This document shows positions 1-64,000 of a stretch of 64,000 bases of DNA, one piece after another. The notes beneath the pieces were generated by a model, which saw only the letters and a program-made list of their open reading frames with translations, made no database searches and was not told where the DNA came from. The position numbers and the translations under genes were made by a program. Each line of letters opens with the position of its first letter. Positions within the stretch are counted from its first letter, which is position 1. The DNA lies in contig JACRMQ010000006.1 of assembly GCA_016214905.1 (NCBI GenBank), positions 321,008 through 385,007 on the forward strand. The letters are read 5' to 3'. Source of the DNA: Ignavibacteriales bacterium. Its GTDB lineage: Bacteria; Bacteroidota; Ignavibacteria; UBA10030; SZUA-254.

Positions 1-1456
1 AATCCTGTGTTTTTGGATGTTTAAATCTCCAACGTTCGGAATATAGGCGCATAATTTTGAACATTCTTTCTTTCCCGACAAAATTCTGAAGGGTCGTAAG
101 AAAGATACTCGGTTTCATGTATGAATTGACTGCATAACTTCCACCGGAATAATATTGCCATGCGTTTCGTGTTGTGGGATCATAATCTGCCATGGGAATA
201 TACTGTGCTCGTTGAAATTGCAGATCGTTTATTTTGATTCCGAGGAAGTTAAGAAAATTACCGTCGTTACCGTATGCCGATTCAAAGATTTGATTTTCAG
301 TATAGCTGTTTATACCTTCGTCCAACCAGCTTTCTTCGAATTCATTCGAAGCGAGAAGATGATACCAGTAATTGTGTCCGAATTCATGTATGATTACCAT
401 TTCAACAGCACGCACACCGGCAGGCAAGCCATACAATGTGCCGGCAGTTATAAGAGTCGGGTATTCCATTCCACCGGAACCTCCTGCATCTCGCCGGGGA
501 TCAACGACAGTTAGATTTGGATAGGGATAATCTCCGTACCAATTTTGATGATATTCGACTACAATTTTTGCCACTTCAAGATGACGGTTACCTTGATCTG
601 CGTGATCGGGTTGCATTAAAACCCGGATATCGACATCCTGTGCTTTGCCTTTGAATTCAACAAACTCCGGGCTTGTAGTCCATGCAAAATCGTGCACATC
701 TTCGGCTCGATACCGGTGGGTTGAAGTGCCATCATTGTTTTTTTTCACTTCTACCTGAATACCGGTCGCACCAACGATGTTTTTATCGGGGACAGTCATT
801 TTAACATCATACACACCGAAGTCAGCAAAGAATTCAGAATGTGCGTGATACTGATGGCAATTCCATTGATGATCAATATAGACTCCGATTTTTGGAAACC
901 ATTGACCTATGAAAAAATATTCTTCTTTAGCTCCCGAGCGGGCGAAGGGCGGTTCAGGTAACAGTGCCACAAAATCGATTTCTAATTTAATCGAATCGCC
1001 CGGCTGAAGAGGTTTTGGCAAAGGTAAGCGAAAAACTGTTTTATCATCTATGTTGTCATCATCAGGTTGAATGAATTGAATAGTTCTCGTTAAATCTTCG
1101 CCGGAGGCGAGTTTAATCTTTTTAATTTCACTGAAACCCCAACCGTTTTTTTCAATTTTAAATCCCCGACTCAAGCCACCTGATTCTTTCATGAAAGTAG
1201 ATTTATTATTTCGGAATGCGTTGAGGTAAAGATGAAATTGTAGTTCATTCAGCACGTCGGTTGATTTGTTATGCCACTGAAGAATCTGATGACCGTTTAA
1301 CAAGCGTTTTTGGACATCAAGTTTTACATCGATATCGTAATTGGCTATTCGCGGACTCAGTGGTTGGGGAAAAATTTTCGGTTGAGCAAATGTTGTTTGA
1401 TCAATGATGATGCTGATGAGGAGGTAAATAATGATTAAGAATTGATATTTTTTCAT
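1..1456 (-). CDS. M1-family zinc metallopeptidase (gluzincin), secreted. The C-terminal part runs off the window start.
   Basis: I translated the reverse strand by hand. The start ATG is at 1454-1456 and is followed by a signal peptide (MKKYQFLIIIYLLISIIIDQTTFAQP). The HEFGHNYWY...WLDEG motif is the HExxH(x18)E gluzincin signature. There is no stop codon before position 1, so the gene is truncated by the window edge. Confidence 0.7.
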   Translation of the reverse strand, partial: MKKYQFLIIIYLLISIIIDQTTFAQPKIFPQPLSPRIANYDIDVKLDVQKRLLNGHQILQWHNKSTDVLNELQFHLYLNAFRNNKSTFMKESGGLSRGFKIEKNGWGFSEIKKIKLASGEDLTRTIQFIQPDDDNIDDKTVFRLPLPKPLQPGDSIKLEIDFVALLPEPPFARSGAKEEYFFIGQWFPKIGVYIDHQWNCHQYHAHSEFFADFGVYDVKMTVPDKNIVGATGIQVEVKKNNDGTSTHRYRAEDVHDFAWTTSPEFVEFKGKAQDVDIRVLMQPDHADQGNRHLEVAKIVVEYHQNWYGDYPYPNLTVVDPRRDAGGSGGMEYPTLITAGTLYGLPAGVRAVEMVIIHEFGHNYWYHLLASNEFEESWLDEGINSYTENQIFESAYGNDGNFLNFLGIKINDLQFQRAQYIPMADYDPTTRNAWQYYSGGSYAVNSYMKPSIFLTTLQNFVGKERMFKIMRLYSERWRFKHPKTQD

Positions 1457-1534
1457 TAACCTTTTCCTTATTTTTGCCTGGTGTCTCTGGTAGATAATGA
1501 AAGTCCGATATGTAAATTGTGCATTAAGGAAATC

Positions 1535-2044
1535 TCAATATTTATTTATCACCAAACACCCGGCAATCAAATCGTGCAGTGCCTGTTTACGTTGTGTGAA
1601 TCCGGCCATAATGTAACCTATGCTCATTGTTAGACTCGAAATTATTTTTCCGAAATATCTTCCCGTTGCTCTGCCGAAGGAAATCCTATTGCCCTGAAGA
1701 TCGGTAACGGTAATCCCAAGCGCCATCTTTCCGAGAGTTGCACCTTTCATCGATTCCATCAATGCATAGTATAACCATTCTCCGATCACGATGGTCATGA
1801 TCATTGTGAAGTATGCGCCTATCATCCAAACGACTAAACCGATGGATGGATCAAAATCTTCATTCCATAAACTGATACCCATCATCGCCAAAAAGGGAAT
1901 AACAATAAAAATACCTAAAACTCCCATTATCATCTGGTCGATAATGTATGCTAAAAATCGTTTCCAGAATCCGGCATAATGAAATGCAACTGGTTGTGGT
2001 GCCGCCATTTGAGGGTTGCGTGTTTCCATATTGATTCCTTTCAA
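1535..2044 (-). CDS. RDD family membrane protein
   Basis: 169 aa. Architecture is typical of RDD-domain proteins, with the N-terminal segment FHYAGFWKRFLAYIIDQMIMGVLGIF and three TM helices. Confidence 0.6.
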   Translation of the reverse strand: MKGINMETRNPQMAAPQPVAFHYAGFWKRFLAYIIDQMIMGVLGIFIVIPFLAMMGISLWNEDFDPSIGLVVWMIGAYFTMIMTIVIGEWLYYALMESMKGATLGKMALGITVTDLQGNRISFGRATGRYFGKIISSLTMSIGYIMAGFTQRKQALHDLIAGCLVINKY

Positions 2045-2074
2045 TTGTTCAGGTTATTGTAACGCTTGTTTTCG

Positions 2075-2635
2075 CTAAATGTTACAGCTCTTCAAAGATG
2101 ATTTTAATATTTTTATGCAATCATCAGGATGATTGGCGTATCGAATAAATTTCGTAACGTTCTCGAATCCTTCGTGCACCAACTCAGTTGCAAGGGTATC
2201 AACTATAGGATTCCAAAAATTTCCAAATAAAATAATCGGTTTTTCTTTCATTACAGATTTGTTTAGGAATTCCCATACCATAGATAATTCTACAAGGGTT
2301 CCAGTGCTTCCCTTAAGTGCGATATATGCATCGCCAAGATCAATCAATTTCAACAACCGGTCGGTTAATGTTTTTACTTTCACGGTCTCAAGGATGTAAT
2401 TGTTAGCATCGCGGTTGAAGTATTCTGCAATTACTCCGATCGTTTTTCCGTTAGCATCTTTTGCTCCTTCAGCGCTGGCTTCCATTATTCCGCCGTAACC
2501 GCCGTTGCAAATTGTATAACCATTAACGGCGAGAGTTTTGCCTATCTCGTAAGCAGTTTGATATTCCGCATCACCTCGTAATGGTTTTGAACTTCCGAAT
2601 ATTGTCACGATATGATTTGTTCTACCATTTTTCAT
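2075..2635 (-). CDS. LOG family protein (cytokinin riboside 5'-monophosphate phosphoribohydrolase-like, TIGR00730 Rossmann fold)
   Basis: 186 aa with the characteristic LOG motifs GGYGGIMEA and PGGxGTLxE-like (KGSTGTLVE). Confidence 0.7.
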   Translation of the reverse strand: MKNGRTNHIVTIFGSSKPLRGDAEYQTAYEIGKTLAVNGYTICNGGYGGIMEASAEGAKDANGKTIGVIAEYFNRDANNYILETVKVKTLTDRLLKLIDLGDAYIALKGSTGTLVELSMVWEFLNKSVMKEKPIILFGNFWNPIVDTLATELVHEGFENVTKFIRYANHPDDCIKILKSSLKSCNI

Positions 2636-2673
2636 TCAATATCACTACTTACAAATTAACAACTCACTTTTTA

Positions 2674-4749
2674 TTAATCTAAAAATTCCCAGCTCACACC
2701 GAACCTCATTTGCCTTTCGGGCATAGGATAAAAGGCATTCATTATATATTTTCGATTTAATACATTATCCCAAATCAAATGAATATATGCTTGACCTAAA
2801 TGTGCGAGTATTACAAGGTCAAGAACACCGTTCTGTTGAATCTGGTAACCGTAATCTGACAGTAAGTATTCTTCCACTTCAAAATTATATTCTTCTGCAA
2901 AATAATTGCTGAAGTATCTTCCTCTGAGTCCGCATTTTAAGTCGAGGTGATCACCGAGTATTTTATTCCGATAATATAACGCTCCGGTAAATGACCAACG
3001 CGGGAGGGAGGAGGTTGGAGTTGAATTCTCGTTTATATCGAGATACTCTGCTGTTCCTTCAAATAATAAAAGCCAGTACTGTGCTCTGGTACTTCCGGCG
3101 ATTCCGCGAATGATATTTTTGGTAGATCTGGTATATGCAAATGGGACTGATAATCCTTCGGGTGATCGATTAATATTAATCGCATTCCAAATTATTCTGT
3201 TGAAAGATTTAATTTCGATGTTCATATTTTCAACAGGATCCCAACTCAAACCTGCTTCTAATAAATGATGTCGTTCCGGATCGTTATTCAGGTCTGATGA
3301 TATGATAGTATCGATTCCAATCTTTTCTTGGAATGTCGGTAAACGATAAGATCTTGAATATCCGCCGAAGATAGTCAAACAAGGTGTGAGTTGAAATCTT
3401 GTATCAGTACCAAAACCAAGAATCGTTCTGGAATTTGCGAAGTCGAGGCGAGAATATGGTGATATTCGCATCTGTTCTGAAATTATTATTTCCCCTTTGC
3501 CATATAAATCAGCTAACACCGCACTTCTTTTTTGATCAGTCGTCGAGTGTGTAATTTGCTGTGATTGAATTCCGGCTCCGAAATCGAATGAGTGTCTTTC
3601 GATTGTCAAACTCTGAGTGGCTTTTGCCCCGAACCAATTGCTCACATATTTTTGATCGGAGAAGATACCATTCGAGATAGGTCTATTCTCAAGATCACGG
3701 TATTGCCTTACGTTTGAGATATAATACAGGGTTAACATACTGATAGCGCTCGTGTCTGGAAGCAGCCGGGAGGCAATACCAAGTTGAATATCGTGCCTTG
3801 CGATCTTCTCGTACGCTTCAGTGTTTCGAACAACAGCTTGCAATACTTCGTAGCGGAGAGAATCATGTGTCTGCTTTATATCAACTCCCTGCCAGATACC
3901 GAGGAGTGATTGATTATACATCTCGGACGCGAATAAATTAAAATTCTCGTTCAAATTATAGCGGACTTTGATACGTGCATTCCAATTGTCGTAATTTTCA
4001 TTCAGATATCTTTGTCCATACACAGTATGCTGCGCGCCTGCGGTTATGTTCATACCGCGCAGCACATCCTGACTGACCATGCCATCGATAATACTGAATC
4101 CGTATCCCGATTCGGAATATCGTATTCTTGAATATGGTTTTAACGCTTTCTTACTTTTAGTTATAGAATTTATTGCCGCCCCTGTGCTGTTCAATCCGTA
4201 GAGAAAGGCACGAGTTCCGGTTATTGTTTCAATACGTTCGATACTTTCGGTGGGAAATAAGTACGGATTGTAAATCCCTGTGAACGGATCGTTTAACTGA
4301 ATGCCATCCGCAAAAAAAGAAATACCTTTTCCATCCACACCAAAAATATTTAAACCCGGCAATGGACCCAAACTTCCGAAATCGCGACTGAATATACCGA
4401 CTTTCAATTCTAGCAGGTCAACTGAGTATCGATAATTACTGAAATTAATCACTGAATCTATTAATTGATTGGAAGAAAGATTTTCCCTATCCAGCGCTCC
4501 AATTGTCGGTATGGGCGCAAGGAACTGATGGGAGACAGAATCGACTGCGAGTGAATCGCTTGAAACTGTTTGCGCGAAAGATATTATTGAGCAAACAATT
4601 ATTATGATGCTGATTAGAAATATTCGCAACAGGTTTTCACCAAAATTTAATTTCAAAAATATATAGAAAAGCTGTAACAGATGCAATTTAGGTATGTGGT
4701 AGTCGGGTTGGCGATTGGTGAGTAATAAGTTTATTGAGCAGTTATGCAA
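2674..4749 (-). CDS. TonB-dependent receptor-like outer-membrane beta-barrel with N-terminal plug domain
   Basis: 691-aa ORF. A plug-like region (…IERIETITGTRAFLYG…) is followed by a long beta-strand-rich region. The ORF-track Met at 4749 sits far upstream of the signal-peptide-like segment (LRIFLISIIIIVCSIISFAQ), so the real start is probably an alternative codon (TTG/GTG) near 4650. Confidence 0.55.
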   Translation of the reverse strand: MHNCSINLLLTNRQPDYHIPKLHLLQLFYIFLKLNFGENLLRIFLISIIIIVCSIISFAQTVSSDSLAVDSVSHQFLAPIPTIGALDRENLSSNQLIDSVINFSNYRYSVDLLELKVGIFSRDFGSLGPLPGLNIFGVDGKGISFFADGIQLNDPFTGIYNPYLFPTESIERIETITGTRAFLYGLNSTGAAINSITKSKKALKPYSRIRYSESGYGFSIIDGMVSQDVLRGMNITAGAQHTVYGQRYLNENYDNWNARIKVRYNLNENFNLFASEMYNQSLLGIWQGVDIKQTHDSLRYEVLQAVVRNTEAYEKIARHDIQLGIASRLLPDTSAISMLTLYYISNVRQYRDLENRPISNGIFSDQKYVSNWFGAKATQSLTIERHSFDFGAGIQSQQITHSTTDQKRSAVLADLYGKGEIIISEQMRISPYSRLDFANSRTILGFGTDTRFQLTPCLTIFGGYSRSYRLPTFQEKIGIDTIISSDLNNDPERHHLLEAGLSWDPVENMNIEIKSFNRIIWNAININRSPEGLSVPFAYTRSTKNIIRGIAGSTRAQYWLLLFEGTAEYLDINENSTPTSSLPRWSFTGALYYRNKILGDHLDLKCGLRGRYFSNYFAEEYNFEVEEYLLSDYGYQIQQNGVLDLVILAHLGQAYIHLIWDNVLNRKYIMNAFYPMPERQMRFGVSWEFLD

Positions 4750-4756
4750 TTTAGAT

Positions 4757-5623
4757 TTATTCAGGGTGAAAGTTTGGAGGGGTTATAAATACTTTATACC
4801 GATTCTGGAGTTTTTTAGCTGTTGAAACAGCTTTATGTTCATCGTTGAAGAGACCGAATACAGACGATCCGCTTCCAGACATCTGAGCAAAACAAGCTCC
4901 TTCGGAATACAGCAATAGTTTGGCAAAACCGATTTGCTTATGCTCATGTAATATTATCGGCTCAAAATCATTTATGAGATTTTGATTTAGTTCGTGTGGG
5001 TCATAAATATTTTTTAGAAGAAAATCCTTCAGAGGGATTGGAGATGTCGGATGTGGGATATGATTGATGTGAGATGATTCAAGTGAATGATAAGCCCACG
5101 CAGTAGAAACATGAACATTGGGGTAAAGGATTACAATCCAGTAGGGAAGTGGTAACGAAAAATATTCAAGCACTTCTCCTCTGCCTGTTGCGTGTGCTGT
5201 ACCAGGTTTTAGGAAATAAGGGACATCAGAACCGAGTTTTAAAGCAATCGATTTCAGTTCTTCTTCCGTAATTTTTAGATTCCATAATTTTACTAGTCCA
5301 AGGAGTGTTGCTGCCGCATCGGAACTTCCTCCACCCATTCCTGCGCCTATCGGGATATTTTTTTGAAGATTTATCTTCACACCATTATTAGGATGAAAAT
5401 GATCGTTTAAGATCCTAGCCGCTTTAATGCAGAGGTTAGAGGAATCGGAGTTCAAATTCAGATCATTGGAGTTGAAGCTTATCTCGGTTGCTTCAGTTAA
5501 TATAATTTCATCAAAAGGATTAACCCGCAAAAATATCGTTTCGAGATTATGGTAGCCATCTTCTCTTCGGTTAAGGATTCGCAATCCCAAATTTATCTTT
5601 GCATATGCTTTCACTGAAATCAT
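4757..5623 (-). CDS. ispE: 4-diphosphocytidyl-2-C-methyl-D-erythritol kinase
   Basis: 288 aa. The N-terminus KAYAKINLGLRILNRREDGYHNLETIF and the GHMP kinase motif PIGAGMGGGSSDAAA are diagnostic. Confidence 0.85.
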   Translation of the reverse strand: MISVKAYAKINLGLRILNRREDGYHNLETIFLRVNPFDEIILTEATEISFNSNDLNLNSDSSNLCIKAARILNDHFHPNNGVKINLQKNIPIGAGMGGGSSDAAATLLGLVKLWNLKITEEELKSIALKLGSDVPYFLKPGTAHATGRGEVLEYFSLPLPYWIVILYPNVHVSTAWAYHSLESSHINHIPHPTSPIPLKDFLLKNIYDPHELNQNLINDFEPIILHEHKQIGFAKLLLYSEGACFAQMSGSGSSVFGLFNDEHKAVSTAKKLQNRYKVFITPPNFHPE

Positions 5624-5903
5624 TTATTTCGATCTTAAAGTATTGATAAAACGGTCAAATTCGCATCTTTCAAACTTACAAAAAAATTAGGTAAGATGCA
5701 GAATTAGCCATAATTCAACCGGGAGTTTCAGATTCCATTCTTTCTTGTTTTTTGTCAAATCATTTATTAAAATATGCCAGTATCGTTGTTCTCCCCACCG
5801 ATCTGGATGTTACACCCAGTTAGTTCGATGGATGGAAGTTGAAATACATTTTATAAAAAATTGATTATCAATAATTCTTCCAATCAACAACCAAGGAGTT
5901 GCT

Positions 5904-8900
5904 ATGAAACATCTTTTTAAAAACCTTGCTTTCGTATATATCATACTGTTGATGATACCATTGTTTCATATTTCGGACATATTTATTTCTTCGGTAATTG
6001 CTGCAGTGCCGGAATATTCATTTCCGAATAATAATTACCCTCCGGAGGGTGCTTATGTAACACCGCGGGGAGTTACGTTAGCGTGGCCCAATGGTGTTTT
6101 GATGAAAAATTTTATTCAATATGGTATTAATCCTGTCGGTATCCCTCCCGGATCGGGAGAAAGCAAAGATTATGTTTGTACAGGTAATGCTACCTTTGAG
6201 CTTTCTTTTAATCAGGGGGGAACCTGGACAACCTTCTCCACCACAGGATCTAATACATTTCATTTGGATTATTTAAAAGATTCTTTGTCGTACAATATTC
6301 ATTCTGGCGAAGTTTATGTTTTGAACCTGAGCGGCGGTTCAATGCCTCCGGGAGTTTTGATCAGGGAAAGTCCGACTCAGGCATCGACGGGACGAACCAT
6401 GTGGTTACCAAACGGTGACAGATACTGGTGTGATAGTTTCTTTGATATATTTTTTGAAATCAGCACGGACGGTGGTATGACATTCTGGCCTCCGCTCGGT
6501 TCTATTTTAATGAAAGCGGTTTCGTTTTATAAAGAGAGTCCATCTGCAATAGTACCTTCGACGAATTTTCCTCCGCACGGAAAGTATCTACAAAATCAAT
6601 CGGATGTTGTTACTTTTCTCTCAGGTGTCAGATTTAAAGATTTTATTCTTCGGGATCTTTTTCATCAGGGAGCATTACCCGATATTTCGCAGGTTTATCC
6701 TTTCAGTGCTGCATGTGATTACTCAATATCGTTCGATGGCGGTTTAACATGGAGTATCAACCATTCTTCGGTGACAATGTCGGTTAGTATAAATAAAATT
6801 GCCGATTCAACGGGAATCGGACTTTATGAAACTGAAGTGATCTCGATGAGTTTTTCGAGTGGTGGAGGTACCCTGATACGTGAGAGTCCCACAAAAAAAT
6901 CTAATAGTAAAATAATTGTCGAGTCACTGGGCTCAGGTTATATGATATCGAGTTTCTTCGATATATTTACTGAGGTTAGCTTAGACGGCGGTACAACCTG
7001 GTCACCAAGTAACAATCTTTTGAATATCGATTTGACATATCCTTCTGCCTATCCTTTCCTGACAAATATGATGATGCCATCGACAGGATACAGAACTAAA
7101 TCAGGCGATGAGATTTCATATTCGTCATTATATAAAATCAGATCTGTTATACTGGATAATTTTTCCTCATCCTTCGCGCCACCGGCATTGGGTGGAACAT
7201 CAACAAATTTGTTTAACGGAACTGCAAATTTTGATTTGAGTTTCGATGGAGGATCAAGTTGGTCGAATGTAACCGCGCCAGCATCATGGCAGGTCAGAAC
7301 TTATCATCACACTGATGATGGTGCGGCAGAATTTTATGAAATAGAGGTACTAGGGCTTAACATCACTGGAGGTGGATTACCTCTCGGTGTTACAATCAGA
7401 GAATCACCTACACTGAAATCCGCCGGTAGGCATGATATCGTCACGACACTTGTGGATTACAACATCAGCAGTTTCTTTGATATTTTTACTGAAATATCCA
7501 CAGACGGGGGGGCAACGTTTATTCAATCTGGAAATTATATTTCATGTACGCTAATTCCACCTTGTCCGACAATTTCATTGATCCCTGAATCGTTGACAGA
7601 TGGAAAAGTAAATGAAGAATATTATCAGGAAATCTCCGCTTCGGGCGGCACATCTCCGTATAGCTATGCGATAGTCGGAGGTTCTTTACCGGATGGAATC
7701 TATCTTTCTTCGAAAGGTATTATTTACGGAACACCTACATCAACGGGATATTCAACATTTACAATTGAAGTAACCGATTCGATCGGGTGCACCGCTTCTG
7801 CGGCGTATTGGATTGCCGTGATGCCCGCCGGTCAGAGGACTTATTCCGACCGATTTCCACAGACCGGAAAGTACTTCCAGCAACCGAATACCGTAGTTTC
7901 ATACTCATCCGGTTTGGCTATTAGAAAGTTTGTCGTACGAGATTTATATCATCGTGGTGAACCACCCGCACTTTACTCTGCTCAAGTTTATAATTTCAGT
8001 GCATCCGTTGATTTAGAAACATCTGGAGATGGCGGGTTGACATGGACGCCTTATTACAATTTACCGGTATCTATGCAGGTCAACCTTAATCATTATAAAG
8101 ATGAAGGGGGGGCGGAACATTTTCTGGCAGAAGTTCTTCAATGCAATATTTCCTCCATCGCCGCGATATACATGATGCGGGAAAGCCCTACACTTGCATC
8201 ACGCAGTAAAGTTATAATGTCTCAGTTCCCTGATGGACAATGGCATGTAGAAAGTTTCTTTGATATCTTCACAGAAGTCAGTGCTGACGGCGGCGCTACT
8301 TGGTCAACAGCACTTAATAAATTAATACTCAATTTTGTGCAACCGGCTGATTCAAAATTTAATTCAACGAATTATTTTCCAACCGATGCACAATTCAAAA
8401 GTATCGGGGGTGATTATATTCAATTCTCGAACGGATTTTTATTAAGGGAATTATTACACGACCGGTTCACACAGTCATTCACGCTTCCGCCACTTTTAAG
8501 TTCTCAAACAAATTCATTCGGGGGAACTGCTGAGTTCGAATTATCGGCTGATGGTGGAATATCATGGACTAAAATTTCCGGCAGCGTAAATGAAGATGTA
8601 TGGATTTATGGTACCTCGGATGATAATAATGCAAGATTTTTCAGTACCGAATTTTTATCATTCTCAATTTCTGGCGGAACATTGCCTCCCGGAACGCAAA
8701 TACGTGAAAGTCCGACTAAACCTTCAAGCGGAAAATACGAATTTTTCACACTTGGGCAGATGGATTACAGGTTATGCAGTTTCTTCGATATTTACCTTGA
8801 GATGACGCTTGATGGAGGAATGACCTGGTCACCTGCCAATAAACCGTTCTATATTCTGATGCGGGGAACACCGGTTACCATGAGTGTGGAAATGAATTCA

Positions 8901-9674
8901 GGTTGGAATATGGTATCTGTTCCGATGATAATGGATGATTACCGTACCTTAATCTTATATCCGACCGCAAAATCTCCGGCATACAGTTTCAACGGAACGT
9001 ACGTGGCTGAAGATACTTTGAAAAATATGATCGGTTACTGGGTGAAATTTTCCGAACCGCAATCGGTCAGCTTTACCGGCTTCGAGATTACACTTGATTC
9101 GGTTGATGTCGTTGAAGGATGGAATATGATCGGCTCGTTATCCGATTCCGTTCCGGTGGCGAATATAACATCTGTTCCTTCAGGAATAATGACGTCGCAA
9201 TTCTTCGGATACGGTAAAGGGTATGTAGATGTTGACACATTGGTACCCGGAAAAGGTTTTTGGGTCAAAGTGAATCAGTCCGGGAGATTATTTATGGACA
9301 ATTCCTTGGGGGGAAGAATAGCCGAAGGAAAGATTCAGATAGTATCGATAAATCAAAAACCGCCTGCGCCGCCGGATGATGATAGAATATCGAATTTCGA
9401 AAAACGAATATCGAATTTTAAATTGGAGCAGAACTATCCCAATCCGTTTAACCCAAGTACAAATATCGAATATCAAATATCGAAAATCGGATTTGTATCG
9501 TTGAAGATATATGATATTCTGGGGCAGGAAATTGAAACGCTTGTGAACGAGGAAAAACAACCAGGTATTTACAACATTGACTGGGACGCGAACGGTTATC
9601 CGAACGGTGTATACCTTTATCGGTTGCAGTCAGGTACTTTCACAGACACAAAAAAATTATTGCTAATGAAATAA
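5904..9674 (+). CDS. Large T9SS-secreted repeat protein: signal peptide, 5 x novel ~170-aa repeat module, He_PIG-type Ig-like domain, type A Por C-terminal sorting domain
   Basis: 1256 aa with an N-terminal signal peptide. Five repeats each end in the motif [IM]RESPT…S(S)FFDIF[TF]E[IV]S.DGG.T[WF]. The segment SASGGTSPYSYAIVGGSLPDGI is a He_PIG (putative Ig) signature. The C-terminal LEQNYPNPFNPST…KIYDILGQEIETL…GVYLYRLQ is a T9SS CTD. Confidence 0.85.
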   Translation: MKHLFKNLAFVYIILLMIPLFHISDIFISSVIAAVPEYSFPNNNYPPEGAYVTPRGVTLAWPNGVLMKNFIQYGINPVGIPPGSGESKDYVCTGNATFELSFNQGGTWTTFSTTGSNTFHLDYLKDSLSYNIHSGEVYVLNLSGGSMPPGVLIRESPTQASTGRTMWLPNGDRYWCDSFFDIFFEISTDGGMTFWPPLGSILMKAVSFYKESPSAIVPSTNFPPHGKYLQNQSDVVTFLSGVRFKDFILRDLFHQGALPDISQVYPFSAACDYSISFDGGLTWSINHSSVTMSVSINKIADSTGIGLYETEVISMSFSSGGGTLIRESPTKKSNSKIIVESLGSGYMISSFFDIFTEVSLDGGTTWSPSNNLLNIDLTYPSAYPFLTNMMMPSTGYRTKSGDEISYSSLYKIRSVILDNFSSSFAPPALGGTSTNLFNGTANFDLSFDGGSSWSNVTAPASWQVRTYHHTDDGAAEFYEIEVLGLNITGGGLPLGVTIRESPTLKSAGRHDIVTTLVDYNISSFFDIFTEISTDGGATFIQSGNYISCTLIPPCPTISLIPESLTDGKVNEEYYQEISASGGTSPYSYAIVGGSLPDGIYLSSKGIIYGTPTSTGYSTFTIEVTDSIGCTASAAYWIAVMPAGQRTYSDRFPQTGKYFQQPNTVVSYSSGLAIRKFVVRDLYHRGEPPALYSAQVYNFSASVDLETSGDGGLTWTPYYNLPVSMQVNLNHYKDEGGAEHFLAEVLQCNISSIAAIYMMRESPTLASRSKVIMSQFPDGQWHVESFFDIFTEVSADGGATWSTALNKLILNFVQPADSKFNSTNYFPTDAQFKSIGGDYIQFSNGFLLRELLHDRFTQSFTLPPLLSSQTNSFGGTAEFELSADGGISWTKISGSVNEDVWIYGTSDDNNARFFSTEFLSFSISGGTLPPGTQIRESPTKPSSGKYEFFTLGQMDYRLCSFFDIYLEMTLDGGMTWSPANKPFYILMRGTPVTMSVEMNSGWNMVSVPMIMDDYRTLILYPTAKSPAYSFNGTYVAEDTLKNMIGYWVKFSEPQSVSFTGFEITLDSVDVVEGWNMIGSLSDSVPVANITSVPSGIMTSQFFGYGKGYVDVDTLVPGKGFWVKVNQSGRLFMDNSLGGRIAEGKIQIVSINQKPPAPPDDDRISNFEKRISNFKLEQNYPNPFNPSTNIEYQISKIGFVSLKIYDILGQEIETLVNEEKQPGIYNIDWDANGYPNGVYLYRLQSGTFTDTKKLLLMK

Positions 9675-9734
9675 ATTTTAGTATATTAATCGGTTAAATT
9701 CATCATTCATAAATAATTCAGTAGGAGATTTATC

Positions 9735-12101
9735 ATGAAAAATGCAAGATTACTGCTTTTAATCTTCCTTGTTTTATTGCCCGCAATCGTTTATTCGCAG
9801 ATTCCACGGACAATATCATACCAAGGTGTTCTAACGGATGATTTAGGTAATCCGAAACCGAACGGACGATATTTATTTACCTTCAAATTGTATGACGTCA
9901 GTTCAGGAGGAGTGGCGCTTTGGACTCAGGCAGAAAGTCTTCAAGTAGAAAGAGGTCTATTTAGCTCTCTATTAGGACAAACACCTTTCGGTCCCTCCAT
10001 GTTATTTGATAAACAATATTGGTTAGGAATTCAAGTAAATGCTGATCTGGAACTTGCTCCTCGAGTTAAACTCTCCTCGGTTGGTTATAGCTTGAATTCG
10101 GCACATGCCGATACAGCTGAATATTCTCGTGTTGCACCGTCGGGTGGTGTAGCAGACAGCGCCAGAATCGCCGGAACAATTCCAAATAACAGTATTACCA
10201 GCGCAAAGATATTAAACGGCACAGTTCAGTTTGCAGACATTGCTCAAAATGGTGCCGCCGTCGATCAGATTATGAAATGGAACGGTGTTATCTGGACACC
10301 GAGGAATGACTCTGTTGGTACTTTAGGAGTCAGCAGTCAATGGACAACACTCGGCTCCGATATTTATTATAACCTTGGTAATGTTGGTATTGGTGATACA
10401 AACTATCCTAGTTACAAATTAGATGTATTACATACTGGATCAACGGGTATCCGGAGCCGTTCGAGCGCCAGTTTCTCAGTTGTTGATATAGATGCATTTA
10501 GTGGTGATGCTGCATTACGATTTCAGAAAGCCGGTATTGGCCAGTGGAATATCCGCAACCGCCCCAGTGACGATTATCTTGAAATATTTGAATTAGGCGG
10601 TGGTGGCAGTCGTATGGTAATACAGGATGCAACAGGAAATGTCGGGATCGGTGAAACCACAGCACCATCTTACAAATTAGATGTATTGCACGCTGGTTCA
10701 ACAGGTATCCGCAGCAGATCAAGTGCATCCTTCTCAGTCGTTGATATTGATGCAAATTCTGGCGACGCCGCATTACGTTTTGCTAAGGCTGGAGTTAACC
10801 AGTGGAATATTCGTAATCGTCCCGGTGATGATTATTTAGAAATATTTGAATTAGGTGGCGGCGGAAGTCGTATGGTGATCCAGGACGCGACCGGTAATGT
10901 CGGTATTGGTGAAACTACTTCACCGTCTTACAAATTGGATGTATTGCATGGTGGTTCAACAGGTGCTCGTATCAAATCATCATCCAGTTTCTCTGTCGTT
11001 GATATTGATGCCGCAAGTGGCGATGCAGCATTACGTTTCCAGAAAGCTGGTGTCAACATGTGGAACATCCGCAACCGTCCCAGTGATGATAATTTAGAAA
11101 TATTTGAATTAGGTGGCGGAGGAAGTCGTGTTGTAATTGAGGATTCTACAGGATTTTTCGGAATAAATACTAGTAATCCTACGGCTCAATTAGAGGTTAC
11201 GGCAGGTGCTACCAGAGGTATATATGGAACGTCAAGTATTTTATCTAATATAGATGGAGCCGTATATGGTAATAATACTGCAGGTCCTACTGCAGCGCTT
11301 GCAACACAGAATAATGGTATATACGCACATAGCACTGTAAGCGGTGGAGCCGCTGTTTTTGGGGACAATGGTTATAGTAATACTGTTGGATATGCAGGAT
11401 ATTTTGCAGGTCGTGTACACGTTAGCGGAACACTTTCAAAATCTGCCGGTTCTTTTAAAATCGACCATCCTATCGATCCAGAAAACAAATATCTTTCTCA
11501 CAGCTTCGTGGAAAGTCCGGATATGATGAATATTTACAATGGCAATATTGTAACAGATGCTACCGGTAAAGCCGTGGTATCACTGCCGGAGTATTTTGAA
11601 GCATTGAATATGGATTATCGTTATCAATTGACAGCCATTGGCTCTTTTGCTCAAGCAATCATTTCGAAAAAAGTACAGAATAACCAGTTTGAAATTGCAA
11701 CCAGTCTTCCCAATGTTGAGGTAAGCTGGCAGGTAACAGGTATCCGTAATGATGCTTATGCCAAGAAAAATCGTATTCCGAATGTTGAAGATAAAGAATC
11801 GGTGAACAGAGGTAAGTATTTAAATCCTGAGTCATTCAATTTACCGGCAACCCGAGGCATTGACTTTGCAGGTCAGACGGATGGATCCGTCTCGCAAACT
11901 CAAACGACCTCTATTCCGCAGCAGACTCAGCAAACAGTTATCGAAACCGGCGGCAGTCTAGATCAGGCGCCTGCGACTCAAACAGTTCCGAAATCAGTTG
12001 AGAACTCAGGAAGCGTTGCTAATACCGATGCAGTAAAGGCAGTAACAAAACCTGCTGATAACTCGGGCAGTGTTCTTGATACTCCGAATGATAAACGTTA
12101 A
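9735..12101 (+). CDS. Secreted tail-fibre-like repeat protein with an S/T/Q-rich C-terminal tail
   Basis: 788 aa with signal peptide MKNARLLLLIFLVLLPAIVYSQ. N-terminal segments resemble phage tail fibres (…ITSAKILNGTVQFADIA…). Three tandem 86-aa repeats follow (SYKLDVLH.GSTGIRSRSSASFSVVDIDA.SGDAALRF.KAG..WNIRNRP.DD.LEIFELGGGGSR.VI.D.TG). A conserved globular C-terminal block (FKIDHPIDPENKYLSHSFVESPDMMNIYNGNIVTDATGKAV) precedes a low-complexity tail. Confidence 0.75.
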   Translation: MKNARLLLLIFLVLLPAIVYSQIPRTISYQGVLTDDLGNPKPNGRYLFTFKLYDVSSGGVALWTQAESLQVERGLFSSLLGQTPFGPSMLFDKQYWLGIQVNADLELAPRVKLSSVGYSLNSAHADTAEYSRVAPSGGVADSARIAGTIPNNSITSAKILNGTVQFADIAQNGAAVDQIMKWNGVIWTPRNDSVGTLGVSSQWTTLGSDIYYNLGNVGIGDTNYPSYKLDVLHTGSTGIRSRSSASFSVVDIDAFSGDAALRFQKAGIGQWNIRNRPSDDYLEIFELGGGGSRMVIQDATGNVGIGETTAPSYKLDVLHAGSTGIRSRSSASFSVVDIDANSGDAALRFAKAGVNQWNIRNRPGDDYLEIFELGGGGSRMVIQDATGNVGIGETTSPSYKLDVLHGGSTGARIKSSSSFSVVDIDAASGDAALRFQKAGVNMWNIRNRPSDDNLEIFELGGGGSRVVIEDSTGFFGINTSNPTAQLEVTAGATRGIYGTSSILSNIDGAVYGNNTAGPTAALATQNNGIYAHSTVSGGAAVFGDNGYSNTVGYAGYFAGRVHVSGTLSKSAGSFKIDHPIDPENKYLSHSFVESPDMMNIYNGNIVTDATGKAVVSLPEYFEALNMDYRYQLTAIGSFAQAIISKKVQNNQFEIATSLPNVEVSWQVTGIRNDAYAKKNRIPNVEDKESVNRGKYLNPESFNLPATRGIDFAGQTDGSVSQTQTTSIPQQTQQTVIETGGSLDQAPATQTVPKSVENSGSVANTDAVKAVTKPADNSGSVLDTPNDKR
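10405..11180 (+). repeat. 3 x 258-bp in-frame tandem repeat inside CDS 9735-12101
   Basis: The anchor 'tacaaattagatgtattgca' recurs at 10413, 10671 and 10929, giving a period of exactly 258 bp. The encoded 86-aa units are ~90% identical, while the DNA copies are only ~75% identical with mostly synonymous differences. Confidence 0.85.
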
Positions 12102-12133
12102 TTCTGTTGACAACTCATAAACGAGGTGATGTC

Positions 12134-12688
12134 ATGAAAATAAATTATTCAAATAAAAATATAAGGCGGGCGGTAATATTGCTGCCGCTCTGCCTGATGC
12201 TCTTATTAAATTTTGCTCTTTCACAAAACGCTAAGATCACATGGTCGTCGTTCAATATGGGATTTGCAAAATCTCAAACCACGAACACGATGGTCAGTTC
12301 TGTTGTTGGACAGAATTTTGTAGGAACATCGATACAAGGAAACACTGAAGTTGTAAGCGGATTTTTGGCGGATACTTTATTCAGAGGAACAGTAGTTGCA
12401 GTTAAAGAAAATGAAGAATTACCTGCAAAATACTCACTCGAACAAAATTATCCGAATCCGTTCAACCCGTCTACAACAGTTCAATTCAGTATTGTTAATA
12501 CTCAATTGACAGTGCTGAAAGTGTACGATGTACTCGGTAAAGAGGTAGTGACCTTGATAAACGAGGTGAAGCCACCCGGTGCGTACACCGTAAGATGGGA
12601 CGCGGTTGGATATCCGAGCGGTGTTTATTATTACCGCTTACAGGCAGGAAATTTCATCGAAACTAAGAAATTAATTTTGATGAAGTAA
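12134..12688 (+). CDS. Small T9SS cargo protein (type A C-terminal sorting domain)
   Basis: An ATG at 12134 is preceded by GAGGTG. The ORF track starts earlier, at TTG 12107. Signal peptide MKINYSNKNIRRAVILLPLCLMLLLNFALSQ. The C-terminal LEQNYPNPFNPSTTVQF…KVYDVLGKEVVTL…GVYYYRLQAGNF is a T9SS CTD. Confidence 0.75.
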   Translation: MKINYSNKNIRRAVILLPLCLMLLLNFALSQNAKITWSSFNMGFAKSQTTNTMVSSVVGQNFVGTSIQGNTEVVSGFLADTLFRGTVVAVKENEELPAKYSLEQNYPNPFNPSTTVQFSIVNTQLTVLKVYDVLGKEVVTLINEVKPPGAYTVRWDAVGYPSGVYYYRLQAGNFIETKKLILMK

Positions 12689-12715
12689 CCAGCTTCATTA
12701 TCTCATAAACATAAC

Positions 12716-12750
12716 GGCTCACGCACCAACGTGAGCCGTTTTTATTTTTA
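12716..12750 (+). terminator. Rho-independent terminator
   Basis: Hairpin GGCTCACG-caccaa-CGTGAGCC followed by TTTTTATTTTTA, immediately after the stop of the 12134-12688 gene. Confidence 0.7.
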
Positions 12751-12934
12751 TTCAACCGAATAAAATACTGAGAGGGATATCCGCAAGGAGCAGGCATGTC
12801 TTTCTTCCAACCACTTGCGGAATTATTCAAATTATCCAGTATTTTTTATCTATTAAATCGATTTCTTGACATTATCTAACCTAAATCAGTATATTGAACT
12901 GGGATGCACAAACTTAAAGACAAGTCGGAATTAT

Positions 12935-14344
12935 ATGAGGAATGGAACAATGAATAATATTTATACTAAGTTCACGTGGGTGGTTTTATGCTTTATCGCT
13001 GTTGCATCTCTTAATGCGCAACCGAAGTACAGAACTTTCAGCCAATTCTCTTTAAGCGAGAAGAAAGCAAAAGCCGGTAAAGTTCTCAGCAGTAATTCGT
13101 CTTTTGTTTTTGGAAATGATGTTAGCGGAATAACTGTAAATGGTTTACATGCCCGGTTTAATTCCGCGATAATTGGTATCCTCGATTCAGGTGGTTTCAC
13201 ATCAATTGTAATTGGTGATAAAAGAAAAACAATCACCGCGAGCGGGCGGACAATTGCTGCAGGTGATTCTGTGATACTTACATTCAATCTGGAAAAGAAA
13301 GCTCCGGGCGCTCAGGCAAATTTCTGGTGGTGGGAACTGGATGGTAGTATGATCGGTGATAAACGCGAAGGACTTGCCGGTACTTTCGAAGGTATCTCAA
13401 TCCAACCTAATGGCGGTAACTTACTTGAATTTATTTACAAACGAATTGTACATCGTCCTCAGGGGATTGTTGTTGGAATGATGACCGATACAAATGATGT
13501 GGGGCGGATCAGATACAAAACAGCTGATCGAAAATTTTTCCCCCACTCGGGCGTAGCGCGTTGCTTTGATCGGATTAGCACCGGTTCTGCCATCACGCGT
13601 CCGTTCAATCGCGAATTGAAGAATCCGCATGTTAAAAAACATAATAACCATTTGCTGGGCGAAGTTCACGCGTTGAAACTTGCAGTGATTGCAAACGACT
13701 CCGGCGCAACTCAGCCCTTAGATACAACAGCATTGGGTGATTTAATATATAATGATCTCGGTAACCCAAGCGATCCGGGAAATGGATTAACGATCCGGCA
13801 ACTGATTTACCTCGTCGATTCTGCCCTTACATATTGCGACCATTTTGATTTGAATCCCGAAATTTACGCGAAGCTCGATACATGCGTCAGCAGAATCAAC
13901 CGTGCGTTTGATGGAGATTATATTGCTGTAAGCTTATTCCCGTTTGTCGTTGCAGGAACTCACTCAGTTGATGAATATTCATTCATTCATCCGAATCCCG
14001 CGGCGGCTCCGTTTACCAGACGTTCACACGATTATTCAATGTTGGATCAGCAGCCCGAACAAATTTCCTTATTACAGAATTACCCGAATCCCTTCAATCC
14101 GACTACAACGATCTCCTTCTCAATTGCTCAGGAGGGACGTGTTACATTGAAAGTATACAATATGCTTGGTCAGAATGTAGCCACGTTGCTGAATAACGAA
14201 GTTATTGATGAAGGTGAGCAGGAAATTGAATTTGACGCATCATCGCTGACAAGCGGTGTTTATTTATACAGAGTTGAAGTAACCGACATATCCAATCCCA
14301 CAAAGATGTTCACGCAAGTGAACAAAATGTTATTGGTTAAATAG
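12935..14344 (+). CDS. Secreted hypothetical protein with T9SS type A C-terminal sorting domain
   Basis: Signal peptide MNNIYTKFTWVVLCFIAVASLNAQ, with candidate start Met at 12935 or 12950. The C-terminal LLQNYPNPFNPTTTISF…KVYNMLGQNVATL…GVYLYRVEV is a T9SS CTD. The central ~350 aa match nothing I recognise. Confidence 0.7.
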   Translation: MRNGTMNNIYTKFTWVVLCFIAVASLNAQPKYRTFSQFSLSEKKAKAGKVLSSNSSFVFGNDVSGITVNGLHARFNSAIIGILDSGGFTSIVIGDKRKTITASGRTIAAGDSVILTFNLEKKAPGAQANFWWWELDGSMIGDKREGLAGTFEGISIQPNGGNLLEFIYKRIVHRPQGIVVGMMTDTNDVGRIRYKTADRKFFPHSGVARCFDRISTGSAITRPFNRELKNPHVKKHNNHLLGEVHALKLAVIANDSGATQPLDTTALGDLIYNDLGNPSDPGNGLTIRQLIYLVDSALTYCDHFDLNPEIYAKLDTCVSRINRAFDGDYIAVSLFPFVVAGTHSVDEYSFIHPNPAAAPFTRRSHDYSMLDQQPEQISLLQNYPNPFNPTTTISFSIAQEGRVTLKVYNMLGQNVATLLNNEVIDEGEQEIEFDASSLTSGVYLYRVEVTDISNPTKMFTQVNKMLLVK

Positions 14345-14395
14345 ACTGACTATTCATCAATCCCAACGCACGGATTGATATGTTGCTTATACAAC

Positions 14396-14430
14396 GGCTC
14401 GCGCACCAACGTGAGCCGTTTTTATTTTTA
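14396..14430 (+). terminator. Rho-independent terminator (second copy of the same 39-bp element)
   Basis: GGCTCGCG-caccaa-CGTGAGCC + TTTTTATTTTTA. It is identical to 12716-12750 except for one base that becomes a G·U pair. Confidence 0.7.
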
Positions 14431-14689
14431 CTCAGCAAATCCCAAGACTGGGATGGAGATCTTCTCCCGACCATATTAAAAATGGTTATCTGTTTGTCGC
14501 AAAGTACATAAATTACCGACAAATCTTTTTCATGAACAAATATGAACTTTTTGTATATGCAACCTTGTGAAGTGTACATCCACTATCTATATCAACCTTG
14601 GCAAGGTTATCTAGTTGGAACAAATTCCTATAAAATAGCTGTTCTCTCTTCAGTAAATAACCTCATCAATCTTAATCACACAACAGCTT

Positions 14690-15775
14690 ATGAGTATGCC
14701 AATCATTTTAATTTTATTAATATTAGTCCTTTCTGCTTCGTGCAATAGCGAAAATAAATCTCAAAATACTCACGCTGCCAAGATCGAACAAAATATTGGC
14801 GTTGTTGTGGGAGATACAATCCTTGGGAAGGGGAAAGAGATCTGGTCTATTTATCAAGACACAAAAGAGAATTACTGGTTCGCGGTTGAGGGACGAGGTG
14901 TATGCCGTTACGATGGGAAAGTGATACAAAACTTTACGGAGAAAGATGGCTTGTGCAGTAATTTTGTCCGGAGTATACAGGAAGATAGAGCAGGCAATAT
15001 CTGGTTCGGCACACGTGATGGTGTCTGTTTTTTTGATGGAAAAACTTTCAGAACTGTAAATCTTAGCAGCGCCCCGAAAGAAAAAATCTTTCACGGCATT
15101 TTTAAAAATAGAAAGGGAGACCTCTACTTCGGTGCGAGGGATGGAGTTCATCACTATGATGGAATATCTTTTACATTTTTACCTTTGCCGTTAGATGAAA
15201 TTGATTTAAAAATGCGTCGTGAACAACCCTCCTATCAGCATACCGCATACTCGGTTTACAGCATACTCGAAGATAAAGATGGTGTTCTATGGTTCGGCAC
15301 AGAGACTAAGGGCGTCTATAGATACGACGGGAATTCATTTTCGCGTATCAATAATGAAGAGTTGAATGCACCCATCCGTACAATTTATCAGGATAAGAAA
15401 GGGAACTATTGGTTCGGGAATAATGGCAGTGGGTTATTCCATTACGACGGAAAAATCTTGACCAATATTACAAAAGAGAAAAGTTTGAGCAATCCTGCGT
15501 TCAGAAAAAGTTTGAAAGGGAAAGAAGGAACACTTGCCCGTGCCTGGACAATCAACGAAGATAACGACGGCAACCTCTGGATAGGAACAATCGATGCAGG
15601 TGTTTGGCGTTATGACGAAGAAAAATTAACGAACTACACGGTCAAAGATGGACTGACGAGCAATGCAATCTGGACTATTTATAAAGACCGGAAAGGGGAG
15701 TTATTGATTGGAACATTAGGCGGAGGGATTTGCAGGTTCGACGGAAAGAGGTTTACACCGTTCAGTTTTAAATAA
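14690..15775 (+). CDS. Lipoprotein with two-component-regulator propeller (Reg_prop) repeats, with no kinase or other effector domain
   Basis: Lipobox LSASC. At least 7 repeats of the Reg_prop pattern (NYWFAVEGRGVCRYDGK, NIWFGTRDGVCFFDGKTF, DLYFGARDGVHHYDGISF, VLWFGTETKGVYRYDGNSF, NYWFGNNGSGLFHYDGK, NLWIGTIDAGVWRYDEEKL, ELLIGTLGGGICRFDGKRF). Confidence 0.75.
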   Translation: MSMPIILILLILVLSASCNSENKSQNTHAAKIEQNIGVVVGDTILGKGKEIWSIYQDTKENYWFAVEGRGVCRYDGKVIQNFTEKDGLCSNFVRSIQEDRAGNIWFGTRDGVCFFDGKTFRTVNLSSAPKEKIFHGIFKNRKGDLYFGARDGVHHYDGISFTFLPLPLDEIDLKMRREQPSYQHTAYSVYSILEDKDGVLWFGTETKGVYRYDGNSFSRINNEELNAPIRTIYQDKKGNYWFGNNGSGLFHYDGKILTNITKEKSLSNPAFRKSLKGKEGTLARAWTINEDNDGNLWIGTIDAGVWRYDEEKLTNYTVKDGLTSNAIWTIYKDRKGELLIGTLGGGICRFDGKRFTPFSFK

Positions 15776-15790
15776 TGGAGTGGGTTTGTT

Positions 15791-16999
15791 TTGAGTGGGG
15801 AGAAATATTACATTGTTTCGCTAAGATGCAGTGCCCCGATGTCGGATAAAACAAAAAAATATTCACTCCACCCCCATATCATCATTATGATGATCATATC
15901 TTGCCTGGGATTTGTAAAAGCCCAAGATACCGAAACTCTTATCTTGAAATATGCAGCATCCAAATACGATACGATTATTTATAAACGAGTAATTGAGCTC
16001 GATAAGAACAACAAAATGTATCATGTGAGAGATTATTTTGAAAACGGACAGATTCAAATGGATGCTTTCTATAGCTCATTTGACAAGAACATAAAAGAGG
16101 AAAGTCAGTGTAATTACCATTCAAATACAAAAGAGGGAAAATACACGGAATGGCATGAAAACGGACAGATTGAATTTACAGGGAATTATAAAAACGGACT
16201 TCACAATGGACTATGCACGAGCTGGTATAAAGATGGACGAAAGGAAGCAGAAGAGAATTGGCTAAACGGACAATTACATGGTAGAACAAAATATTGGACA
16301 GAAAAAGGAGATCTGCAATTTGATTTAACATTCGACCATGGTATAAATCAAAATCCCAAGAATGTAAGATATCATTATTTATCATATACGCCGAAAGATT
16401 ATAATACAGATACTTTAAAGAGATTACCCCTTATAATTTATTTGCATGGAGGTTCACGCCGGGGAACTGATTTAAAGAAATTGTATGCCGATGGAATCCC
16501 TGACCAGATATACAGGGGGAGAGAATTTCCTTTTATAATTATCGTCCCGCAATGTCCCGAACATATCAGATGGTCAACTGATAATTGGTTTGAAAATCTT
16601 TATAAAGAAGTAACCGATAAATATAGAATTGATACAAACAGAGTTTATCTAACCGGCTTCAGTTTAGGAGGGGCAGGTACATGGTATATCGCCGCAAAGT
16701 ATCCCGATAAGTTTGCAGCGATTGCCCCAATGAGCGGTTTTACAAGCCACATTGATTACATAGATAATAATATTGATAAGCTGAATAATATACCGATATG
16801 GGCTTTTCATGGAAAGATAGATAATGTGGTTCCATTTGAAGAAACAGAAAGAGTAATTAAGAAACTGGAAGGAAAAAACAAAGAGTTGAGATTTTCAGTT
16901 GAACATGAAGTAGGGCATTGGATCAATTGGTTAGTTTATCCAAATCAGGCATTGTATGATTGGTTTTTACAGTATGATAAAAGAATGAAAAAACAATGA
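15791..16999 (+). CDS. Fusion of MORN-variant (YwqK-like) repeats with an alpha/beta-hydrolase (carboxylesterase/phospholipase-type) domain
   Basis: YwqK/MORN-variant repeats (YFENGQIQMDAFY; WHENGQIEFTGNYKNGLHNGLCTSWYKDGRKEAEENWLNGQLHGRTKYWTEKGD). The C-terminal half carries a GxSxG nucleophile elbow (LTGFSLGGAGTW) and an HGG oxyanion motif (IIYLHGGS). The true start is uncertain: 15791, or an internal Met near the short signal-like segment MMIISCLGFVKAQ. Confidence 0.6.
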   Translation: MSGEKYYIVSLRCSAPMSDKTKKYSLHPHIIIMMIISCLGFVKAQDTETLILKYAASKYDTIIYKRVIELDKNNKMYHVRDYFENGQIQMDAFYSSFDKNIKEESQCNYHSNTKEGKYTEWHENGQIEFTGNYKNGLHNGLCTSWYKDGRKEAEENWLNGQLHGRTKYWTEKGDLQFDLTFDHGINQNPKNVRYHYLSYTPKDYNTDTLKRLPLIIYLHGGSRRGTDLKKLYADGIPDQIYRGREFPFIIIVPQCPEHIRWSTDNWFENLYKEVTDKYRIDTNRVYLTGFSLGGAGTWYIAAKYPDKFAAIAPMSGFTSHIDYIDNNIDKLNNIPIWAFHGKIDNVVPFEETERVIKKLEGKNKELRFSVEHEVGHWINWLVYPNQALYDWFLQYDKRMKKQ

Positions 17000-17143
17000 G
17001 CATTAAAGCAATTATTTTCGGTGCAACGGGTATGGTGGCAGGAGAATATTCTGGATACGTTGGATAAGAGAGTTATATAAATTTACCCGGCACAATAGTT
17101 GGAACGAGCGGGTTATTATTAAATAATATCATAGGATTGCAAC

Positions 17144-17593
17144 ATGACTATCAAAGCTAAAACACCAAAAGAATATATAGCACAACTTCCCGACGACAGA
17201 AAAAAAGCGATTGAGTCGCTGCGTAAAGTGATACTAAAAAATCTTCCAAAAGGATTTTCGGAAACTATCAGTTACGGAATGATCGGGTATGTTGTACCAC
17301 ATACAATTTATCCGGGTGGTTATCATTGTAATCCGATCCAGCCGCTTCCGTTTATCGCAATAGCTTCACAGAAAAATCATATCGCGTTGTATCATATGGC
17401 TCTGTACGCAGATAAAAAATTATTAGATTGGTTCCGAAAAGGATATCCGAAAGATCCCAAGCTCGATATGGGTAAAAGCTGCGTCAGATTCAAAAAAATA
17501 GAAAATATTCCGTTGGAACTCATCGGAAAATTGGTAAAAAAGGTGAGTGTGAAGGATTGGATTAAATTATATGAATCATGCTTAAAAAATTAA
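17144..17593 (+). CDS. DUF1801 (YdhG/YdeI-like) domain protein
   Basis: 149 aa. N-terminal KTPKEYIAQLPDDRKKAIESLRKVILKNLPKGFSETISYGMIGY matches the DUF1801 pattern. Confidence 0.6.
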   Translation: MTIKAKTPKEYIAQLPDDRKKAIESLRKVILKNLPKGFSETISYGMIGYVVPHTIYPGGYHCNPIQPLPFIAIASQKNHIALYHMALYADKKLLDWFRKGYPKDPKLDMGKSCVRFKKIENIPLELIGKLVKKVSVKDWIKLYESCLKN

Positions 17594-17681
17594 TTTATCC
17601 ATCCATCCCGGGAGATTTGGTTGAGATTGCCTCTCATCCATTTTTTTCGTAATATTAGCCAATCAAAATATCTATGCATAA

Positions 17682-18506
17682 ATGATTAAATCAGAGAATT
17701 TAGTGATTGGAAGCGGTAATCGGTTAATGCTTATTGCCGGTCCGTGTGTTGTTGAAGGACGTGAGATTACCCTGAAGACCGCCGCCCGTCTTCAAAAACT
17801 TACCCACAAATATCAAATACCGTTCATTTTTAAATCTTCTTATAAAAAAGCCAATAGAACGAGCGGGAAATCTTTTTCAACCTTAGGATTGGATGAAGCA
17901 TTAGCAATTCTTTCGGAGATAAAAAATAATCTTGGAGTTCCAATACTAACGGATATTCATACCGAAAGTGAAATTGAAGCGGTGGTGGGAGTAGCTGATA
18001 TATTACAAATCCCCGCTTTTCTTTGCAGGCAGACCGAGCTTTTGCAAGCGGCCGGACGCAGCGGTAAAGTAGTGAATATCAAAAAAGGACAATTCATGGC
18101 GCCCGAAGATATGAAACATCAAGCGCGAAAAGTTGAATCGACCGGAAATAAAAAAGTTATGCTTACTGAACGCGGCGCTTCGTTCGGTTACCATAATCTT
18201 GTGGTCGATATGCGATCGTTGACGATCATGCGTTCGCTCGGTTATCCTGTGATACTCGATGCAACGCATTCTGTTCAACTGCCGGGTGCGGGGAAAAATC
18301 AAACCGCAGGTCAACCCGAATTTATTTTCCCGATCGCGCGCGCGGGTGTCGCGGTTGGTATAGATGGATTGTTCATTGAAACTCATCCCGATCCGAAACG
18401 TGCTTTGAGTGATTCGGGCAGTCAGCTCAAATTAGATTTGTTGGAAGATTTACTGAAACAAATAATTCCTATCGATAATATTGTGAAAGAAAAACTTGGC
18501 ATCTGA
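17682..18506 (+). CDS. kdsA: 3-deoxy-8-phosphooctulonate (KDO8P) synthase
   Basis: 274 aa. LMLIAGPCVVEG…FIFKSSYKKANRTS…LTDIHTESE are KdsA hallmarks. Confidence 0.85.
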   Translation: MIKSENLVIGSGNRLMLIAGPCVVEGREITLKTAARLQKLTHKYQIPFIFKSSYKKANRTSGKSFSTLGLDEALAILSEIKNNLGVPILTDIHTESEIEAVVGVADILQIPAFLCRQTELLQAAGRSGKVVNIKKGQFMAPEDMKHQARKVESTGNKKVMLTERGASFGYHNLVVDMRSLTIMRSLGYPVILDATHSVQLPGAGKNQTAGQPEFIFPIARAGVAVGIDGLFIETHPDPKRALSDSGSQLKLDLLEDLLKQIIPIDNIVKEKLGI

Positions 18507-19014
18507 AAAGAAAATATCGAAAGTACTTCAAAAGAAACTCAAACGTATTCGCATGGTTGTTCTCGACGTCGATGGAGTTTTAACCGACGGATCAATAATT
18601 TACGGTTCCGATGAAACCGAGTATAAGCGTTTTCATGTGCATGATGGATACGGGATATTCCGTTCGAGGAAAAAGGGATTGTTATTCTCTATTATTTCCG
18701 GCAGGGTATCAAAAGTAACTACAATCCGTGCGAAGCGTTTGGAAATAGCCGATGTTTTTCAAGGCGATGAAGACAAGGTCTCGGTGTTTCAGGAGATCAA
18801 GAAGAAATATAAACTTGAATACAACGAAGTATGTTTTATAGGTGATGATGAATTTGATTTACCGTTATTACGGAAAGTCGGCTTCAGCGCCGCACCTGCC
18901 GATGCAATGAAACGGGTGCGCAGCGAAGTTGATTATGTTACAAAAGCCGATGGTGGACGCGGAGCTGTGCGTGAAGTAATCGACTTAATCTTAGAGGCGA
19001 AGAAATTGTTATGA
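18496..19014 (+). CDS. kdsC: KDO 8-phosphate phosphatase (HAD superfamily)
   Basis: 172 aa. MVVLDVDGVLTDGSIIYG…FHVHDGYGI…CFIGDDEFDLPLL. Overlaps the kdsA stop. Confidence 0.8.
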   Translation: MASEKKISKVLQKKLKRIRMVVLDVDGVLTDGSIIYGSDETEYKRFHVHDGYGIFRSRKKGLLFSIISGRVSKVTTIRAKRLEIADVFQGDEDKVSVFQEIKKKYKLEYNEVCFIGDDEFDLPLLRKVGFSAAPADAMKRVRSEVDYVTKADGGRGAVREVIDLILEAKKLL

Positions 19015-19997
19015 TAGATAGCAAGACAATCATTGAAAAAGGTAAGAACGTTATCCGCATCGAAGCAGAGGCGGTTGCTGAGTTGGAATCACACATCGAC
19101 GAAAACTTTGCAAAAGCGGTGGAAATTATTTGTGCCTCGAAAGGCAGAATTGTAGTTACAGGCATGGGTAAGTCCGGAATAGTCGCGCGTAAAATCGTAG
19201 CCACCCTGAATTCAACCGGAACTCCTGCAATGTATCTTCATCCGACGGATGCTGTCCATGGCGATTTCGGCATGGTCAGAAAAGAAGATGTAGTAGTTTG
19301 TATATCGAAAAGCGGTAATACACCCGAGCTTAAACCGCTCATTCCTCTTTTTAAGCGTGTGGGTGTTCCGCTGATATGCATGGTGGGCAATCTCAATTCA
19401 ATTTTATCTCAGCAGGCAGATATTATTCTGGATGTCGGTGTGAAAGAAGAGGCATGCCCTCACGATCTTGCTCCAACTTCATCTACAACCGCGACAATGG
19501 CGATGGGTGATGCTCTGGCTATTGCGCTTTTAGAGAAAAGAAATTTCACAGCCGAAGATTTCGCGCTTTATCATCCGGGCGGAAATTTGGGTAAACGACT
19601 TCTGCTCAAGATCGAAGAGATGATGGTCGCGGGTGATGCGGTTCCTATCGTCCATGCGAATGTTCCAACGCGCGATGCGATATTGGAAATGACGTCGAAG
19701 CGTTTGGGCGCCACATGTGTTGTAAACAACGAGGGTAAATTACTCGGTATCATTACCGATGGAGATTTACGTCGTCTTCTTCAACAAACTACCGATCTGA
19801 CTCATCTAACAGCCGAGATGATGATGAAAAAAAATCCCAAAACAATTTCGAAAAACATGCTGGCAGCAGTTGCGTTACAGGAAATGGAAGCACATAAAAT
19901 CACCCAACTGGTTGTCGTTGATGAAGATAACAAACCTGTGGGAATGATTCATCTGCACGATCTTGTTGAAGCGGGTTTGGGTGGAGAAAACCAGTAA
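19011..19997 (+). CDS. kdsD: Arabinose-5-phosphate isomerase (SIS domain + tandem CBS domains)
   Basis: 328 aa. SIS motifs (GRIVVTGMGKSG) and a C-terminal CBS pair. Overlaps the kdsC stop by 4 nt. Confidence 0.8.
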   Translation: MIDSKTIIEKGKNVIRIEAEAVAELESHIDENFAKAVEIICASKGRIVVTGMGKSGIVARKIVATLNSTGTPAMYLHPTDAVHGDFGMVRKEDVVVCISKSGNTPELKPLIPLFKRVGVPLICMVGNLNSILSQQADIILDVGVKEEACPHDLAPTSSTTATMAMGDALAIALLEKRNFTAEDFALYHPGGNLGKRLLLKIEEMMVAGDAVPIVHANVPTRDAILEMTSKRLGATCVVNNEGKLLGIITDGDLRRLLQQTTDLTHLTAEMMMKKNPKTISKNMLAAVALQEMEAHKITQLVVVDEDNKPVGMIHLHDLVEAGLGGENQ

Positions 19998-20000
19998 TCA

Positions 20001-20588
20001 ATGCAAAAGGAAAAAATCAAAATTAAAAAATTATATCTTCTCAATCCTTTCGCCACATTGTTTGTTGTGTTAATTCTAATTTCTTTCATTATTTATGGTT
20101 GCGAATCAAAAGTTAAACCACCTATCACACCAGTTGGATTAGGTTATGATGTACCAAGTCAGGAAAGCTGGAACGCGAATATAACATTCACAGATTCCGG
20201 GAAGGTGACGGGGAAACTGCGCGCAGGTCATATCCGTATGTACTCCGATAGAAAAACCACAGAACTCGATTCATTGGTCATTGTCGACTTTTTCGATGAT
20301 CAACAACACCATACATCAATCTTGACCGCAGAGCGGGGAACCGTGAACGATATTACGCATGACTTCGAGGTCCATGAAGATGTTGTGGTTAAATCCGATA
20401 GTGGAACGGTGCTTCGAACCGAACATCTGTATTGGTCTAACACTACACAAAAAGTTCATACTAACGCGTATGTTGAGATTACCTCACCTACCGAACAGAT
20501 ACAGGGACACGGTTTCGAATCAGATAAGAGTTTAAAGCATTACACAATTTTTAAAGTAACCGGCAAAGCCAAGACGAATGAAAAATAA
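20001..20588 (+). CDS. lptC: LptC-like LPS export periplasmic protein
   Basis: 195 aa with a single N-terminal TM anchor followed by an LptC/OstA-fold-like region. Its position between kdsD and lptA matches the conserved operon order. Confidence 0.55.
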   Translation: MQKEKIKIKKLYLLNPFATLFVVLILISFIIYGCESKVKPPITPVGLGYDVPSQESWNANITFTDSGKVTGKLRAGHIRMYSDRKTTELDSLVIVDFFDDQQHHTSILTAERGTVNDITHDFEVHEDVVVKSDSGTVLRTEHLYWSNTTQKVHTNAYVEITSPTEQIQGHGFESDKSLKHYTIFKVTGKAKTNEK

Positions 20589-21825
20589 TATTTCTCCGTT
20601 TTTTATCATCACCATAATTTTAAGTTTCTTCGCTCATGTTCGATCGCAGGAAAAAGACAGCGTTGTGGTTATTGAACATGCCGATAGTCTGGTGGGAACA
20701 GAGATCAATGGAGAGAAAGCCCGTCAACTTATCGGCAATGTAAAATTGAGACACGGTTCAACTGTTGTAACATGCGACCGCGCAATTCAATATTTATCGT
20801 CGAACAAATTTGAGATGGAAGGGGTTGTTCAGATAAAAGATGATACGATGCGGCTTGTTGGGATGCGCGGCGCGTATTATCAGAAGGAGAAAGTCGGAGA
20901 GATGTTTGATCGGGTATTGCTTGAAGATCCTACAACACATTTGCAGGCATCGTATGGTAAATATTTTGCAGAAGAAAAGAAAGCATATTTCAGGGGAAAC
21001 GTTTATGTTGAAGATACTTCTTCTGTTTTAACATCGGATGAGCTTACATATTATCGTTCGGCTGAAAAATCTGTTGCGGATGGGAATGTAAAAATTAACA
21101 ATCGACGAAACCGTTTAACGATATTCGGAACTCATTTCGAGAATGATAAGAAAAGACAATACAGCAAGATGACCGGAAATCCGCGACTGATTCAGATCGA
21201 CACAACATCGAAAGGCGAAACCGATACACTGATTGTAACCGCATCAACGCTCGAATCGTATCAGGACAGCGTTGAGCGGCTTATCGCCACCGATAGCGTT
21301 CGTATCACTCGCGGCACTGTTTCGGGCGAGGCAGGATTGACGCTATATTTTACAGAAGCCGATAGTATTTTCATGACAAGAGCACCCTGCATTTGGTATG
21401 AAACCGGAAAGAATGAAGACAACCAGATTACAGGCGAGTCGATATTTCTGAAGTTAAAGAAGAGGAAATTAGAGACGGCGTATGTGCGCGGAAGGGCAGT
21501 GGCAATCTCCCGTGCCGATACCGTTTATACCGAAAGATTTAATCAAATGACCGGGCAGGAAATTATTCTTCGGTTCGTCGATGATAAAGTGAATCGAATC
21601 AATGTTATCACAACAGCCACAAGTTTGTATTATCTTTTCGATAACGGTAAACCAAACGGGATGAATGTAACAACGGGAGATGAAATCATTGTGCTCTTTA
21701 AAGAAGGTAAGATAGATAAGATAAAAGCATTATCCGGTGTCGAAGGGAAATATTATCCGGAGAAAATGATCAAAGGAAATGAAGCAGACTACAACCTGCC
21801 AGAATTCAATTGGAAAAAGAAATGA
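20578..21825 (+). CDS. lptA: LptA/OstA-N-like periplasmic protein (duplicated OstA_N fold)
   Basis: 415 aa with signal peptide. OstA-N-like beta-jellyroll segments occur twice. It sits in the lptC-lptA-lptB position. Confidence 0.55.
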   Translation: MKNNISPFFIITIILSFFAHVRSQEKDSVVVIEHADSLVGTEINGEKARQLIGNVKLRHGSTVVTCDRAIQYLSSNKFEMEGVVQIKDDTMRLVGMRGAYYQKEKVGEMFDRVLLEDPTTHLQASYGKYFAEEKKAYFRGNVYVEDTSSVLTSDELTYYRSAEKSVADGNVKINNRRNRLTIFGTHFENDKKRQYSKMTGNPRLIQIDTTSKGETDTLIVTASTLESYQDSVERLIATDSVRITRGTVSGEAGLTLYFTEADSIFMTRAPCIWYETGKNEDNQITGESIFLKLKKRKLETAYVRGRAVAISRADTVYTERFNQMTGQEIILRFVDDKVNRINVITTATSLYYLFDNGKPNGMNVTTGDEIIVLFKEGKIDKIKALSGVEGKYYPEKMIKGNEADYNLPEFNWKKK

Positions 21826-21875
21826 ATTCTCCCGATATTTTTAACATCGTGAAATAAACTGTATATTATCCGATA

Positions 21876-22664
21876 ATGAATCAGCAAATTGAAAATACTC
21901 CCGAAACTCAACCACGAGACGTTATGAACGGAAGCGTCTTGCGATCCGAGGGGCTTTTCAAACGTTACAAGAAACGGTACGTTGTTAATAATGTAAATGT
22001 TGAAGTGCGTCAGGGTGAAGTGGTGGGCTTGCTTGGTCCCAATGGCGCGGGGAAAACTACAACATTCTATATGATCGTCGGGATGATAAAGCCGACAGAT
22101 GGAAAAGTGTTTTACAACGGTTCAGAGATTACATCGGAGCCGATGTACAAGCGCGCGAGAATGGGTATTGGATATCTTTCGCAGGAAGCATCGGTCTTCA
22201 GAAAATTATCGGTGCAGGATAATATCACTGCCGTGCTCGAGTTAATGGGTATCGGTAAGAAAGAACGGGAAGAAAGATGTCAGCAACTGATTGACGATTT
22301 TGGATTGAACAATATTGCCAAAAGCAAAGGTTATATGTTATCGGGCGGAGAGAGGCGCAGGACCGAAATTGCACGCGCTCTGGCAACAAAACCGAAATTT
22401 ATTTTGTTAGACGAACCATTTGCCGGTATCGATCCGATAGCAGTTGAAGATATTATGCGCATCGTTCAGGGTTTGAAGAACCGCGGCATCGGAGTTCTCG
22501 TCACCGATCATAATGTTCACGAAACGCTTTCAATAACCGACCGCTCGTATTTGTTATTCGAGGGAAAGATAATAAAATCAGGATCGGCAGAAACACTTGC
22601 CAACGATCCCGAAGCGCGGAGATTGTATCTGGGCGAAAAGTTTAAGCTTGATAGGTACGAATAA
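21876..22664 (+). CDS. lptB: LPS export ABC transporter ATP-binding protein
   Basis: 262 aa. Walker [13 protein letters not shown] signature LSGGERRR, Walker [12 protein letters not shown]. Confidence 0.8.
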
Positions 22665-22743
22665 ACTAAAATTTGTTGTTAATAGAGTGGTCTAATCACA
22701 ACAAATTGACACACAAACGAAAACACTTTCAAAATACTTCGTT

Positions 22744-24300
22744 TTAAAACACACCAAACAAAAGTTGACTTATCACCACAAGAACGAATATGGTGATTAT
22801 CCAACCCAAAATATCTAAAACAAAACCGGCTTTAATCATATCTTTCAACTTGACGTAACCAGTACCGTACACAAGCGCGTTCGGAGGCGTGGCAACAGGA
22901 AGCATAAACCCCATCGATGATGCCACGGCTACGGCAATTGAAAGAGCAACGGGATTTTCTCCGGTAGTCAGCGCAATCGAAATGACAATCGGGACCATCA
23001 TCGATGTTACAGCCGTATTGGATGTAACTTCGGTCAGGAAATCTATTAAAAATATAATTATTATCATCAGTAAAAGAGTTGATGGTGTCCCGAAAATTCC
23101 GATAAATGAGGTTGCTATCCATGTGGCAAGTCCGGTTTTAAACATCGCATCCGAAAGCGCTATACCTCCGCCAAATAATATCAATGTTCCCCAATCAACA
23201 AATTTTGTATCGTGCCATTCGAGAAGGAACTGTCCTTCTTTCAATTTTACGGGAATCAAGAAAAGAAGAACGCCGCAGAATAATCCAATCAAATACTCGT
23301 CTAACCAGAGCAACTGTGTTTGCAGCCATACCGGAAATATGTACTTCCAAAAAGGATTTGAAATCCAGAGAAATACTGCCAGCAAAACAACGGCAATGGT
23401 TCGTTTCTCGCCGGAGGAAAGTTTCCCGAGTAACGATTGTTCTTTCCGGAGTTGCTCTTTCCCTCCTGCGAGTTTATCAATTTCGGCGGGAAATATTTTT
23501 ATGAGTACGAACCATGCTACCGGTATTGCCAGAATAACATAAGGGATACCAAATTTCATCCAATCCAAAAATGATATTTGTCTGTATCCGGGATCGTTCG
23601 CGAACGTTGAATTGAGAATCGCGAGCGCGATCCCATTCGGTGGTGTGCCAATGACTGTACCAACACCACCGATGGAAGCAGACCATGCAATTCCCAGCAT
23701 GAGTGATGTCCCGAATCGTGACTCGCCCGGTTTCACACCGATAAACGAAAGGACACCCAATCCTAACGGAAGCATCATCGCGGCGGTCGCGGTATTCGAA
23801 ATCCACATCGATATGAATGCTGTCGTAATCATGATACCGAGCAATATGCTTTTTGTATTGTCAGCGAGATTTCCACGGGTGAGGATATATAACGTAAGTC
23901 GTCTGTCCAATTTCCATTTTTGCATAGCACCTGCAAGGAGGAATCCGCCAAGGAAAAGATAAATAACAGGATTCGCGTAATTAAGCAATGTGCGAAGAAA
24001 ATTGAATTCATAGAGGTTATCGCCATGCAAGCCGGTGATTTTTAAAATTGGAAATAATACAGCGGGCAGCAGTGCCGTGGCGGGGATTGGTATTGGCTCT
24101 GTTATCCACCAAATTATCATCAGAGTAAGAACAGCGAGAACCGATTGCATTGATCTGGCGAGTAATTGTGGATCGAGAAATATTTGCTGTTCTGCTATGA
24201 GTCGTTGGCCTGTCGTCAGAAATATATCTAGTGTAGGTAAAATAAGTATGATGATGAACGATAAGATACCTAAAATGAATCCGACCGATTTAGTGTTCAT
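22744..24300 (-). CDS. SLC13/DASS family divalent-anion:Na+ symporter-like permease
   Basis: 518 aa, polytopic, with the duplicated hairpin architecture typical of DASS/citrate-sulfate transporters. Confidence 0.6.
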   Translation of the reverse strand: MNTKSVGFILGILSFIIILILPTLDIFLTTGQRLIAEQQIFLDPQLLARSMQSVLAVLTLMIIWWITEPIPIPATALLPAVLFPILKITGLHGDNLYEFNFLRTLLNYANPVIYLFLGGFLLAGAMQKWKLDRRLTLYILTRGNLADNTKSILLGIMITTAFISMWISNTATAAMMLPLGLGVLSFIGVKPGESRFGTSLMLGIAWSASIGGVGTVIGTPPNGIALAILNSTFANDPGYRQISFLDWMKFGIPYVILAIPVAWFVLIKIFPAEIDKLAGGKEQLRKEQSLLGKLSSGEKRTIAVVLLAVFLWISNPFWKYIFPVWLQTQLLWLDEYLIGLFCGVLLFLIPVKLKEGQFLLEWHDTKFVDWGTLILFGGGIALSDAMFKTGLATWIATSFIGIFGTPSTLLLMIIIIFLIDFLTEVTSNTAVTSMMVPIVISIALTTGENPVALSIAVAVASSMGFMLPVATPPNALVYGTGYVKLKDMIKAGFVLDILGWIITIFVLVVISQLLFGVF

Positions 24301-24362
24301 TTTATTTTATTAGAAATTAAATTCGAAATTCTCATGCCGGTCAAAAATATCTGGAATGAATA

Positions 24363-24917
24363 TTATTTAACTTCAATTATTTCCAGCAAATCAACAAGCA
24401 TGGCACTCGGAATATATCCACCTGAACTCATCGATAGAACTAATTTAGAATTTGCCGGACAATACAGGATAGATTCAGATCTATATGATTTCCAGATTGT
24501 ATCCGATATGACTACAAAAATATAATTTTTTGGATTCTCCGGAATGAAAACCTCAGGTACTGCCTCTAATTCTACAACCCCACCGATTTCTAGATTTTTC
24601 CCCCAACATCGTAATACCAACTTTCTATCATGACTGCTTGATGGAAGCTGATAAGATGTATGTGGAACAAGACAACCACCGGAAACATAGGCGGATTGTT
24701 TTCCGCCGAAACGAGGTGCATCGTTTCTAAATTCCATCCAACCCTTCCAACCGATTGTGTCGGACGATGATTCAAAGGAATTGAAATAAATTCTATTCTC
24801 CGGTGATGGAAGTAACTCTATGGGTTGCTGCATCCAATCACATCCGCGAAGGAACGATAACAGAGATAAAAAGCTAATTGTGACTATTGAGTTTATCCAA
24901 ATCATATATACCTCCAT
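24363..24917 (-). CDS. Hypothetical exported protein
   Basis: 184 aa with N-terminal hydrophobic signal MEVYMIWINSIVTISFLSLLSFL. No recognisable domain. Confidence 0.4.
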   Translation of the reverse strand: MEVYMIWINSIVTISFLSLLSFLRGCDWMQQPIELLPSPENRIYFNSFESSSDTIGWKGWMEFRNDAPRFGGKQSAYVSGGCLVPHTSYQLPSSSHDRKLVLRCWGKNLEIGGVVELEAVPEVFIPENPKNYIFVVISDTIWKSYRSESILYCPANSKLVLSMSSGGYIPSAMLVDLLEIIEVK

Positions 24918-24990
24918 GATGTAGATAATTTAGTTTGAATATTGATTAAGGAGCATCAATTCTAATTCCAATTCCTTATATGACCTTAAT

Positions 24991-26403
24991 TTATTTATCT
25001 CCTGATTTAAAAACAACCCATGGCTGAGAGGGTCGATCTTTAATAAGTCCACTCATCCAACCGAATTGCGGATGCACTTCCAGATATTTTTTTGCATCAA
25101 ATGGAGTTCCGCAAGAAGAACCCCATCTGCCAGCAAACGACATTTCTTTAGCTATAGTCGCATCTAAAACTTTTCCGTCAATTGAGCCACCGGCATCGTA
25201 CGGAGTACCGTCGCTGGAGTATCGCGGATCGAGTTCATCATGTCCGCATAGAGAGCGCCCGCCGGGATTATTCATCTTCAAATATGTGTCGAAATGATCG
25301 GCTTCAAACAGTTTCGCAGTTTCGAGATTGATTTTTCCTTTATACTCTTTCATAAGTTGATTCCATCTGACTCGCCGAGCAATTGATGAATATTTTATGT
25401 TCGTATTATCGGCGTGTGTTTCGAAGCGGAGAAGTTTTAAATCTTCCGCGATATTTGATCCGGTGAAATATCCATCGGTCTTCTTCTCAAATCCAACACA
25501 TTTCAAACCGAGTTCCAAGCGGGCAATTTCATTTGTCTTAATATCGCCGAGCAGCCATGCATTCGCGTAGCCGCCATTGTTATTATTCTTCATGATCTCA
25601 CACCACTCTTCTATGTTGTTTGCATACTGAGTCGCGTGTCTCATGCGGGAAAATTCAGGAACTCCGCTGGTATCGAAAGGAAAGAATCCGCCTATCGTAG
25701 TTTCAGATCCTACAAGTCCGGCATCTGTGACAAAAAAATCTGTCCCGCTGTGAATCCAGCCGGTGAAGGTTTGCATTAATATTCTATGTCCGCTATCGGG
25801 AAGAATGTCGAGAACAATATTGCAATCTGATTCAGGGAAACCGACCATAGAATTATGTCCAAGCACAATTTTGCCATCGATTGTCATACTACCAGTCGCA
25901 ATAAAAGAACTGCACGATTGTTTTTTCGGTTCAACGGCATTTGGGCTGATTGAATCTTTTACTGTTGGCCACCAATACCATGCCAGTTCAAAAAAGCCGT
26001 TCAGCGTAATCAATTCATCCCGCGTGACAAAATATTTTGCGGCTTTCATGCCATCAACCATACCATTAATTTCATCAACAAGTTCGGAATCAACTTTTGG
26101 TGTGAACATTTCACCAGCTTTTCGAACGAGCCACAACCAATCCATCGCGGTTTGATAGTTCCAGACTTTTACGCGAGTTTGAATCGCCTCATTAATTTCC
26201 TTCGCAAGAAGATAACCATGCTGGAAACCACGCTCCTGCGCGTTACCTTCCAGATGAAGATATATCCATCCGGCTTTTTCTGTGCGGAATGATTTTGTAA
26301 GCCATAACTTCTGTTCAGCCGAAAGTGAATCTGATTGTTGTGCAAGAATGTAAAAAGGTATTGTTAATGTAAAGATTATTGTAAGTGCAATATATTTTTT
26401 CAT
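24991..26403 (-). CDS. Secreted C45-family Ntn hydrolase (acyl-CoA:6-APA acyltransferase-like / autoproteolytic)
   Basis: 470 aa with signal peptide. The N-terminal HLEGNAQERGFQHGYLLAKEI resembles the C45 N-terminal block. The Cys nucleophile context is KKQSCSSFIATG…GHNSM. Confidence 0.5.
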   Translation of the reverse strand: MKKYIALTIIFTLTIPFYILAQQSDSLSAEQKLWLTKSFRTEKAGWIYLHLEGNAQERGFQHGYLLAKEINEAIQTRVKVWNYQTAMDWLWLVRKAGEMFTPKVDSELVDEINGMVDGMKAAKYFVTRDELITLNGFFELAWYWWPTVKDSISPNAVEPKKQSCSSFIATGSMTIDGKIVLGHNSMVGFPESDCNIVLDILPDSGHRILMQTFTGWIHSGTDFFVTDAGLVGSETTIGGFFPFDTSGVPEFSRMRHATQYANNIEEWCEIMKNNNNGGYANAWLLGDIKTNEIARLELGLKCVGFEKKTDGYFTGSNIAEDLKLLRFETHADNTNIKYSSIARRVRWNQLMKEYKGKINLETAKLFEADHFDTYLKMNNPGGRSLCGHDELDPRYSSDGTPYDAGGSIDGKVLDATIAKEMSFAGRWGSSCGTPFDAKKYLEVHPQFGWMSGLIKDRPSQPWVVFKSGDK

Positions 26404-26419
26404 ATAATCCTTAACAAAA

Positions 26420-27784
26420 TTATTTTATCCAAACTGTTTTGATATTCACAAATTCTCGTATTCCAAAAGCACTTAATTCGCGCCCGTATCCGGAGTTCTT
26501 CACTCCTCCAAACGGTAATCGGGGATCGGAAACAACCATTCCGTTTATGAATACCGATCCGGTTTGAAGCTCATCGATGAATTGCTGTTTTTCTGAAGCG
26601 ATTTTAGTCCATGCGCTCGCTCCCAAACCGAACGGTGAATCGTTTGCGAGTTTTATTGCTTCATTTATGTTATTCACTTTGAATAATGAAGCAACCGGAC
26701 CGAATAATTCTTGTGAATGTGCCGGCGAATCTTTCGGAATATTCGTGATGATAGTAGGCTCATAATAATTTCCGGGTCTGTCTATGCGATGACCACCCGT
26801 AAGAATACGCGCGCCCATTTTAACGCTCGTATCAACTTGTTCTTCCAGTTCATTTAAAAGAGCAGGTGTCGCGAGGGGACCGATATCGCAATCATCTAAC
26901 ATAGGATCGGATACTTTTAATTTTTCCGTCTCTTCGATAAAAAGAGATGTGAATTCTTTGTAAATTTTATTGTGCACAATGAACCGCTTTGCAGCTATGC
27001 AAGATTGTCCGTTATTAATTGTCCTGGCTCTCACTGCGATTCTTGCTGCTTCCTCGATATTCGAGCTCGGCATTACAATAAAAGGATCGCTTCCGCCTAA
27101 TTCAAGAACCGTTTTCTTGATTGCTTTACCGGCAATGCTCGCAACTGAACGACCTGCCGGTTCGCTGCCTGTTAATGTTATAGCTTTAATTCTATCATCT
27201 TCAATTATTCTTGAAACTTTATCGGAACCGATCAGGAGTGATTGAAAAGTTTCATCCGGAAAGCCCGCTCGCCTGAAAATATCTTCTATTGCGAGCGCGC
27301 ATTGAGGCACATTTGATGCATGTTTAAGTAATCCAACATTTCCCGCCATCAGGGCAGGTGCCGCAAATCGGAACACTTGCCAAAAAGGAAAATTCCATGG
27401 CATTACTGCGAGTATAATTCCAAGTGGTTGATATTTTATGTAACTTTTCGATGCGGTAGTTTGCACTAATTCATCGGCTAAAAAATGTTCCGCCTTCTCT
27501 GCGTAATATCTGCATACCCAGGCGCATTTTGCCGCTTCTTCGGCTGCCGACCATAATGGCTTACCCATTTCGGTTGTCATAATTCCACCGAATATGGTTT
27601 TCTCTTCTTCAAGAATATCGGCGGCTTTGTTCATCATCGCGGTACGTTCTTGAAAAGATATATTTTTATATTTCTGGAAAATATTTTCGGCGAGAGATAT
27701 CTTAACCTCTAACTCCTCGGGAGAAAGTGGATTGAAAGTTTTTAGAATTTCACCGGTTGCAGGATTGATCGATATTATTGACAT
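26420..27784 (-). CDS. NAD(P)-dependent aldehyde dehydrogenase (succinate-semialdehyde dehydrogenase-like)
   Basis: 454 aa. ALDH catalytic motifs ELGGSDP and IAAKRF-type Cys region (QSCIAAKR). Confidence 0.75.
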   Translation of the reverse strand: MSIISINPATGEILKTFNPLSPEELEVKISLAENIFQKYKNISFQERTAMMNKAADILEEEKTIFGGIMTTEMGKPLWSAAEEAAKCAWVCRYYAEKAEHFLADELVQTTASKSYIKYQPLGIILAVMPWNFPFWQVFRFAAPALMAGNVGLLKHASNVPQCALAIEDIFRRAGFPDETFQSLLIGSDKVSRIIEDDRIKAITLTGSEPAGRSVASIAGKAIKKTVLELGGSDPFIVMPSSNIEEAARIAVRARTINNGQSCIAAKRFIVHNKIYKEFTSLFIEETEKLKVSDPMLDDCDIGPLATPALLNELEEQVDTSVKMGARILTGGHRIDRPGNYYEPTIITNIPKDSPAHSQELFGPVASLFKVNNINEAIKLANDSPFGLGASAWTKIASEKQQFIDELQTGSVFINGMVVSDPRLPFGGVKNSGYGRELSAFGIREFVNIKTVWIK

Positions 27785-27838
27785 GGGATCAATTAAAAGT
27801 TAAAAATTAAAAGATAAAAGTAAAATTAAAAATATAAT

Positions 27839-28210
27839 TTAAGTGGATGAAAGCACGAAAATATTTCCTTCGGAATCGACAAACTGGGCATAAGTTCCCC
27901 AAGGTGCAGTAGTGGGGGGGACTTTAAATTCAACGCCGCGTAATTTTAATTCCTCATATGTAGTATTCACATCCGCGCACGTAAATGCCATGTTCATGGA
28001 AGTGCCGATCCGGTTTTCGTGACCCGTCGGAGTGAATAATACTACTTTAGTCTCAGATTTGCCTACCTGCATTTCGATCCATCGTGAATCATCGTTGAAT
28101 TTCTGATCTGTAATTAACGTGAACCCCAATTTTTCCGAGTAAAACTTTAGAGCCCTGTCATAATCCGAAACCGGTACACTTATAAATTTCACATGACTAA
28201 TCATAATCAT
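27839..28210 (-). CDS. VOC (glyoxalase/bleomycin-resistance) family protein
   Basis: 123 aa. The beta-alpha-beta-beta-beta VOC pattern (HVKFISVPVSDYDRALKFY…GFT…) is present. Confidence 0.6.
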   Translation of the reverse strand: MIMISHVKFISVPVSDYDRALKFYSEKLGFTLITDQKFNDDSRWIEMQVGKSETKVVLFTPTGHENRIGTSMNMAFTCADVNTTYEELKLRGVEFKVPPTTAPWGTYAQFVDSEGNIFVLSST

Positions 28211-28258
28211 CCTTTAATAACTTGAATCATTCCAACAATCCATTACTCGGCTATTCAT

Positions 28259-28786
28259 TCACTTGCCGGGTTTCTTCAGGAATTCTTTGTAGTCAACTTT
28301 CTCGAGTTCATGTATATTTTGCTCTACTTTTTTCTTTAAAGATTTTTTAAATTCTTTCAGTTTGACTGCAACTTTAGAATCGCAATGTGCGATAATTTGT
28401 GCGGCTAGTATGGCGGCATTTTGCGCTCCGTTCAATGCTACAGTTGCAACCGGAATTCCCGACGGCATCTGTAAGATCGATAATATCGAATCCCAACCAT
28501 CGATAGAATTCGTCGATTTGATCGGAACACCGATTATGGGCAGGGTGGTCATAGATGCGATGACACCGGGCAAATGTGCTGCACCTCCTGCGCCCGCGAT
28601 GATTGCTTTGATCCCGCGCTTCTGAGCGGTCGTTGCATATTGAGCGGCACGTTCCGGTGTGCGGTGAGCCGACGCGATTGTAATTTCGAACGGGATCCCG
28701 AAATTTTCCAGCATTTCCGCGGCTTCTGCCATTATCGGCAAATCCGATTTACTCCCCATTATAATTCCAATAAGTGGTTTTTTCAT
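28259..28786 (-). CDS. purE: N5-carboxyaminoimidazole ribonucleotide mutase
   Basis: 175 aa. IGIIMGSKSDLPIMAEAA…ASAHRTPER…VIIAGAGGAAHLPG. Confidence 0.85.
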   Translation of the reverse strand: MKKPLIGIIMGSKSDLPIMAEAAEMLENFGIPFEITIASAHRTPERAAQYATTAQKRGIKAIIAGAGGAAHLPGVIASMTTLPIIGVPIKSTNSIDGWDSILSILQMPSGIPVATVALNGAQNAAILAAQIIAHCDSKVAVKLKEFKKSLKKKVEQNIHELEKVDYKEFLKKPGK

Positions 28787-28880
28787 CTCTTCTCCTTGAT
28801 AATTTAAATTGTTCCTCGTGCCAATTTAAGAAGAATGAGTTTAACAATCAAACATCAACGGTCAATTAATATTGACATAA

Positions 28881-31424
28881 TTACATTTTGGTCGCGACAA
28901 CAAGGGGCGATTTCACATTCGAAAGTGTGCTACCAAAACTATCTAATGCTTCCAGGAGAACAATATAAATCCCAATGCGGACTCTATTTTTGTTGTCATT
29001 ATATCCGTTCCAGATGATATCTCCCCGCGAACCGCTTGGTTCATTTTCAGCGAGTGTCCGCACCAACCTTCCGGTCAAATCGTAAATTCTCACTCGAATC
29101 GTCGCTGTTGATGAATGTAATTCATAATGAATTATTGTTACATCCTCGTATCCATCACCGTCGGGTGAGAAAGGATTGGGAGTGAAAGAAATTGAACTGT
29201 TATCCGGGACAGTGACCGTAAATAAACTATTTTGAAATGAAGGCGATCCGCCTAAAGAGTTTGCGCTTGTACTCCAGTTTCTTCGATCGTGGCTTGAAAG
29301 ATTTGGATTGATTCTCTCTAACGATCTACCTTCAACATCTTCGATATCGGAGTTGTGCCACCAGGGGAAATAATGAACACTGTCGATTATTTCTCCGGTC
29401 AAATCTGAAAGAATAATTTCGTCACCGTCATTATTCAAGCTTAAGCATCCATCTTTAATAATCACGTTATAATTTGAATCTCGAAGATAAGAGAATCGAT
29501 TGTAGATCGATGAATCAAAAGCGATTACTAAAAATTCTCCGCTACCGATGACGAACGACGAATTACTAATGACATATTTGCTCGATGAATTTGTGTCTTT
29601 AAAATCTGTTAGTCTCCATTCAGAAAGATCAACGAGGTCGGTTCCGTTATTAAAAAGCTCAACATATTCAGCATCGCCGGTTTTCGGTTGGTACATGATT
29701 TCATTAATAGCGATGACGTTCTTTCCGAAGCGATTCTTTATCTCGAAAAAGATCGTATTATCAGTCAGTCTCATATCGAGAGGGTAATCGATAATGGATA
29801 TGAGAATCTTTTTACCGGGAGGTAGATTATTCCATGTAAAATCGATCGCCAAGGAATCTTTAAAAATCAATGGTGAAATTATTTGATGTGATGAGATTAG
29901 TTCTGAGGCATCGGCAATCGAATCGCCATTCGAATCGAAGTAAAGGGAGACGGAAAAATTCTGAGCTATTTGATGCCCGGCATTCCGAACAACGACTCTG
30001 ATTGTCGTCGTATCAATGGCGTACGCATTCACGATGCAAAGATCGTATTCTAAAGGAGTAAGATAGTTTTGAAGACCGGGAGTACTGCCAACTGAATCTT
30101 TCGATGATCCCCAATTTGTGGAATCAGTAGATCCAACCTCGGGTTCGATTCTCTCTAAAGAATTCCCTACTGAATCGTTCCAGGATGGGAAATAATAAAC
30201 GCTATCCATTATCGCCCCCCGGTCATCAAAAAGAACTACTGCATCACCCGTATTATTTAAAAAATATGTCGGTAACGAATTGATTTGCAAAGTTGTTGCA
30301 GAAATATCCGGATGAACTGCAGCGAATAAATTTAGGTCCTTCGTCAAAACGCAGTAAGCGTTCGGAGGGATCTGAATATTTTGATTCGTGATAAGATGTT
30401 TCGTTGATGAGTATCGGTTGCTGATCTTCCAACCATTCAAATCAACCGTATCCGAATAATTATTATACAACTCCACCCATTCCGGCCCAGGACTATCAGG
30501 AGCGAACATTATTTCATTCACTACGACGGAGGATGGTGGTATACCGACGGATAAAGTATATTTCTTAAGATTATTGGAAAGATTCTGATCTCCAGTTAGA
30601 ATCGCATTGATAAATATCCATTCTTTTCCAAACAAGGGTTGAATTAAGATGGCTTGAACTGCTGTTGTTTCAGCGGGTTGAAGTAATTTTTGGGTTGATG
30701 CCGATGAAAATACTTCATCTGGTTGAGGGAGCGAGTCGTGATTTTTATCTTCATAGAAATCGACCGAAATATTTTGCACCGGTTGTAAACCGGAATTTTT
30801 CAAAATTGCCTGAACGACTACGGAATCTCCAATAATCGGAAAAGTGGGAAAGATGTTTATGTAGTCAATAGATATATCCGTGTTGTATAACGCAGTTATC
30901 AGTACATCGTCAAAACGAATTGTACCGGATGTGCCGGTTCCATTGCCGATAACTCGCCATCGAAATTTTATATTGCTTTGATTATTTAGTGAAGGAGAGA
31001 GTCTAAATTTTCTAAGGACGTACGATGTTGTTCCGGGATTTTTCAATGTATCGCTAATCGGGATATCGAATGTTATTCCTCCGTTAGTGGATGCTTCGAT
31101 CAATAAACCGGAATTATGGCTGCTCGATCTTCGCTCGTAAAATTTTAGACTGTCGGCCTCTTTGTTTGAAAAATCGATCAAAGGCGAGATCAACGCTTGG
31201 CTTATGGTGGAGTTTGTGCTAATCGCCGCGTTTGAATCGGAATAAGGAGATGATTTTGTCGTTATGAAATCTCCTGTTACTGATTTATTCGTTGTTGTTG
31301 TCCATTGAATTGGCAGAACAGGCGGTGTAACAGAATCGAAATTTTGAAGATAAGGAAATTGACTGATTTGTCCTTTTAACTCAGAACAAAAAAGAGTTAG
31401 AAACAAAAATATAGAATATCGCAT
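28881..31424 (-). CDS. Secreted protein with two lamin-tail domains (LTD) and a type-B-like (CHU_C/FlgD-Ig-like) T9SS C-terminal domain
   Basis: 847 aa with signal peptide MRYSIFLFLTLFCSELKGQ. The LTD signatures are VVNEIMFAPDSPGPEWVELYNNYSDTVDLNGWKISN and INEIMYQPKTGDAEYVELFNNGTDLVDLSEWRLTD. The C-terminal FTPNPFSPDGDGYEDVTIIHYEL…IRIYDLTGRLVRTL is the gliding-motility-type C-terminal domain. Confidence 0.7.
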   Translation of the reverse strand: MRYSIFLFLTLFCSELKGQISQFPYLQNFDSVTPPVLPIQWTTTTNKSVTGDFITTKSSPYSDSNAAISTNSTISQALISPLIDFSNKEADSLKFYERRSSSHNSGLLIEASTNGGITFDIPISDTLKNPGTTSYVLRKFRLSPSLNNQSNIKFRWRVIGNGTGTSGTIRFDDVLITALYNTDISIDYINIFPTFPIIGDSVVVQAILKNSGLQPVQNISVDFYEDKNHDSLPQPDEVFSSASTQKLLQPAETTAVQAILIQPLFGKEWIFINAILTGDQNLSNNLKKYTLSVGIPPSSVVVNEIMFAPDSPGPEWVELYNNYSDTVDLNGWKISNRYSSTKHLITNQNIQIPPNAYCVLTKDLNLFAAVHPDISATTLQINSLPTYFLNNTGDAVVLFDDRGAIMDSVYYFPSWNDSVGNSLERIEPEVGSTDSTNWGSSKDSVGSTPGLQNYLTPLEYDLCIVNAYAIDTTTIRVVVRNAGHQIAQNFSVSLYFDSNGDSIADASELISSHQIISPLIFKDSLAIDFTWNNLPPGKKILISIIDYPLDMRLTDNTIFFEIKNRFGKNVIAINEIMYQPKTGDAEYVELFNNGTDLVDLSEWRLTDFKDTNSSSKYVISNSSFVIGSGEFLVIAFDSSIYNRFSYLRDSNYNVIIKDGCLSLNNDGDEIILSDLTGEIIDSVHYFPWWHNSDIEDVEGRSLERINPNLSSHDRRNWSTSANSLGGSPSFQNSLFTVTVPDNSSISFTPNPFSPDGDGYEDVTIIHYELHSSTATIRVRIYDLTGRLVRTLAENEPSGSRGDIIWNGYNDNKNRVRIGIYIVLLEALDSFGSTLSNVKSPLVVATKM

Positions 31425-31548
31425 ACTCTTCCATCGCTCCTAAGAAGTTTAACAATTTCTCGGCGCCGGGGAGACGGATATTTTGAAACGAATATATGCG
31501 GCTCGGTTAAGAGCCGCATTCAAATCTAAAAATTATTACGCTGTTGGT

Positions 31549-33567
31549 TTAATCTTCCTTCGCGCGCATTGAATCCCATACCATGTATATGAAGAGAAGT
31601 GCGAACATGATCAATCCAAGTATTTCACCATTTGCACTCTCTGCCCAATGAGCGAGGTACCAATTGGAAATTCCGAGATCAAGCTGGAATCTTTCAATGA
31701 GCATTTGATCCGAAAATCTCAAAAATGCATTAAACACACCAAACAGAGCGCCGCCTGCAATGAATCCGGAAGCGATGAGGGTTCCGCGCGAGAAGCGAGC
31801 GTTGTTAAGTTTTTCATTCTTGGATCGCGAAGTCACCCACCATGCTACAAGTCCGCCGAACACGAGCGGAACATTCAACTCTTGCGGAATGTACATTCCG
31901 AGTGCGAATGCAAGGGGTGGTATTTTTATCATCACTAAAATTAAAGCGATAATAGCACCTACAAGATACAATATCCATGGTGCCGGTGTTGCGGACATCA
32001 ACGGTTGTATCACAGCCGCCATTGCGTTTGCCTGTGGTGCAACCATCGCATTGGGACCAGTGAAGCCGTATGTTTTGTTCAATATCATTACAACTCCACC
32101 AACTGTTGCCGCTGAAACCAATACGCCTAAAAATTTCCAGGTTTCTTGTTTCTTTGGAGTTGAACCCAACCAGTAACCAATTTTCAGATCTGTAATAAAA
32201 CCACCTGCGACGGAAAGTGCTGTGCAAACAACACCGCCTATGATCAGTGCAGAAATCATTCCCGAGGTTCCTGATAGTCCAATTCTTACAAGAACGAACG
32301 ATGAAAGAATCAGCGTCATCAATGTCATACCGGAAACAGGATTGGTACCAACAATAGCTATTGCATTTGCTGCAACAGTTGTGAATAAGAATGAAATTAT
32401 AATTACTATCAATAATCCGACTAATGCATGTGTGAAGTTAAAAACCACACCGGCATAGAAGAAGACAAAAAGCATCAAAGCTGTTAATAAAATCATTATG
32501 ACGATGAAATTCATTCGCAAATCTGTTTGCCAGCGAATTGTTTCATCGCTGTCTCCGGATTTTTTATGCAAGATTTCATTATAAGCTAACTTGAATGCGC
32601 CGCCGATAATTTTTGAAGAGCGGAGAATCCCAACAATTCCTGCCATGGCAATTCCACCGATACCGATTTGTCGGACGTATGTTCTAAAAATTTCTTCAGC
32701 ACTCATATCGGCAATTAATTTTGTAGCGGTCGCTCCAAGAGGAGTGGTAAGATGCTGACCAATTTCATAGAAAAGTGGAATAAGAACGAACCATGATAAA
32801 AACGAACCGGCAGCGATGATTGCAGAGTATTTCAAACCGACAATGTATCCTAAACCAAACACCATTGCTGAAACATTCAGCTTTGCAACAACTTTTAATT
32901 TGTCGGCAACTACTTCTCCATAATGAAACATTCGCGAAGTGACAACTTCCGACCACCATCCGAACGCGCTGAAAGCAAAATCAAAAAAACCACCGAGTAA
33001 TCCTGCTACAACTAAAACACCGGCTTGTTTGCCGCCTTTTTCACCTGCAACTAATATTTCAGTTGTCGCGGTAGCTTCAGGAAACGGAAATTTTCCGTGC
33101 ATATCTTTTACAAAATATTTTCTGAATGGAATCAGGAACAAAATGCCGAGGAATCCACCGAGAGCAGATGCCATAAACATCTGCCAAAAGCTTGCATCGA
33201 GATTGAGGATGTACAATGCGGGAATTGTAAAGATAGCTCCGGCAACGATAACACCTGAACAAGCGCCGATTGATTGGATGATAACATTTTGTCCGAGGGC
33301 ATTCGGTTTTTTAAATGCAGCAGATAGTCCGACTGCTAAAATCGCGATTGGAATTGCCGCTTCAAAAACCTGTCCGATCTTTAAACCGGAATAAGCCGCG
33401 GCGGCTGAGAATAGGACTGCCATAACAAGTCCCCACCCAACAGACCATCCCGTAACTTCGGGGTATGGTTTTGCCGGATCCATAAGAGGGTAATACGCTT
33501 CTCCCTCTTTCAGTTCTTTATAAGCATTATCAGGAAGACCGCTAGTTGTATTGGTTTGATGTTCCAT
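31549..33567 (-). CDS. OPT-family oligopeptide transporter
   Basis: 672 aa, ~16 TM segments. The N-terminal YKELKEGEAYYPLMDPAKPYPEVTGWSV is typical of bacterial OPT transporters. Confidence 0.7.
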   Translation of the reverse strand: MEHQTNTTSGLPDNAYKELKEGEAYYPLMDPAKPYPEVTGWSVGWGLVMAVLFSAAAAYSGLKIGQVFEAAIPIAILAVGLSAAFKKPNALGQNVIIQSIGACSGVIVAGAIFTIPALYILNLDASFWQMFMASALGGFLGILFLIPFRKYFVKDMHGKFPFPEATATTEILVAGEKGGKQAGVLVVAGLLGGFFDFAFSAFGWWSEVVTSRMFHYGEVVADKLKVVAKLNVSAMVFGLGYIVGLKYSAIIAAGSFLSWFVLIPLFYEIGQHLTTPLGATATKLIADMSAEEIFRTYVRQIGIGGIAMAGIVGILRSSKIIGGAFKLAYNEILHKKSGDSDETIRWQTDLRMNFIVIMILLTALMLFVFFYAGVVFNFTHALVGLLIVIIISFLFTTVAANAIAIVGTNPVSGMTLMTLILSSFVLVRIGLSGTSGMISALIIGGVVCTALSVAGGFITDLKIGYWLGSTPKKQETWKFLGVLVSAATVGGVVMILNKTYGFTGPNAMVAPQANAMAAVIQPLMSATPAPWILYLVGAIIALILVMIKIPPLAFALGMYIPQELNVPLVFGGLVAWWVTSRSKNEKLNNARFSRGTLIASGFIAGGALFGVFNAFLRFSDQMLIERFQLDLGISNWYLAHWAESANGEILGLIMFALLFIYMVWDSMRAKED

Positions 33568-33657
33568 TAGATTCTCCTGTTGTGAATATTGTGTATATCG
33601 GCACTGTTTGCCCGATAATAATTATGTAGATGAAGTTAAAAAAAAATATTAAGCAAA

Positions 33658-34248
33658 TCAAATTCTTTTGCGTTTAATTGTATATCTGCTCTTAGGTTCT
33701 TCAACTATAAATCCAATTTGACGTTTTGGTTTTTCTGGCGGAGTCATCAATTGCCGAATTGCTTCAAAGACCGATTTAATTTGTATGTCGTGTGTTTCAA
33801 ACTTTCGCTCAAGTTCTTCGAGCTTATGTGCTAAGTCTTTGTGAGTTGCAAGGATCTGTCTTAACTTTACGAATGCCCTCATGATAGCAATGTTGACTTG
33901 GATAGCTCTTTCACTGTTTAAAACAGTCGAAAGCATCGCTACGCCTTGTTCAGTAAAAGCAAGTGGAAGATAACGTCTCCCACCGCTGCCAGATTTTGAG
34001 GTCGCAATTTGCGACCTCAAAAATATATATTCTTCTGGTGTAAGTTGGAACATAAAATCTTCGGGGAATCGACTAATGTTCCTTCTAACTTGTTCATTAA
34101 GCCGTTTAGTAGATACACCGTACAGCAACGCGAGGTGAGAATCTAACATTGCCTTTTGCCCACGGATCAAGAAGATTTGCTGTTCGATTCTTTCAATTGG
34201 TATCAGTGTTGTAGAACTCATTAGCTTCTCCTCCAGATACAATATCAA
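33658..34248 (-). CDS. ORF6N (KilA-N-related) domain protein
   Basis: 196 aa. IERIEQQIFLIRGQKAMLDSHLALLYGVSTKRLNEQVRRNISRFPEDFMFQLTPEE matches the ORF6N/antirepressor-type DNA-binding domain. A coiled-coil C-terminus follows. Confidence 0.6.
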   Translation of the reverse strand: MILYLEEKLMSSTTLIPIERIEQQIFLIRGQKAMLDSHLALLYGVSTKRLNEQVRRNISRFPEDFMFQLTPEEYIFLRSQIATSKSGSGGRRYLPLAFTEQGVAMLSTVLNSERAIQVNIAIMRAFVKLRQILATHKDLAHKLEELERKFETHDIQIKSVFEAIRQLMTPPEKPKRQIGFIVEEPKSRYTIKRKRI

Positions 34249-34288
34249 ATTTTTGTTATATCAACTTTGAACCAGATTTATCACCAGT

Positions 34289-35524
34289 TCATTTTTTACT
34301 CTTCTCTACCCACACCTGCACAAGGTTTACAACTGTTTCAATCGATTTCTCCATACCGTCAAGTGAAGCCCACTCGGTTTTGCCGTGGAAGTTTTTTCCT
34401 CCTGTGAAAATATTCGGACAGGGGAGGCCCATTGCTGTAAGCCGTGAGCCGTCTGTGCCACCGCGGATTGGAACCCATTTTGGTTCAAGCCCGGAGCGCT
34501 TTGTTGCTTCCCATAAATATTCAGTTACACGCGGGTCTTTATCAACACCTTCACGCATATTGCGATACGATTCTTTTATCTCCAACTCTATTCTGGTTTT
34601 AGGATGAAGTGGTTTCACTTCTTCGATTATCTTTTCTAATATCTTTTTCTGTTTATCCAATCCTTCGGTCTTAAAATCCCGGAATAGGAAATTGAGAGTT
34701 GTTTTTTCTTCTTCACCTTTTAAAATGTGCGGATGGATATATGGCTCGTAACCTTCAGTTGTTTCAGGTGCCATATCTTTCGGTGTTCGAATTATGATGT
34801 CTGCCATTGTTCTAATCGAATTCACCATAATATTTTTTGCAAAACCGGGATGTATGTTTCTTCCGTGCACGGTTATGGTCGCAGAGTTTGCGCTGAAGGT
34901 TTCCTTGTTTAATTCTCCGGCAGTGTCGCCATCAACTGTGTATGCGAAGTCAGCGCCGAAAGATTTTAAATCGAAAAATTTTGTCCCTGCTCCAATCTCT
35001 TCATCAGGTGTGAATCCAATTTTAATATCACCGTGAGGAATTTTGGGATTATTGAGGAGTTGCTGAACTGCCGTCATTATGATTGCAATACCTGCTTTGT
35101 TATCTGCACCCAGCAGAGTTGTACCATCAGATGTGATTATTGTTTTACCGATGCAATGTTTCAATTCAGGATTTTCAGCTTCAGTGATTACAATTGACTT
35201 GTCACCGGGCAATACAACATCTCCGCCTTGATACTTAATCACCTGTGGTTTTACATTTTCACCGCTTGCAGATGGTGATGTATCTACATGTGCGATGAAT
35301 CCGATAGCCGGAACTTTATGCGGTACATTTGAAGGCACTGTTCCCATAACATATCCGTATTTATCTATCCGTGCATCTTTCAGACCTAAAGTTTTCAATT
35401 CTTCAACAAGCAGATTTAAAAGATTTAGTTGTTTGGAAGTGCTCGGATACGATTCAGATTCTTCGCTGGATTGTGTATCTATCTTGACATATCGAAGAAA
35501 TTTATCGAGGACTGTTTCGTTCAT
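34289..35524 (-). CDS. pepT: Peptidase T (tripeptide aminopeptidase, M20B)
   Basis: 411 aa. The N-terminus LLDKFLRYVKIDTQS and M20 metal ligands (HVDT, GADNKAG, DEEIG) are present. Confidence 0.8.
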   Translation of the reverse strand: MNETVLDKFLRYVKIDTQSSEESESYPSTSKQLNLLNLLVEELKTLGLKDARIDKYGYVMGTVPSNVPHKVPAIGFIAHVDTSPSASGENVKPQVIKYQGGDVVLPGDKSIVITEAENPELKHCIGKTIITSDGTTLLGADNKAGIAIIMTAVQQLLNNPKIPHGDIKIGFTPDEEIGAGTKFFDLKSFGADFAYTVDGDTAGELNKETFSANSATITVHGRNIHPGFAKNIMVNSIRTMADIIIRTPKDMAPETTEGYEPYIHPHILKGEEEKTTLNFLFRDFKTEGLDKQKKILEKIIEEVKPLHPKTRIELEIKESYRNMREGVDKDPRVTEYLWEATKRSGLEPKWVPIRGGTDGSRLTAMGLPCPNIFTGGKNFHGKTEWASLDGMEKSIETVVNLVQVWVEKSKK

Positions 35525-35812
35525 AATATTATCTTTCTATAAATGTTGTCATCAAACAGGAATAATTAATGATTGGCATTTTATGAATTTTCAAAGTTAG
35601 AAGCAAATAGGATAAGATATCCATAATTGGAGATTGTTTTCCCGGATGATACATATCACTTCCGGTCCTTTAAGAAATAGGTATTTTAGTTCCAATTCAT
35701 TAACTTTGATGAAATTCAATACTTGTTTAGAGGATGGAATTTTTGTATTTTCATTCGATTTTATTGATTGGTTGCCCGATATTCGATTTATTTTTGATAC
35801 AAAAGAAAGTAT

Positions 35813-37027
35813 ATGATTAAAACAGATAAAAAAACGTCAAAATATATCATTATTTTTCACTTATTATTAGCTGTAAGTATTTATCAGCATCAGGCGATAG
35901 CTCAAGTTCCTACCGATTCATTGGCGATACTGGTTAATGAAGGTTACGCCATAATGCAAAGCAATCCCGATAGGGCAGAGCAGTTATTCGAACAGGCACT
36001 GACGATTTCACCTAATGATTTAGCATTACGCAGACAGCTTGGATATCTCTACAGCGATAATAATAAACCTGAGCGAGCGTTAAAAGAATTTGAAAAAGCG
36101 GAAGCCATACAATCATCCGATACTATTAAATTACAGATGGCATTTATCCAACTAACCAACGGCCATGAAGACAAAGCGGTAACAATCTTGCGTGAGCTAA
36201 CGGAGAGTCAAGATCTGTTTATTAAAAAGAGTGCTGATGAGCAGTTGGCTGCGATTACTTCTGCCTCTGTGACGGTAATTCCAGATGAACCAAGCAGATG
36301 GTATTCCCGTATTTATGCAGCACCTTTTTATGATACACGCTGGGAAACAATATTCTATAACTTCGATGCGGAGCGTGGATATTATTTCAATTCCAAGAGG
36401 ACAATTTTTGGTTACGGATTTTTATCTCTGGCGGCGGACGGAAAATCGAAGCTTGGCGAAGTACCCGAGATATTTTCCGATAACGCAATTGTGGGCGGAG
36501 TTGGTATAGGCGTAAAACCGTTAACAGGATTAGAATTAAGAACTCAATTAGGGATTGCATATGATATAATACAGCAGGATAGCGGAGTGTCGCGCTGGAG
36601 TGAAGATTTTAGGGTACTGGCAATATATGGAAATGGAATCTATCCGGATTTTGAATTTCATACCGATCCGAAAGTTACATTAGAACCGTTGTTAGATGTC
36701 TATTCATCGGTCGGTTATTATTCCCGTTATAAAAATGTCATCGGCTATCTTCAGGGTAGGGCCGGTGTGCGAATTTTTGAAATGTCTTATACTGCCGCCG
36801 ATTTATATTTAAGGTCTATGTATGTAAAAGATTCGGAACGGGAATTTTATAATAATCAAATAGATGCCGCGATCGGTTTACGTATTCTGCCGTTTTATAA
36901 ATGGGATTTATACGTGATGGCAGAATATTATCGGGGCACATATTTAGGGAATATTGCCCGTCCCTCAGATTTCTCAAAATATTTCGGCGGTTTTCGTCTC
37001 TTTATTATTTATGATCATATCTTTTAA
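35813..37027 (+). CDS. Outer-membrane protein: periplasmic TPR repeats + C-terminal beta-barrel (small PgaA/NfrA/BcsC-like exporter)
   Basis: 404 aa with a signal peptide. ~4 TPR repeats span roughly aa 40-160. The C-terminal 240 aa are rich in alternating aromatic/hydrophobic beta-strands and end in …FRLFIIYDHIF, the C-terminal Phe signature of OMP barrels. The downstream synthase begins 4 nt after this gene's stop. Confidence 0.55.
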   Translation: MIKTDKKTSKYIIIFHLLLAVSIYQHQAIAQVPTDSLAILVNEGYAIMQSNPDRAEQLFEQALTISPNDLALRRQLGYLYSDNNKPERALKEFEKAEAIQSSDTIKLQMAFIQLTNGHEDKAVTILRELTESQDLFIKKSADEQLAAITSASVTVIPDEPSRWYSRIYAAPFYDTRWETIFYNFDAERGYYFNSKRTIFGYGFLSLAADGKSKLGEVPEIFSDNAIVGGVGIGVKPLTGLELRTQLGIAYDIIQQDSGVSRWSEDFRVLAIYGNGIYPDFEFHTDPKVTLEPLLDVYSSVGYYSRYKNVIGYLQGRAGVRIFEMSYTAADLYLRSMYVKDSEREFYNNQIDAAIGLRILPFYKWDLYVMAEYYRGTYLGNIARPSDFSKYFGGFRLFIIYDHIF

Positions 37028-37030
37028 TAT

Positions 37031-38437
37031 ATGGGCGATTGGCTAGTACAAATATTCAGGTCGTCGTACGATTCTTTGTACATGGCAACATTTATTGTTG
37101 CCACATTCCTTTTCATCAGTGGTTTCGATGATATTTTTGTAGATCTATATTATTGGTTCCATCACTGGTTGATGAAAAAGAAATTCAATAAATTTCGGTA
37201 CGAAACCCCGGAAAAACTTTATCAATTAGAAGAAAAAACAATCGCGATCTTCGTGCCTGCATGGCACGAGCAAGATGTTATTGATAAAATGTTGTTGAAT
37301 GCATGCCGAACAATTCAATATAAGAATTACGATATTTTTGTGGGAGTTTATCCGAACGATCCCGGAACAATATCAAGAGTTGAATTGGTAAGCAAGCAAT
37401 ATCCGAATGTTCATGCGGTAGTGGCTGATAAACCTGGGCCAACAACAAAAGCGGATAATTTGAATGGTATTCATGCCGGAATGATAAAGTGGGAAAACAA
37501 AACCGGCGTAAGATATGATATCATTGTCATGCACGATTCTGAAGATGTCATTCATCCTCTATCATTGAAAATTCATAATGCGCTTATTCCGGAATATGAT
37601 ATGGTGCAGATGCCTGTATTTCCGCTGGATACTAGTCATTTGAATCTTGTTCACTGGACCTATGCCGATGAATTTGCAGAATACCATACCAAAGATTTAT
37701 TTGTTCGACAGCATTTCAGCGGATTTGTTCCCTCGGCCGGTGTTGGCACTGCATTCAATAGGTGGATTATCGAATTTGTTGGTACCTCGTTCGCGAAGAA
37801 CATTTTCCGTACGAGCGCTCTTACTGAAGATTATGATCTCGCGTTGCGACTCGCGCTTGGGCGGGCGAATCTTTTATTTACATATAAACCATTCGGTATC
37901 GATTGTGCTACCCGCGGATATTTCCCACATTCAATGAGCGCTTCAATAAGACAGAAAAGCAGGTGGATTACCGGTATATGCCTGCAATCATGGCAAACAA
38001 TCGGTTGGCGGGGAGATGCAAAATTCAGATTTGTTCTTTATCGTGATAGAAAAGCGGTAATTGCGAATATAATTAATTTCTTCGCTTACATTGTAATTCT
38101 ATATTTAATATCTTACGAAGCGATACGTTTAGGTTTTGCGGCATATCGACAACTGCCACCTATTGTTACTAAAGGAACAATATTGTGGGACCTTGTGGTC
38201 ATCGATAGTCTATTGATGATCTGGCGAATTATGCATCGGTTTGTTACTGTACGACGCGTATATGGAATCTGGGCGGCAATATTAAGTATTTTCAGATTGC
38301 CGATTTCAAATATTATTAATTTCAGCGCAACAGGCAGAGCGTTATATCAATTTACAAAAGCAGCCTTGAGGAAGAAAGAGCTTAAGTGGGAAAAGACAGC
38401 GCACCACTTCCCAACTGCGACAGAACATAGTTCTTAA
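37031..38437 (+). CDS. Processive family-2 glycosyltransferase (NfrB/PgaC/cellulose-synthase-like polysaccharide synthase)
   Basis: 468 aa. An N-terminal TM helix precedes a GT2 domain carrying the D, DxD-like (HDSEDV) and TED (LTEDYD) motifs and QxxRW (IRQKSRWITG). There are ≥3 C-terminal TM helices. Confidence 0.7.
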   Translation: MGDWLVQIFRSSYDSLYMATFIVATFLFISGFDDIFVDLYYWFHHWLMKKKFNKFRYETPEKLYQLEEKTIAIFVPAWHEQDVIDKMLLNACRTIQYKNYDIFVGVYPNDPGTISRVELVSKQYPNVHAVVADKPGPTTKADNLNGIHAGMIKWENKTGVRYDIIVMHDSEDVIHPLSLKIHNALIPEYDMVQMPVFPLDTSHLNLVHWTYADEFAEYHTKDLFVRQHFSGFVPSAGVGTAFNRWIIEFVGTSFAKNIFRTSALTEDYDLALRLALGRANLLFTYKPFGIDCATRGYFPHSMSASIRQKSRWITGICLQSWQTIGWRGDAKFRFVLYRDRKAVIANIINFFAYIVILYLISYEAIRLGFAAYRQLPPIVTKGTILWDLVVIDSLLMIWRIMHRFVTVRRVYGIWAAILSIFRLPISNIINFSATGRALYQFTKAALRKKELKWEKTAHHFPTATEHSS

Positions 38438-38454
38438 AACTAAAAAATGAATTA

Positions 38455-38844
38455 ATGAAAACAAACTTGAGGGATTTGATGGTCAAGAATTATTCTATCT
38501 TATATGTTGATGACGAAGATCAATTACGGTTTTTAGTGCAGAATCAATTAAGTCAGGAAGGTTTTAATGTCGACACCGCAGACGATGGTGATACGGCCTT
38601 AGATATGATGAAACAAAAGTCGTATGATGTTGTGTTACTAGATATCAGGATGCCGCGGTTGAACGGACTTGAAGTATTGAAGGAAATGAAAAAGCGGAAA
38701 ACGAACGCTCGGGCGATAATGCTTACAGGTGTGGATGATCTTGCCGTTGCCCTTGAAGCTGTTAAAAGCGGTGCGATTGATTATCTGACCAAACCTTACG
38801 AGTTGGATAATCTTATGAGATCGATTATGCGCGTTATTGGTTAG
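38455..38844 (+). CDS. Stand-alone response-regulator receiver (CheY-like REC) protein
   Basis: 129 aa. The acid pocket YVDDE, phospho-acceptor VLLDIRMP, T (MLTG) and K (YLTKP) are all present. There is no output domain. Confidence 0.8.
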   Translation: MKTNLRDLMVKNYSILYVDDEDQLRFLVQNQLSQEGFNVDTADDGDTALDMMKQKSYDVVLLDIRMPRLNGLEVLKEMKKRKTNARAIMLTGVDDLAVALEAVKSGAIDYLTKPYELDNLMRSIMRVIG

Positions 38845-38887
38845 AGTTAGAATTTGCAGATGCCGGACATTCAGGCGACAGCAAAAG

Positions 38888-38919
38888 TTTTGGAAAAGCT
38901 GTAGATAGTTAGTAATTTG
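38888..38919 (+). promoter_or_regulatory. Putative Bacteroidota-type promoter (-33 TTTG / -7 TAATTTG) for the SRP RNA
   Basis: TTTG at 38888-38891 and TAATTTG at 38913-38919 (~21 bp apart), with TAATTTG ending 11 nt before the predicted RNA 5' end at 38931. Confidence 0.3.
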
Positions 38920-38930
38920 ATTTAAGACTT

Positions 38931-39034
38931 GGGGTCAAGTCCTGCGCAACAAGAAATTTCCGAACCCCGCCAGGTCCGGAAGGAAGCAACGGTAGGAAGT
39001 AAATCTTGTGTGACGTAGGGTAGCTTGACCTCTT
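38931..39034 (+). ncRNA. ffs: Signal recognition particle RNA (4.5S-type, small bacterial SRP RNA)
   Basis: Contains the near-universal domain IV motif CCAGGUCCGGAAGGAAGCAACGGUAG. The 5' GGGGUCAAGU pairs with the 3' GCUUGACCUC to form the closing helix, and the RNA ends in a U-run. Length is ~104 nt. Confidence 0.75.
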
Positions 39035-39040
39035 TTAATT

Positions 39041-40240
39041 TTATTCCAACCATGAAATAATCTCAAACGATCCTGTCATCGGGTAACTTGGCGGAGAGTT
39101 AACTAATAATCGGTTATCGTATTTATAATTTTTCTGAAATCCATGATTGATTGTTGTGCCGCTGTAAGTCCCCACCGGTCCACGTTGATATTGCGTTACC
39201 CCGCCATAAAGGTACAAAGTTCCACTAACAGGTCGAGTGTTATAGTTCTCTGCCGTCAAACCGCCTTTCAAACAAAAAATTGCTGCATCAATCCTACAAT
39301 CGCTGTTATTGGCAGCATTATCTGTTACAAATACGTTATTTTCACTGACGAGTCCCAACATATCATCAGATGCACCTGCTCTTGGATCTGCTTTACAGCG
39401 GACATCGTTATCAATATAAATATTCCCAAATCCCAATCCAGAACTAGCCGTAGCACAGACTGTTGCTCTACCGTCGATAGTACCTTGAACGTGAATATTT
39501 CCTTTCGCTGCTAATATAACACCATTCGGGGCAAATGAAGACAACGGCTCGGTAGTTACCGTACCGGTAGCAGATGTTTTCCATTTAACGTTTCCATCTT
39601 CAAATGTCAGCCATAAATCACCGGTTGCAAAAACCCGGCCTCCTGCTGTTGCAGCCGCCACTACGCCATTAATATTCGCGGGCAGGTCTAAATCAACCCC
39701 TTTCTGATAACCACCATAAAATTTTGCTTTACTCTTTGTGGGATTTGTTCCTAACCGAGTTGTAACTTTCCCATAGAAAACAGGAGAATTAGGTGTGGGA
39801 ATATTTAATTTGGCTTGTGAATGGAGGGGTCCCCAAACTGTATCCTTAGATATCCAATCGATTGCACCTTCGATTTTAGAATAATAAGCGAATTTAGAAT
39901 ATGAGCTCGGTTGAAGCAAAACTCTCACCGTCTCGGCTGAATCGGTGTACGTTCCGATTGCTTCAATTTTTTTCATCTTTGTAAGTGTATCGCGTACGGT
40001 AACACTGAATTTACCCCCTGAGAAAGAAATATTTGAATACCCCGCTCTCCATGAGGTGTCTATGAATAATTTATTTGCAGCGATATTCGCGGCACTCGTA
40101 GCAATGTTATGAGCTTGAGATTTTTTTTGATAACTGAGATAGTTTTCCACCGCACGGTTTGCCTGCCGATGTAAGTTAGGTGTCACAATTCCAAGTATTA
40201 AACTGAAACCTAACACGAGTAATATAGATGCTCTGCCCAT
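39041..40240 (-). CDS. PilX-N-like membrane-anchored protein (putative type IV pilus minor component / tip-associated)
   Basis: 399 aa. An N-terminal hydrophobic anchor (MGRASILLVLGFSLILGIVTPNLHRQANRAVENY) resembles PilX_N. It is followed by a beta-rich, Gly/Thr-rich region. It is the last gene of a three-gene overlapping operon. Confidence 0.4.
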   Translation of the reverse strand: MGRASILLVLGFSLILGIVTPNLHRQANRAVENYLSYQKKSQAHNIATSAANIAANKLFIDTSWRAGYSNISFSGGKFSVTVRDTLTKMKKIEAIGTYTDSAETVRVLLQPSSYSKFAYYSKIEGAIDWISKDTVWGPLHSQAKLNIPTPNSPVFYGKVTTRLGTNPTKSKAKFYGGYQKGVDLDLPANINGVVAAATAGGRVFATGDLWLTFEDGNVKWKTSATGTVTTEPLSSFAPNGVILAAKGNIHVQGTIDGRATVCATASSGLGFGNIYIDNDVRCKADPRAGASDDMLGLVSENNVFVTDNAANNSDCRIDAAIFCLKGGLTAENYNTRPVSGTLYLYGGVTQYQRGPVGTYSGTTINHGFQKNYKYDNRLLVNSPPSYPMTGSFEIISWLE

Positions 40241-40251
40241 ATAAATTTTCC

Positions 40252-40878
40252 TTATCTGTTTTTAAGATTTCTTGCTGCAAGACGCAACTGCCGCCAGAAC
40301 GCAAATGAATATGTAGTATCGTACGCGTAAGGACTTTCCAGCAATACGGAAAGTTGAATCTCATAGATTGCATTCGGATTACTAATCGGAAAAGGCAATG
40401 AATCACCCTGTGCATCGAAGTAAACGAAATCGAATTTTGTGACGCCCAAACTTATACCGCTTCCTCTTCGATTATTGATGTCGCGGAATAGATACATGTC
40501 TCTGGGATTCGGAGTACCGGTTAACCCTGATATCGTCCCGATTGAATATTCCAGAGTGTCAACATTTCCGACATTCAATAAATCGGTTTGAAATTTAATA
40601 TTATGCCTGCCCGCACCAAGAATTGCTTTGGATGGATCAGGAACTTTAGTGTATTCCCTGCAGTATCCTATTCTTCTAAAATCATCTTCAATCATGCGTA
40701 CTAGTGATACTAAATTTTCCTGGACAGTGAGATCGTTCGTGGTGGTATAATTGGAGTAAACTAACGAACTGTTCATGTGTATTACCATCAACAGCAGAAA
40801 TCCGGCGATGATGATGGATGATAATATGTCTAATATCGTACTTGAACCCATAACTTTGCTCCTTACCTGAAATACCAA
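40252..40878 (-). CDS. PilW-like minor pilin-like protein
   Basis: 208 aa. An N-terminal TM helix is followed by QENLVSLVRMIEDDFRRIGY, matching the conserved PilW/GspJ block E.AR.A…L..D.R.AGY. Confidence 0.45.
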   Translation of the reverse strand: MVFQVRSKVMGSSTILDILSSIIIAGFLLLMVIHMNSSLVYSNYTTTNDLTVQENLVSLVRMIEDDFRRIGYCREYTKVPDPSKAILGAGRHNIKFQTDLLNVGNVDTLEYSIGTISGLTGTPNPRDMYLFRDINNRRGSGISLGVTKFDFVYFDAQGDSLPFPISNPNAIYEIQLSVLLESPYAYDTTYSFAFWRQLRLAARNLKNR

Positions 40879-41363
40879 TAACTGAAGATATATTCGGCGC
40901 TCACTGTATCTTTCATTTGCGGACTCGTCACCTGAACGCTTAGTTTTTTATGCCATGTAGGAGATGCTTGCGCAACATTTGGATTCAACGGATCGATATA
41001 AAATACACGGCAAGATATGTTGAACATTCCACTTAAAGTGTCTGGAGTAACTGTTCTTCGTAGATTGTTGAAGTCATCAAAGTCATTCAATGAATCCGGA
41101 TAATATTCACCGGTCTCAAGTCCTAATTGCGCTACAGGAGTTAGCTGAGAGGTCGCAGTAGCAATATCTTCATCTGTATTTTTATCGAATGATTTTCCCT
41201 GCGCCTCTTCAACAAGTGAGGAAGCGATTGATATCGCTGTTACACCTAATTTTGCCTGAATAACAATCTCATTGCTGTTCCCTAAGCTGCGGTTCATGGA
41301 AACTACAACAGTTCCAAGAAGCGCTAAGGCAAACAAAGCAAATATTGTTTGTCCGGTGTTCAT
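40863..41363 (-). CDS. PilV-like minor pilin-like protein
   Basis: 166 aa. An N-terminal hydrophobic helix (MNTGQTIFALFALALLGTVVVSMNR) precedes a small beta-rich domain. It overlaps the next gene by 16 nt. The canonical G|FTLIE prepilin motif is absent. Confidence 0.4.
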   Translation of the reverse strand: MNTGQTIFALFALALLGTVVVSMNRSLGNSNEIVIQAKLGVTAISIASSLVEEAQGKSFDKNTDEDIATATSQLTPVAQLGLETGEYYPDSLNDFDDFNNLRRTVTPDTLSGMFNISCRVFYIDPLNPNVAQASPTWHKKLSVQVTSPQMKDTVSAEYIFSYWYFR

Positions 41364-41990
41364 ATTAACCCCTTAATAAGTTTTCTGCAATTATTTTTTA
41401 ATCAACGGATGTGATTGAGGCCAGATCTGATGCAATTCCGGCATTAAAATGTACCTTTGCCGGATTTGCCGCTTCTGTTAATCAGACTGCAAGATATTTT
41501 AATCCGATTTGCCGGCGTTCTAATTCCTACCGATTAATCAGGACCAATATTTTCATTTGGTAAAATAATCAATGCACATGCTGGCATATCACTAAATCAC
41601 ATGGACATGATAAAATAAATTACGAGAAGACGCAATAGTAAGAGTGAGAACAATCACTTCCGGATAGAGGAAATAACTCCAAACAGTCGGATTATCAAAA
41701 AAGATGAATTCTTGCAAAGATGTTAAAAAATTAGTAACTTTAAAAAACAAATACCGAATAATTTCAAAATTTCGGATAATACATAGATAAATTAAATTTA
41801 AAATCATTCGCAACAAGTCACTGGTTAACGATGTCGAGCGTCTTTTTATTACGAGTTTTCATTTTAAGCACAAACCGTTTCCTCGCTTCGTTCCACGACT
41901 TCGCCGCGGCACTGATCCGTGTGCGTAGTTGCATATTCAATAATTATTCAGACCCTAATGGGCTGGTAGCAGAAAATATTATGTCTATAA

Positions 41991-43652
41991 GTGGGTCGGA
42001 GGAACAAAGTGTCAAACGTAAGAAAAGAAATTATAATCAACGCAACTGCGAACGAGATTCGCATTGCTATCACCGAGGATAAGCGTTTAGCAGAACTCTT
42101 CGTTGAAACTCCTGAAAAGGAGCGTATGGTAGGCGATATATATTTAGGCCGTGTGGCTAAGGTAATGCCTGGCATCCGTGCTGCATTTATTGATCTTGGA
42201 TTAAAGCAAGATGCCTTTCTACATTTTTCAGATATTGGAAGTTCGTTCTCTGAATATTCATCGTTAGTGGGCGATGAAGATTCCGATGTGGATGTTGATG
42301 AAGATGGAGACGATACCGAAAATCCTTTAAGCGAAAACGGTTCGACTCCAACAACGGAACTTAAAAACCAACCACAATCGCAACAGCGACAACGACCCCA
42401 AAGGAACGATAATTATCAAAAATCTTTACCGGACATCAAGCGCGGTCAGGATATATTAGTACAAGTTACAAAAGAACCGGTTGGTCGCAAGGGTGTTAGA
42501 GTAACATCGGAAGTCTCCATACCCGGCAGATTTTTAGTGCTATTGCCTTTCGATGGGAAGATTGGTGTTTCAAAACGGATGCAGAGCTTCAAGGAAAAAC
42601 GCCGGTTGCGCAGAATCGTTCGCAATTTTCTCCCTGAAGGATTTGGTGCGATCATCCGTACTGTTGCTATGGATCAGGATGAAGCGGCATTAAAAGCGGA
42701 TATGGATAATCTTCTTTCAACATGGAGGGAGATAGAGAAAAGCGTTAAATCGGAGGAACCGCCTTCACTTCTTTACAAAGACATGGCAACGACTTCCAGT
42801 GTTATCCGTGATTTATTTTCTGAATCTGTTGACCGGATAGTAATAGATTCGAAAAAATTGTATAAAGAAATCCGCGCGTACGTTAAAACAGTCTCTCCGG
42901 ATTGGATCGATAAGATTGAGTTATACAAAGACAAAGAGCCGATCTTCGATGTTTATGGAATAGAAAAAGAAATCGCAACCGTGCTAAGTAGAAAAGTATG
43001 GTTGAAGAGCGGTGGATATATAATTATCGAACAAACCGAGGCGATGGTTGTTGTCGACGTGAATAGCGGTCGTTACGCGGCGAAACGCGAACAAGAATTG
43101 AATTCACTCCGTACTAATCTCGAATCGGCAAGGGAGATATGCCGTCAGCTTAGATTGAGAGATCTTGGGGGAATTATCGTAATCGATTTCATCGATCTGG
43201 ATGATGAGAAGAATCGAAAAAAAGTATACGATGAATTGCGTAAAGAATTTAAACGCGATCGTGCAAAAGTTACCGTCTTGCCGATGACTGAAATCGGATT
43301 AGTTCAAATCACCCGGCAAAGGATCCGACAAAATATCCTCCATAGTTTCAGCGAACCCTGCCCTGTTTGCGGCGGCGGCGGTCTAATTGAATCTAAATCG
43401 AGCATTGTAAATCATATCGAGAGATGGGTACGCAGATTCAAATCAGAATCGCGTGAATACCGACTTAGACTCGCGGTACACCCAACAGTCGCTCAATACC
43501 TGAGAGAAGGCACAATAAGTAGGATTACGAAGATGAAATTCAAATATTTTGTTTCAATCAAACTTACAGAAGACACATCAACTCAGGCATCAGAGTTCCA
43601 TTTCTTTTCCCTAAAGCAAAATAAAGATATTACTGAGCAATTTATTTCATGA
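41991..43652 (+). CDS. rng: Ribonuclease E/G family endoribonuclease (RNase G-like, with acidic insert)
   Basis: 553 aa with a GTG start. The S1 domain block KEIIINATANEIRIAITEDKRLAELFVE…GDIYLGRVAKVMPGIRAAFIDLG is present. Also found are the DNase-I-like/Mg site IIEQTEAMVVVDVNSG and a Zn-link-like CPVCGGGG. A 40-aa acidic insert reads DEDSDVDVDEDGDD. Confidence 0.8.
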   Translation: MGRRNKVSNVRKEIIINATANEIRIAITEDKRLAELFVETPEKERMVGDIYLGRVAKVMPGIRAAFIDLGLKQDAFLHFSDIGSSFSEYSSLVGDEDSDVDVDEDGDDTENPLSENGSTPTTELKNQPQSQQRQRPQRNDNYQKSLPDIKRGQDILVQVTKEPVGRKGVRVTSEVSIPGRFLVLLPFDGKIGVSKRMQSFKEKRRLRRIVRNFLPEGFGAIIRTVAMDQDEAALKADMDNLLSTWREIEKSVKSEEPPSLLYKDMATTSSVIRDLFSESVDRIVIDSKKLYKEIRAYVKTVSPDWIDKIELYKDKEPIFDVYGIEKEIATVLSRKVWLKSGGYIIIEQTEAMVVVDVNSGRYAAKREQELNSLRTNLESAREICRQLRLRDLGGIIVIDFIDLDDEKNRKKVYDELRKEFKRDRAKVTVLPMTEIGLVQITRQRIRQNILHSFSEPCPVCGGGGLIESKSSIVNHIERWVRRFKSESREYRLRLAVHPTVAQYLREGTISRITKMKFKYFVSIKLTEDTSTQASEFHFFSLKQNKDITEQFIS

Positions 43653-43671
43653 TTATTAAAGGATATTTTTA

Positions 43672-44316
43672 ATGAAGATATTTATTGACACAGCAAACAT
43701 TAATGAAATCAAAGAAGCAGCAAGTATGGGATTGTTGGATGGTGTAACCACTAATCCGAGTCTCGTGGCAAAAGAAGGTAAAAAATTTGAAATACTAATC
43801 AAAGAAATTTGTTCAATAGTCGATGGTGATATAAGCGCCGAAGTAATATCAACCGATTACGACGGAATGCTGCGTGAAGGTCGTGAGCTTGCAAAACTCG
43901 ACGATAAAATAGTTGTGAAAATTCCGCTTATCAAGGAAGGTCTGAAAGCAGTTAAAAGTTTGAAAGCCGAAGGCATCCGCACGAATGTAACGTTATGCTT
44001 CTCTCCAAATCAGGCGCTTCTTGCTGCAAAAGCAGGCGCATACATCCTTAGTCCGTTCGTTGGACGTTTAGATGATATCAGCACTAACGGAATGGAATTG
44101 ATATCTCAGATTTTAACTATCTATCGGAATTATGGATTTGATACACAAGTTTTAGTCGCGAGTATCCGTCATCCGTTGCACGTTGTTGAATCTGCCTTGA
44201 TGGGTGCCGATATTGCAACAATTCCTTTTAACGTATTCACCCAGCTTATCAAACATCCTCTGACAGACATCGGATTAGAAAAATTTCTTTCAGATTGGAA
44301 GAAGGTGCCGAGGTAA
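43672..44316 (+). CDS. tal: Transaldolase (type 3B) / fructose-6-phosphate aldolase family
   Basis: 214 aa. [31 protein letters not shown] and the Schiff-base Lys context VVKIP are present. Confidence 0.8.
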
Positions 44317-44318
44317 TT

Positions 44319-45407
44319 ATGAAACCAACAGCATTTAATTCGATTCACAAAAAATTGGGAGCTAAGTTAGTGGAATTCGCCGGATTCGAAATGCCTGTTC
44401 AGTACACAGGAATTATAGACGAGCATCGTGCGGTTCGCACATCGGTGGGCATTTTCGATGTATCGCACATGGGCGAATTTAAAATCAGCGGTCCGGATGC
44501 TCTGGCGCTTGTCCAAAAAGTCACGACAAACGATGCCTCAAAATTGACCGATGGCAAAGTGCAATATTCCGCGATGTGTTATCAGGATGGCGGCATCGTT
44601 GACGATCTGCTTGTGTACAGAATGAAGGATCATTTCATGTTCGTTGTAAACGCAGCGAACCTTCAAAAAGATTTTAACTGGATAAAATCCAATATCGATA
44701 GTTTCAACGTGCAACTTGAGGATCAAAGTGATGGAATTTCGCTTCTGGCTATTCAAGGCCCTAAGTCGCTTGCTACCCTGCAAAAGTTAACAGGAACCAA
44801 CCTAGCGGCTATGCCGTATTATTCGTTCGTGTATGGTGAACTGGCAGGTATCGATATGATTATTTCGAGAACCGGTTACACAGGAGAATTGGGTTTTGAA
44901 TTATATTTTGATTCGTCCATCGCTGTCTCGGAACGCATTTGGAATTCGATCATGGAAGCCGGGAAAGAATTCGGTATCAAACCGATCGGTTTGGGTGCGC
45001 GTGATACACTTCGACTTGAAATGGGATTTTGTCTCTACGGCAACGATATTGATCAGACCACCAATCCGCTTGAAGCAGGTCTCGGATGGATAACGAAACT
45101 TGATAAAAATAATTTTAATAGCCGTGATGTGCTGTTAGAAGTAAAGAAAAATGGTACCAACCGAAAACTTGTCGGATTTGTGATCGAAGATGATCGTGCT
45201 TTTCCGCGTCACGGATATGAAATATTGAGCAACGGCAAAAAGATCGGCACAGTTACAAGCGGAACAGTTTCGCCAATTCTTAGTAATGCAATAGGTATGG
45301 GATATGTTTCGATGGAGTTCAGTCAACCCGGATCTGTTTTAAATATTATGATTCGAAATAAAGAGGTTAACGCAAAAGTTGTAAAGATTCCTTTCATACA
45401 AAGATGA
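44319..45407 (+). CDS. gcvT: Glycine cleavage system T protein (aminomethyltransferase)
   Basis: Start ATG at 44319 preceded by GAAGGTG/GAGGTA. FAGFEMPVQYTGIIDEHRAVRTSVGIFDVSHMG is diagnostic. Confidence 0.85.
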   Translation: MKPTAFNSIHKKLGAKLVEFAGFEMPVQYTGIIDEHRAVRTSVGIFDVSHMGEFKISGPDALALVQKVTTNDASKLTDGKVQYSAMCYQDGGIVDDLLVYRMKDHFMFVVNAANLQKDFNWIKSNIDSFNVQLEDQSDGISLLAIQGPKSLATLQKLTGTNLAAMPYYSFVYGELAGIDMIISRTGYTGELGFELYFDSSIAVSERIWNSIMEAGKEFGIKPIGLGARDTLRLEMGFCLYGNDIDQTTNPLEAGLGWITKLDKNNFNSRDVLLEVKKNGTNRKLVGFVIEDDRAFPRHGYEILSNGKKIGTVTSGTVSPILSNAIGMGYVSMEFSQPGSVLNIMIRNKEVNAKVVKIPFIQR

Positions 45408-46165
45408 AGACAAACCTGATAAATAAAAAAATTTCGATTACAGTCCATCTCACACCCGGTAATATTGATGAGATGGAGTTGAAAGACAAGAATTTAATTG
45501 TAATAGATGTGTTGCGTGCTAGTACAACAATTGCAACGGCACTGAAAAACGGCGCTAAAGAGATTATGCCCGTTGGTACTATTGAAAACGCGGTGAAAAT
45601 TTCCGGCAGTTTGTTCGGTGGCGTAACGCTGCGTGCCGGCGAGCGGAATTCAAAAATTATCGAAGGATTCAACCTCGGAAATTCCCCGAAAGAATTCACT
45701 GAAGATGTTGTGAAAGGGAAATCAATAATTTTCTTCACCACGAACGGAACCACTGCGATAGGAAAAGGTAAACACGCGAAGAACTTAGTAGTTGCAAGTT
45801 TTGTAAACCTTTCGAAAGTTGTACAATATTTCCTCCGCCTGCAGGAGGATATAGTTATTCTCTGTGCGGCAAATGAAAATGTTTTTTGCGTCGAAGATGC
45901 CGTATGTGCCGGCAGAATAATAAACAAGATGGCCGATTCTGCAGGTATCGAATTAGTCCTTGATGACGCAGGAGTTGCTTGCGCCATGCTCGATAAAAGT
46001 TTCGGTAAAAGCTTGTTGAAAATGCTTAAGAGCACGGAACACGGAAAATATCTCACCGAAATTGGCTTTGCCGATGATCTTAAAATATGTGCCTCATTGG
46101 ATTCTGTTGAGGTTATTCCGATGCTGGTCGGTAACGTTATCAAACTTCCAAAAGATATAAGCTGA
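45404..46165 (+). CDS. comB: 2-phosphosulfolactate phosphatase (ComB) family protein
   Basis: 253 aa. LIVIDVLRASTTIATALKNGAKEIMPV matches the ComB N-terminal block. The start overlaps the gcvT stop. Confidence 0.65.
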   Translation: MKTNLINKKISITVHLTPGNIDEMELKDKNLIVIDVLRASTTIATALKNGAKEIMPVGTIENAVKISGSLFGGVTLRAGERNSKIIEGFNLGNSPKEFTEDVVKGKSIIFFTTNGTTAIGKGKHAKNLVVASFVNLSKVVQYFLRLQEDIVILCAANENVFCVEDAVCAGRIINKMADSAGIELVLDDAGVACAMLDKSFGKSLLKMLKSTEHGKYLTEIGFADDLKICASLDSVEVIPMLVGNVIKLPKDIS

Positions 46166-46199
46166 ACAATTTTAAATCATCCGAAAATCTGATGAAAGA

Positions 46200-48614
46200 G
46201 TGTTGATGGCTGACCGTGTAAAACAAAACTCGACAGGGATTTCTAAGAAATCCCAGAAGAAACGAACGGCAGACAGGCGCAAACACATTTTCGCGATCAT
46301 CGGGATGATGATCGGTGTACTTATATTTTTAAGTATACTCGGTTATTCATTCTCCGATGAAGCTATCCTCGATGAGCTTTCCTTCACCGATATATTTCGC
46401 TTACCATTCAATTCCTCGGTAAAAGCATTAGCATCCGGTATCAGGAATTGGTTAGGATTATTCGGCGCTTTTACAGCAGATTATTTCATCAATTCTACTG
46501 TAGGTTTTGTATCAATCTTATTCCCGCTATTGATTGTTATTTGGTGTTGGGTATTCCTTCGAGCAGCGGAATCTAAGAAACTACTGACCTTGACGAATTA
46601 TCTTTTTCTCTTTTCACTTTTATTTTCCACAACATTCGGAATTACGAATTTGGTGATCATCGATTTGCCAAAAGAATGGAGCGGCATAGTAGGTGCGTAT
46701 CTTGCGGATATTTTTGTGAAATTATTGGGAAGAGTCGGTGCTCCTATTGTGGTTGTTACCGCATTTTTTATCACAATCGTTCTTGCAATCGATCTCGATA
46801 TTCATAAATCTATCGAAAGAATAAAAGTATTGTGGCTGGCTCTCTTCAATCGGAAGGCAAGCGACGGCTCGTTGCCGATACCGTCGGAAGCTGAAACTGA
46901 AGTTTCGATCAACAAAAACGAGGAAGAGTTTACTACGGAAATTATCCCACAGGAAGAGGATGAATTAGATAAGATAGTTTCGGAGGAGGAAGAAGAGATT
47001 GAAACGGAACAGGAGTTGGAAGAAGAGCAAGATGAACCGCCGATGAAAATCGTTGAAATGGATGATGAACCGGATGCGGAAATTGAATCTGAGGAAGTTA
47101 AAATTCCTGAAGCGGTAGAGGATGAAGAAATCGATTATGTTTTTCCTTCAATTGAATTGCTCGATGCTCATCGTCAGGGAGATATTATTCCTGAGGAAGA
47201 ATTAAAAGCGAACGCTGAATTGGTGCGGGCGAAGTTGGCTAATTTCGGGATTGAAATAGAGAGTGTTAGTGTTACACCCGGACCCGTGGTAACATTGTAT
47301 GAGCTTGTTCCTGCATCCACAGTGAAAATTAGCCGTATCGTAAATTTATCGGATGACCTTGCGCTTGCGTTGGCTGCTAAAGGGATTCGAATTATGGCGC
47401 CAATTCCGGGTAAAAGTGCCGTAGGTGTCGAGATACCAAATAAAAATCCGTCACTCGTTTCTTTGCGATCTGTCTTGAACTCGACGAAGTTCCGGGAGAT
47501 GAAAGCAAATCTACCCATCGCGCTCGGGAAAACAATTTCGGGTGATGTTTATTCGGACGATTTATCTAAGATGCCTCACTTGTTGATAGCCGGCTCAACC
47601 GGTTCAGGGAAAAGTGTGGGGATCAATACATTCCTCGCGAGTCTTTTGTTCCGTCTACATCCTTCCGATGTAAAGTTCGTAATCATCGATCCTAAAAAGA
47701 TCGAGTTGACACCATACAAAAAATTGAAGAATCATTTCCTCGCGGTCTCACCCGATATCGATGAAGATATAATCACCACACCCGAAAACGCGGTTTTCGT
47801 TTTACGCAGCGTGGAACTGGAGATGGAAAAACGTTACGATCGATTGGCAGCCGCCGGCGTGAGAAATATTCAAGATTATAACGAACGGTTGAAAGCAGGG
47901 AGATTAAAAAACACCGAGACAATCGTTCATCGTAAAATGCCTTATCTGGTGGTGGTAATTGATGAACTTGCCGATCTCATGATGACCGCCGCACGCGAAG
48001 TGGAAGAACCGATTGCGCGCTTGGCGCAAATGGCAAGAGCGGTCGGAGTGCATTTATTATTCGCAACACAGCGCCCGTCGGTGGATGTTATCACCGGCGT
48101 GATCAAGGCAAATTTCCCCGCGCGTATCGCTTATCAGGTTGCGACGAAAACTGATTCCCGCACTATTCTTGATATGAACGGTGCCGAACAACTTTTAGGC
48201 AGCGGTGATATGATATATATGCCGGCTGGAGGTCAAAAACCATCGCGTATTCAGAATGCTTATGTTTCAACCGATGAAGTTGAACGATTGACCGAACATG
48301 TTGGGCGCCAAAAAGGTTATAGCAAACCATTCCAGCTCCCATCAACTCTCGAGCGTAAAAAATCCGGTGCACGTGGTATGTCGGATAGCCGTGATGAATA
48401 TTTTGAAGAAGCAGCGCGTTTGATAGTCAGGCATCAGCAAGGTTCTGTATCATTGTTGCAGCGCCGGCTGAAAGTCGGATATTCACGAGCCGCCCGATTA
48501 GTTGACGAGCTTGAAGCGGCCGGTATCGTGGGACCGTTTGACGGCAGTAAAGCTCGAATGGTTCTTATTGAAGATGAACAGCAACTCGATAGACTTTTTA
48601 AGGATATTTTATAA
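46200..48614 (+). CDS. ftsK: DNA translocase FtsK
   Basis: 804 aa. N-terminal TM segments and an acidic linker precede the motor domain, with Walker A LLIAGSTGSGKSVGIN and Walker B LVVVIDELADLMM. The C-terminal winged-helix gamma domain is present. Confidence 0.85.
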   Translation: MLMADRVKQNSTGISKKSQKKRTADRRKHIFAIIGMMIGVLIFLSILGYSFSDEAILDELSFTDIFRLPFNSSVKALASGIRNWLGLFGAFTADYFINSTVGFVSILFPLLIVIWCWVFLRAAESKKLLTLTNYLFLFSLLFSTTFGITNLVIIDLPKEWSGIVGAYLADIFVKLLGRVGAPIVVVTAFFITIVLAIDLDIHKSIERIKVLWLALFNRKASDGSLPIPSEAETEVSINKNEEEFTTEIIPQEEDELDKIVSEEEEEIETEQELEEEQDEPPMKIVEMDDEPDAEIESEEVKIPEAVEDEEIDYVFPSIELLDAHRQGDIIPEEELKANAELVRAKLANFGIEIESVSVTPGPVVTLYELVPASTVKISRIVNLSDDLALALAAKGIRIMAPIPGKSAVGVEIPNKNPSLVSLRSVLNSTKFREMKANLPIALGKTISGDVYSDDLSKMPHLLIAGSTGSGKSVGINTFLASLLFRLHPSDVKFVIIDPKKIELTPYKKLKNHFLAVSPDIDEDIITTPENAVFVLRSVELEMEKRYDRLAAAGVRNIQDYNERLKAGRLKNTETIVHRKMPYLVVVIDELADLMMTAAREVEEPIARLAQMARAVGVHLLFATQRPSVDVITGVIKANFPARIAYQVATKTDSRTILDMNGAEQLLGSGDMIYMPAGGQKPSRIQNAYVSTDEVERLTEHVGRQKGYSKPFQLPSTLERKKSGARGMSDSRDEYFEEAARLIVRHQQGSVSLLQRRLKVGYSRAARLVDELEAAGIVGPFDGSKARMVLIEDEQQLDRLFKDIL

Positions 48615-49264
48615 TGAAACTTATCTATCTAAATAAAATATTTCGGATTGCAATTCTAACTTTAATTATCATCTCTAATCTGATGGCTGGAGATGATGCA
48701 GATAAGATTCTACGAAACATACAGAAGAAATACGAATCATGGAATGATGCCACAATTTCGTTTACACAACAAGTGTTATTCGCTGTAACTAAATCGGAGC
48801 AAACGTTTGATGGAAAACTTATTGTAAAAAAAGGGAATAAGTACAGAATTGACCTCGAACAACAATTGATAATCACCGATGGGAAAACCCTTTGGAACGT
48901 TAATAAGACTAACAAACAGGTAATGATCGATAATTACCGTGACGATCCGAAATCGATTACACCCGAAAAAATGTTGACCAATATACCGAAAAATTACAAC
49001 GCGACATTGTTGAATCGCGATGAGGAGGGGGGGGCGGATATTGCGGTTTTAAAATTACTTCCCAAAGAAGAAAGAAGTTCATTCCGTTCGATTAAAATGT
49101 GGGTAGACGAAGATAAGTCGGTATTAAAAAAAATCCAGATAATCGACGCGAGTAAAAACACGATAACTTACACAATCAATAATCTATTCATTAACTCCGG
49201 CTTAAAAGAAAATTCATTTTCATATCAACCACCTGACGGTTATGAAGTGATAGATTTACGGTGA
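48614..49264 (+). CDS. lolA: LolA-like outer-membrane lipoprotein carrier protein
   Basis: 216 aa with signal peptide. The ftsK-lolA adjacency is widely conserved. A LolA fold pattern is present (…FTQQVLFAV…GKLIVKKGNKYRID…). Confidence 0.65.
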   Translation: MKLIYLNKIFRIAILTLIIISNLMAGDDADKILRNIQKKYESWNDATISFTQQVLFAVTKSEQTFDGKLIVKKGNKYRIDLEQQLIITDGKTLWNVNKTNKQVMIDNYRDDPKSITPEKMLTNIPKNYNATLLNRDEEGGADIAVLKLLPKEERSSFRSIKMWVDEDKSVLKKIQIIDASKNTITYTINNLFINSGLKENSFSYQPPDGYEVIDLR

Positions 49265-49291
49265 ATGAACCTCCTATAGAAACAACATTTT

Positions 49292-50338
49292 ATGAATCAA
49301 AAACTGAAGACATATCTGCAATACGGATTTAGTGTAATACTGACCGGAGTGTTTCTTTATTTTGCTTTCAGGGGAACAGACTTTGCTAGTCTGATCGAAA
49401 TTTTATCTCGGGCAAATTACTGGTGGGCATTAGCAATGATTCCCATGTTGGTCATAAGCAATCTTTTCAGAGCATGGCGGTGGGAATACTTATTAAGACC
49501 GGTTAAGAAGGGGATTCGGTACAGAAATCTTTTTTCATCGATGATGGTTGGTTACATGATGAACAACGTTCTACCTCGTGTGGGTGAGCTTGCGCGTCCG
49601 TATGCGATCGGAAAACTCGAAGGTATCTCGCGAAGCTCCGCTCTCGGTACGGTTTTCATCGAACGCATCTTCGATATACTTTCATTCATGGTCGTGATCG
49701 CATTAATTCCGTTATTCTATAGCGGTCCTCTCACACAAGTATTTCCGTGGCTTGAAGAAACGGGTATCTGGTTGACGGTAATCTCATTATTATTTCTTCT
49801 GATCTTCACCTTCTTGATGATGCGCAGAGATTATGTTGAAAAAATGCTCCGATTCATCACGCGCCACATTTCACCTAAAAAGGGTAAGCTCGTAGAACAT
49901 ATCGCGCATTCATTCCTGGATGGATTTTTATTTTTGAAAGAACCGCGGCATTATTTCATGATCGGAATATTGAGCGTTCTAGTCTGGGTGTTTTATATCA
50001 TCATGGTATTTCTTCCGTTCTACGCTTTCGGAATGGTTGAGCAATATTCACTCGATCTCGCCTCCGCATTAGTCGTGCAGGCGATCTCAACAATCGGATT
50101 CATTCTTCCGACTCCGGGCGGAACCGGTTCTTATCATTATTTCACAATTCAAACGCTTACAAAACTTTATAATGTGAATGAAGAAATAGCACGCAGTTAT
50201 GCTACCGTTACCCACGCGATCGGTTTTATCGGGACGATGGCGATAGGAATTTATTATTTTATAAAAGATAAATTACATTTCGGAGAAGTTGCCCGGCGTG
50301 ATATAACAAACGACATGAATTCAACATCCGGCAAATAG
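49292..50338 (+). CDS. Flippase-like / lysylphosphatidylglycerol-synthase-TM-region (UPF0104) membrane protein
   Basis: 348 aa, ~8 TM. LPRVGELARPYAIGKLEGISRSSALGTVFIERIFD matches the PF03706 core. Confidence 0.6.
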   Translation: MNQKLKTYLQYGFSVILTGVFLYFAFRGTDFASLIEILSRANYWWALAMIPMLVISNLFRAWRWEYLLRPVKKGIRYRNLFSSMMVGYMMNNVLPRVGELARPYAIGKLEGISRSSALGTVFIERIFDILSFMVVIALIPLFYSGPLTQVFPWLEETGIWLTVISLLFLLIFTFLMMRRDYVEKMLRFITRHISPKKGKLVEHIAHSFLDGFLFLKEPRHYFMIGILSVLVWVFYIIMVFLPFYAFGMVEQYSLDLASALVVQAISTIGFILPTPGGTGSYHYFTIQTLTKLYNVNEEIARSYATVTHAIGFIGTMAIGIYYFIKDKLHFGEVARRDITNDMNSTSGK

Positions 50339-50392
50339 ACGCGCAAATTTTTAACAATTTAAAACATATTCTCAAACAAAAGGAGATAAATA

Positions 50393-51028
50393 ATGAAATC
50401 AATAATCATCACCGTTGCTGCCATCATCATTGGAGCAGCGACACTTTTTGCACAACAATCGAAAGCTACAAAAATGGATCAACCAAAAGGAAACCCGATC
50501 GTTATCATGAAAACTTCAATGGGCAGCGTTAAAGTTGAATTATTCGAAGACAAAGCGCCGATCACCGTAAAAAACTTTTTAAGTTATGTTGATGAAAAAT
50601 ATTTCAACGGAACTGTTTTTCACAGGGTCATAAAAGGATTTATGATACAAGGCGGCGGTTTCGAAGCCACAGACCCGATAAAGCAGAAACCGACAAAAGC
50701 GCCGATTAAAATTGAATCGGACAACGGTTTGAAAAACGATCGCGGCACTCTAGCTATGGCTCGCACCAACGATCCGAACAGCGCAACCAGCCAATTCTTT
50801 ATCAATGTGGTTGATAACGCGTTCCTCAACTATTCATCAGGAAATCCCGGGTATGCGGTTTTCGGTAAAGTGATTGAAGGAATGGATGTTGTGGATAAAA
50901 TCCGTACAGTGAAGACCGGTAATTTCCCCGCGGTATCTTTATATCAGGGAAAAGAAATTAAACAGCAAATGCAGGATGTACCCGAAACGAAAGTTGTCAT
51001 CGAATCAATTTCCCGCCAGGGGAAATAA
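50393..51028 (+). CDS. Cyclophilin-type peptidyl-prolyl cis-trans isomerase, secreted
   Basis: 211 aa with signal peptide. [33 protein letters not shown] and FFINV cyclophilin motifs are present. Confidence 0.8.
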
Positions 51029-51054
51029 TTACCGGTTGATTTATCGGATCGATC

Positions 51055-52089
51055 ATGAGTAAAGCACCGTCAGAGCGATTGAGTCTCAGCGATCTTGAAA
51101 AATTGTTCCGTCAGAAACAATTTGCCCCGATCTATTATTTTTGGGGTGAAGAAGATCTGTTGATCAAACAGGCAATCGATCTGATAATAAAATATTCTCT
51201 CGACGAATCGATAAAAAGTTTCAACCTCGATATAGTCGGGCAAGAAAAAGTGGATGCTAAAGATATTGTTTCTTTGGCATCCGCTTTCCCGATGATGGCA
51301 GATCGCCGTGTTGTTATTATCAAAAATCTCGGATTGGTTGAAAATCAGGAACTTCTGCTGTCGATTATTGATAAGCCGGTGCAATCCACAATTCTTGCAA
51401 TCGCGGGTGAAAAGCTTGATATGCGGTTGAAGCTTTCCAAAGCCATTCAAACGAACGGGGTTGTTGTAGAGTTCAGGCAATTGTACGATAACGAAATCCC
51501 AATTTGGATCAACAAGAAAATATCTGAGCGGGGCAAATCTGCCAACATGGATGCCTGCAATCTGATTCAAACACATGTCGGCAGATCACTGAGGGAAATT
51601 CAAAACGAGATAGATAAGCTGTTCATTTATGTCGGGACGAAACCAACGATAGATTCTGATGATGTCAGCGCGGTTGTAGGTGTATCAAAAAAATATAACA
51701 TCTTCGAGCTCCAAAAAGCGGTGGGAAGAAAAGATATCGCAACCAGTTTAGAAATTTCCGAAAAAATGCTCGATGCCGGCGAATATCCGGTCGGGATGAT
51801 CGTTATGCTCACGAAATATTTCGAGCGGTTATGGACGATTCGCGATTTTATTGAAGGCAAGATGAATAAAGATGAATTGATTAAAACCCTCCGAATGAAT
51901 CCGAGACAGTTACCTTTTTTGGAGGAAGATATTAAGATTGCGCGTTCATTTTCATCATCCGAGATTGAGCGGTGTTTCGCGATATTGCTTGATGTGGATG
52001 AGAAATTAAAAAGTACCGACACGAATCCGAAATTGTTATTCACGATAATGTTGTATAATTTCATCAATAGTAAAATGCTGCTTAGATGA
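51055..52089 (+). CDS. holA: DNA polymerase III delta subunit
   Basis: 344 aa. The N-terminal block IYYFWGEEDLLIKQAIDLI is present and the length is typical. Confidence 0.65.
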   Translation: MSKAPSERLSLSDLEKLFRQKQFAPIYYFWGEEDLLIKQAIDLIIKYSLDESIKSFNLDIVGQEKVDAKDIVSLASAFPMMADRRVVIIKNLGLVENQELLLSIIDKPVQSTILAIAGEKLDMRLKLSKAIQTNGVVVEFRQLYDNEIPIWINKKISERGKSANMDACNLIQTHVGRSLREIQNEIDKLFIYVGTKPTIDSDDVSAVVGVSKKYNIFELQKAVGRKDIATSLEISEKMLDAGEYPVGMIVMLTKYFERLWTIRDFIEGKMNKDELIKTLRMNPRQLPFLEEDIKIARSFSSSEIERCFAILLDVDEKLKSTDTNPKLLFTIMLYNFINSKMLLR

Positions 52090-52129
52090 TCTAAGCAAAA
52101 GCATTCTAAATCATTAATGGAAGTTAAAG

Positions 52130-52789
52130 ATGCCGTTGAACGATAATACAAACGAGGAAGATCTCGAATCCGAGAAACCGGTATATCAGCCGATACTTCA
52201 TAAGCCGGAAAAAGATTATAGCTTAATAAAAAATATTGTCATCGGAGTGGGGATTGTTGCGATAATAGTTGCTGTTATTTTTTTCACATATCAGCAATTG
52301 GTGAAAAGCGATACCGAGATTACAAGACAAGAGATATCGTTAAGCGATAACTCTATAAATTCCTCTGTGCCTGATCAATCGATAACCGAACGGAGTGCGC
52401 CAACCGTCGATACGATTAAACAGCAAATCAAAGATGAAATAAAAGAATCAGTTCCCGAAGAAACTGGGAAGCAAGAAAAACCTGTAATTGCAAAAGAGGA
52501 AGCCAAAGAGCAGATCCATAAAGAAAAACCGGCGGTAGAAAAATCCGGAAGCGATGACGGAGTAGGAAGGTACACAATTTACGTTGCATCGTTCGCAGAA
52601 AAAGCAGGCGCGCGTTCAAAGGCGGGCGAGTGGGAGGAAAACGGTTTTGATGCACGTATTTTAGAGGCACGCGGAAGGTACAGGGTAGCTATCGGGCGAT
52701 TTAAGACCGAAGTTTCCGCGCGGAGATTTGTTTCTGAAAACAGGGAAATTTTCGGAAGCGAGTATTGGGTTTCTAAAACACCGAAGTAG
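52130..52789 (+). CDS. SPOR-domain protein (septal peptidoglycan binding)
   Basis: 219 aa. A TM anchor and E/K-rich linker precede a C-terminal SPOR domain (YTIYVASFAEKAGARSKAGEWEENGFDARI…YRVAIGRFKTEVSARRF). Confidence 0.7.
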   Translation: MPLNDNTNEEDLESEKPVYQPILHKPEKDYSLIKNIVIGVGIVAIIVAVIFFTYQQLVKSDTEITRQEISLSDNSINSSVPDQSITERSAPTVDTIKQQIKDEIKESVPEETGKQEKPVIAKEEAKEQIHKEKPAVEKSGSDDGVGRYTIYVASFAEKAGARSKAGEWEENGFDARILEARGRYRVAIGRFKTEVSARRFVSENREIFGSEYWVSKTPK

Positions 52790-52794
52790 TTTAT

Positions 52795-52851
52795 GTGCGG
52801 CTCACCTCCATTTAAGATTCAAATGTGCAGGTGAGTCGCACTTCCTTTCAT
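52795..52851 (+). terminator. Putative intrinsic terminator hairpin
   Basis: 13-bp stem GTGCGGCTCACCT / AGGTGAGTCGCAC (one G·U) with a 21-nt loop, followed by TTCCTTTCAT. It begins 6 nt after the SPOR gene stop. Confidence 0.4.
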
Positions 52852-53050
52852 CATTATATTACCACCCCTTTCGTCAGTGTTTTACAAAAAGTTCTTTAAT
52901 GTCACTCCCGCATGTTTTAAGCGGGAGTCCAGTGCCCAGATATTAACAGAATTCTGGATTCCCGATAGAAGCATTCGGGAATGACATTGCTTTTTGATTT
53001 TTAGACAGCCTTAGTGATGGGAGGTCAAATTCAAAATGGTAATGCTACCT

Positions 53051-53250
53051 ATCCCGTTCGCAGTTGCGACGATCCCGTTCGCAGGTGCGACGATTCCGTT
53101 AGCAGTTACGACGATCCCGTTCGCAGTTGCAACGATGCTGTTCGCAGTTGCGACGATTCCGTTCGCAGTTACAACGATTCTGTTCGTAGTTACGACAATC
53201 CCGTTCGCAGTTATGACAATCCTGTTCGGGATTGCGACGATCCGACATAG
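53051..53250. repeat. Intergenic tandem array: ~9.5 copies of a 21-bp unit (consensus ATCCCGTTCGCAGTTGCGACG), each with an internal dyad TCGCA-GT-TGCGA
   Basis: Units occur at 53051, 53072, 53093, 53114, 53135, 53156, 53177, 53198 and 53219, with a partial unit at 53240. There are 1-4 substitutions per copy. Because the period is a multiple of 3 and stop-free, all six frames are open. Confidence 0.85.
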
Positions 53251-53720
53251 GATTATGCCCAAAACGATCTGTTTTTGAACAAAGCGATTTTAATCCCTCA
53301 AAATTATGCAATAATTGAGGATGTTAAAAAATGATTGATTTAGGGGGTAATGAAAAACGATGGGAGAAACAAAAGGATTTAAGACCCTCCGAGAAATAAT
53401 AATAAGAAGTTGAGTAGAAAGGCGAAACATAGCTTGACAATAACCGACCAGTTTTGTAATTTGCATAACACGATTTTGATGGGTTGAAACAAGGGAACTT
53501 ACGCTTATGGATTTGGTGGATAGAGAGAATGAATGTTTGTAGTGCGTGAGTATGATGATGAGCTTTTCGAGAAAAGATAAATATAAAACACCTGATGAAA
53601 AATATATGTTACTTAAATCCGATAAATAATGGATAATCTAAAAAAAATAAAAACGCAATATTGCGAAATTACAGATGTTCCGCAGCCATTTGTTCACGAC
53701 TGATAGCGCGAGAAAAATCG

Positions 53721-54938
53721 ATGAACATGATGACAGTTCTCTTAACATTCTTTCTACTCGTTAGTCAAGCGAGTGTTTGCGATGCGCAGTGGGTACAATC
53801 TTCAAACATCAATAGCAGTTTTGTCAGCAGCTTTACCAGCAAGGATGCAGATCTGTTCGCTGGTACGTTTCTGGAAGGAGTATTCTTTTCAACGAGCAGC
53901 GGATCAACTTGGACTGCGGTTAACGATGGCATAACCACTTTGCGCATTCGTAGTCTTGCTGCGAGCTCGATGAATCTCTTCGCTGGAAGTGAAGGCGGAG
54001 GTATCTTTCTGTCAACCAATCACGGCACACAATGGACTTCCATCAATACGGGTCTCACGAATACAAGTGTACGGGAAATAGCCACCAGCGGGGTGAATCT
54101 TTTTGCTGGAACTGATGGCGGGGGAGTCTTTTTCTCCTCGAATACCGGGGCTAACTGGATTCCGGCGAATACAGGTCTTACAAGTCTTTACATCGAGTCG
54201 TTTCTAATTAACGGCACAGATATATTTGCAGGTACTTCCGGCGGTGTATTCCTTTCGACCAACAATGGTACAAGCTGGGTTCCTGTCAATAATGGGCTCA
54301 CCAGTCCCGGTATAAACGCTCTTGCAGTGTCTGGCACGAACCTCTTTGCCGGAACGAATTCTGGGATATTCCTTTCAACCAACGATGGCACAACCTGGAC
54401 TCCGGTTAGTGCAGGATTGACAACGACAAGTATCGAGGCTCTCGCAACATGCGGTACAGACGTTTTTGCTGGCACTTTCGGCGGTGGTGTGTTCCTGTCT
54501 ACTAACAACGGCACGAGTTGGAATGCGGTAAATGCTGGTTTGCCAGCAAATGCAATTATCCTTAGTCTTCTAGTTAGCGACAGTACCCTTCTTGCAGGTA
54601 CTGGTGGCTCTGGCGTTTGGCAGCGGCCCCTGTCGCAAATGATAACCAGTGTTCCAAGAAACGATGAGGCGCCTCTGCAATTTAGGCTCGAACAAAACTA
54701 TCCAAACCCGTTCAACCCAAACACAACAATCATATATCAACTCTCAACACAAAGCCACGTTACACTCAAAGTCTTCGATATACTTGGCAGGGAAGTTGTA
54801 ACGCTTGTAAACGGAATCGAAGAGCCAGGTTACAAATCGGTGCAGTTCGATGCAAGTAAATTATCAAGCGGGATATATTATTACCGACTGCAAGCTGGCA
54901 ACTATATCGAAACAAAAAAATTATTATTAATAAGGTAA
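53721..54938 (+). CDS. T9SS-secreted beta-propeller-like repeat protein (BNR/Ycf48-like 'GG[VI]F.STN.GT.W' repeats) with type A C-terminal sorting domain
   Basis: ATG at 53721 gives signal peptide MNMMTVLLTFFLLVSQASVCDAQ. ~7 repeats follow (GGGIFLSTNHGTQWTSINTGLT, GGVFFSSNTGANWIPANTGLTS, GVFLSTNNGTSWVPVNNGLTS …). The C-terminal LEQNYPNPFNPNTTIIYQL…KVFDILGREVVTL…GIYYYRLQAGNY is a T9SS CTD. Confidence 0.75.
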   Translation: MNMMTVLLTFFLLVSQASVCDAQWVQSSNINSSFVSSFTSKDADLFAGTFLEGVFFSTSSGSTWTAVNDGITTLRIRSLAASSMNLFAGSEGGGIFLSTNHGTQWTSINTGLTNTSVREIATSGVNLFAGTDGGGVFFSSNTGANWIPANTGLTSLYIESFLINGTDIFAGTSGGVFLSTNNGTSWVPVNNGLTSPGINALAVSGTNLFAGTNSGIFLSTNDGTTWTPVSAGLTTTSIEALATCGTDVFAGTFGGGVFLSTNNGTSWNAVNAGLPANAIILSLLVSDSTLLAGTGGSGVWQRPLSQMITSVPRNDEAPLQFRLEQNYPNPFNPNTTIIYQLSTQSHVTLKVFDILGREVVTLVNGIEEPGYKSVQFDASKLSSGIYYYRLQAGNYIETKKLLLIR

Positions 54939-55112
54939 AGAGTAACCGCAGATAACGACAACCAAAATATCTCGATGTAATCCCTTTGGCAAACCATTGC
55001 TTTTTAAATATATTTCGTCGACGGGAAAAACTTCAATGTTTGTCTCCCGCTTTCGGTGAGATCCGCACATCCTGTTTTTCCTGCTCAACGTTAGCCACAA
55101 GCAGGCTTAGGA

Positions 55113-55676
55113 GTGACAATAATGATAATTAGGATAAGAGATATAATCAAAAAAACAGGTTTGGTTGTGTGCCTCCTAATACTTTTAGCTTCATGCAATC
55201 CTGATCACGTGAATGTCGATCCCGGGCCATTGGAGAGCTATACATTTGCCAACAACCAAATACAGATATGGGCTGATAGACGCCACGTTATGATTGACTC
55301 TTCTTTTCACATCATGCAACAGTGCAGACCGTTATACTCAGGAAAGGGTGTCATAGAATTACAATTGCTTGGCGGGGGCAGAACAGTGTTCATTGATTCT
55401 CCTCTCAGTGACACTTTGCCAAACACGGATCAACATAGTACGGTCCCTGTTTTGTTTATTGCAAACAACGATTTTATGCAGTCGTGGACTGTACGGCTCC
55501 ATAGTCCTGGGAATACCAGCTATGGGTTCGAGGGATACGTGAGAATGGATTCCATTTTAATCGGTGCTGGATATTATAGTATTGACTCGGAAGAAGCAAA
55601 GAGCATTGCACCGATCGGACATCGATTTCGTGCGTGGGCTTATACTCATGATATGTTGATCATTGAAACTCCTTGA
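55113..55676 (+). CDS. Hypothetical lipoprotein
   Basis: 187 aa. Signal plus lipobox (LLILLASCNPD). No recognisable domain. Confidence 0.45.
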   Translation: MTIMIIRIRDIIKKTGLVVCLLILLASCNPDHVNVDPGPLESYTFANNQIQIWADRRHVMIDSSFHIMQQCRPLYSGKGVIELQLLGGGRTVFIDSPLSDTLPNTDQHSTVPVLFIANNDFMQSWTVRLHSPGNTSYGFEGYVRMDSILIGAGYYSIDSEEAKSIAPIGHRFRAWAYTHDMLIIETP

Positions 55677-55968
55677 ACAATTTAATAACAGTATACCTGC
55701 GGCTCACAGCATTAGCAACAACATTCCCTTTATGACTAAGATAAATTGTAGGGGTCGGCTCAATATGCCACCTTCAGTGGAAATTGATCACTAATAGTTC
55801 GGCGGTACACTGCGTTGCTACTGCACACGTTTCCGCAACCATTCGTTCTCCTCATAACGCGGAAGATTAATGATGATCATAAAATCTCAAAAATACTTTT
55901 AATCCTTGCGAATCTTGGGGATTCTTCGTATATTATTTCAACATTTTGATACAGAATTGGAGTTTTTA

Positions 55969-56193
55969 ATGAAAAAAGGTATTCATCCCCAATATAAAAA
56001 ATCGGTTGTTTCCTGCGTTTGCGGGTCAACTTTTGAAACACGCTCATCAGCCGGAAACCTGAAAATAGAAATATGCGATAAGTGTCATCCATTCTTCACA
56101 GGCAAACAGAAGCTAATGGATTCTGCCGGACGTGTTGAACGCTTCAACAAGAAGTACGGCAAAAAAACACAAGAGGCGCCCGCAACAGCGTAA
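55969..56193 (+). CDS. rpmE: 50S ribosomal protein L31
   Basis: [64 protein letters not shown] contains the Zn-ribbon CxxC…CxxC. GGAG lies 6 nt upstream of the ATG. The ORF-track start at 55906 is an upstream extension that I reject. Confidence 0.85.
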
Positions 56194-56222
56194 GGGGAAT
56201 TCACATCTCATCACAATTATTA

Positions 56223-56260
56223 AACGGAATTCTGAGGAATCGGGATTCCGTTTTTTCTTT
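56223..56260 (+). terminator. Rho-independent terminator after rpmE
   Basis: AACGGAAT-tctgaggaatcggg-ATTCCGTT followed by TTTTTCTTTT. Confidence 0.6.
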
Positions 56261-56271
56261 TAAGTGATCCT

Positions 56272-57522
56272 ATGCAGATAACTATCTTCGAAGACGAATC
56301 TTATAAAAACTTCCTTCCGCTTGTATACCTCAGACCGGTTTACGATCTGCGGTGCGGCGCATTCACTCTCAGGGAAAAATTTGAGAAATATTTTTCTCCT
56401 CATAAAATTAATTATGATATGAGAGCAGAGTTGTTTCATCTCTATAACCAAAACAACTCCTCTAAAAATATTAATCAAATCCCTAAAGATGATACCTGGT
56501 TTGTTAATGGGAGAGTTGTTGCAAACTCCATACTGAAAAAACATATAGTAAACTTACCTAAAGAAGAAAAAGTTTTAATTAACGGAAAAGATATTGTAGC
56601 GGTATTTCTGAAAAAAGAATCACTGAAACAATTCGATCAAGAAAGTGGTACTCTCAGCAAAAACCGATTTGAGGGTTTGCGGACTGAAAAGGTGGATGTT
56701 GATACAGTATCGTACCCGTGGGATCTGGTTCATAAAACTTCAGATGAAATAATCGCCCATAGTGCTTTTCTCAAGAAAAAGAAAAATAAGATTGAAGGAA
56801 AAGTCAATAGTGGTGTTCATCTTTTGAATCGTAAAGATATATTCATTGGCAAAAATTCCATAATCAAACCGGGCGCAGTACTTGATGCCGAAAAGGGACC
56901 TGTCATCATCGGCAATAATGTAACTGTTATGTCGAATGCTGTTATTGAAGGACCCGCATTTGTGGGCGACAACTCTGTTATAAAGATTGGCGCAAAAATT
57001 TATCACGGCACATCGATAGGCGAATGGTGCAAAGTTGGCGGCGAAGTTGAGGCATCGGTGATTCAATCTTATTCAAACAAACAGCACGAAGGATTTTTAG
57101 GTCATTCTTATTTAGGAAGCTGGGTGAATCTGGGCGCCGATACGAACACAAGCGATTTAAAAAATAACTACAGCACGGTGCGTGTACAAATCGATGGTAA
57201 AACAATTGATTCAGGTCAGCAATTTGTAGGATTGACTATCGGCGATCATTCTAAATCAGGAATCAATATGATGTTCGATACGGGAACGGTTGTCGGTGTT
57301 TCATGTAATTTGTATGGAGCGGGACTTCCGCCTAAATCGATTCCATCTTTCGCGTGGGGCGGTGATAAATCATATCAGGTATATGATATTGAAAAGAGTA
57401 TAGAGACAATGAGAAAAGTAATGGCGCGAAGGAATGTTGTAATGTCGGATCATTATGAAAAACTTGTGAGAGAGATATTTATCAGCACGATGAAAGATAG
57501 AAAGAATTTTGGTTTAAAATGA
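56272..57522 (+). CDS. Putative sugar nucleotidyltransferase-like protein with C-terminal left-handed beta-helix (hexapeptide repeats)
   Basis: 416 aa. The N-terminal MQITIFEDESYKNFLPLVYLRPVYDLRCGAFTLREK resembles a nucleotidyltransferase-like Rossmann start. The C-terminal half has hexapeptide repeats (IIGNNVTVMSNAVIEGPAFVGDNSVIKIGAKIYHGTSIGEWCKVGGEV…). Confidence 0.55.
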   Translation: MQITIFEDESYKNFLPLVYLRPVYDLRCGAFTLREKFEKYFSPHKINYDMRAELFHLYNQNNSSKNINQIPKDDTWFVNGRVVANSILKKHIVNLPKEEKVLINGKDIVAVFLKKESLKQFDQESGTLSKNRFEGLRTEKVDVDTVSYPWDLVHKTSDEIIAHSAFLKKKKNKIEGKVNSGVHLLNRKDIFIGKNSIIKPGAVLDAEKGPVIIGNNVTVMSNAVIEGPAFVGDNSVIKIGAKIYHGTSIGEWCKVGGEVEASVIQSYSNKQHEGFLGHSYLGSWVNLGADTNTSDLKNNYSTVRVQIDGKTIDSGQQFVGLTIGDHSKSGINMMFDTGTVVGVSCNLYGAGLPPKSIPSFAWGGDKSYQVYDIEKSIETMRKVMARRNVVMSDHYEKLVREIFISTMKDRKNFGLK

Positions 57523-58916
57523 ATTCAGAAACTCGGGAATCAGTCAACACCGATCCGCCTGTAGCAGAGATCCAAACGCTGTATGCCGGTCCGCGCGGAA
57601 CTGCTGTAAAAATATTGAATCGGGTTGAACGCACAGATTCTTATTTGGATAAATTATTAGATGTAGAACTTCGATCTAAAGATATATCGGATTTGGATAA
57701 AAGTTTGCTCGCTGAGATTGTGCATGGCGTATTACGTTGGCAGGGGAGATTGGATTGGGTTTTGAACGGATTCACACATGGTAATTTTTCCAAATCCGAG
57801 GTAAACGTGCGAAACGCACTCAGGGTTGCGCTTTACCAAATCTTATTTTTAAATCAGGTTCCGCATTATGCCGCTGTAAATGAAGCAGTCGAATTTATCA
57901 AGCGTATCCGCGGAGATAAATTCTCAGGTTTTGTGAACGCGGTTCTGCGCAACGTCATCAGAACGCTTGATGGAATACATTATCCGAATCCCGATGAAGA
58001 TTTAGCCCAGTATCTCGCGGTTTATTATTCGCATCCTCTCTGGATGGTGAGAAGGTGGCTTCCGCGTTTCGGAAAGGAGGAGGTTGAAAAACTTCTAACG
58101 GCGAATAATGAGATCCCGGGTTTGACGCTGAGAATCAATAAAATGAAAATCACACCCGCCGAATTTTTATCGCTTCTTGAAAAACAAAATGTACAATTTC
58201 AAGGATCAACATATATCGATTATTTTGTAAAAGTTAGAAGTCTTTCCGGAATATCACAAATGAATATTTTTCAGCAAGGATTTTTCACGATACAAGATGA
58301 GAGCGCGGCATTACCTGTTTTGCTTCTTGATCCGCATCCCGGAGAACGGGTGATAGATATGTGCGCTGCCCCCGGCGGTAAAACAACTTTTATCGCAGAG
58401 ACGATGAAAAACGAGGGAGAAATTTTAGCTGTAGATAAATACGATACGAAATTAAACATGTTAAAGATGAGTTGCGAGCGGCTTGGGATTCAAAATGTTC
58501 AACTTCTTGTGGCAGATTCGACAACGATTGACACTCAATTAGCCGACCGGATTTTAGTGGATGCGCCATGTTCGGGATTAGGAACGCTGCGGAAGAAACC
58601 CGATATAAAATGGAAGCGCGAACCTGAAGACATAAAGCGAATGGTACGGCAGCAATACGCGCTCCTGGAAAGCGCGGCGCGCATGTTAAAACCGGGGGGT
58701 GTTCTTGTTTACAGCACATGTACCACGGAACCGGAAGAAAATTCTGAATTAGTGAAATCGTTTATCAATGCCCATCCTGAATTTTCTATTGAATCTGCGA
58801 GTGATTTTGTTAACAAATCTGTCGTGAGCGCAGAAGGATTTATCGAAACAATGCCGCACAGGCACCAGATCGATGGTTCGTTTGCCGCACGGCTTCGGAA
58901 GAAACAATCAGAATAA
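57519..58916 (+). CDS. rsmB: 16S rRNA (cytosine967-C5)-methyltransferase (NusB-like domain + RsmB/Sun MTase)
   Basis: 465 aa. An N-terminal NusB-like domain is followed by SAM motifs VIDMCAAPGGKT and DAPCSGLGT, plus the catalytic Cys context TCT. Confidence 0.8.
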   Translation: MNSETRESVNTDPPVAEIQTLYAGPRGTAVKILNRVERTDSYLDKLLDVELRSKDISDLDKSLLAEIVHGVLRWQGRLDWVLNGFTHGNFSKSEVNVRNALRVALYQILFLNQVPHYAAVNEAVEFIKRIRGDKFSGFVNAVLRNVIRTLDGIHYPNPDEDLAQYLAVYYSHPLWMVRRWLPRFGKEEVEKLLTANNEIPGLTLRINKMKITPAEFLSLLEKQNVQFQGSTYIDYFVKVRSLSGISQMNIFQQGFFTIQDESAALPVLLLDPHPGERVIDMCAAPGGKTTFIAETMKNEGEILAVDKYDTKLNMLKMSCERLGIQNVQLLVADSTTIDTQLADRILVDAPCSGLGTLRKKPDIKWKREPEDIKRMVRQQYALLESAARMLKPGGVLVYSTCTTEPEENSELVKSFINAHPEFSIESASDFVNKSVVSAEGFIETMPHRHQIDGSFAARLRKKQSE

Positions 58917-58933
58917 TAATTAAAGGAAATTTC

Positions 58934-60163
58934 ATGAAAGCGGTTATTAAGCCAAAGCCACAAATGTATCAGGCGTGGCAAAAAGGTTTTCAGCTTGTTG
59001 AGCGCGAAATCCCTGTCGTTAAAAATTCAAATGATATTCAATTTAAAGTTGTCGCTGCCGGCATATGCGGCACTGATGTTGGAATTTATAATTCAAAAGA
59101 TTCACTCAAGAACAGCATGGCGAATATTTCACCGGAAGGTGTAACGATTGGTCATGAATTTTGCGGAAGGATTACCGATGCCGGAGTGAAAGCGAAACTG
59201 CGACTGGCTGATCAGGTGATTCAAAAATCAAAAGAGTACAAAGAAATTAAAAAGTTCGTGAAGAACCGGTCGGCAGCGCAAGTGGCGAAAGATAAAACGT
59301 TCATCGACTATCTGAACAAAAATTTCATCGCAACCGCAGAGATGCACATAACCTGCGGCGAATGCGCTCAATGTAAGCTTGGCGATTATCATGTATGCAC
59401 GAAGACGGTAATTCGTGGATTGCACGGTGATGGATCGTATGCTGAATACATAGTGCTTCCTGCCGAGAATATTTTAATTTTCAAAAATGGTGAAATCCCT
59501 GAAGAGATTGTAGGATTCATGGATGCGATCGGGAACGCGGCACATACGGTACAAGTTCTCAAATCGATTGAAGGCAAAACAGTTGCTGTGCTGGGACTCG
59601 GAGTAATAGGTTTAATGTCGGTTGCGATTGCAAAAGGTGCGGGTGCGAAAAGAATTCTTGTAACCGATGCATCGCACGGTGAAAATACACATGAGAAATT
59701 AGAAGCTCTCAAATTTAAGATGGCTCGCTCGCTTGGGGCTGATGAATGTTTCGATGTTTCAATCCCGGAAGAGAAAAAAGAATTTTATAAAGTTGCCAAA
59801 GAGCAGAATCATGGCGCAGGTGTTGATGCCGTGCTTGAAATGTCCGGAAGCTATCATGCATACGACGATGCTTTCAATGTTGTCAGAATGGGCGGAGAGA
59901 TCGCTCTACTAGGTTTAACCAGCGGAACGCTCCCTGTAGATTTCTCCAAGCATGTAATCTTTCCCGGTATCACAATTCACGGAGTTATAGGTAGGCGAGT
60001 TTGGTCGACCTGGGATATTATGACTGATATACTTAAGAAAGGTCTGGCCAAGCGGTTCATGAAAGCCGGTTTCGTAACTCATCAAGTCCCGTTAGTCGAT
60101 TACGATAAAGGTTTTCAAGCTATTATCAATGGAGATGCTCTTAAAGTTTTATTACGACCATAG
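58934..60163 (+). CDS. tdh: L-threonine 3-dehydrogenase-like Zn-dependent MDR dehydrogenase carrying a ~60-aa Lys-rich insertion
   Basis: 409 aa. AAGICGTDVGIYN…GHEFCG…HITCGECAQCKLGDYHVC…GLGVIGLMSVAIAKGAGA aligns with E. coli Tdh (AICGTDVHIYNW, GHEY, HITCGHCRNCRGG). The segment DAGVKAKLRLADQVIQKSKEYKEIKKFVKNRSAAQVAKDKTFIDYLNKNFIATAEM has no counterpart in canonical Tdh. Confidence 0.65.
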   Translation: MKAVIKPKPQMYQAWQKGFQLVEREIPVVKNSNDIQFKVVAAGICGTDVGIYNSKDSLKNSMANISPEGVTIGHEFCGRITDAGVKAKLRLADQVIQKSKEYKEIKKFVKNRSAAQVAKDKTFIDYLNKNFIATAEMHITCGECAQCKLGDYHVCTKTVIRGLHGDGSYAEYIVLPAENILIFKNGEIPEEIVGFMDAIGNAAHTVQVLKSIEGKTVAVLGLGVIGLMSVAIAKGAGAKRILVTDASHGENTHEKLEALKFKMARSLGADECFDVSIPEEKKEFYKVAKEQNHGAGVDAVLEMSGSYHAYDDAFNVVRMGGEIALLGLTSGTLPVDFSKHVIFPGITIHGVIGRRVWSTWDIMTDILKKGLAKRFMKAGFVTHQVPLVDYDKGFQAIINGDALKVLLRP

Positions 60164-60295
60164 AATCGGATTATTCGTGATCATCTATGAAGTTTTATCG
60201 CTTTTAGTTATATTGTAGGCACTATCAATGTGCCGCCCACGTTCTTCAAAAATCTCTGTAATTTATTCAAAACTCAAATATTTCTCACTCGCGGG

Positions 60296-60670
60296 ATGAT
60301 AAAAAGTATCGGTATAGATATCGTGGGGATCGAGAAATTTAAGCATGTTGAGAATGATAAGAATTTCTTAGGAGAGATTCTAACCGGACAAGAAATCTCA
60401 TTGATTCGAGACAGTAAAAACAGTACAGCTTATATCGCAAAAATATTCGCTCTAAAAGAAGCTGTAATGAAATCTCTCGGTTGGGGATTGACGTACGGAT
60501 CATACTGGCACGATATCGAGGTGTTGGATGATGGTCAAATTAAGCTGACCGGAATCTTGAAAGTGCAGGCAGAGAAAATGCAGGTGTCAAAGATTCATAG
60601 TTCATATTCAAATTCAAAAAAATATATTACAGCATTTGTACTTCTTGAAGATTATAAGGAGAATTCATGA
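60296..60670 (+). CDS. acpS: Holo-ACP synthase-like 4'-phosphopantetheinyl transferase (AcpS family)
   Basis: MIKSIGIDIVGIEKF…AKIFALKEAVMKSLG matches the AcpS motifs GxDxxE and (F/W)aaKEAxxKalG. The ORF track offers an earlier Met at 60230. Confidence 0.65.
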   Translation: MIKSIGIDIVGIEKFKHVENDKNFLGEILTGQEISLIRDSKNSTAYIAKIFALKEAVMKSLGWGLTYGSYWHDIEVLDDGQIKLTGILKVQAEKMQVSKIHSSYSNSKKYITAFVLLEDYKENS

Positions 60671-62370
60671 GTCATATAGGTTCATACGAAGAAAGATATA
60701 AATCATTTAACTGGAAACAGTCGGAGGAGGAATTAGAGTACGGTAAAAACGGAATGTATAATATTGGTTACTATTGCAGTGACCGAGTTTGCGAAAAGGG
60801 CAATGGTAAAAAATTAGGTTTGATCTGGGAAGGATTCACAGGTGAAGTGAAGAAATATAGTTATGATGACATCCGTGTTTACAGTAATACGATTGCCAAG
60901 TTTTTACAGGATACGGGAGTTAATGTGGGCGACAGAGTTTGCCTCTTCATGGATAAGGTCCCTGAATTGTATATCGGTTTTATTGGAATACTTAAAATGG
61001 GTGGAATTACACAGCCGTTATTTTCTGCATTCGGCGAAGAAGCTTTATTCACTCGTCTTGATGATGCAAAAACAAAAGCTATTATGATTCAAAAGAAACA
61101 TTTACCCAAAGTCAGAAGGATCAAAGATAAACTTCCCAATTTGACAAAAATTATTGTGATCGATGCTGATGAAGCAGCAACGCCGCAAATAAATGAGATT
61201 CATTTCTGGATGGAAAAAGCTCCGAAGGTTGAAAAATTTGATATCGTGAAAGTCGGTCCGGAAGTGCCATCGGTCATTCACTATACGTCGGGGACAACCG
61301 GCAAACCGAAAGGTGCGCAGCATGCTCATTCATCGATTATCGCACAGTACATTACGTCTAAATGGGTTCTCGATTTACAACCGGATGATATTTACTGGTG
61401 CACTGCCGATCCGGGTTGGGTTACAGGAACATCGTACGGAATCATTGGTCCGTGGGCGTTGGGTGTAACTCAGGTTGTACTCGATGCAGGTTTTGGCGCG
61501 GAAAAATGGTATGCGTTTATGCATAAATATAAAGTTTCCATGTGGTACTCGGCGCCGACTGCCATTCGTTTGCTGATGAAAGAAGGAATAGAAGCTGTTA
61601 AGAAATATGATCTTTCAACGTTACGTCATTTGGCAAGCGTGGGTGAGCCGCTGAACGCCGAAGCAGTTGTATGGTCTGAAAAAGCATTCGGAAAAATGTT
61701 TCATGATACTTATTGGCAAACCGAAACCGGCGCGATGATGATTACAAATTACCCGGGAATGAAAATTAAACCGGGTTCAATGGGAAAACCATTCCCCGGT
61801 ATTACGGCAACAGTTCTCAATACAAAAACCTATGAGCCGATCACTTCTGCCGGTATAGTCGGACTCATTGCTATCAAACCGGGTTGGCCCTCAATGATGC
61901 GCTCTTACTGGAATAACAAAACAACATACGATAGTAAGTTCAAAAACGGTTGGTATATTTGCGGTGACCGCGCAAGTATTGATAACGAAGGATACTTTTG
62001 GTTTGTTGGTCGCGATGACGATGTGATTAACACGGCAGGACATTTAGTAGGACCGTTTGAGATCGAATCGGCATTACTTGAACATAAAGCTGTTGCAGAG
62101 TCAGCCGCAGTGGGAAAACCCGATCCTGTAAATATGGAAGTAGTGAAAGCATTCATCGCTCTGAAACCCGGTTTCGATCCGAGTGGAGATATGGAGCTTG
62201 ATATTATGAACTTCATAAGGAAAAAACTTTCTCCATTGGCTATGCCGCAGGAGATCGAGTTTGTCCCGTCGCTTCCTAAGACAAGAAGCGGTAAAATTAT
62301 GCGCCGACTTCTCCGTGCTAAAGAGTGGGGAGAAGAAATCGGAGATACATCAACGTTAGAAAACGACTAA
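60667..62370 (+). CDS. Acetyl-CoA-synthetase-like AMP-forming acyl ligase (short form, 567 aa)
   Basis: AMP-binding motif YTSGTTGKPKG. Acs-like blocks DIYWCTADPGWVTGTSY, YWQTETGAMMIT and LPKTRSGKIMRRLLR…IGDTSTLEND (cf. E. coli Acs LPKTRSGKIMRRILRKIA…LGDTSTLAD). The start overlaps the acpS-like stop by 4 nt. Confidence 0.75.
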   Translation: MSHIGSYEERYKSFNWKQSEEELEYGKNGMYNIGYYCSDRVCEKGNGKKLGLIWEGFTGEVKKYSYDDIRVYSNTIAKFLQDTGVNVGDRVCLFMDKVPELYIGFIGILKMGGITQPLFSAFGEEALFTRLDDAKTKAIMIQKKHLPKVRRIKDKLPNLTKIIVIDADEAATPQINEIHFWMEKAPKVEKFDIVKVGPEVPSVIHYTSGTTGKPKGAQHAHSSIIAQYITSKWVLDLQPDDIYWCTADPGWVTGTSYGIIGPWALGVTQVVLDAGFGAEKWYAFMHKYKVSMWYSAPTAIRLLMKEGIEAVKKYDLSTLRHLASVGEPLNAEAVVWSEKAFGKMFHDTYWQTETGAMMITNYPGMKIKPGSMGKPFPGITATVLNTKTYEPITSAGIVGLIAIKPGWPSMMRSYWNNKTTYDSKFKNGWYICGDRASIDNEGYFWFVGRDDDVINTAGHLVGPFEIESALLEHKAVAESAAVGKPDPVNMEVVKAFIALKPGFDPSGDMELDIMNFIRKKLSPLAMPQEIEFVPSLPKTRSGKIMRRLLRAKEWGEEIGDTSTLEND

Positions 62371-62425
62371 ATAAAATTATCAATAGCTAACTGTCAATTA
62401 TTAATTATCAATTATTGGAGCTACA

Positions 62426-62680
62426 ATGTCTGAAGATATTAAGAAAATGATTATCGATTATATCAAAAAAGAATACCTCGAAGAAGATTCAGGGGTAACA
62501 GTTAATGAAAGTACGAAGCTCATATCAAGCGGAATCGTCGATTCGTTCTCGATGGTTTCGTTGAAAATGTTTTTAGAGAAAAAATTTTCCATTAAAATTC
62601 CTGATGATAAAGCGACACCCGAGGCATTTGATTCTGTGAATAACATAATGAATCTCCTAAAAGAATATACAAAAAGTTAA
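62426..62680 (+). CDS. Acyl carrier protein (stand-alone, non-FAS context)
   Basis: 84 aa, acidic, with a 4-helix pattern. The phosphopantetheine attachment context is LISSGIVDSFSMVSL (DSx). A Shine-Dalgarno-like GGAG lies upstream. Confidence 0.7.
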   Translation: MSEDIKKMIIDYIKKEYLEEDSGVTVNESTKLISSGIVDSFSMVSLKMFLEKKFSIKIPDDKATPEAFDSVNNIMNLLKEYTKS

Positions 62681-62689
62681 GGAGCAATT

Positions 62690-63937
62690 ATGGCATATAG
62701 TGAAAAAGCAAAATCGTTTTACGATGATACTTTGAAAAATATCCGTCAGGACGGATTATTTAAAGAAGAGAGATTTATAGAATCACCTCAGGCAGCTAAT
62801 ATTAAAGTTGAGTTTCCACTCGGTGCACAGCAGAAACAAGTATTGAATTTCTGTGCGAATAATTATCTCGGCTTGTCGAGTCATCCTGAAGTTGTAAAAG
62901 CCGCGCATGATGGGCTTGATTCTCGCGGCTACGGTATGTCATCTGTGCGTTTTATCTGCGGAACGCAGGATATTCATCATGAATTAGAAGATAAATTGAC
63001 AAAGTTCCTGGGCACAGAAGATACAATTTTATTTCCATCATGCATGGAAGCAAACGCCGCAATATTTGAAGTGATGCTTGATAAAGAAGACGCTATGATT
63101 TCTGATCGGCTCGTTCACGCTTCGATTGTTGACGGTATGCGTCTGAGCAAAGCGCAACTTTTCAATTACAAGCACAACAACATGGCTCATCTTGAAGAGA
63201 AACTTCAGGAAACTCAGAACTGTCGCTTTCGACTCATCATCACTGATGGCGTGTTTTCAATGGATGGAGATCTTGCAAAGCTCGATGAAATTTGTAACCT
63301 TGCAGAAAAATATGATGCGATGGTTATGGTGGATGATTCACACGCCTCAGGATTCATCGGAAAAACAGGCCGTGGTACGCACGAACATTTTAATGTCATG
63401 GGTCGCGTTGATGTAATTACAACAACACTCGGTAAAGCGCTCGGTGGTGCTACGGGCGGTTGTGTTAGTGGACGAAAAGGTATTGTTGATCTATGCCGTC
63501 AACGTGCCCGACCATATTTATTTTCAAATACAGTCCCGCCGGTTGTTGTTGCTGCCTCGATAAAAGTAATTGATTTAATTTCAGACACAACTGAACGACG
63601 GGATAAGCTTGAACGAAATACAAAATATTTCCGTGAGAAGATGACCAAGGCAGGACTAGACATCAAAGAAGGAGAAACACCGATTGTACCGGTTATGTTA
63701 TACAATGCGAAACTTGCCCAGGACGTAGCCCGCGATATGTATACAGAAGGAATTTATGTTATCGGTTTCTTCTTCCCTGTGGTAGCACAAGGGCAGGCAC
63801 GAATCCGAACGCAGATTTCTGCCGATCATGAGATCGAGCATATAGATAAAGCTGTTGCAGCATTTACAAAAGTCGGAGCAAAGTATAATATCCTCGGTAA
63901 GAAGCGCGATGAAATAATCGCGATGTATGGTATGTAA
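62690..63937 (+). CDS. kbl: 2-amino-3-ketobutyrate CoA ligase (glycine C-acetyltransferase) family alpha-oxoamine synthase
   Basis: 415 aa, near-collinear with E. coli Kbl. Matching blocks are GLFKEERFI, LNFCANNYLGLSSHP, SVRFICGTQDIHHELE, VDDSHASGFIG, PLP-Lys TTTLGKALGG, RPYLFSN and RIRTQISADH. Confidence 0.85.
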   Translation: MAYSEKAKSFYDDTLKNIRQDGLFKEERFIESPQAANIKVEFPLGAQQKQVLNFCANNYLGLSSHPEVVKAAHDGLDSRGYGMSSVRFICGTQDIHHELEDKLTKFLGTEDTILFPSCMEANAAIFEVMLDKEDAMISDRLVHASIVDGMRLSKAQLFNYKHNNMAHLEEKLQETQNCRFRLIITDGVFSMDGDLAKLDEICNLAEKYDAMVMVDDSHASGFIGKTGRGTHEHFNVMGRVDVITTTLGKALGGATGGCVSGRKGIVDLCRQRARPYLFSNTVPPVVVAASIKVIDLISDTTERRDKLERNTKYFREKMTKAGLDIKEGETPIVPVMLYNAKLAQDVARDMYTEGIYVIGFFFPVVAQGQARIRTQISADHEIEHIDKAVAAFTKVGAKYNILGKKRDEIIAMYGM

Positions 63938-63944
63938 GAATTAA

Positions 63945-63990
63945 TTTCGAAATCCTAATTCAGAAATTTTAAAATTTTAGGATTTGTCAG
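63945..63990 (+). terminator. Possible terminator hairpin after kbl
   Basis: AAATCCTAA-(18 nt)-TTAGGATTT, a 9-bp AT-rich stem followed by a weak T-run. Confidence 0.3.
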
Positions 63991-64000
63991 CCAGAGGCTG

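Follow-up and report, generated by a model that had tools for sequence, protein, structure and literature searches.

The 1256-aa protein encoded at positions 5904 to 9674 of the window (the whole 64,000-nucleotide stretch of Ignavibacteriales DNA that was analysed) contains five copies of a module of about 172 aa, which amounts to a domain of unknown function rather than to a novel mechanism or system. Its most likely function is plausibly that of an autonomous surface-displayed binding module, which would here form a pentavalent T9SS-anchored adhesin. A sequence-only reading had described a T9SS cargo with an Ig-like spacer and five copies of a module of about 170 aa. Five units with one RESPT motif each were indeed found in the ORF, and both the C-terminal sorting domain (CTD) and the He_PIG domain scored above their cut-offs. 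The gene is laid out as follows.

5904..9674, + strand: whole gene of the 1256-aa T9SS cargo protein, with ATG start and stop codon at 9672-9674
5904..6002, + strand: probable signal peptide, aa 1-33 (MKHLFKNLAFVYIILLMIPLF...SSVIA), read from the sequence
6003..6527, + strand: module copy 1, aa 34-208 (profile match 247.6 bits; alignment)
6534..7040, + strand: module copy 2, aa 211-379 (profile match, BLASTP, alignment)
7041..7559, + strand: module copy 3, aa 380-552 (profile match, alignment)
7590..7820, + strand: He_PIG (PF05345) Ig/cadherin-like domain, aa 563-639, between copies 3 and 4 (Pfam)
7839..8342, + strand: module copy 4, aa 646-813 (profile match 242.7 bits; AF2 model)
8343..8867, + strand: module copy 5, aa 814-988 (profile match)
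8868..9323, + strand: second uncatalogued beta domain of about 150 aa, aa 989-1140 (AF2, homologue comparison)
9324..9434, + strand: Pro-rich linker, aa 1141-1177, with a short peptide repeat (RISNFEKRISNFK) (AF2 low confidence)
9435..9671, + strand: T9SS type A C-terminal sorting domain, aa 1178-1256 (PF18962, TIGR04183)

On inspection, aa 1-33 had a hydrophobic core with small residues after it. He_PIG reached 46.6 bits against a Pfam cut-off of 24, and the CTD, matched at aa 1178-1253 of 1256, reached 42 bits with TIGR04183 (cut-off 23) and 35.7 bits with PF18962 (cut-off 27). The linker was modelled by AF2 with a pLDDT below 50, and a DNA repeat search located 7/14-nt tandem repeats at 9385-9416 and 9460-9489. 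Large T9SS type A adhesins of Bacteroidota share the layout of (here probable) signal peptide, beta-domain array, Ig-like domain and type A CTD, but the repeat here is uncatalogued and is not the usual Ig, FN3, cadherin or PKD domain. Orthologues with 60-78% identity to the protein came from MAGs of Ignavibacteriales and related groups; their annotation reads 'hypothetical protein', 'putative Ig domain-containing protein' or 'T9SS type A sorting domain-containing protein'. Two further CTD-bearing ORFs were seen nearby, at 12107-12688 and 12866-14344.

In every unit, the S-x-D-G-G-x-T-W motif is present twice, and RESPT and SFFDI[FY] once each. The five RESPT motifs listed below are the only ones in the protein, and SFFDI[FY] is likewise found five times, at aa 178, 350, 523, 784 and 959.

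6363..6377, + strand: RESPT of copy 1 (aa 154)
6879-6893, + strand: RESPT of copy 2 (aa 326)
7398-7412, + strand: RESPT of copy 3 (aa 499)
8178-8192, + strand: RESPT of copy 4 (aa 759)
8703-8717, + strand: RESPT of copy 5 (aa 934)

The five units aligned over about 172 aa with 28-43% identity and 23 invariant columns. Their similarity in pairwise BLASTP is far above chance (E 9e-22 for unit 1 against unit 5, and 2e-41 for unit 2 against unit 4). Copy 2 was nearest to copy 4 (43% identity), and copy 3 to copy 5 (37% identity). No repeat of the five units was found at the DNA level, which indicates duplication long ago rather than an error of assembly. The 8-20 variable residues that had been described between RESPT and SFFDIF turned out to be a fixed spacing of 19-20 residues, and this stretch includes two nearly invariant residues, S at +3 and G at +5 after RESPT.

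The 'DGG.TW' pattern had been counted as part of an unrecognised module, with a hint at calcium binding. Alone among the parts of the unit, it has an established name, the classical Asp-box/BNR motif (PF02012), and the calcium hint has no basis, since the Asp-box is a structural beta-hairpin that occurs in several folds (PMC2716378). Pfam BNR scored 48.5 bits on the whole protein (cut-off 27, E 2.1e-13). Ten motifs of the form S/T-x-D/N-x-G-x-T/S-W/F were confirmed by translation, and the first one of copy 1 is degenerate (SFNQGGTW).

6204..6227 (aa 101) and 6462-6485 (aa 187), + strand: Asp-boxes of copy 1, translation checked
6729-6752 (aa 276) and 6978-7001 (aa 359), + strand: Asp-boxes of copy 2, translation checked
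7239-7262 (aa 446) and 7497-7520 (aa 532), + strand: Asp-boxes of copy 3, translation checked
8022-8045 (aa 707) and 8280-8303 (aa 793), + strand: Asp-boxes of copy 4, translation checked
8544-8567 (aa 881) and 8805-8828 (aa 968), + strand: Asp-boxes of copy 5, translation checked

The sequence-only reading had proposed a structure prediction and a Foldseek search of one unit. Copy 4 alone (aa 646-808, 163 aa) was modelled confidently by AF2, with a pLDDT of 93.9 and a pTM of 0.84. The model of aa 33-1175 had a pLDDT of 90.5 and the same strand pattern in all five units, and its pTM of 0.53 is too low to show that the copies are rigidly arranged. In the models every Asp-box is predicted to be a hairpin loop joining two long strands. 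Coevolution was analysed by mfDCA on 743 module copies (Neff 668). It paired the strands flanking the Asp-boxes (65-78, 66-77, 152-163, 154-160), gave strong couplings inside the hairpin (68-72, 70-74), and traced antiparallel ladders b1-b2, b2-b3, b3-b4, b4-b5, b5-b6, b6-b8 and b8-b9, with a closing ladder b9-b1 (26-168, 24-170, 30-162). The duplication within each unit, at which the sequence-only reading had hinted, was recovered by hhalign, in which the N half matched the C half with 96.8% probability (E 2e-10). Together, the couplings and the AF2 models, which use overlapping family alignments and are not fully independent, support a predicted up-and-down beta-barrel or sandwich of eight strands, closed on itself, whose two four-strand halves are homologous.

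Foldseek found nothing at E 1e-3 or better for the unit model in the PDB and BFVD. The best PDB matches were non-significant (E 0.25 or worse, TM 0.13-0.32) and mostly up-and-down barrels: nitrobindin, avidins and designed barrels. Avidins, lipocalins, nitrobindin, the designed mFAP and OmpA-type barrels share with the module a next-neighbour antiparallel meander closed by the first and last strands, but the module differs in its much longer strands (15-20 residues), its Asp-box hairpins and its internal twofold duplication. The agreement is in topology class alone, and the sequences showed no relationship to these barrels. For the full-length model, the matches were limited to generic multi-domain beta proteins and to local stretches of about 100 residues, namely the SraP cadherin-like modules 4m02/4m03 and dystroglycan 8uf4. 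These local matches (for 4m02, rmsd 3.0 A over 97 columns, probability 1.00) probably belong to the He_PIG domain, the Foldseek output carrying no query ranges.

Among the 743 family copies, the Arg of the RESPT motif (R121) was conserved in 100%, S123, P124, S128, G130, S145, F146, F147 and D148 in 98-99%, E152 in 97% and E103 in 91%. The pairs E103-E122, S123-E152 and T125-E152 covaried in mfDCA, which suggests that those residues lie side by side. By hydropathy alternation, R121/S123/T125 and F146/D148/F150/E152 were placed on the non-core face, while the facing of E103 is obscured by a bulge at M104/L105; solvent exposure of the cluster is suggested by hydropathy alternation and covariation. 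The near-invariant polar and aromatic residues (R-E-S-P-T, S, G, S-F-F-D, E) are on the adjacent strands b5, b6 and b8, next to the second Asp-box of the unit. This polar cluster might be a pocket, a surface or a buried network of salt bridges, and could be purely structural. An isopeptide or ester cross-link domain was rejected, as no Lys, Asn, Gln or His is invariant in the 743 copies.

The family comprises at least 2280 clusters at 50% identity, from Ignavibacteria/Bacteroidota, Verrucomicrobiota, Planctomycetota, Lentisphaerae and Armatimonadota. Uncultured Ignavibacteria, Verrucomicrobia and Planctomycetes commonly carry the module, and the genomic matches listed were all in MAGs. Copy number ranged from 1 to 12 per protein. 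Many homologues are proteins of about 220 aa consisting of a leader, one module and a PEP-CTERM, MYXO-CTERM or VPDSG-CTERM anchor, and their abundance indicates that the module cannot be a spacer only. It was always accompanied by surface-sorting tails (T9SS CTD, PEP-CTERM, MYXO-CTERM, VPDSG-CTERM or dockerin-like), and its partner domains are of the adhesin type: HYR, He_PIG, PKD, choice-of-anchor D, FG-GAP and SdrD-B. The 'choice-of-anchor' proteins and the PEP-CTERM proteins, which are exosortase substrates such as the flocculation protein PepA (floc_PepA, NF033554), likewise combine one domain with several sorting signals, and in some bacteria PEP-CTERM proteins and exopolysaccharide are required for floc formation (PMC9850573, PMC9012009). 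In eight single-module homologues, none of the curated choice-of-anchor or PEP-CTERM models reached its cut-off. The best scores were 27.2 bits for floc_PepA (cut-off 80) and 22.7 bits for EDSAP-1 (NF041538; cut-off 100), and both matches extended into the PEP-CTERM tail.

On balance we lean towards a surface protein whose modules are autonomous binding units, the five copies together making a multivalent adhesin or matrix-binding protein; the adhesin or binding array suggested by the sequence-only reading is thus plausible. The probable signal peptide would take the protein across the inner membrane and the type A sorting domain would direct its export through the type IX secretion system, after which, by analogy with studied T9SS cargo, it may become attached to the outer membrane. 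Each predicted half-module ends in an Asp-box hairpin, which would act as a structural clip, as in other folds. The conserved R-E-S-P-T / S-F-F-D / E cluster is a putative functional site for a ligand or metal, and five tandem putative binding modules would confer multivalency. A more specific and clearly more tentative proposal is that the module represents a new fold family, a pseudo-twofold, eight-stranded Asp-box barrel that would be a widespread surface module of uncultured PVC-superphylum and Ignavibacteria/Bacteroidota bacteria, independent of the type of anchor. Its invariant RESPT...SFFD...E site might specifically bind a ligand, for example exopolysaccharide or another glycan, so that arrays of 2-12 units might act as multivalent bacterial lectins or adhesins of a class not recognised so far.

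The modules might instead be a rigid stalk that projects the domain of about 150 aa or thickens the surface layer, in which case the invariant residues and Asp-boxes would be purely structural. In proteins such as reelin, Asp-box hairpins do contribute structurally to contacts between domains (PMC2716378), and neighbouring copies of the module abut without linkers: in 366 of 459 neighbouring full-length pairs (80%) the gap was about 12 residues or less. Coevolution of neighbouring copies gave no inter-unit interface signal; the strongest couplings linked identical positions of the two copies (159-159, 25-25, 122-122), which reflects concerted evolution of neighbouring copies and not contacts. 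The partner domains He_PIG, HYR and PKD are typical of stalks, and the domain of about 150 aa is conserved in T9SS-tagged homologues, being found at the equivalent position in about 25 Ignavibacteria/Bacteroidota-type proteins, most of them with a T9SS CTD. Verrucomicrobial and planctomycetal arrays, however, are without it, and a stalk with nothing to carry is implausible for the abundant proteins made of leader, single module and anchor. Charged and polar residues kept at nearly 100% across phyla, at about 30% overall identity, would also be unusual for a pure stalk, and we regard this explanation as unlikely.

The C-terminal domain itself (aa 989-1140, between unit 5 and the CTD) was absent from the sequence-only reading. 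It carries a twofold internal motif, GWNM[VI] ... G[YF]WVK, was modelled by AF2 with a pLDDT of about 90, and had no match in Pfam even at E 10.

The claim that the unit belongs to no named family was upheld within the libraries covered: Pfam-A 2025, NCBIfam 20.0 and the PDB sequences matched only its Asp-box hairpins. Pfam was scanned with each unit and 68 family members, and NCBIfam with the protein and the eight single-module homologues; neither gave a family spanning the whole unit. BNR, matched by 57 of the 68 members, was the only model that most of them matched. Sequence queries of the PDB with the whole protein, a five-unit profile and the 68-sequence family profile gave only matches to sialidases and sortilin that were short, confined to the Asp-boxes and no better than E 0.017; those to sialidases covered stretches of 13-57 residues. 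A literature search for the module motifs (SFFDIF and IRESPT types) or for Asp-boxes with PEP-CTERM found nothing relevant.

Relatives may have been missed by insensitive searches, the unit being a diverged form of a known Asp-box beta-sandwich such as a reelin-type jelly roll or a carbohydrate-binding module. Reelin subrepeats A/B also place an Asp-box in a non-propeller beta domain, head-to-tail in a large extracellular protein, and the role of the Asp-box in the module is probably structural, as in reelin (PMC2716378). Reelin_subrepeat-B (PF21471) scored 37.2 bits on the whole protein, above the 27-bit cut-off, and matched 13 of the 68 family members weakly. This score, however, is a sum of sub-threshold local matches with no significant stretch; the best match spanned only profile positions 58-94 of 127, about 37 positions around the Asp-box, and single units reached E 0.0038 at best. 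Foldseek may miss distant likeness among elongated all-beta domains; it gave no significant PDB match for the unit, and the 50 best hits included no reelin entry. A jelly-roll fold and a single Asp-box characterise the reelin subrepeat (PMC2716378), whereas the module shows a coevolution-derived meander topology and two Asp-boxes per unit, without an EGF spacer and with a RESPT/SFFD signature unmatched by the reelin model. The reelin-type jelly roll was rejected on the topology, the two Asp-boxes and the Foldseek result, and a diverged known sandwich in general seems improbable to us.

BNR proteins such as the sialidase, GH74 and Vps10/sortilin propellers are, like the module, secreted and built on a repeated S-x-D-x-G-x-T-W hairpin, but the module is a self-contained 172-aa closed meander with two Asp-boxes about 86 aa apart and is also known as single-domain proteins. 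In propellers of the sialidase (GH33) or Vps10 type, the whole array is one domain of radially placed four-stranded blades, each with one Asp-box between its strands 3 and 4. That ten regularly spaced Asp-boxes form ten blades of one glycosidase-like or receptor-like propeller of the sortilin/Vps10 or sialidase type, as the PDB sequence matches above and a full-length Foldseek match to SorCS2 (E 2e-6, but TM 0.07 and rmsd 28 A) might suggest, is very improbable and was rejected: the 83-89 aa Asp-box spacing exceeds blade length, He_PIG splits the array 6 + 4 with a 175-aa gap, the 172-aa unit folds alone (pLDDT 94) with strand ladders closing within it, one-unit proteins and 2-12-unit arrays both exist, no propeller was among the single-unit Foldseek matches, BNR_2 (PF13088) matched only 2 of 68 members, weakly, and no sialidase-type catalytic domain was detected by sequence or fold.

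Genomic context is not conserved and gave no functional hint. The 78% orthologue keeps the flanking genes and is missing the window's three downstream ORFs, and single-module homologues lie in unrelated gene neighbourhoods; a conserved operon partner was rejected. Promoter and terminator scans gave nothing above shuffled background.

The present annotation of the protein is uninformative, although its main building block accounts for at least 2280 clusters. The groups that carry this module are known mainly from metagenomes, and their cell surfaces have hardly been studied. The module combines an Arg conserved at 100%, about 15 near-invariant residues, a confident model and the lack of a solved relative with free exchange between at least four surface-sorting systems, and so merits consideration as a Pfam family of its own. 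For the Asp-box, this would add one more fold to the propellers, reelin jelly rolls, Ig-like domains and ribonucleases in which it is already known.

The open reading frame at 5904-9674 (+) starts with ATG and encodes 1256 aa. RESPT was found in the product exactly five times (aa 154, 326, 499, 759 and 934) and SFFDI[FY] also five times, and ten S/T-x-D/N-x-G-x-T/S-W/F motifs were spaced by 83-89 aa, with one exception across an insert. The five units (aa 34-208, 211-379, 380-552, 646-813 and 814-988) aligned over ~172 aa with 28-43% identity and 23 invariant columns, and BLASTP related unit pairs to each other (1 versus 5, E 9e-22; 2 versus 4, E 2e-41), confirming the five-fold repeat described in the sequence-only reading. 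Its description of the product as a T9SS cargo with a He_PIG domain also held, since both domains scored above the curated cut-offs. The parts of the protein discussed here are as follows.

6534-7559 versus 7839-8867, +, units 2-3 versus units 4-5, paired blocks compared by unit identity
aa 563-639, +, He_PIG domain
8868-9323 (aa 989-1140), +, second uncatalogued beta domain of ~150 aa, AlphaFold2 pLDDT ~90
aa 1178-1253, +, T9SS type A sorting domain

Unit 2 was closest to unit 4 (43% identity) and unit 3 to unit 5 (37%), in each case reciprocally, which suggests that a block of two units was duplicated. At the DNA level the units did not form a tandem repeat, and the G+C of the gene matched that of its neighbourhood; therefore, the copies are old and not an assembly artefact.

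The 'S.DGG.TW' motif was identified as the Asp-box, or BNR repeat (PF02012), at 48.5 bits against a cut-off of 27 (E 2e-13). The Asp-box, a well-described beta-hairpin, is known from sialidase and Vps10 propellers, reelin jelly-roll subrepeats, some Ig-like domains and microbial ribonucleases, and its role is structural wherever one is known (PMC2716378). The calcium binding at which 'DGG.TW' had been thought to hint is therefore unsupported. The 1256-aa protein belongs both to the BNR/Asp-box repeat secreted proteins and to the T9SS type A cargo; it does not fall into the curated PEP-CTERM families.

Predicting the structure of one unit, as had been proposed from the sequence, gave a confident all-beta AlphaFold2 model (unit 4, aa 646-808; pLDDT 93.9, pTM 0.84; input, a 68-sequence family alignment) whose strands reached 15-20 residues. 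No Foldseek match in the PDB reached E 1e-3 (best E 0.25; TM at most 0.32), and BFVD yielded none either. The non-significant top matches were mostly up-and-down barrels (nitrobindin, avidins, designed barrels and an OmpA), which the module resembles in topology, with all superpositions non-significant. Mean-field DCA of 743 non-redundant module copies from 343 homologues (Neff 668) placed the top couplings on antiparallel ladders between strands b1-b2, b2-b3, b3-b4 (spanning Asp-box 1), b4-b5, b5-b6, b6-b8 and b8-b9 (spanning Asp-box 2), and a closing ladder joined the C-terminal to the N-terminal strand (26-168, 24-170 and 30-162). These ladders matched the strands assigned to the model by DSSP, and the unit is thus predicted to be a barrel or flattened sandwich of eight strands, closed and with next-neighbour pairing throughout. 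When the N half of the unit was aligned with the C half by hhalign, 'GIxIR...F...S.DGG.TF' was paired with 'GVMIRESPT...SFFDIFTE.S.DGG.TW' (96.8% probability, E 2e-10, 51 columns). This result bears out the suspected internal duplication and indicates that the barrel arose by an ancient 4+4 duplication.

In a longer AlphaFold2 model (aa 33-1175, 65-sequence alignment; pLDDT 90.5, pTM 0.53), the strand pattern was identical in all five units. Foldseek matched this model to generic multi-domain beta proteins, with local matches of ~100 residues to SraP cadherin-like modules, dystroglycan and a Bacteroides fragilis domain; we attribute these tentatively to He_PIG, the output giving no query ranges.

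Among the 743 copies, R121 was conserved in 100%, G158 in 99-100%, S123, P124, S128, G130, S145, F146, F147 and D148 in 98-99%, E152, D156 and W161 in 97%, E122 in 93% and E103 in 91%, figures that are raised to some extent by the selection of the copies with the profile. The conserved residues sit on adjacent strands b5, b6 and b8, beside Asp-box 2, and the pairs E103-E122, S123-E152 and T125-E152 covaried in DCA. Hydropathy alternation placed I143, F147, I149 and L153 in the core, and F146, D148, F150, E152 and S154 on the opposite face together with R121, S123 and T125. The presence of this conserved, mixed aromatic and charged face in every copy, and also in single-module proteins without any other domain, argues that the module has a function of its own; the face would most likely be a ligand site or a metal site. 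Alternatively, these residues could form a buried network with a stabilising role, and the modules could serve mainly as a stalk for the C-terminal domain, which we consider rather unlikely. If the face is a binding site, the product would be an adhesin or matrix-binding protein anchored via the T9SS and made multivalent by its five tandem copies.

Pfam-A (2025 copy) and NCBIfam 20.0 contained no family covering the whole unit; the hairpins alone matched. In a one-by-one scan of 68 family members, 57 matched BNR, and the remaining matches were to sorting-signal models, HYR (one member) and, scattered and weak, to other families, some of which contain an Asp-box (Mo-co_dimer, CHB_HEX_C). Profile searches of all PDB sequences returned Asp-box matches alone (13-57 residues; sialidases, sortilin), at E 0.017 or worse. 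We thus found no family for the unit as a whole in these libraries or by Foldseek in PDB and BFVD. The module had been reported as unrecognised, which stands for the whole unit and not for its 'DGG.TW' part; what is known here is the hairpin motif and the type of surface protein, and what is new is a domain that the searched libraries do not contain, although a distant known relative may exist outside them.

That the unit is a diverged reelin-type or CBM domain is improbable. The whole protein did score 37.2 bits with Reelin_subrepeat-B, but this total was added up from local matches below threshold near the Asp-box (profile positions 58-94 of 127), no stretch being significant, the unit topology is not a jelly roll, and the protein does not group with reelin subrepeats. 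A propeller built from the ten Asp-boxes is very hard to credit, because the unit closes on itself as a predicted eight-stranded barrel or sandwich rather than forming a blade pair; nor does the protein belong to the Asp-box propeller families.

The wide search with a five-copy profile, also proposed in the sequence-only reading, showed a large family: exhaustive HMMER comparison with 1.84 billion cluster representatives matched 2280 proteins at E 1e-3 or better (1292 at E 1e-10 or better), with up to 12 module copies and lengths up to 4422 aa. A word-indexed search gave 957 proteins at E 1e-5 or better, many of them ~220 aa long, with a single module between a leader and a C-terminal anchor. 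Partner domains were HYR, He_PIG, PKD, choice-of-anchor D, FG-GAP, SdrD-B, LTD and Ig. Neighbouring full-length copies were separated by at most about 12 residues in 366 of 459 pairs (80%). Same-position DCA couplings between neighbouring units were also seen across the family, a sign of concerted evolution.

The tails differed by lineage: a T9SS CTD in Ignavibacteria and Bacteroidota; PEP-CTERM, MYXO-CTERM or VPDSG-CTERM in Planctomycetota and others; and a dockerin/EF-hand-like 'NVADLNCDxKVxFxDxAxxAxxWL...C' in Sedimentisphaerales and Phycisphaerae (loci L015, L028, L031, L032 and L035). Module arrays of Verrucomicrobiota and Lentisphaerae carried a recurrent '...(R)FYRV/FYRI/FFRL...' C-terminal segment, seen at loci L005, L007, L012, L013, L020, L037, L041, L043, L049, L052, L065 and L070, and no T9SS or PEP-CTERM tail; this segment may represent a C-terminal domain for sorting or anchoring that is new to the literature. 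In GTDB species-representative genomes, one scan confirmed 97 coding stretches and a second one 308. All listed loci (L002-L145) were from MAGs of Ignavibacteria/Bacteroidota, Verrucomicrobiota, Planctomycetota, Lentisphaerae and Armatimonadota and a few odd bins, and no cultured isolate was among the best 80 matches of each scan.

The ~150-aa domain at aa 989-1140 follows the last module and precedes the linker and CTD. Internally it shows a twofold motif (GWNM[VI]S/G ... G[YF]WVK), and Pfam gave no match to it even at E 10. It was kept at the same position in ~25 homologues of Ignavibacteria/Bacteroidota type, most with a T9SS CTD; in the remaining collected proteins, mainly verrucomicrobial and planctomycetal, it was not found. 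The pre-CTD linker contains 7/14-nt tandem repeats (9385-9416 and 9460-9489) that encode the peptide repeat RISNFEKRISNFK at pLDDT <50.

The gene is flanked by the following.

2674-4749, -, TonB-dependent receptor, upstream and divergent
4757-5623, -, GHMP-kinase gene, upstream and divergent
9735-12101, +, 788-aa ORF, no Pfam or NCBIfam match
12107-12688, +, 193-aa ORF, a T9SS type A CTD its sole recognisable part
12866-14344, +, 492-aa ORF, T9SS type A CTD without other recognised domain

The closest orthologue (78%) was in an Ignavibacteriales groundwater MAG (locus L001) with flanking synteny kept. The three ORFs 3' of the window gene were missing from that locus, and the neighbours of single-module homologues were unrelated, so the gene looks like a stand-alone unit. 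Together the three ORFs make up a small T9SS cargo gene cluster. The 193-aa ORF starts six bases past the 788-aa ORF in a different frame, and the two, both missing at L001, may be one frameshift-split cargo gene or two genes. The receptor and kinase arrangement was syntenic at the orthologue locus, with no evident functional link to the module gene.

The modules constitute a large domain family that is under strong constraint, had no structural relative in these searches and is carried on the surfaces of phyla about which little is known. The family merits a Pfam entry and a structure and, as to function, is still a domain of unknown function.

Follow-up and report, generated by a model that had tools for sequence, protein, structure and literature searches.

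A candidate minimal NfrB-type polysaccharide secretion locus in Ignavibacteria, with a conserved stand-alone receiver as the proposed switch of its synthase

The known post-translational control of the cellulose, PNAG, Pel, alginate and Nfr polysaccharide machines runs through c-di-GMP. In the 64-kb stretch of Ignavibacteriales DNA analysed here (the window), an NfrB-like GT2 synthase is encoded between a candidate outer-membrane exporter and a stand-alone receiver (REC) of the response regulator type, which raises the question of whether a synthase of this kind may be switched by phosphorylation instead. The three genes span positions 35813-38844, all on the + strand (Table 1), and, as judged from sequence, all three ORFs are real genes and not chance ORFs. 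Protein searches recovered 3633 homologues of the synthase (E<=1e-10), 72 of the outer-membrane protein (OMP; E<=1e-3) and 203 of the receiver (E<=1e-10). The tight three-gene spacing described in the initial annotation stands, with two corrections: the OMP and synthase genes are separated by 3 nt (TAA-tat-ATG) and not 4 nt, while the 17-nt gap given for the second junction applies to the longest receiver ORF only. As the 41 receiver orthologues begin at the equivalent of Met9 (38479), with GAGGGA just before it, this is probably the real receiver start, from which the gap to the synthase gene is 41 nt.

Table 1. Position of the three genes and of the region upstream of them, numbered as in the window
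Feature	Coordinates	Strand	Details
Divergent intergenic region, pepT (- strand)/operon	35525-35812		288 nt; probable operon promoter
Outer-membrane exporter candidate	35813-37027	+	404 aa ORF
NfrB-family GT2 synthase, short form	37031-38437	+	468 aa ORF
Stand-alone CheY-like receiver	38479-38844	+	121 aa; longest ORF 38455-38844 = 129 aa

Alignment of the upstream region with four orthologous loci revealed conserved blocks at ~35573-35610 and ~35722-35770. A sigma-70 scan of this region performed no better than on shuffled sequence, and a sigma-54 promoter at the conserved TGGCAT block (~35575) was rejected on inspection by eye, the -12 GC being missing. Internal terminator candidates were restricted to weak ones with 5-bp stems within coding sequence and were likewise rejected. 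A strong hairpin on the - strand (38981-38958) forms part of an SRP RNA; this SRP RNA was the sole Rfam match in the whole window at the gathering threshold.

The synthase belongs, in its core, to the NfrB family. It matches the Pfam Glyco_tranf_2_3 domain (2.3e-36), scores above the cut-off of the NCBIfam model NF011305 (PRK14716 group; 440.6 bits, cut-off 409) and shares 36% amino acid identity with E. coli NfrB (BLASTP; residues 3-464 against 2-481, E 7e-102). The model built for E. coli NfrB (NF008411) is covered at positions 10-477 of 723, with a score of 411.6 against a cut-off of 1170. Pfam detected no MshEN domain, the C-terminus coinciding with the start of the NfrB linker and MshEN, and the protein is not an E. 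coli-type, MshEN-bearing NfrB. The motifs N109-D110, D169-x-E171-D172, T265-E266-D267 and Q308-x-x-R311-W312 (QKSRW, aa 308-312) are invariant in 53 homologues. Residues D169, D267 and W312 align with D169, D267 and W330 of NfrB, which are required for its function in E. coli (PMC8669469). The N-terminal TM helix (aa 19-37) is followed by a GT-A domain (~aa 60-300) and by a C-terminal membrane part with two TM helices and an interface helix (aa 342-431; hydrophobic segments 342-360, 378-401 and 411-431), so that ~3 TM helices plus interface helices are present. The cytosolic tail carries a conserved W453-x-K455-T456...P461 motif, which is kept in short forms, long forms and E. coli NfrB, and residues 243-289 form a conserved patch specific to the clade. 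The best fold matches of the AF2 model (pLDDT 88, pTM 0.85) were BcsA (Foldseek, 1.6e-13) and hyaluronan synthase (1e-11), with the archaeal mannosyltransferase PcManGT, a minimal fold, also among the structural matches; a PDB sequence search with the synthase gave no match. The initial reading of this protein as a processive PgaC/NfrB-like GT2 with D/DxD/TED/QxxRW motifs and TM helices at both ends is borne out by these data, and in structural comparison the model falls among the processive synthases (BcsA, hyaluronan synthases), away from single-addition enzymes.

The third gene encodes a Response_reg domain (Pfam, 1.8e-31; residues 15-124 of 129), which ends a few residues before the C-terminus and is followed by no output domain. 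In the 129-aa numbering, its phospho-acceptor pocket comprises the acidic pair D19/D20, the acceptor D63, T91 and K113-P114. Of these residues, D20, D63, T91, K113 and P114 show conservation of at least 95% over 41 orthologues; the window protein also has D19. The annotation as a CheY-like receiver with an intact pocket is thereby upheld. An Arg-rich extension is a feature of c-di-GMP-binding CheY-like proteins, and the receiver does not possess one. Orthologues that likewise stand alone make up at least 120 clusters, and nearly all of those among the matches listed are 119-127 aa in length.

The association of synthase and receiver was evaluated across 80 related genomic loci, with linkage counted only where the downstream DNA was readable. 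In every readable short-synthase locus of the Ignavibacteria clade, a REC gene lies directly downstream of the synthase gene on the same strand, at a distance of -4 to 144 nt. The REC-linked synthases are monophyletic in a NJ tree, with synthase identity falling to 51%, and the gaps in the divergent branch are -4 to 5 nt. The pair is retained where the OMP gene is missing (loci L043 and L061), as well as where the flanking pepT, SRP RNA and rng are missing. In relatives from other phyla, MshEN or HEAT domains are fused to the synthase and no REC gene lies alongside; among the long-form representatives (n=68), Pfam identified MshEN in 40/68, HEAT repeats in 5/68 and REC in 0/68. The earlier suggestion that the gating module has been replaced by the receiver thus finds comparative support, in that REC-linked synthases are without a C-terminal domain and the relatives with MshEN or HEAT are without REC. 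However, other lineages contain short NfrB-like synthases that have no receiver next to them, so that the loss of MshEN alone does not imply receiver control. Furthermore, the linkage traces to a single ancestral event, and the loci, though many, therefore do not count as independent. No synthase-REC fusion was found among the top 150 family representatives (50% clustering) or the 68 long forms; with no REC in the former, a physical interaction is not backed by a fusion protein. An origin of the receiver by fission of a C-terminal domain was rejected, as the REC query had no match to long-form synthases, including those of the sister loci L067 and L075. Systems of this kind are found widely among Ignavibacteria of groundwater, sediment and bioreactor origin.

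The mechanism proposed on this basis begins with the inner-membrane synthase, which by homology would polymerise a UDP-sugar in the cytoplasm and translocate the chain across the inner membrane. As the protein has only ~3 TM helices and YbcH is absent, oligomers or partners encoded elsewhere may be required for this step. The lineage appears to have lost the MshEN c-di-GMP sensor that in most NfrB relatives is fused behind the last membrane segment, and to co-express a single-domain response regulator instead. The latter would probably be phosphorylated at D63 by an unlinked histidine kinase, after which it would probably bind to the synthase on its cytosolic face, thereby turning polymerisation on or off post-translationally. 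The closest mechanistic analogue is found in Myxococcus xanthus, where the single-domain response regulator EpsW~P activates the polysaccharide enzyme EpsZ by direct binding (PMC12802240); a regulator of this type there acts post-translationally on an initiating or polymerising enzyme. The two cases differ in several respects. As a phosphoglycosyl transferase, EpsZ works in a Wzx/Wzy pathway, whereas the Ignavibacteria enzyme is a GT2 synthase, and there is no sequence relationship beyond the REC fold. The kinase of EpsW is known (DifE) and the EpsW-EpsZ interaction is experimentally supported, whereas the Ignavibacteria pair is known from its genes and we infer the contact between its members. 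Within the literature library that was searched, no paper connects NfrB with a response regulator. Direct gating of the synthase by the receiver is well motivated, and its chance is placed a little below even.

Alternatively, the receiver may be linked to the polysaccharide system only indirectly and not bind the synthase, serving a two-component or chemosensory pathway as a phosphate sink, phosphorelay intermediate or connector; polymer production might in this way be coordinated with motility or pili. This would agree with a stand-alone REC that has neither an output domain nor an adjacent kinase, single-domain regulators often being sinks or relays, for example DifD in Myxococcus (PMC12802240), and with the pilin-like cluster that adjoins the module in its closest relatives. 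The cluster is, however, present in only 5 loci, and a linked relay partner (Hpt or kinase) is missing: no histidine kinase (HisKA or HATPase_c) occurs among the window ORFs of at least 120 aa, nor is one conserved in 46 flanking regions. The tight, sometimes overlapping synthase-REC junctions throughout the clade point rather to co-translation in matched amounts, and an indirect role is considered unlikely, though less so than the other alternatives.

There is a small chance that the receiver is an unrelated gene kept in place by conservation of gene order, in which case the short synthase would be active constitutively or controlled through transcription only. Many loci also preserve the surrounding order of pepT, module, SRP RNA and rng (pepT 23/41; rng 23/41), and, as noted, short NfrB-like synthases elsewhere do without a REC. 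Against this, the adjacency of synthase and REC outlasts every other neighbour, the OMP gene included, the two genes share a strand and, in the divergent branch, lie as close as -4 to 5 nt, and the REC is present in the same clade that is without the C-terminal sensor domain.

Equally improbable in our estimation is that c-di-GMP control persists through an unlinked MshEN or PilZ protein, with the receiver as a second input or acting upstream of a diguanylate cyclase. Control by c-di-GMP is the rule in synthase-dependent systems and may involve receptors that are separate subunits, such as PelD and Alg44 (PMC12802240). The WxKT...P tail common to short forms, long forms and E. coli NfrB would also be in keeping with such retention. 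However, the 64-kb window contains no GGDEF, EAL, PilZ or MshEN gene, none is conserved in the flanking regions, and neither the three proteins nor those encoded beside them have a c-di-GMP receptor domain (PilZ, MshEN, degenerate GGDEF I-site or PgaCD interface). Rfam searches of 35450-35900 revealed no riboswitch or RNA leader, including c-di-GMP riboswitches, even at E<=1. The receiver moreover lacks the Arg-rich extension mentioned above.

The product of the first gene, the candidate exporter, combines a Sec signal peptide (aa 1-30, AIA/Q site), periplasmic TPRs, a C-terminal barrel and a terminal aromatic residue (...YDHIF, terminal Phe) with a gene position next to the synthase, as in exporters of the NfrA/PgaA/BcsC type. 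The TPRs are matched by Pfam at residues 46-131 (TPR_19, 1.2e-10). In the AF2 model, seven TPR-type helices (~3.5 TPRs; aa 36-152, nt 35918-36268) precede a barrel of 12 long strands (aa 163-404, nt 36299-37024), the mean pLDDT being 86.9 and that of the barrel mostly above 90. Both the TPR repeats and the Phe-terminated C-terminal barrel of the initial annotation are thus recovered, the latter as a confident prediction. The best PDB match by Foldseek is to BcsC over the full length (9b8a, E 2.4e-8), and the barrel matches the 12-stranded barrels of BrkA, EspP, NanC and FapF. The description of the protein as a miniature NfrA, on the other hand, has to be given up. The barrels of NfrA, PgaA and BcsC consist of 16 strands, and neither NfrA_C nor PgaA/BcsC porin homology accompanies the 12 strands of the model. 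NfrA_C (PF13283) gave no Pfam match at E<=0.1, E. coli NfrA itself scoring 9.7e-68; hhalign aligned the TPRs only (35% probability), and barrel homology to NfrA was rejected. The PgaA and BcsC NCBIfam models match the TPR region alone, far under their cut-offs, and a PDB sequence search returned TPR matches only. To our knowledge, every polysaccharide exporter barrel characterised so far is larger than one of 12 strands.

An OMP homologue is encoded upstream of the synthase in 41 loci, with a 3-nt gap or a 4-nt overlap between the two, and members of the same OMP family, as near whole-query matches, lie upstream of long-form NfrB-like synthases in Legionella, Elusimicrobia and an unclassified contig. 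That no free exopolysaccharide is made, the GT2 producing a short, lipid-linked or periplasmic glycan and the OMP serving as a Slam-like translocon or small substrate channel, would accord with the 12 strands and their likeness to autotransporter, NanC and FapF barrels, a weak TPR_Slam match (Pfam, E 0.02), the PcManGT match and the few TM helices available for a channel, but is very improbable given the invariant QxxRW and TED motifs, the processive synthases as best fold matches, a core orthologous to NfrB, for which a secreted EPS product has been reported (PMC8669469), the recurrence of the TPR-barrel and synthase linkage in several phyla, and BcsC as the best full-length structural match. 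The synthase and OMP are probably a polysaccharide synthesis and export pair, in which the OMP, from its fold and linkage, would take the chain in the periplasm and pass it through the outer membrane.

Comparison with characterised systems places the locus closest to the Nfr machinery of E. coli, where NfrB, NfrA and YbcH constitute the N4 glycan receptor/Nfr exopolysaccharide system (PMC8669469, PMC8669472). The two share full-length homology of the GT2 core, identical catalytic residues (D169/D267/QxxRW), an N-terminal TM helix followed by C-terminal TM helices, the WxKT..FP tail motif, a TPR-β-barrel partner encoded next door and a synthase-dependent logic. They differ in that E. coli NfrB has an MshEN c-di-GMP domain, at the junction to which the Ignavibacteria synthase stops, in gene order (OMP then synthase here, nfrB then nfrA in E. 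coli) and in the third gene, which is YbcH/DUF4434 in nfrBA-ybcH and a stand-alone receiver here. Furthermore, the 404 aa OMP has 12 predicted strands and no NfrA_C, whereas NfrA has 990 aa and 16 strands (PMC8669472). Linkage to WecB is also not seen: WecB/Epimerase_2 is absent from the 64-kb window and not conserved in the flanks, though a WecB gene may be located at another site of the 793-kb contig, and no other sugar-nucleotide enzymes lie near the operon. ManNAc as the substrate is suggested by analogy with E. coli only. The PgaABCD and BcsABZC systems similarly pair a processive inner-membrane GT2 with QxxRW with a TPR/C-terminal barrel exporter, and BcsA and BcsC are the best structural matches of the synthase and OMP, respectively. 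The present module, however, is without a PilZ domain, PgaD, BcsB or PgaB, the OMP resembles PgaA and BcsC in sequence only along its TPRs, with 12 strands against 16, and the proposed regulator is a phospho-receiver and not c-di-GMP. No PgaB-, BcsB- or YbcH-like genes are found within the 64-kb window, as had been stated at the outset for a PgaB-type deacetylase and a BcsB-type subunit. Another compact NfrB-type module without MshEN and with a small TPR/barrel partner is encoded at locus L084 (WecB, a 476-aa synthase and a 347-aa NfrA_C protein), where the short form arose independently (NJ tree). There the OMP matches NfrA_C and an epimerase is linked, neither of which applies to the Ignavibacteria module. 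No receiver gene is visible at L084, but the contig breaks off shortly downstream.

Taken as a whole, the locus stands at about an even chance of being a three-gene operon for a minimal NfrB-type synthase-dependent polysaccharide secretion system, with the receiver as the proposed switch of the synthase. A broader reading is put forward tentatively: a class-level lineage of Ignavibacteria may possess an NfrB-type machine gated by a dedicated phosphorylated receiver that replaces c-di-GMP, with the smallest known TPR-barrel polysaccharide exporter (12 strands, 404 aa), and with the synthase patch 243-289 and the universal WxKT tail as docking and gating elements. If true, synthase-dependent pathways would gain their first described example of a two-component switch acting after translation. 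The combination of an MshEN-less synthase and a phosphorylatable receiver suggests that the regulatory socket of these enzymes takes varied sensors, including MshEN, HEAT repeats and a separate receiver, and with just three genes the locus is a compact model in which to test how a GT2 synthase is opened by a cytosolic regulator. Should the 12-stranded TPR-barrel protein really export the polymer, the lower bound on the size of polysaccharide exporters would have to be moved down. In Ignavibacteria, the system could add to the biofilm matrix or serve as a phage receptor, like the NfrB product in E. coli.

The three genes that the initial annotation had grouped as a linked module at 35813-38844 are confirmed as plus-strand open reading frames (ORFs), coding for a TPR/β-barrel outer-membrane protein (OMP), an NfrB-family GT2 synthase (GT) and a receiver (REC). 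In this uncultured member of the Ignavibacteriales, each product is 100% identical to an NCBI entry from a metagenome-assembled genome (MAG), all three located on one 793-kb contig, where OMP is called 'tetratricopeptide repeat protein', GT 'phage adsorption protein NrfB' and REC 'response regulator'; the products are already annotated in public records. The gap between the first two genes, given initially as 4 nt, is 3 nt (TAA-tat-ATG). Since all REC orthologues start at the position corresponding to Met9 (38479), behind a GAGGGA motif, the true REC product is probably 121 aa in length, with a GT-REC gap of 41 nt. No convincing terminator was found between the three genes, while a sigma-70 scan scored no better than on shuffled sequence. 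A terminator-like hairpin on the minus strand (38981-38958) was rejected as a terminator and belongs to the SRP RNA. Two conserved blocks shared by the five closest loci lie in the spacer between pepT and the operon, at 35573-35610 (TGGCATTTTATGAATTTTCA...AGAAGCAAATA) and 35722-35770 (ACTTGTTT...TTTTGTATTTTCATTC). They are probably promoter or operator elements, with a sigma-54 promoter rejected on the basis of their spacing.

Coordinates of the module and its flanking features
Feature	Position	Strand	Description
pepT	34289-35524	-	divergent from the OMP-GT-REC operon, 288-nt spacer between
OMP gene	35813-37027	+	ORF, 404 aa
GT gene	37031-38437	+	ORF, 468 aa
REC gene	38455-38844	+	longest ORF, 129 aa
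SRP RNA gene (bacterial small SRP, 4.5S-type)	38933-39033	+	RF00169, 75 bits; 88 nt 3' of REC gene
rng (RNase E/G gene)	41991-43652

Several further features surround the module. Three minus-strand ORFs of 399, 208 and 166 aa (39041-41363) encode proteins whose hydrophobic N-termini resemble those of prepilins and which match nothing in Pfam. Confined to the five closest loci (L001-L004 and L012), these ORFs have the appearance of an insertion separating the SRP RNA gene from rng, and may represent minor-pilin or pseudopilin genes. A spurious plus-strand ORF of about 100 aa (41831-42082), overlapping the upstream region of rng and showing 'protein'-level conservation in twelve loci, probably reflects a conserved leader of rng that does not code for protein; no Rfam family was matched. 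Between an OPT transporter gene and pepT, an ORF6N-domain protein (1.4e-33) is encoded on the minus strand (33658-34248); this domain is characteristic of regulators from phages and mobile elements. Elsewhere in the window (5904-14344, 28881-31424 and 53661-54938), the C-terminal sorting domains of type IX secretion (Por_Secre_tail or CHU_C) occur in several large secreted proteins, which also contain BNR, He_PIG, lamin-tail or sortilin-type repeats. The 788-aa ORF at 9735-12101 has no Pfam match.

The GT protein matches Glyco_tranf_2_3 in Pfam (2.3e-36) and scores 440.6 bits against NCBIfam NF011305 (PRK14716 'NfrB-like' group), above the curated cutoff of 409. Residues 3-464 align with residues 2-481 of E. 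coli K-12 NfrB (36% identity; E 7e-102), with the alignment ending where the linker and MshEN domain of NfrB begin, and only positions 10-477 of the 723 in the E. coli NfrB model are covered, at a score far under the model cutoff. The core sequence thus places GT in the NfrB family, while MshEN, the defining feature of E. coli-type NfrB, is missing. Across 53 homologues, no variation occurs at N109-D110, D169/E171/D172, E266-D267 and Q308/R311/W312, and D169, D267 and W312 align with D169, D267 and W330 of NfrB, mutants of which abolish phage N4 plating complementation in E. coli (PMC8669469). The closest structural match to the AlphaFold model (pLDDT 88, pTM 0.85) is BcsA (E 1.6e-13), followed by the hyaluronan synthases of a Chlorella virus and Xenopus and plant CesA. 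These results bear out the initial description of an NfrB-like processive GT2 and, because GT groups with processive synthases, the concern that it might belong with single-addition enzymes falls away. Hydropathy and the model place one transmembrane helix at the N-terminus and, beyond the QxxRW helix, two transmembrane helices and an amphipathic helix ahead of a cytosolic tail, in keeping with the predicted helices at both ends. The tail includes a motif, W453-x-K455-T456...P461, that is conserved in REC-linked and other NfrB-like GTs, including that of E. coli.

The OMP incorporates a signal peptide (cut AIA|Q31) and TPRs recognised by Pfam, and terminates in ...YDHIF. Its AlphaFold model, built from 54 homologues (pLDDT 86.9), pairs seven TPR-type helices (residues 36-152) with twelve long β-strands (163-403), the best Foldseek match in the PDB being E. 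coli BcsC (E 2.4e-8), which likewise combines TPRs and a barrel. Since the barrel by itself matches the 12-stranded barrels of BrkA, EspP, Hbp, NanC, FapF and a COG4313 channel, the barrel prediction for the C-terminal half holds. The proposal of a miniature PgaA/BcsC/NfrA therefore stands in terms of architecture but not of barrel type: the barrels of NfrA, PgaA and BcsC have 16 strands (PMC8669472), and OMP falls outside these families. NfrA_C gave no match in OMP (E. coli NfrA control, 9.7e-68), and in a profile comparison with NfrA the TPRs alone align (probability 35%). The OMP family is small, comprising 72 clusters found almost exclusively in Ignavibacteria-type MAGs. Near-full-length relatives are encoded directly 5' of long NfrB-like synthases in Legionella massiliensis, in a MAG of the Elusimicrobia and on one other contig; the pairing of this OMP family with NfrB-type synthases therefore predates the Ignavibacteria. 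A plus-strand run at 17682-22664 (DAHP_synth_1, HAD hydrolase, SIS+CBS, LptC, OstA/LptA and ABC ATPase) reads, on gene order, as a putative kdsA-kdsC-kdsD-lptC-lptA-lptB set, indicating a diderm organism with LPS, which fits an outer-membrane exporter.

The REC protein is a plain receiver domain (1.8e-31) lacking an output domain, as first described. Its phospho-acceptor residues D20, D63, T91 and K113-P114 are retained in 95% or more of 41 orthologues, and D19 is also present; the family is thus predicted to comprise phosphorylatable receivers rather than pseudo-receivers. Stand-alone orthologues form at least 120 clusters, nearly all of 119-127 aa, and many share a contig with GT and OMP.

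Using one genome per species, 521 loci encoding a GT relative were identified, of which the best 80 were analysed. Among these, all loci with at least 51% GT identity belong to Ignavibacteria-type MAGs, several recorded as 'Chlorobiaceae' or 'Bacteroidota', and encode a short GT (about 467-483 aa) followed, wherever downstream DNA is present, by a same-strand REC (4-nt overlap to 144 nt), while the OMP gene lies 5' of GT with a 3-nt gap or 4-nt overlap. As pepT and rng flank the module in just 23 of the 41 loci, and the SRP RNA is restricted to the closer tier of loci (it lies behind the module in L001, L005, L009, L013 and L018 and not in more divergent loci), the GT-REC linkage outlasts general gene-order conservation. 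On the most divergent branch (L043 and L061), the OMP gene and usual flanks are gone, yet GT and REC remain 3 nt apart. These two loci (L043, 5791-7764) derive from GC-rich divergent Ignavibacteria, with a CorA-like gene upstream on the other strand; no TPR-barrel gene adjoins GT-REC, so the exporter gene is either at another site or missing.

Relatives with at most 47% identity, found in Chloroflexota, Eremiobacterota, Acidobacteriota, Elusimicrobia and Proteobacteria, are mostly long (630-980 aa), and among the best 80 loci none has a REC gene at its 3' side. Their extensions are MshEN or, in Chloroflexota, HEAT repeats; among 68 long-form representatives from a library of 1.8 billion proteins, 40 carry MshEN, five HEAT and none REC. 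In the Anaerolineae and Chloroflexota GTs of L046-L063, C-terminal HEAT repeats (GT residues ~540-620) replace MshEN, with no TPR-barrel gene adjacent; they give the NfrB family a third kind of regulatory or partner module, as yet uncharacterised. A neighbour-joining tree unites all REC-linked GTs in a single clade, sister to the Legionella and Elusimicrobia long forms. Other short GTs (L082-L085 and L069) are of independent origin, with no adjacent REC. In the metagenomic contig L084 (1875-5492), a WecB-type epimerase, a 476-aa short NfrB-like GT and a 347-aa TPR/NfrA_C protein are encoded in one overlapping operon, a true 'mini-NfrA' system with a linked ManNAc-precursor enzyme.

GT and OMP most likely work together as a minimal pair for synthase-dependent polysaccharide secretion, of NfrB descent. 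Several caveats apply. The synthase has few transmembrane helices and the barrel is unusually small. No YbcH, BcsB or PgaB equivalent was found in the 64-kb window, matching the reported lack of a PgaB-type deacetylase and BcsB-type subunit, and no sugar-nucleotide enzyme is encoded near the module. The ManNAc polymer of E. coli is itself proposed rather than chemically shown (PMC8669469, PMC8669472).

Direct gating of GT by REC is a tentative reading, at just under an even chance, in which REC would take over the role of the MshEN sensor. This would fit the point where GT ends, the close and long-preserved linkage within the operon, the presence of a complete phospho-site and the activation of EpsZ by EpsW~P in Myxococcus (PMC12802240). 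It would also fit the coincidence of sensor-domain absence and REC presence in a single clade. The initial suggestion that a receiver replaces the gating module is thus strengthened by the comparative evidence, though unproven, while the short GTs lacking a receiver elsewhere count against it. Apart from these short forms and the type of barrel, the initial interpretation is right wherever it can be checked. Also against direct gating, the linkage amounts to effectively one evolutionary event, and no GT-REC fusion was found among the top 150 representatives or the 68 long forms, nor any histidine kinase linked to the module. Thirty-three positions set the REC-linked clade apart, being invariant within it and different in other GTs; 21 of them lie within GT residues 243-289, in the cytosolic GT domain around its least confidently modelled loop. 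This patch and the universal WxKT tail are candidates for a REC-GT interface; the patch may just as well stem from a difference in sugar specificity.

The published survey placed NfrB homologues mainly in Proteobacteria and found the MshEN domain conserved in most of them (PMC8669469), and no paper linking NfrB to a response regulator was found in the literature searched. With REC as the putative regulator of GT, this compact module is a system in which control of a synthase-dependent pathway by something other than c-di-GMP can be tested.

Follow-up and report, generated by a model that had tools for sequence, protein, structure and literature searches.

Results

Organization of the locus

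Five open reading frames lie on the + strand between positions 58934 and 63937 of the window, the 64,000-nucleotide stretch of Ignavibacteriales DNA analysed here, and an ORF check on the sequence confirmed that the five co-directional genes described in the original prediction are real. Profile searches likewise bore out their assignment to the Tdh, AcpS, Acs, ACP and Kbl families, with the Tdh-like protein falling below the Tdh equivalog cut-offs. The features are as follows.

58934–60163, + strand: Tdh-family Zn-dependent dehydrogenase, 409 aa
60296–60670, + strand: AcpS-type 4'-phosphopantetheinyl transferase (PPTase), 124 aa from ATG, with an alternative GTG start at 60230
60667–62370, + strand: LigA, Acs-derived adenylate-forming ligase, 567 aa
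62426–62680, + strand: dedicated acyl carrier protein (ACP), 84 aa
62690–63937, + strand: KblA, ACP-associated glycine C-acetyltransferase (2-amino-3-ketobutyrate ligase) paralogue, 415 aa
63950–63985, + strand: AT-rich 9-bp hairpin in the spacer 3' of kblA

As read from the sequence, the dehydrogenase gene follows rsmB after 17 nt and is separated from the PPTase gene by 132 nt; the PPTase stop and the ligase start overlap by 4 nt (ATGA), and spacers of 55 nt and 9 nt separate the ligase from the ACP gene and the ACP gene from kblA. RNA folding gives the hairpin an energy of −13.8 kcal/mol (z = −2.56). No terminator-like sites were found on the + strand from 56253 to 64000, and the upstream glmU-like gene and rsmB are probably on the same transcript as the module defined below. 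Within Ignavibacteria the entire neighbourhood is syntenic, rpmE, the glmU-like gene and rsmB included, and the gene order is identical in Ignavibacteriales down to 66% Tdh identity (range 66–96%); synteny of the glmU-like gene and rsmB with the module is limited to Ignavibacteria.

Properties of the encoded proteins

The 84-aa ACP is not AcpP: it scores 28.7 on TIGR00517, the AcpP equivalog, against a cut-off of 70.45, and the acidity of its helix II is far lower than in AcpP. The phosphopantetheine-attachment residue, Ser40, lies in the motif GIVDSFSM, and D39, S40 and F41 together with helix II are invariant in the family. The PPTase scores 68.1 on TIGR00516 (acpS; cut-off 59.8) and also matches Pfam ACPS, and it may be the housekeeping AcpS enzyme.

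Over its full length LigA shares 47% identity with the 572-aa Acs of PDB 9g79, and it scores 762.8 on NF003313, the acetate–CoA ligase equivalog (cut-off 729). The acetate pocket residues V310, T311, V386 and W414 are invariant in 55 sequences, as is K609 among LigA sequences, and the adenylation motifs are kept together with R584, which contacts the CoA 3'-phosphate. Acyl range is set by W414 (PMC10455477); at Acs W413, beside this pocket Trp, LigA has Tyr or Phe, and in a tandem LigA duplicate at locus L047 the pocket W414 is itself replaced by Leu. Two further changes lie in a loop which, for the thioester step, enters the active site: Leu takes the place of Acs R526 in all 54 of 54 LigA sequences, and Ala or Gly that of S523. 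Acs depends on this conserved Arg in its CoA step. Mutation of the Arg equivalent to R526 in the Acs of M. thermautotrophicus lowers kcat 130–326-fold, and the Ala variant at this position is not saturable with CoA. We propose that LigA is an acetate:[ACP] ligase, although it could still use CoA, as the equivalog cut-off is passed and R584 is kept.

KblA scores 608.7 on NF005394 (cut-off 460) and 225–343 bits on SPT models against cut-offs of 500–670, and is about 56% identical to solved Kbl structures. The catalytic and carboxylate residues N50, H136, S185, D210, H213, T241, K244 and R368, whose roles we take from PMC9814548, are invariant. Found only in KblA are the signature F112M, A133R, N135V, E160H, L264C, S268A and D334N and a conserved C-terminal tail of 12–13 aa; mean identity is 73% across phyla and 56–58% to canonical Kbl. 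By these comparisons KblA is a tight, distinct clade and a specialised Kbl paralogue. N135, which neighbours the catalytic His and does not vary in canonical Kbl, is Val in KblA, but the equivalent position is Ser, Ile or Asn in various BioF/Kbl-type enzymes, so that it does not mark specificity cleanly. In close relatives (L001, L003, L007 and other loci) a canonical kbl, referred to as KblB, directly follows kblA, and the two are probably co-transcribed in Ignavibacteria. In the source genome the KblB gene would fall beyond the window end.

The Tdh-like protein scores 262.6 and 239.7 bits on the NCBIfam Tdh models against cut-offs of 380 and 458, and carries a 46-aa four-helix insert at residues 85–130. 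The Zn ligands C45, H74, E75 and C141/C144/C147/C155 are present, and the best PDB folds for its AF2 model (pLDDT 86.6; 95–98 in the insert) are Tdh structures, with TM 0.87–0.89 normalised to the target. The 409-aa protein is found at 62–96% identity across many Ignavibacteria, and in Ignavibacteriales it accompanies the module as an accessory component; at the same place upstream of the module, a bona fide Tdh of canonical length is encoded in WOR-3 and a Tdh-family protein in Zixibacteria.

Distribution of the module

The ACP family was found in 551 or more species genomes representing about ten phyla, with hosts in Ignavibacteria, WOR-3, Zixibacteria, Aminicenantes/Acidobacteriota, Calditrichota, Eisenbacteria, Thermoanaerobaculia, Chrysiogenales, KSB1 and others. 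The bacteria bearing the module number in the hundreds and are mostly uncultured.

KblA lies directly 3' of the ACP gene in 74 of 75 loci (median gap ~22 nt) and LigA at most 500 nt upstream of it in 57 of 73, the ligase not being adjacent in the other 16; AcpS is directly upstream of LigA in 34 of the 55 informative loci, representing several phyla. In a reverse test, starting from 104 metagenomic genes with the KblA motif DRLVHASIVDG, the ACP gene was upstream in 99, and LigA was adjacent in 43 of 49 metagenome loci; two metagenome loci have AcpS immediately before KblA, without an intervening ACP. The conserved unit is AcpS–LigA–84-aa ACP–KblA. The arrangement is far beyond chance and recurs in many phyla, unlike the flanking genes, which vary from phylum to phylum. 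The pairwise identities of LigA, ACP and KblA, compared as matrices, are correlated (r = 0.65–0.77), and the three appear to have been inherited together. No acetyl-ACP consumer conserved beside the module was found among the compared loci; a glycine/sarcosine-oxidase-like oxidoreductase of the DAO family follows kblA in 10 loci of WOR-3.

Adjacency (74/75, 99/104 and 57/73 loci), matrix correlation and family signatures together give strong comparative support to the suggestion that the ligase, the dedicated ACP, the AcpS-type PPTase and the Kbl-type synthase would work together. Of the full tdh-acpS-acs-acp-kbl order, AcpS–LigA–ACP–KblA does recur across phyla, but a Tdh-family gene is upstream of the module in only 22 of 66 loci, from three phyla.

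The description of the locus as a Tdh/Kbl pair split by genes inserted between them is misleading: KblA is a specialised paralogue, KblB lies downstream, in relatives at a place just past the window end, and in most phyla the module has no adjacent Tdh.

Discussion

A proposed carrier-protein-bound route

The module points to an undescribed carrier-protein-bound route joining acetate, glycine and threonine. The interpretation that we tentatively favour is that the module encodes the Tdh/Kbl threonine–glycine–acetyl pathway in a form that depends on a carrier protein. The AcpS-type transferase would turn the private 84-aa ACP into its holo form; LigA, derived from a short-type acetyl-CoA synthetase, would adenylate acetate and pass the acetyl group to the phosphopantetheine thiol of the ACP rather than to CoA; KblA would interconvert acetyl-S-ACP (in place of acetyl-CoA) and glycine with 2-amino-3-ketobutyrate; and the upstream Tdh-family enzyme, where encoded, would interconvert 2-amino-3-ketobutyrate and L-threonine with NAD(H). 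Because the acetate pocket is unchanged and the KblA residues are of the Kbl type, the expected product would be 2-amino-3-ketobutyrate and threonine, and the same features argue against a novel long-chain or signalling aminoketone.

The condensing direction, in which acetate, glycine, ATP and NADH would yield threonine, is in our view the more likely one. An ATP-charged private carrier could push the unfavourable Claisen condensation, and a private ACP would keep the route apart from the CoA-dependent catabolic KblB/Tdh pair, much as fatty-acid synthesis on ACP is kept apart from beta-oxidation on CoA. Threonine formation by coupled Kbl and Tdh is possible, and reversible, according to work cited in PMC3439479. 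The I. album genome is without thrA, lysC and asd (PMC3362086), and a MAG labelled I. album (L064) carries LigA–ACP–KblA–KblB. The direction is nevertheless made ambiguous by the apparent kblA/kblB co-transcription in Ignavibacteria, by the WOR-3 DAO gene and by the yeast extract that I. album requires (PMC3362086): opposite directions for kblA and kblB would amount to a futile cycle, and the yeast extract makes threonine import possible. A DAO gene after kblA in WOR-3 fits catabolism.

A different explanation, which we consider unlikely although it deserves some weight, is that Tdh oxidises threonine and KblA with holo-ACP cleaves 2-amino-3-ketobutyrate to glycine and acetyl-ACP; either LigA would then run backwards, converting acetyl-ACP, AMP and PPi to acetate and ATP, or the acetyl-ACP would go to some other consumer and LigA would be an extra, acetate-fed source of it. 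Thiolysis is the classical, favourable direction of Kbl, the position of kblA next to kblB, with probable co-transcription in Ignavibacteria, fits the same direction for both, and the glycine/sarcosine-oxidase-like gene in the 10 WOR-3 loci points the same way. Many host lineages are, moreover, amino-acid-dependent, amino acids being the nitrogen source of I. album (PMC3362086). A private carrier could perhaps reach the high acetyl-thioester ratio needed for a backward AMP-forming ligase, but nearly all known ligases of this kind that are paired with carrier proteins work in the loading direction, the described ligase–ACP–oxoamine-synthase sets are all biosynthetic, and no acetyl-ACP consumer is conserved beside the module. 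Many of these genomes, moreover, already encode a CoA-dependent canonical Kbl, so that a second route of catabolism would call for a particular justification.

The favoured pathway would likewise be altered if the acid loaded by LigA were, for instance, glycolate or propionate, or if the amino acid used by KblA were not glycine. Along the lines of the original prediction, the product would then be a different beta-hydroxy or beta-keto amino acid, of which 4-hydroxythreonine for vitamin B6 is an example, or an aminoketone such as a precursor of a pyrazine or a signal. We regard this as distinctly improbable, since the four defining residues of the Acs acetate pocket do not vary among 55 LigA sequences, KblA keeps the carboxylate triad N50/H213/R368 and Kbl-level overall similarity, and the module is preceded by a bona fide Tdh in WOR-3 and a Tdh-family gene in Zixibacteria. 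The KblA substitutions F112M, L264C, S268A and N135V are in its favour, notwithstanding the variability of position 135, as are the Tyr or Phe for Acs W413 and the L047 duplicate, whose loss of W414 implies that the LigA family is able to shift acyl specificity. It is also consistent with the spontaneous decarboxylation of 2-amino-3-ketobutyrate to aminoacetone, which takes place within minutes.

It is very unlikely that there is no special pathway, with LigA an ordinary acetyl-CoA synthetase, the PPTase the housekeeping AcpS, KblA a CoA-dependent isoenzyme and the ACP unrelated in role, or only structural or regulatory, all being neighbours through conserved synteny. In favour of this reading, the NCBIfam equivalog cut-off of the ordinary enzyme is passed by LigA, by KblA and by the PPTase, and the whole neighbourhood, with rpmE, the glmU-like gene and rsmB, is syntenic within Ignavibacteria. 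Against it, the triad occurs in about ten phyla with unrelated flanks, the ACP–KblA link is reciprocal, the Acs-invariant R526 is absent from all 54 LigA sequences, KblA coexists with canonical Kbl as a clade of its own, set apart by its signature and tail, and LigA, ACP and KblA are apparently co-inherited.

Comparison with known systems

BioF, an oxoamine synthase, can take its acyl group from an ACP thioester, pimeloyl-ACP, but it uses the housekeeping AcpP and alanine. CitC, the citrate lyase acetate:SH-ACP ligase, acetylates the thiol of a dedicated carrier, CitD, with ATP; CitC is not an ANL enzyme, however, and the prosthetic group of CitD is of another kind. Neither BioF nor CitC/CitD is homologous in architecture to the module. 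The tdh-kbl pair of E. coli represents the same two enzyme families, and the catalytic residues of Kbl are identical in KblA. That pair consists of two adjacent, CoA-using genes, whereas KblA is a separate paralogue associated with an ACP, a ligase and a PPTase, the module coexists with KblB, and the ignavibacterial Tdh-like protein has an insert and fails the equivalog cut-offs. LigA resembles the short-type AMP-forming Acs (PDB 9g79; family PRK04319) in its pocket, adenylation motifs, K609 and R584, but differs in the replacement of R526 by Leu and of S523 by Ala or Gly, and in having its gene beside those of an ACP and AcpS.

The original prediction knew of no described pathway with this gene order, and our literature search found no published description of an AcpS–LigA–ACP–KblA module, but its logic has a precedent in the AasR–AcpR–Spt system of Caulobacter and other Rhodobacteria, made up of a specialised acyl-ACP synthetase, a specialised ACP and a serine palmitoyltransferase, in which AasR acylates AcpR alone and not CoA, Spt prefers acyl-AcpR, and the rationale is that free acid is diverted into one pathway (PMC9386255). 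In both systems an ANL-superfamily ligase, a small dedicated non-AcpP carrier and a PLP-dependent alpha-oxoamine synthase are encoded together, and that rationale is common to the two. They differ in that AasR is FadD-like and long-chain whereas LigA is Acs-like with an acetate pocket, in that SPT joins serine and a C16 chain decarboxylatively to give a sphingolipid base whereas the synthase of the module is Kbl-like, and in that AcpS, and often Tdh, are found inside the module cluster, in other host phyla. We read the module as a new version of the known ligase–ACP–oxoamine-synthase scheme.

Organization of the cluster

The five co-directional open reading frames of the cluster were all found exactly where the original prediction had placed them on the + strand:

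58934-60163, + strand, Tdh-like dehydrogenase, 409 aa
60296-60670 (alternative GTG start at 60230), + strand, AcpS-type phosphopantetheinyl transferase (PPTase), 124 aa
60667-62370, + strand, LigA, Acs-like adenylate-forming ligase, 567 aa
62426-62680, + strand, ACP, dedicated acyl carrier protein, 84 aa
62690-63937, + strand, KblA, Kbl-like enzyme, 415 aa

HMM scans bear out the predicted families of the Kbl, the ligase and the PPTase, which score above model cut-offs (for the ligase, that of the short-type Acs model), whereas the dehydrogenase falls below both Tdh cut-offs. The view that a Tdh/Kbl pair has here been split by three genes does not hold, as the Kbl beside the ACP is one of two paralogues and the canonical one, KblB, follows it in relatives. 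To simplify the presentation below, we will refer to AcpS-LigA-ACP-KblA as the module, with the Tdh-family gene as an accessory.

Read from the sequence, the gap from rsmB to tdh is 17 nt and that from tdh to the PPTase gene 132 nt. The PPTase and ligase genes overlap by 4 nt (ATGA), and gaps of 55 nt and 9 nt separate the ligase gene from the ACP gene and the ACP gene from kblA respectively. The sole + strand terminator-like site in 55800-64000 is a strong hairpin at 56222-56253 (14 pairs followed by a T-run) situated behind rpmE, the L31 gene, and no further + strand terminators were found from 56253 to the end of the window. Two genes lie between this hairpin and tdh:

56272-57522, alternative-GlmU gene, upstream of rsmB
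57519-58916, rsmB, overlapping the GlmU-like gene by 4 nt

Because no + strand terminator follows 56253, the module genes may share a transcript that begins further upstream, and the GlmU-like gene and rsmB may be co-transcribed with them. Matches in a sigma-70 promoter scan were no more frequent than in shuffled sequence. The spacer after kblA can fold into an AT-rich hairpin (63950-63985; 9-bp stem, 18-nt loop, -13.8 kcal/mol, z = -2.56) that lacks a T-run.

Rfam searches around the module, in the window and in 11 loci of different phyla, gave neither a riboswitch nor a leader. In the Zixibacterial locus L072 a TPP riboswitch (2467-2557) is situated ~4 kb upstream of tdh-acpS-ligA-acp-kblA and upstream of four ORFs which, judged from the riboswitch alone, are taken to be thiamine genes; it is probably unrelated to the module. 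The bacterial small SRP RNA (RF00169) is present at 38933-39033 of the window (75 bits) and at 14217-14315 of locus L047 (70 bits). Elsewhere in the window, 53661-54938 encodes a protein of 425 aa in which a ~40-residue motif (G..F.ST..G..W..VN.GL) recurs many times; its C-terminus (NYPNPFNPNTTI...) resembles a type IX secretion sorting domain.

Reciprocal association of ACP and KblA

Homologues of the 409-aa Tdh-like protein, 62-96% identical, are numerous in Ignavibacteriales and 'Bacteroidota' MAGs, and all five genes are present in identical order in the contexts of three relatives (96%, 76% and 66% identity). A scan of one genome per species with two ACP peptide patterns, GIVDSFSM and VSLKMFLE, shows that an ACP relative is encoded in at least 551 species genomes (among at least 600 stretches matched). 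The best 80 of these loci, onto which the window proteins were mapped, come from Ignavibacteria, WOR-3, Zixibacteria, Aminicenantes and other Acidobacteriota, Calditrichota, Eisenbacteria, Thermoanaerobaculia, Chrysiogenales and KSB1, with a few MAGs under other labels. The neighbourhoods among these best 80 loci are as follows.

Genes neighbouring the ACP gene in the best 80 of at least 551 loci
Kbl gene within 800 nt downstream of ACP, same strand: 74/75 (median gap ~22 nt)
LigA within 500 nt upstream of ACP: 57/73
LigA within 10 kb upstream of ACP: 66/73
AcpS gene immediately upstream of LigA: 34/55
Tdh-family gene upstream, same strand: 22/66

The original prediction had proposed a database search for co-occurrence of these genes, and both the adjacency of ACP and Kbl and the proximity of LigA now support the idea that ligase, ACP and Kbl act together. 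Unbiased clustering of all ORFs in the loci revealed no other widely conserved neighbour, and the flanking genes vary from phylum to phylum. LigA, ACP and KblA each have ~72% mean identity across phyla, and their pairwise-identity matrices correlate (r = 0.65-0.77); these patterns of sequence identity fit a co-inherited and strongly constrained unit.

For a reverse test that does not depend on the ACP, metagenome contigs were scanned at the DNA level for DRLVHASIVDG, a motif specific to KblA. An ACP gene is located just upstream in 99 of the 104 matches having enough upstream sequence, and LigA is adjacent in 43/49. Together with the 74 of 75 loci in the forward direction, this makes the ACP-KblA association reciprocal. 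Two of the five exceptions are unrelated enzymes (34-36% identity). At a third, L087, a 252-aa ORF lies between a divergent ACP (47% identity) and KblA, bringing the ACP-KblA spacing to ~1.1 kb. The remaining two, L123 and L144, are metagenomic and belong to one high-GC lineage; here an AcpS-type PPTase gene immediately precedes the gene with the KblA signature, without an ACP gene in between. When LigA-ACP and ACP-KblA gene fusions were looked for in the loci, the single candidate, at L078, was rejected as its translation has frameshift errors from a noisy assembly. At L046, which has no adjacent ligase, another loading enzyme was sought upstream, and the genes there encode the unrelated SdhA and SdhB.

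KblA and KblB

KblA is a full-length match to two Kbl models (NF005394, 608.7, cut-off 460; TIGR01822, 597.6, cut-off 493) and shares ~56% identity with Kbl enzymes of known structure; a look-up of its exact sequence gave no match. KblB (~403 aa; 619.5 bits on TIGR01822) shares 59% identity with KblA. Its gene comes immediately after kblA in Ignavibacteria, just past the end of the window, and several other phyla also have it at a distance of up to 10 kb. Examples are:

L001, 15217-15476, KblB
L003, 15065-16276, KblB
L007, 11656-12861, KblB

The KblA enzymes of different phyla have 73% mean identity among themselves and 58% to KblB. Eight residues, N50, H136, S185, D210, H213, T241, R368 and the PLP lysine K244, do not vary among 57 KblA sequences; of these, H136 has a catalytic role, and N50, H213 and R368 bind the carboxylate of the substrate (PMC9814548). 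Ten substitutions (Y108F, S109P, F112M, A133R, N135V, E160H, A179I, L264C, S268A and D334N) and a conserved C-terminal tail of 12-13 residues, ILGKKxxEIIxMYG[ML], are found in KblA and are absent from KblB and from reference Kbl enzymes. Because the catalytic residues are kept alongside this private signature, we propose that KblA is catalytically competent as a Kbl-type enzyme and has co-evolved with some partner, which to judge from the sequences would most simply be the ACP. The obligate ACP adjacency, substitutions such as A133R and N135V, and the C-terminal tail argue indirectly against use of acetyl-CoA by KblA. N135V was also considered as a clean marker of altered amino-acid specificity and was rejected, as at this position BioF/Kbl-type enzymes vary between Ser, Ile and Asn.

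LigA

LigA exceeds the cut-off of the short-type Acs model NF003313 (762.8, cut-off 729) and falls below those of TIGR02188 (504.9, cut-off 724.95) and NF001208 (495.4, cut-off 657); its identity is 47% with the 572-aa Acs of PDB 9g79 and 37% with the Salmonella enzyme, the numbering of which is used here for pocket and Arg residues. Across 54-55 LigA sequences the acetate pocket (V310, T311, V386 and W414) and the catalytic K609 do not vary, except for one Ile in place of V386. Which acyl groups Acs accepts is set by W414, a position occupied by Gly in medium-chain enzymes (PMC10455477). As the acetate pocket of Acs is kept, including W414, the acid used by LigA is most likely acetate. A tandem LigA duplicate at L047:6427-8151, adjoining the LigA at 8236-9954, keeps Leu at the position of R526 (see below), has lost the pocket Trp (W414 to Leu) and has PPDGVTG in place of the DPGWVTG of LigA; it may act as a LigA-like ligase on a bulkier acid.

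Acs relies on a set of Arg residues (Se R191, R526 and R584) to bind CoA and form the thioester. In LigA this set is broken at R526, which is Leu in 54/54 sequences, and Acs S523 is replaced by Ala or Gly. R584 is retained and invariant (54-55 sequences), and Se R191 falls in a segment missing from short-type enzymes. R526 is one of three conserved Acs Arg residues, and in the M. thermautotrophicus Acs its replacement cut kcat 130-326-fold, with CoA saturation being impossible for the Ala variant. An invariant change of R526 to Leu in the thioester-step loop would be expected of an enzyme that has switched its thiol acceptor, without amounting to proof.

ACP, PPTase and the Tdh-like protein

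The ACP matches several ACP/DltC models weakly, has a conserved putative attachment Ser and conforms to a four-helix carrier protein of ~80 aa. It scores 28.7 on the AcpP equivalog TIGR00517 (cut-off 70.45), and it lacks the acidic recognition helix: helix II is DSFSMVSLKMFLEKKF as against DSLDTVELVMALEEEF in E. coli AcpP, and the ACP has 12 basic residues to the 5 of AcpP. In the ACP family neither the predicted phosphopantetheine site, D39-S40-F41, nor any residue of helix II varies. We infer that fatty-acid synthase enzymes are unlikely partners of this ACP. Its best family match, ACP_for_OlsHI, was set aside, as the score is far below the cut-off and OlsH, according to the OlsH paper, does not require an ACP. 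The PPTase has an AcpS domain (TIGR00516, 68.1, cut-off 59.8; TIGR00556, 76.9, cut-off 45.35). With E. coli AcpP and the E. coli and B. subtilis AcpS as queries, no second carrier protein or PPTase was found in the window and the loci, a small DNA sample.

The Tdh-like protein scores 262.6 (cut-off 380) and 239.7 (cut-off 458) on the two Tdh equivalogs. This 409-aa form is the upstream Tdh-family gene product of Ignavibacteria, while that of WOR-3 is a bona fide Tdh of canonical length (TIGR00692, 465.1, cut-off 458.35) and the one encoded at the same position in Zixibacteria is 44-48% identical to the WOR-3 enzyme. Both the catalytic Zn ligands (Cys/His/Glu) and the structural ones (a four-Cys lobe) are present. 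The AlphaFold model (mean pLDDT 86.6, pTM 0.84) has an MDR fold, with the Tdh structures 2dq4, 2dfv and 5kia as top Foldseek matches (TM 0.87-0.89 normalised to target, 29-30% identity). An insert at residues 85-130 is modelled as four short helices (pLDDT 95-98), and we would guess that it serves as a docking surface for KblA or ACP.

A proposed pathway and its direction

The simplest reading that uses every gene is a four-step scheme, in which AcpS would turn the ACP into holo-ACP, LigA would load it with acetate, KblA would interconvert acetyl-ACP plus glycine with 2-amino-3-ketobutyrate, and Tdh would connect 2-amino-3-ketobutyrate and threonine. Synthesis is favoured by the fact that all known ligase-ACP-oxoamine-synthase sets are biosynthetic, and by the ability of coupled Kbl and Tdh to make threonine, as cited in PMC3439479. 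It is also favoured because the Ignavibacterium album genome is without thrA, lysC and asd (PMC3362086), and a MAG labelled I. album (L064) has LigA-ACP-KblA-KblB. Cleavage is favoured by the adjacency of kblA to the canonical kblB, by the amino-acid dependence of the host lineages, and by a glycine/sarcosine-oxidase-like gene after kblA in WOR-3. This gene, for an FAD-dependent DAO-family oxidoreductase, immediately follows kblA at 10 loci including L017:11630-12778, those checked being WOR-3; the protein's scores, 155.7 bits for SoxB and 113.1 for ThiO, are below the cut-offs of both family models, and it may connect the module with glycine oxidation. Whichever way the pathway runs, a private carrier could allow an acetyl-thioester ratio different from that of the CoA pool.

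We consider less likely than not the more specific reading that the module carries out ATP-driven, ACP-dependent L-threonine synthesis from glycine and free acetate (LigA to acetyl-ACP, KblA to 2-amino-3-ketobutyrate, then Tdh), replacing or supplementing the aspartate/homoserine pathway in many uncultured anaerobic lineages such as Ignavibacterium album, with the private carrier providing both a thermodynamic push and insulation from the CoA-dependent catabolic Kbl.

Implications and comparison with known systems

If LigA and KblA use the private ACP, then a CoA-dependent pair familiar from textbooks has a twin that depends on a carrier protein. This twin is conserved at ~72% identity across roughly ten phyla, and automated annotation labels every part of it an ordinary housekeeping enzyme. 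It would be a second, short-chain example of the recently recognised 'specialised ACP + synthetase + oxoamine synthase' scheme, and LigA would be the first Acs-derived acetate:[ACP] ligase. The module may explain threonine, glycine and acetate handling in the amino-acid-pathway-poor Ignavibacteria, WOR-3 and Aminicenantes. For these bacteria, which are abundant in sediment and groundwater, metabolic reconstructions would be altered, and an engineering route from acetate and glycine to threonine would be available.

Public annotation gives each part of the module an ordinary name, and a search of the literature on Kbl, Tdh, ACP and acetyl-ACP combined found no description of it. By sequence comparison, the module is widespread and strongly conserved, with a chemistry that is predicted. 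It is distinct from the plain Tdh-Kbl pair, and it is not a plain Acs since R526, a defining Acs feature, is missing from LigA. The closest likeness is to the described AasR-AcpR-Spt system, where an ANL ligase, a dedicated ACP and an oxoamine synthase are likewise co-encoded; there AasR acylates AcpR only, not CoA, and Spt prefers acyl-AcpR (PMC9386255). However, the synthase of that system is an SPT and its ligase is FadD-like and long-chain, whereas here the synthase is Kbl-like, scoring below the cut-offs of the SPT models (342.6, 276.8 and 224.8 against 640, 500 and 670), and LigA is Acs-like with a small-pocket Trp rather than FadD-like. By analogy, the module would work like the AasR-AcpR-Spt system without being a member of it.
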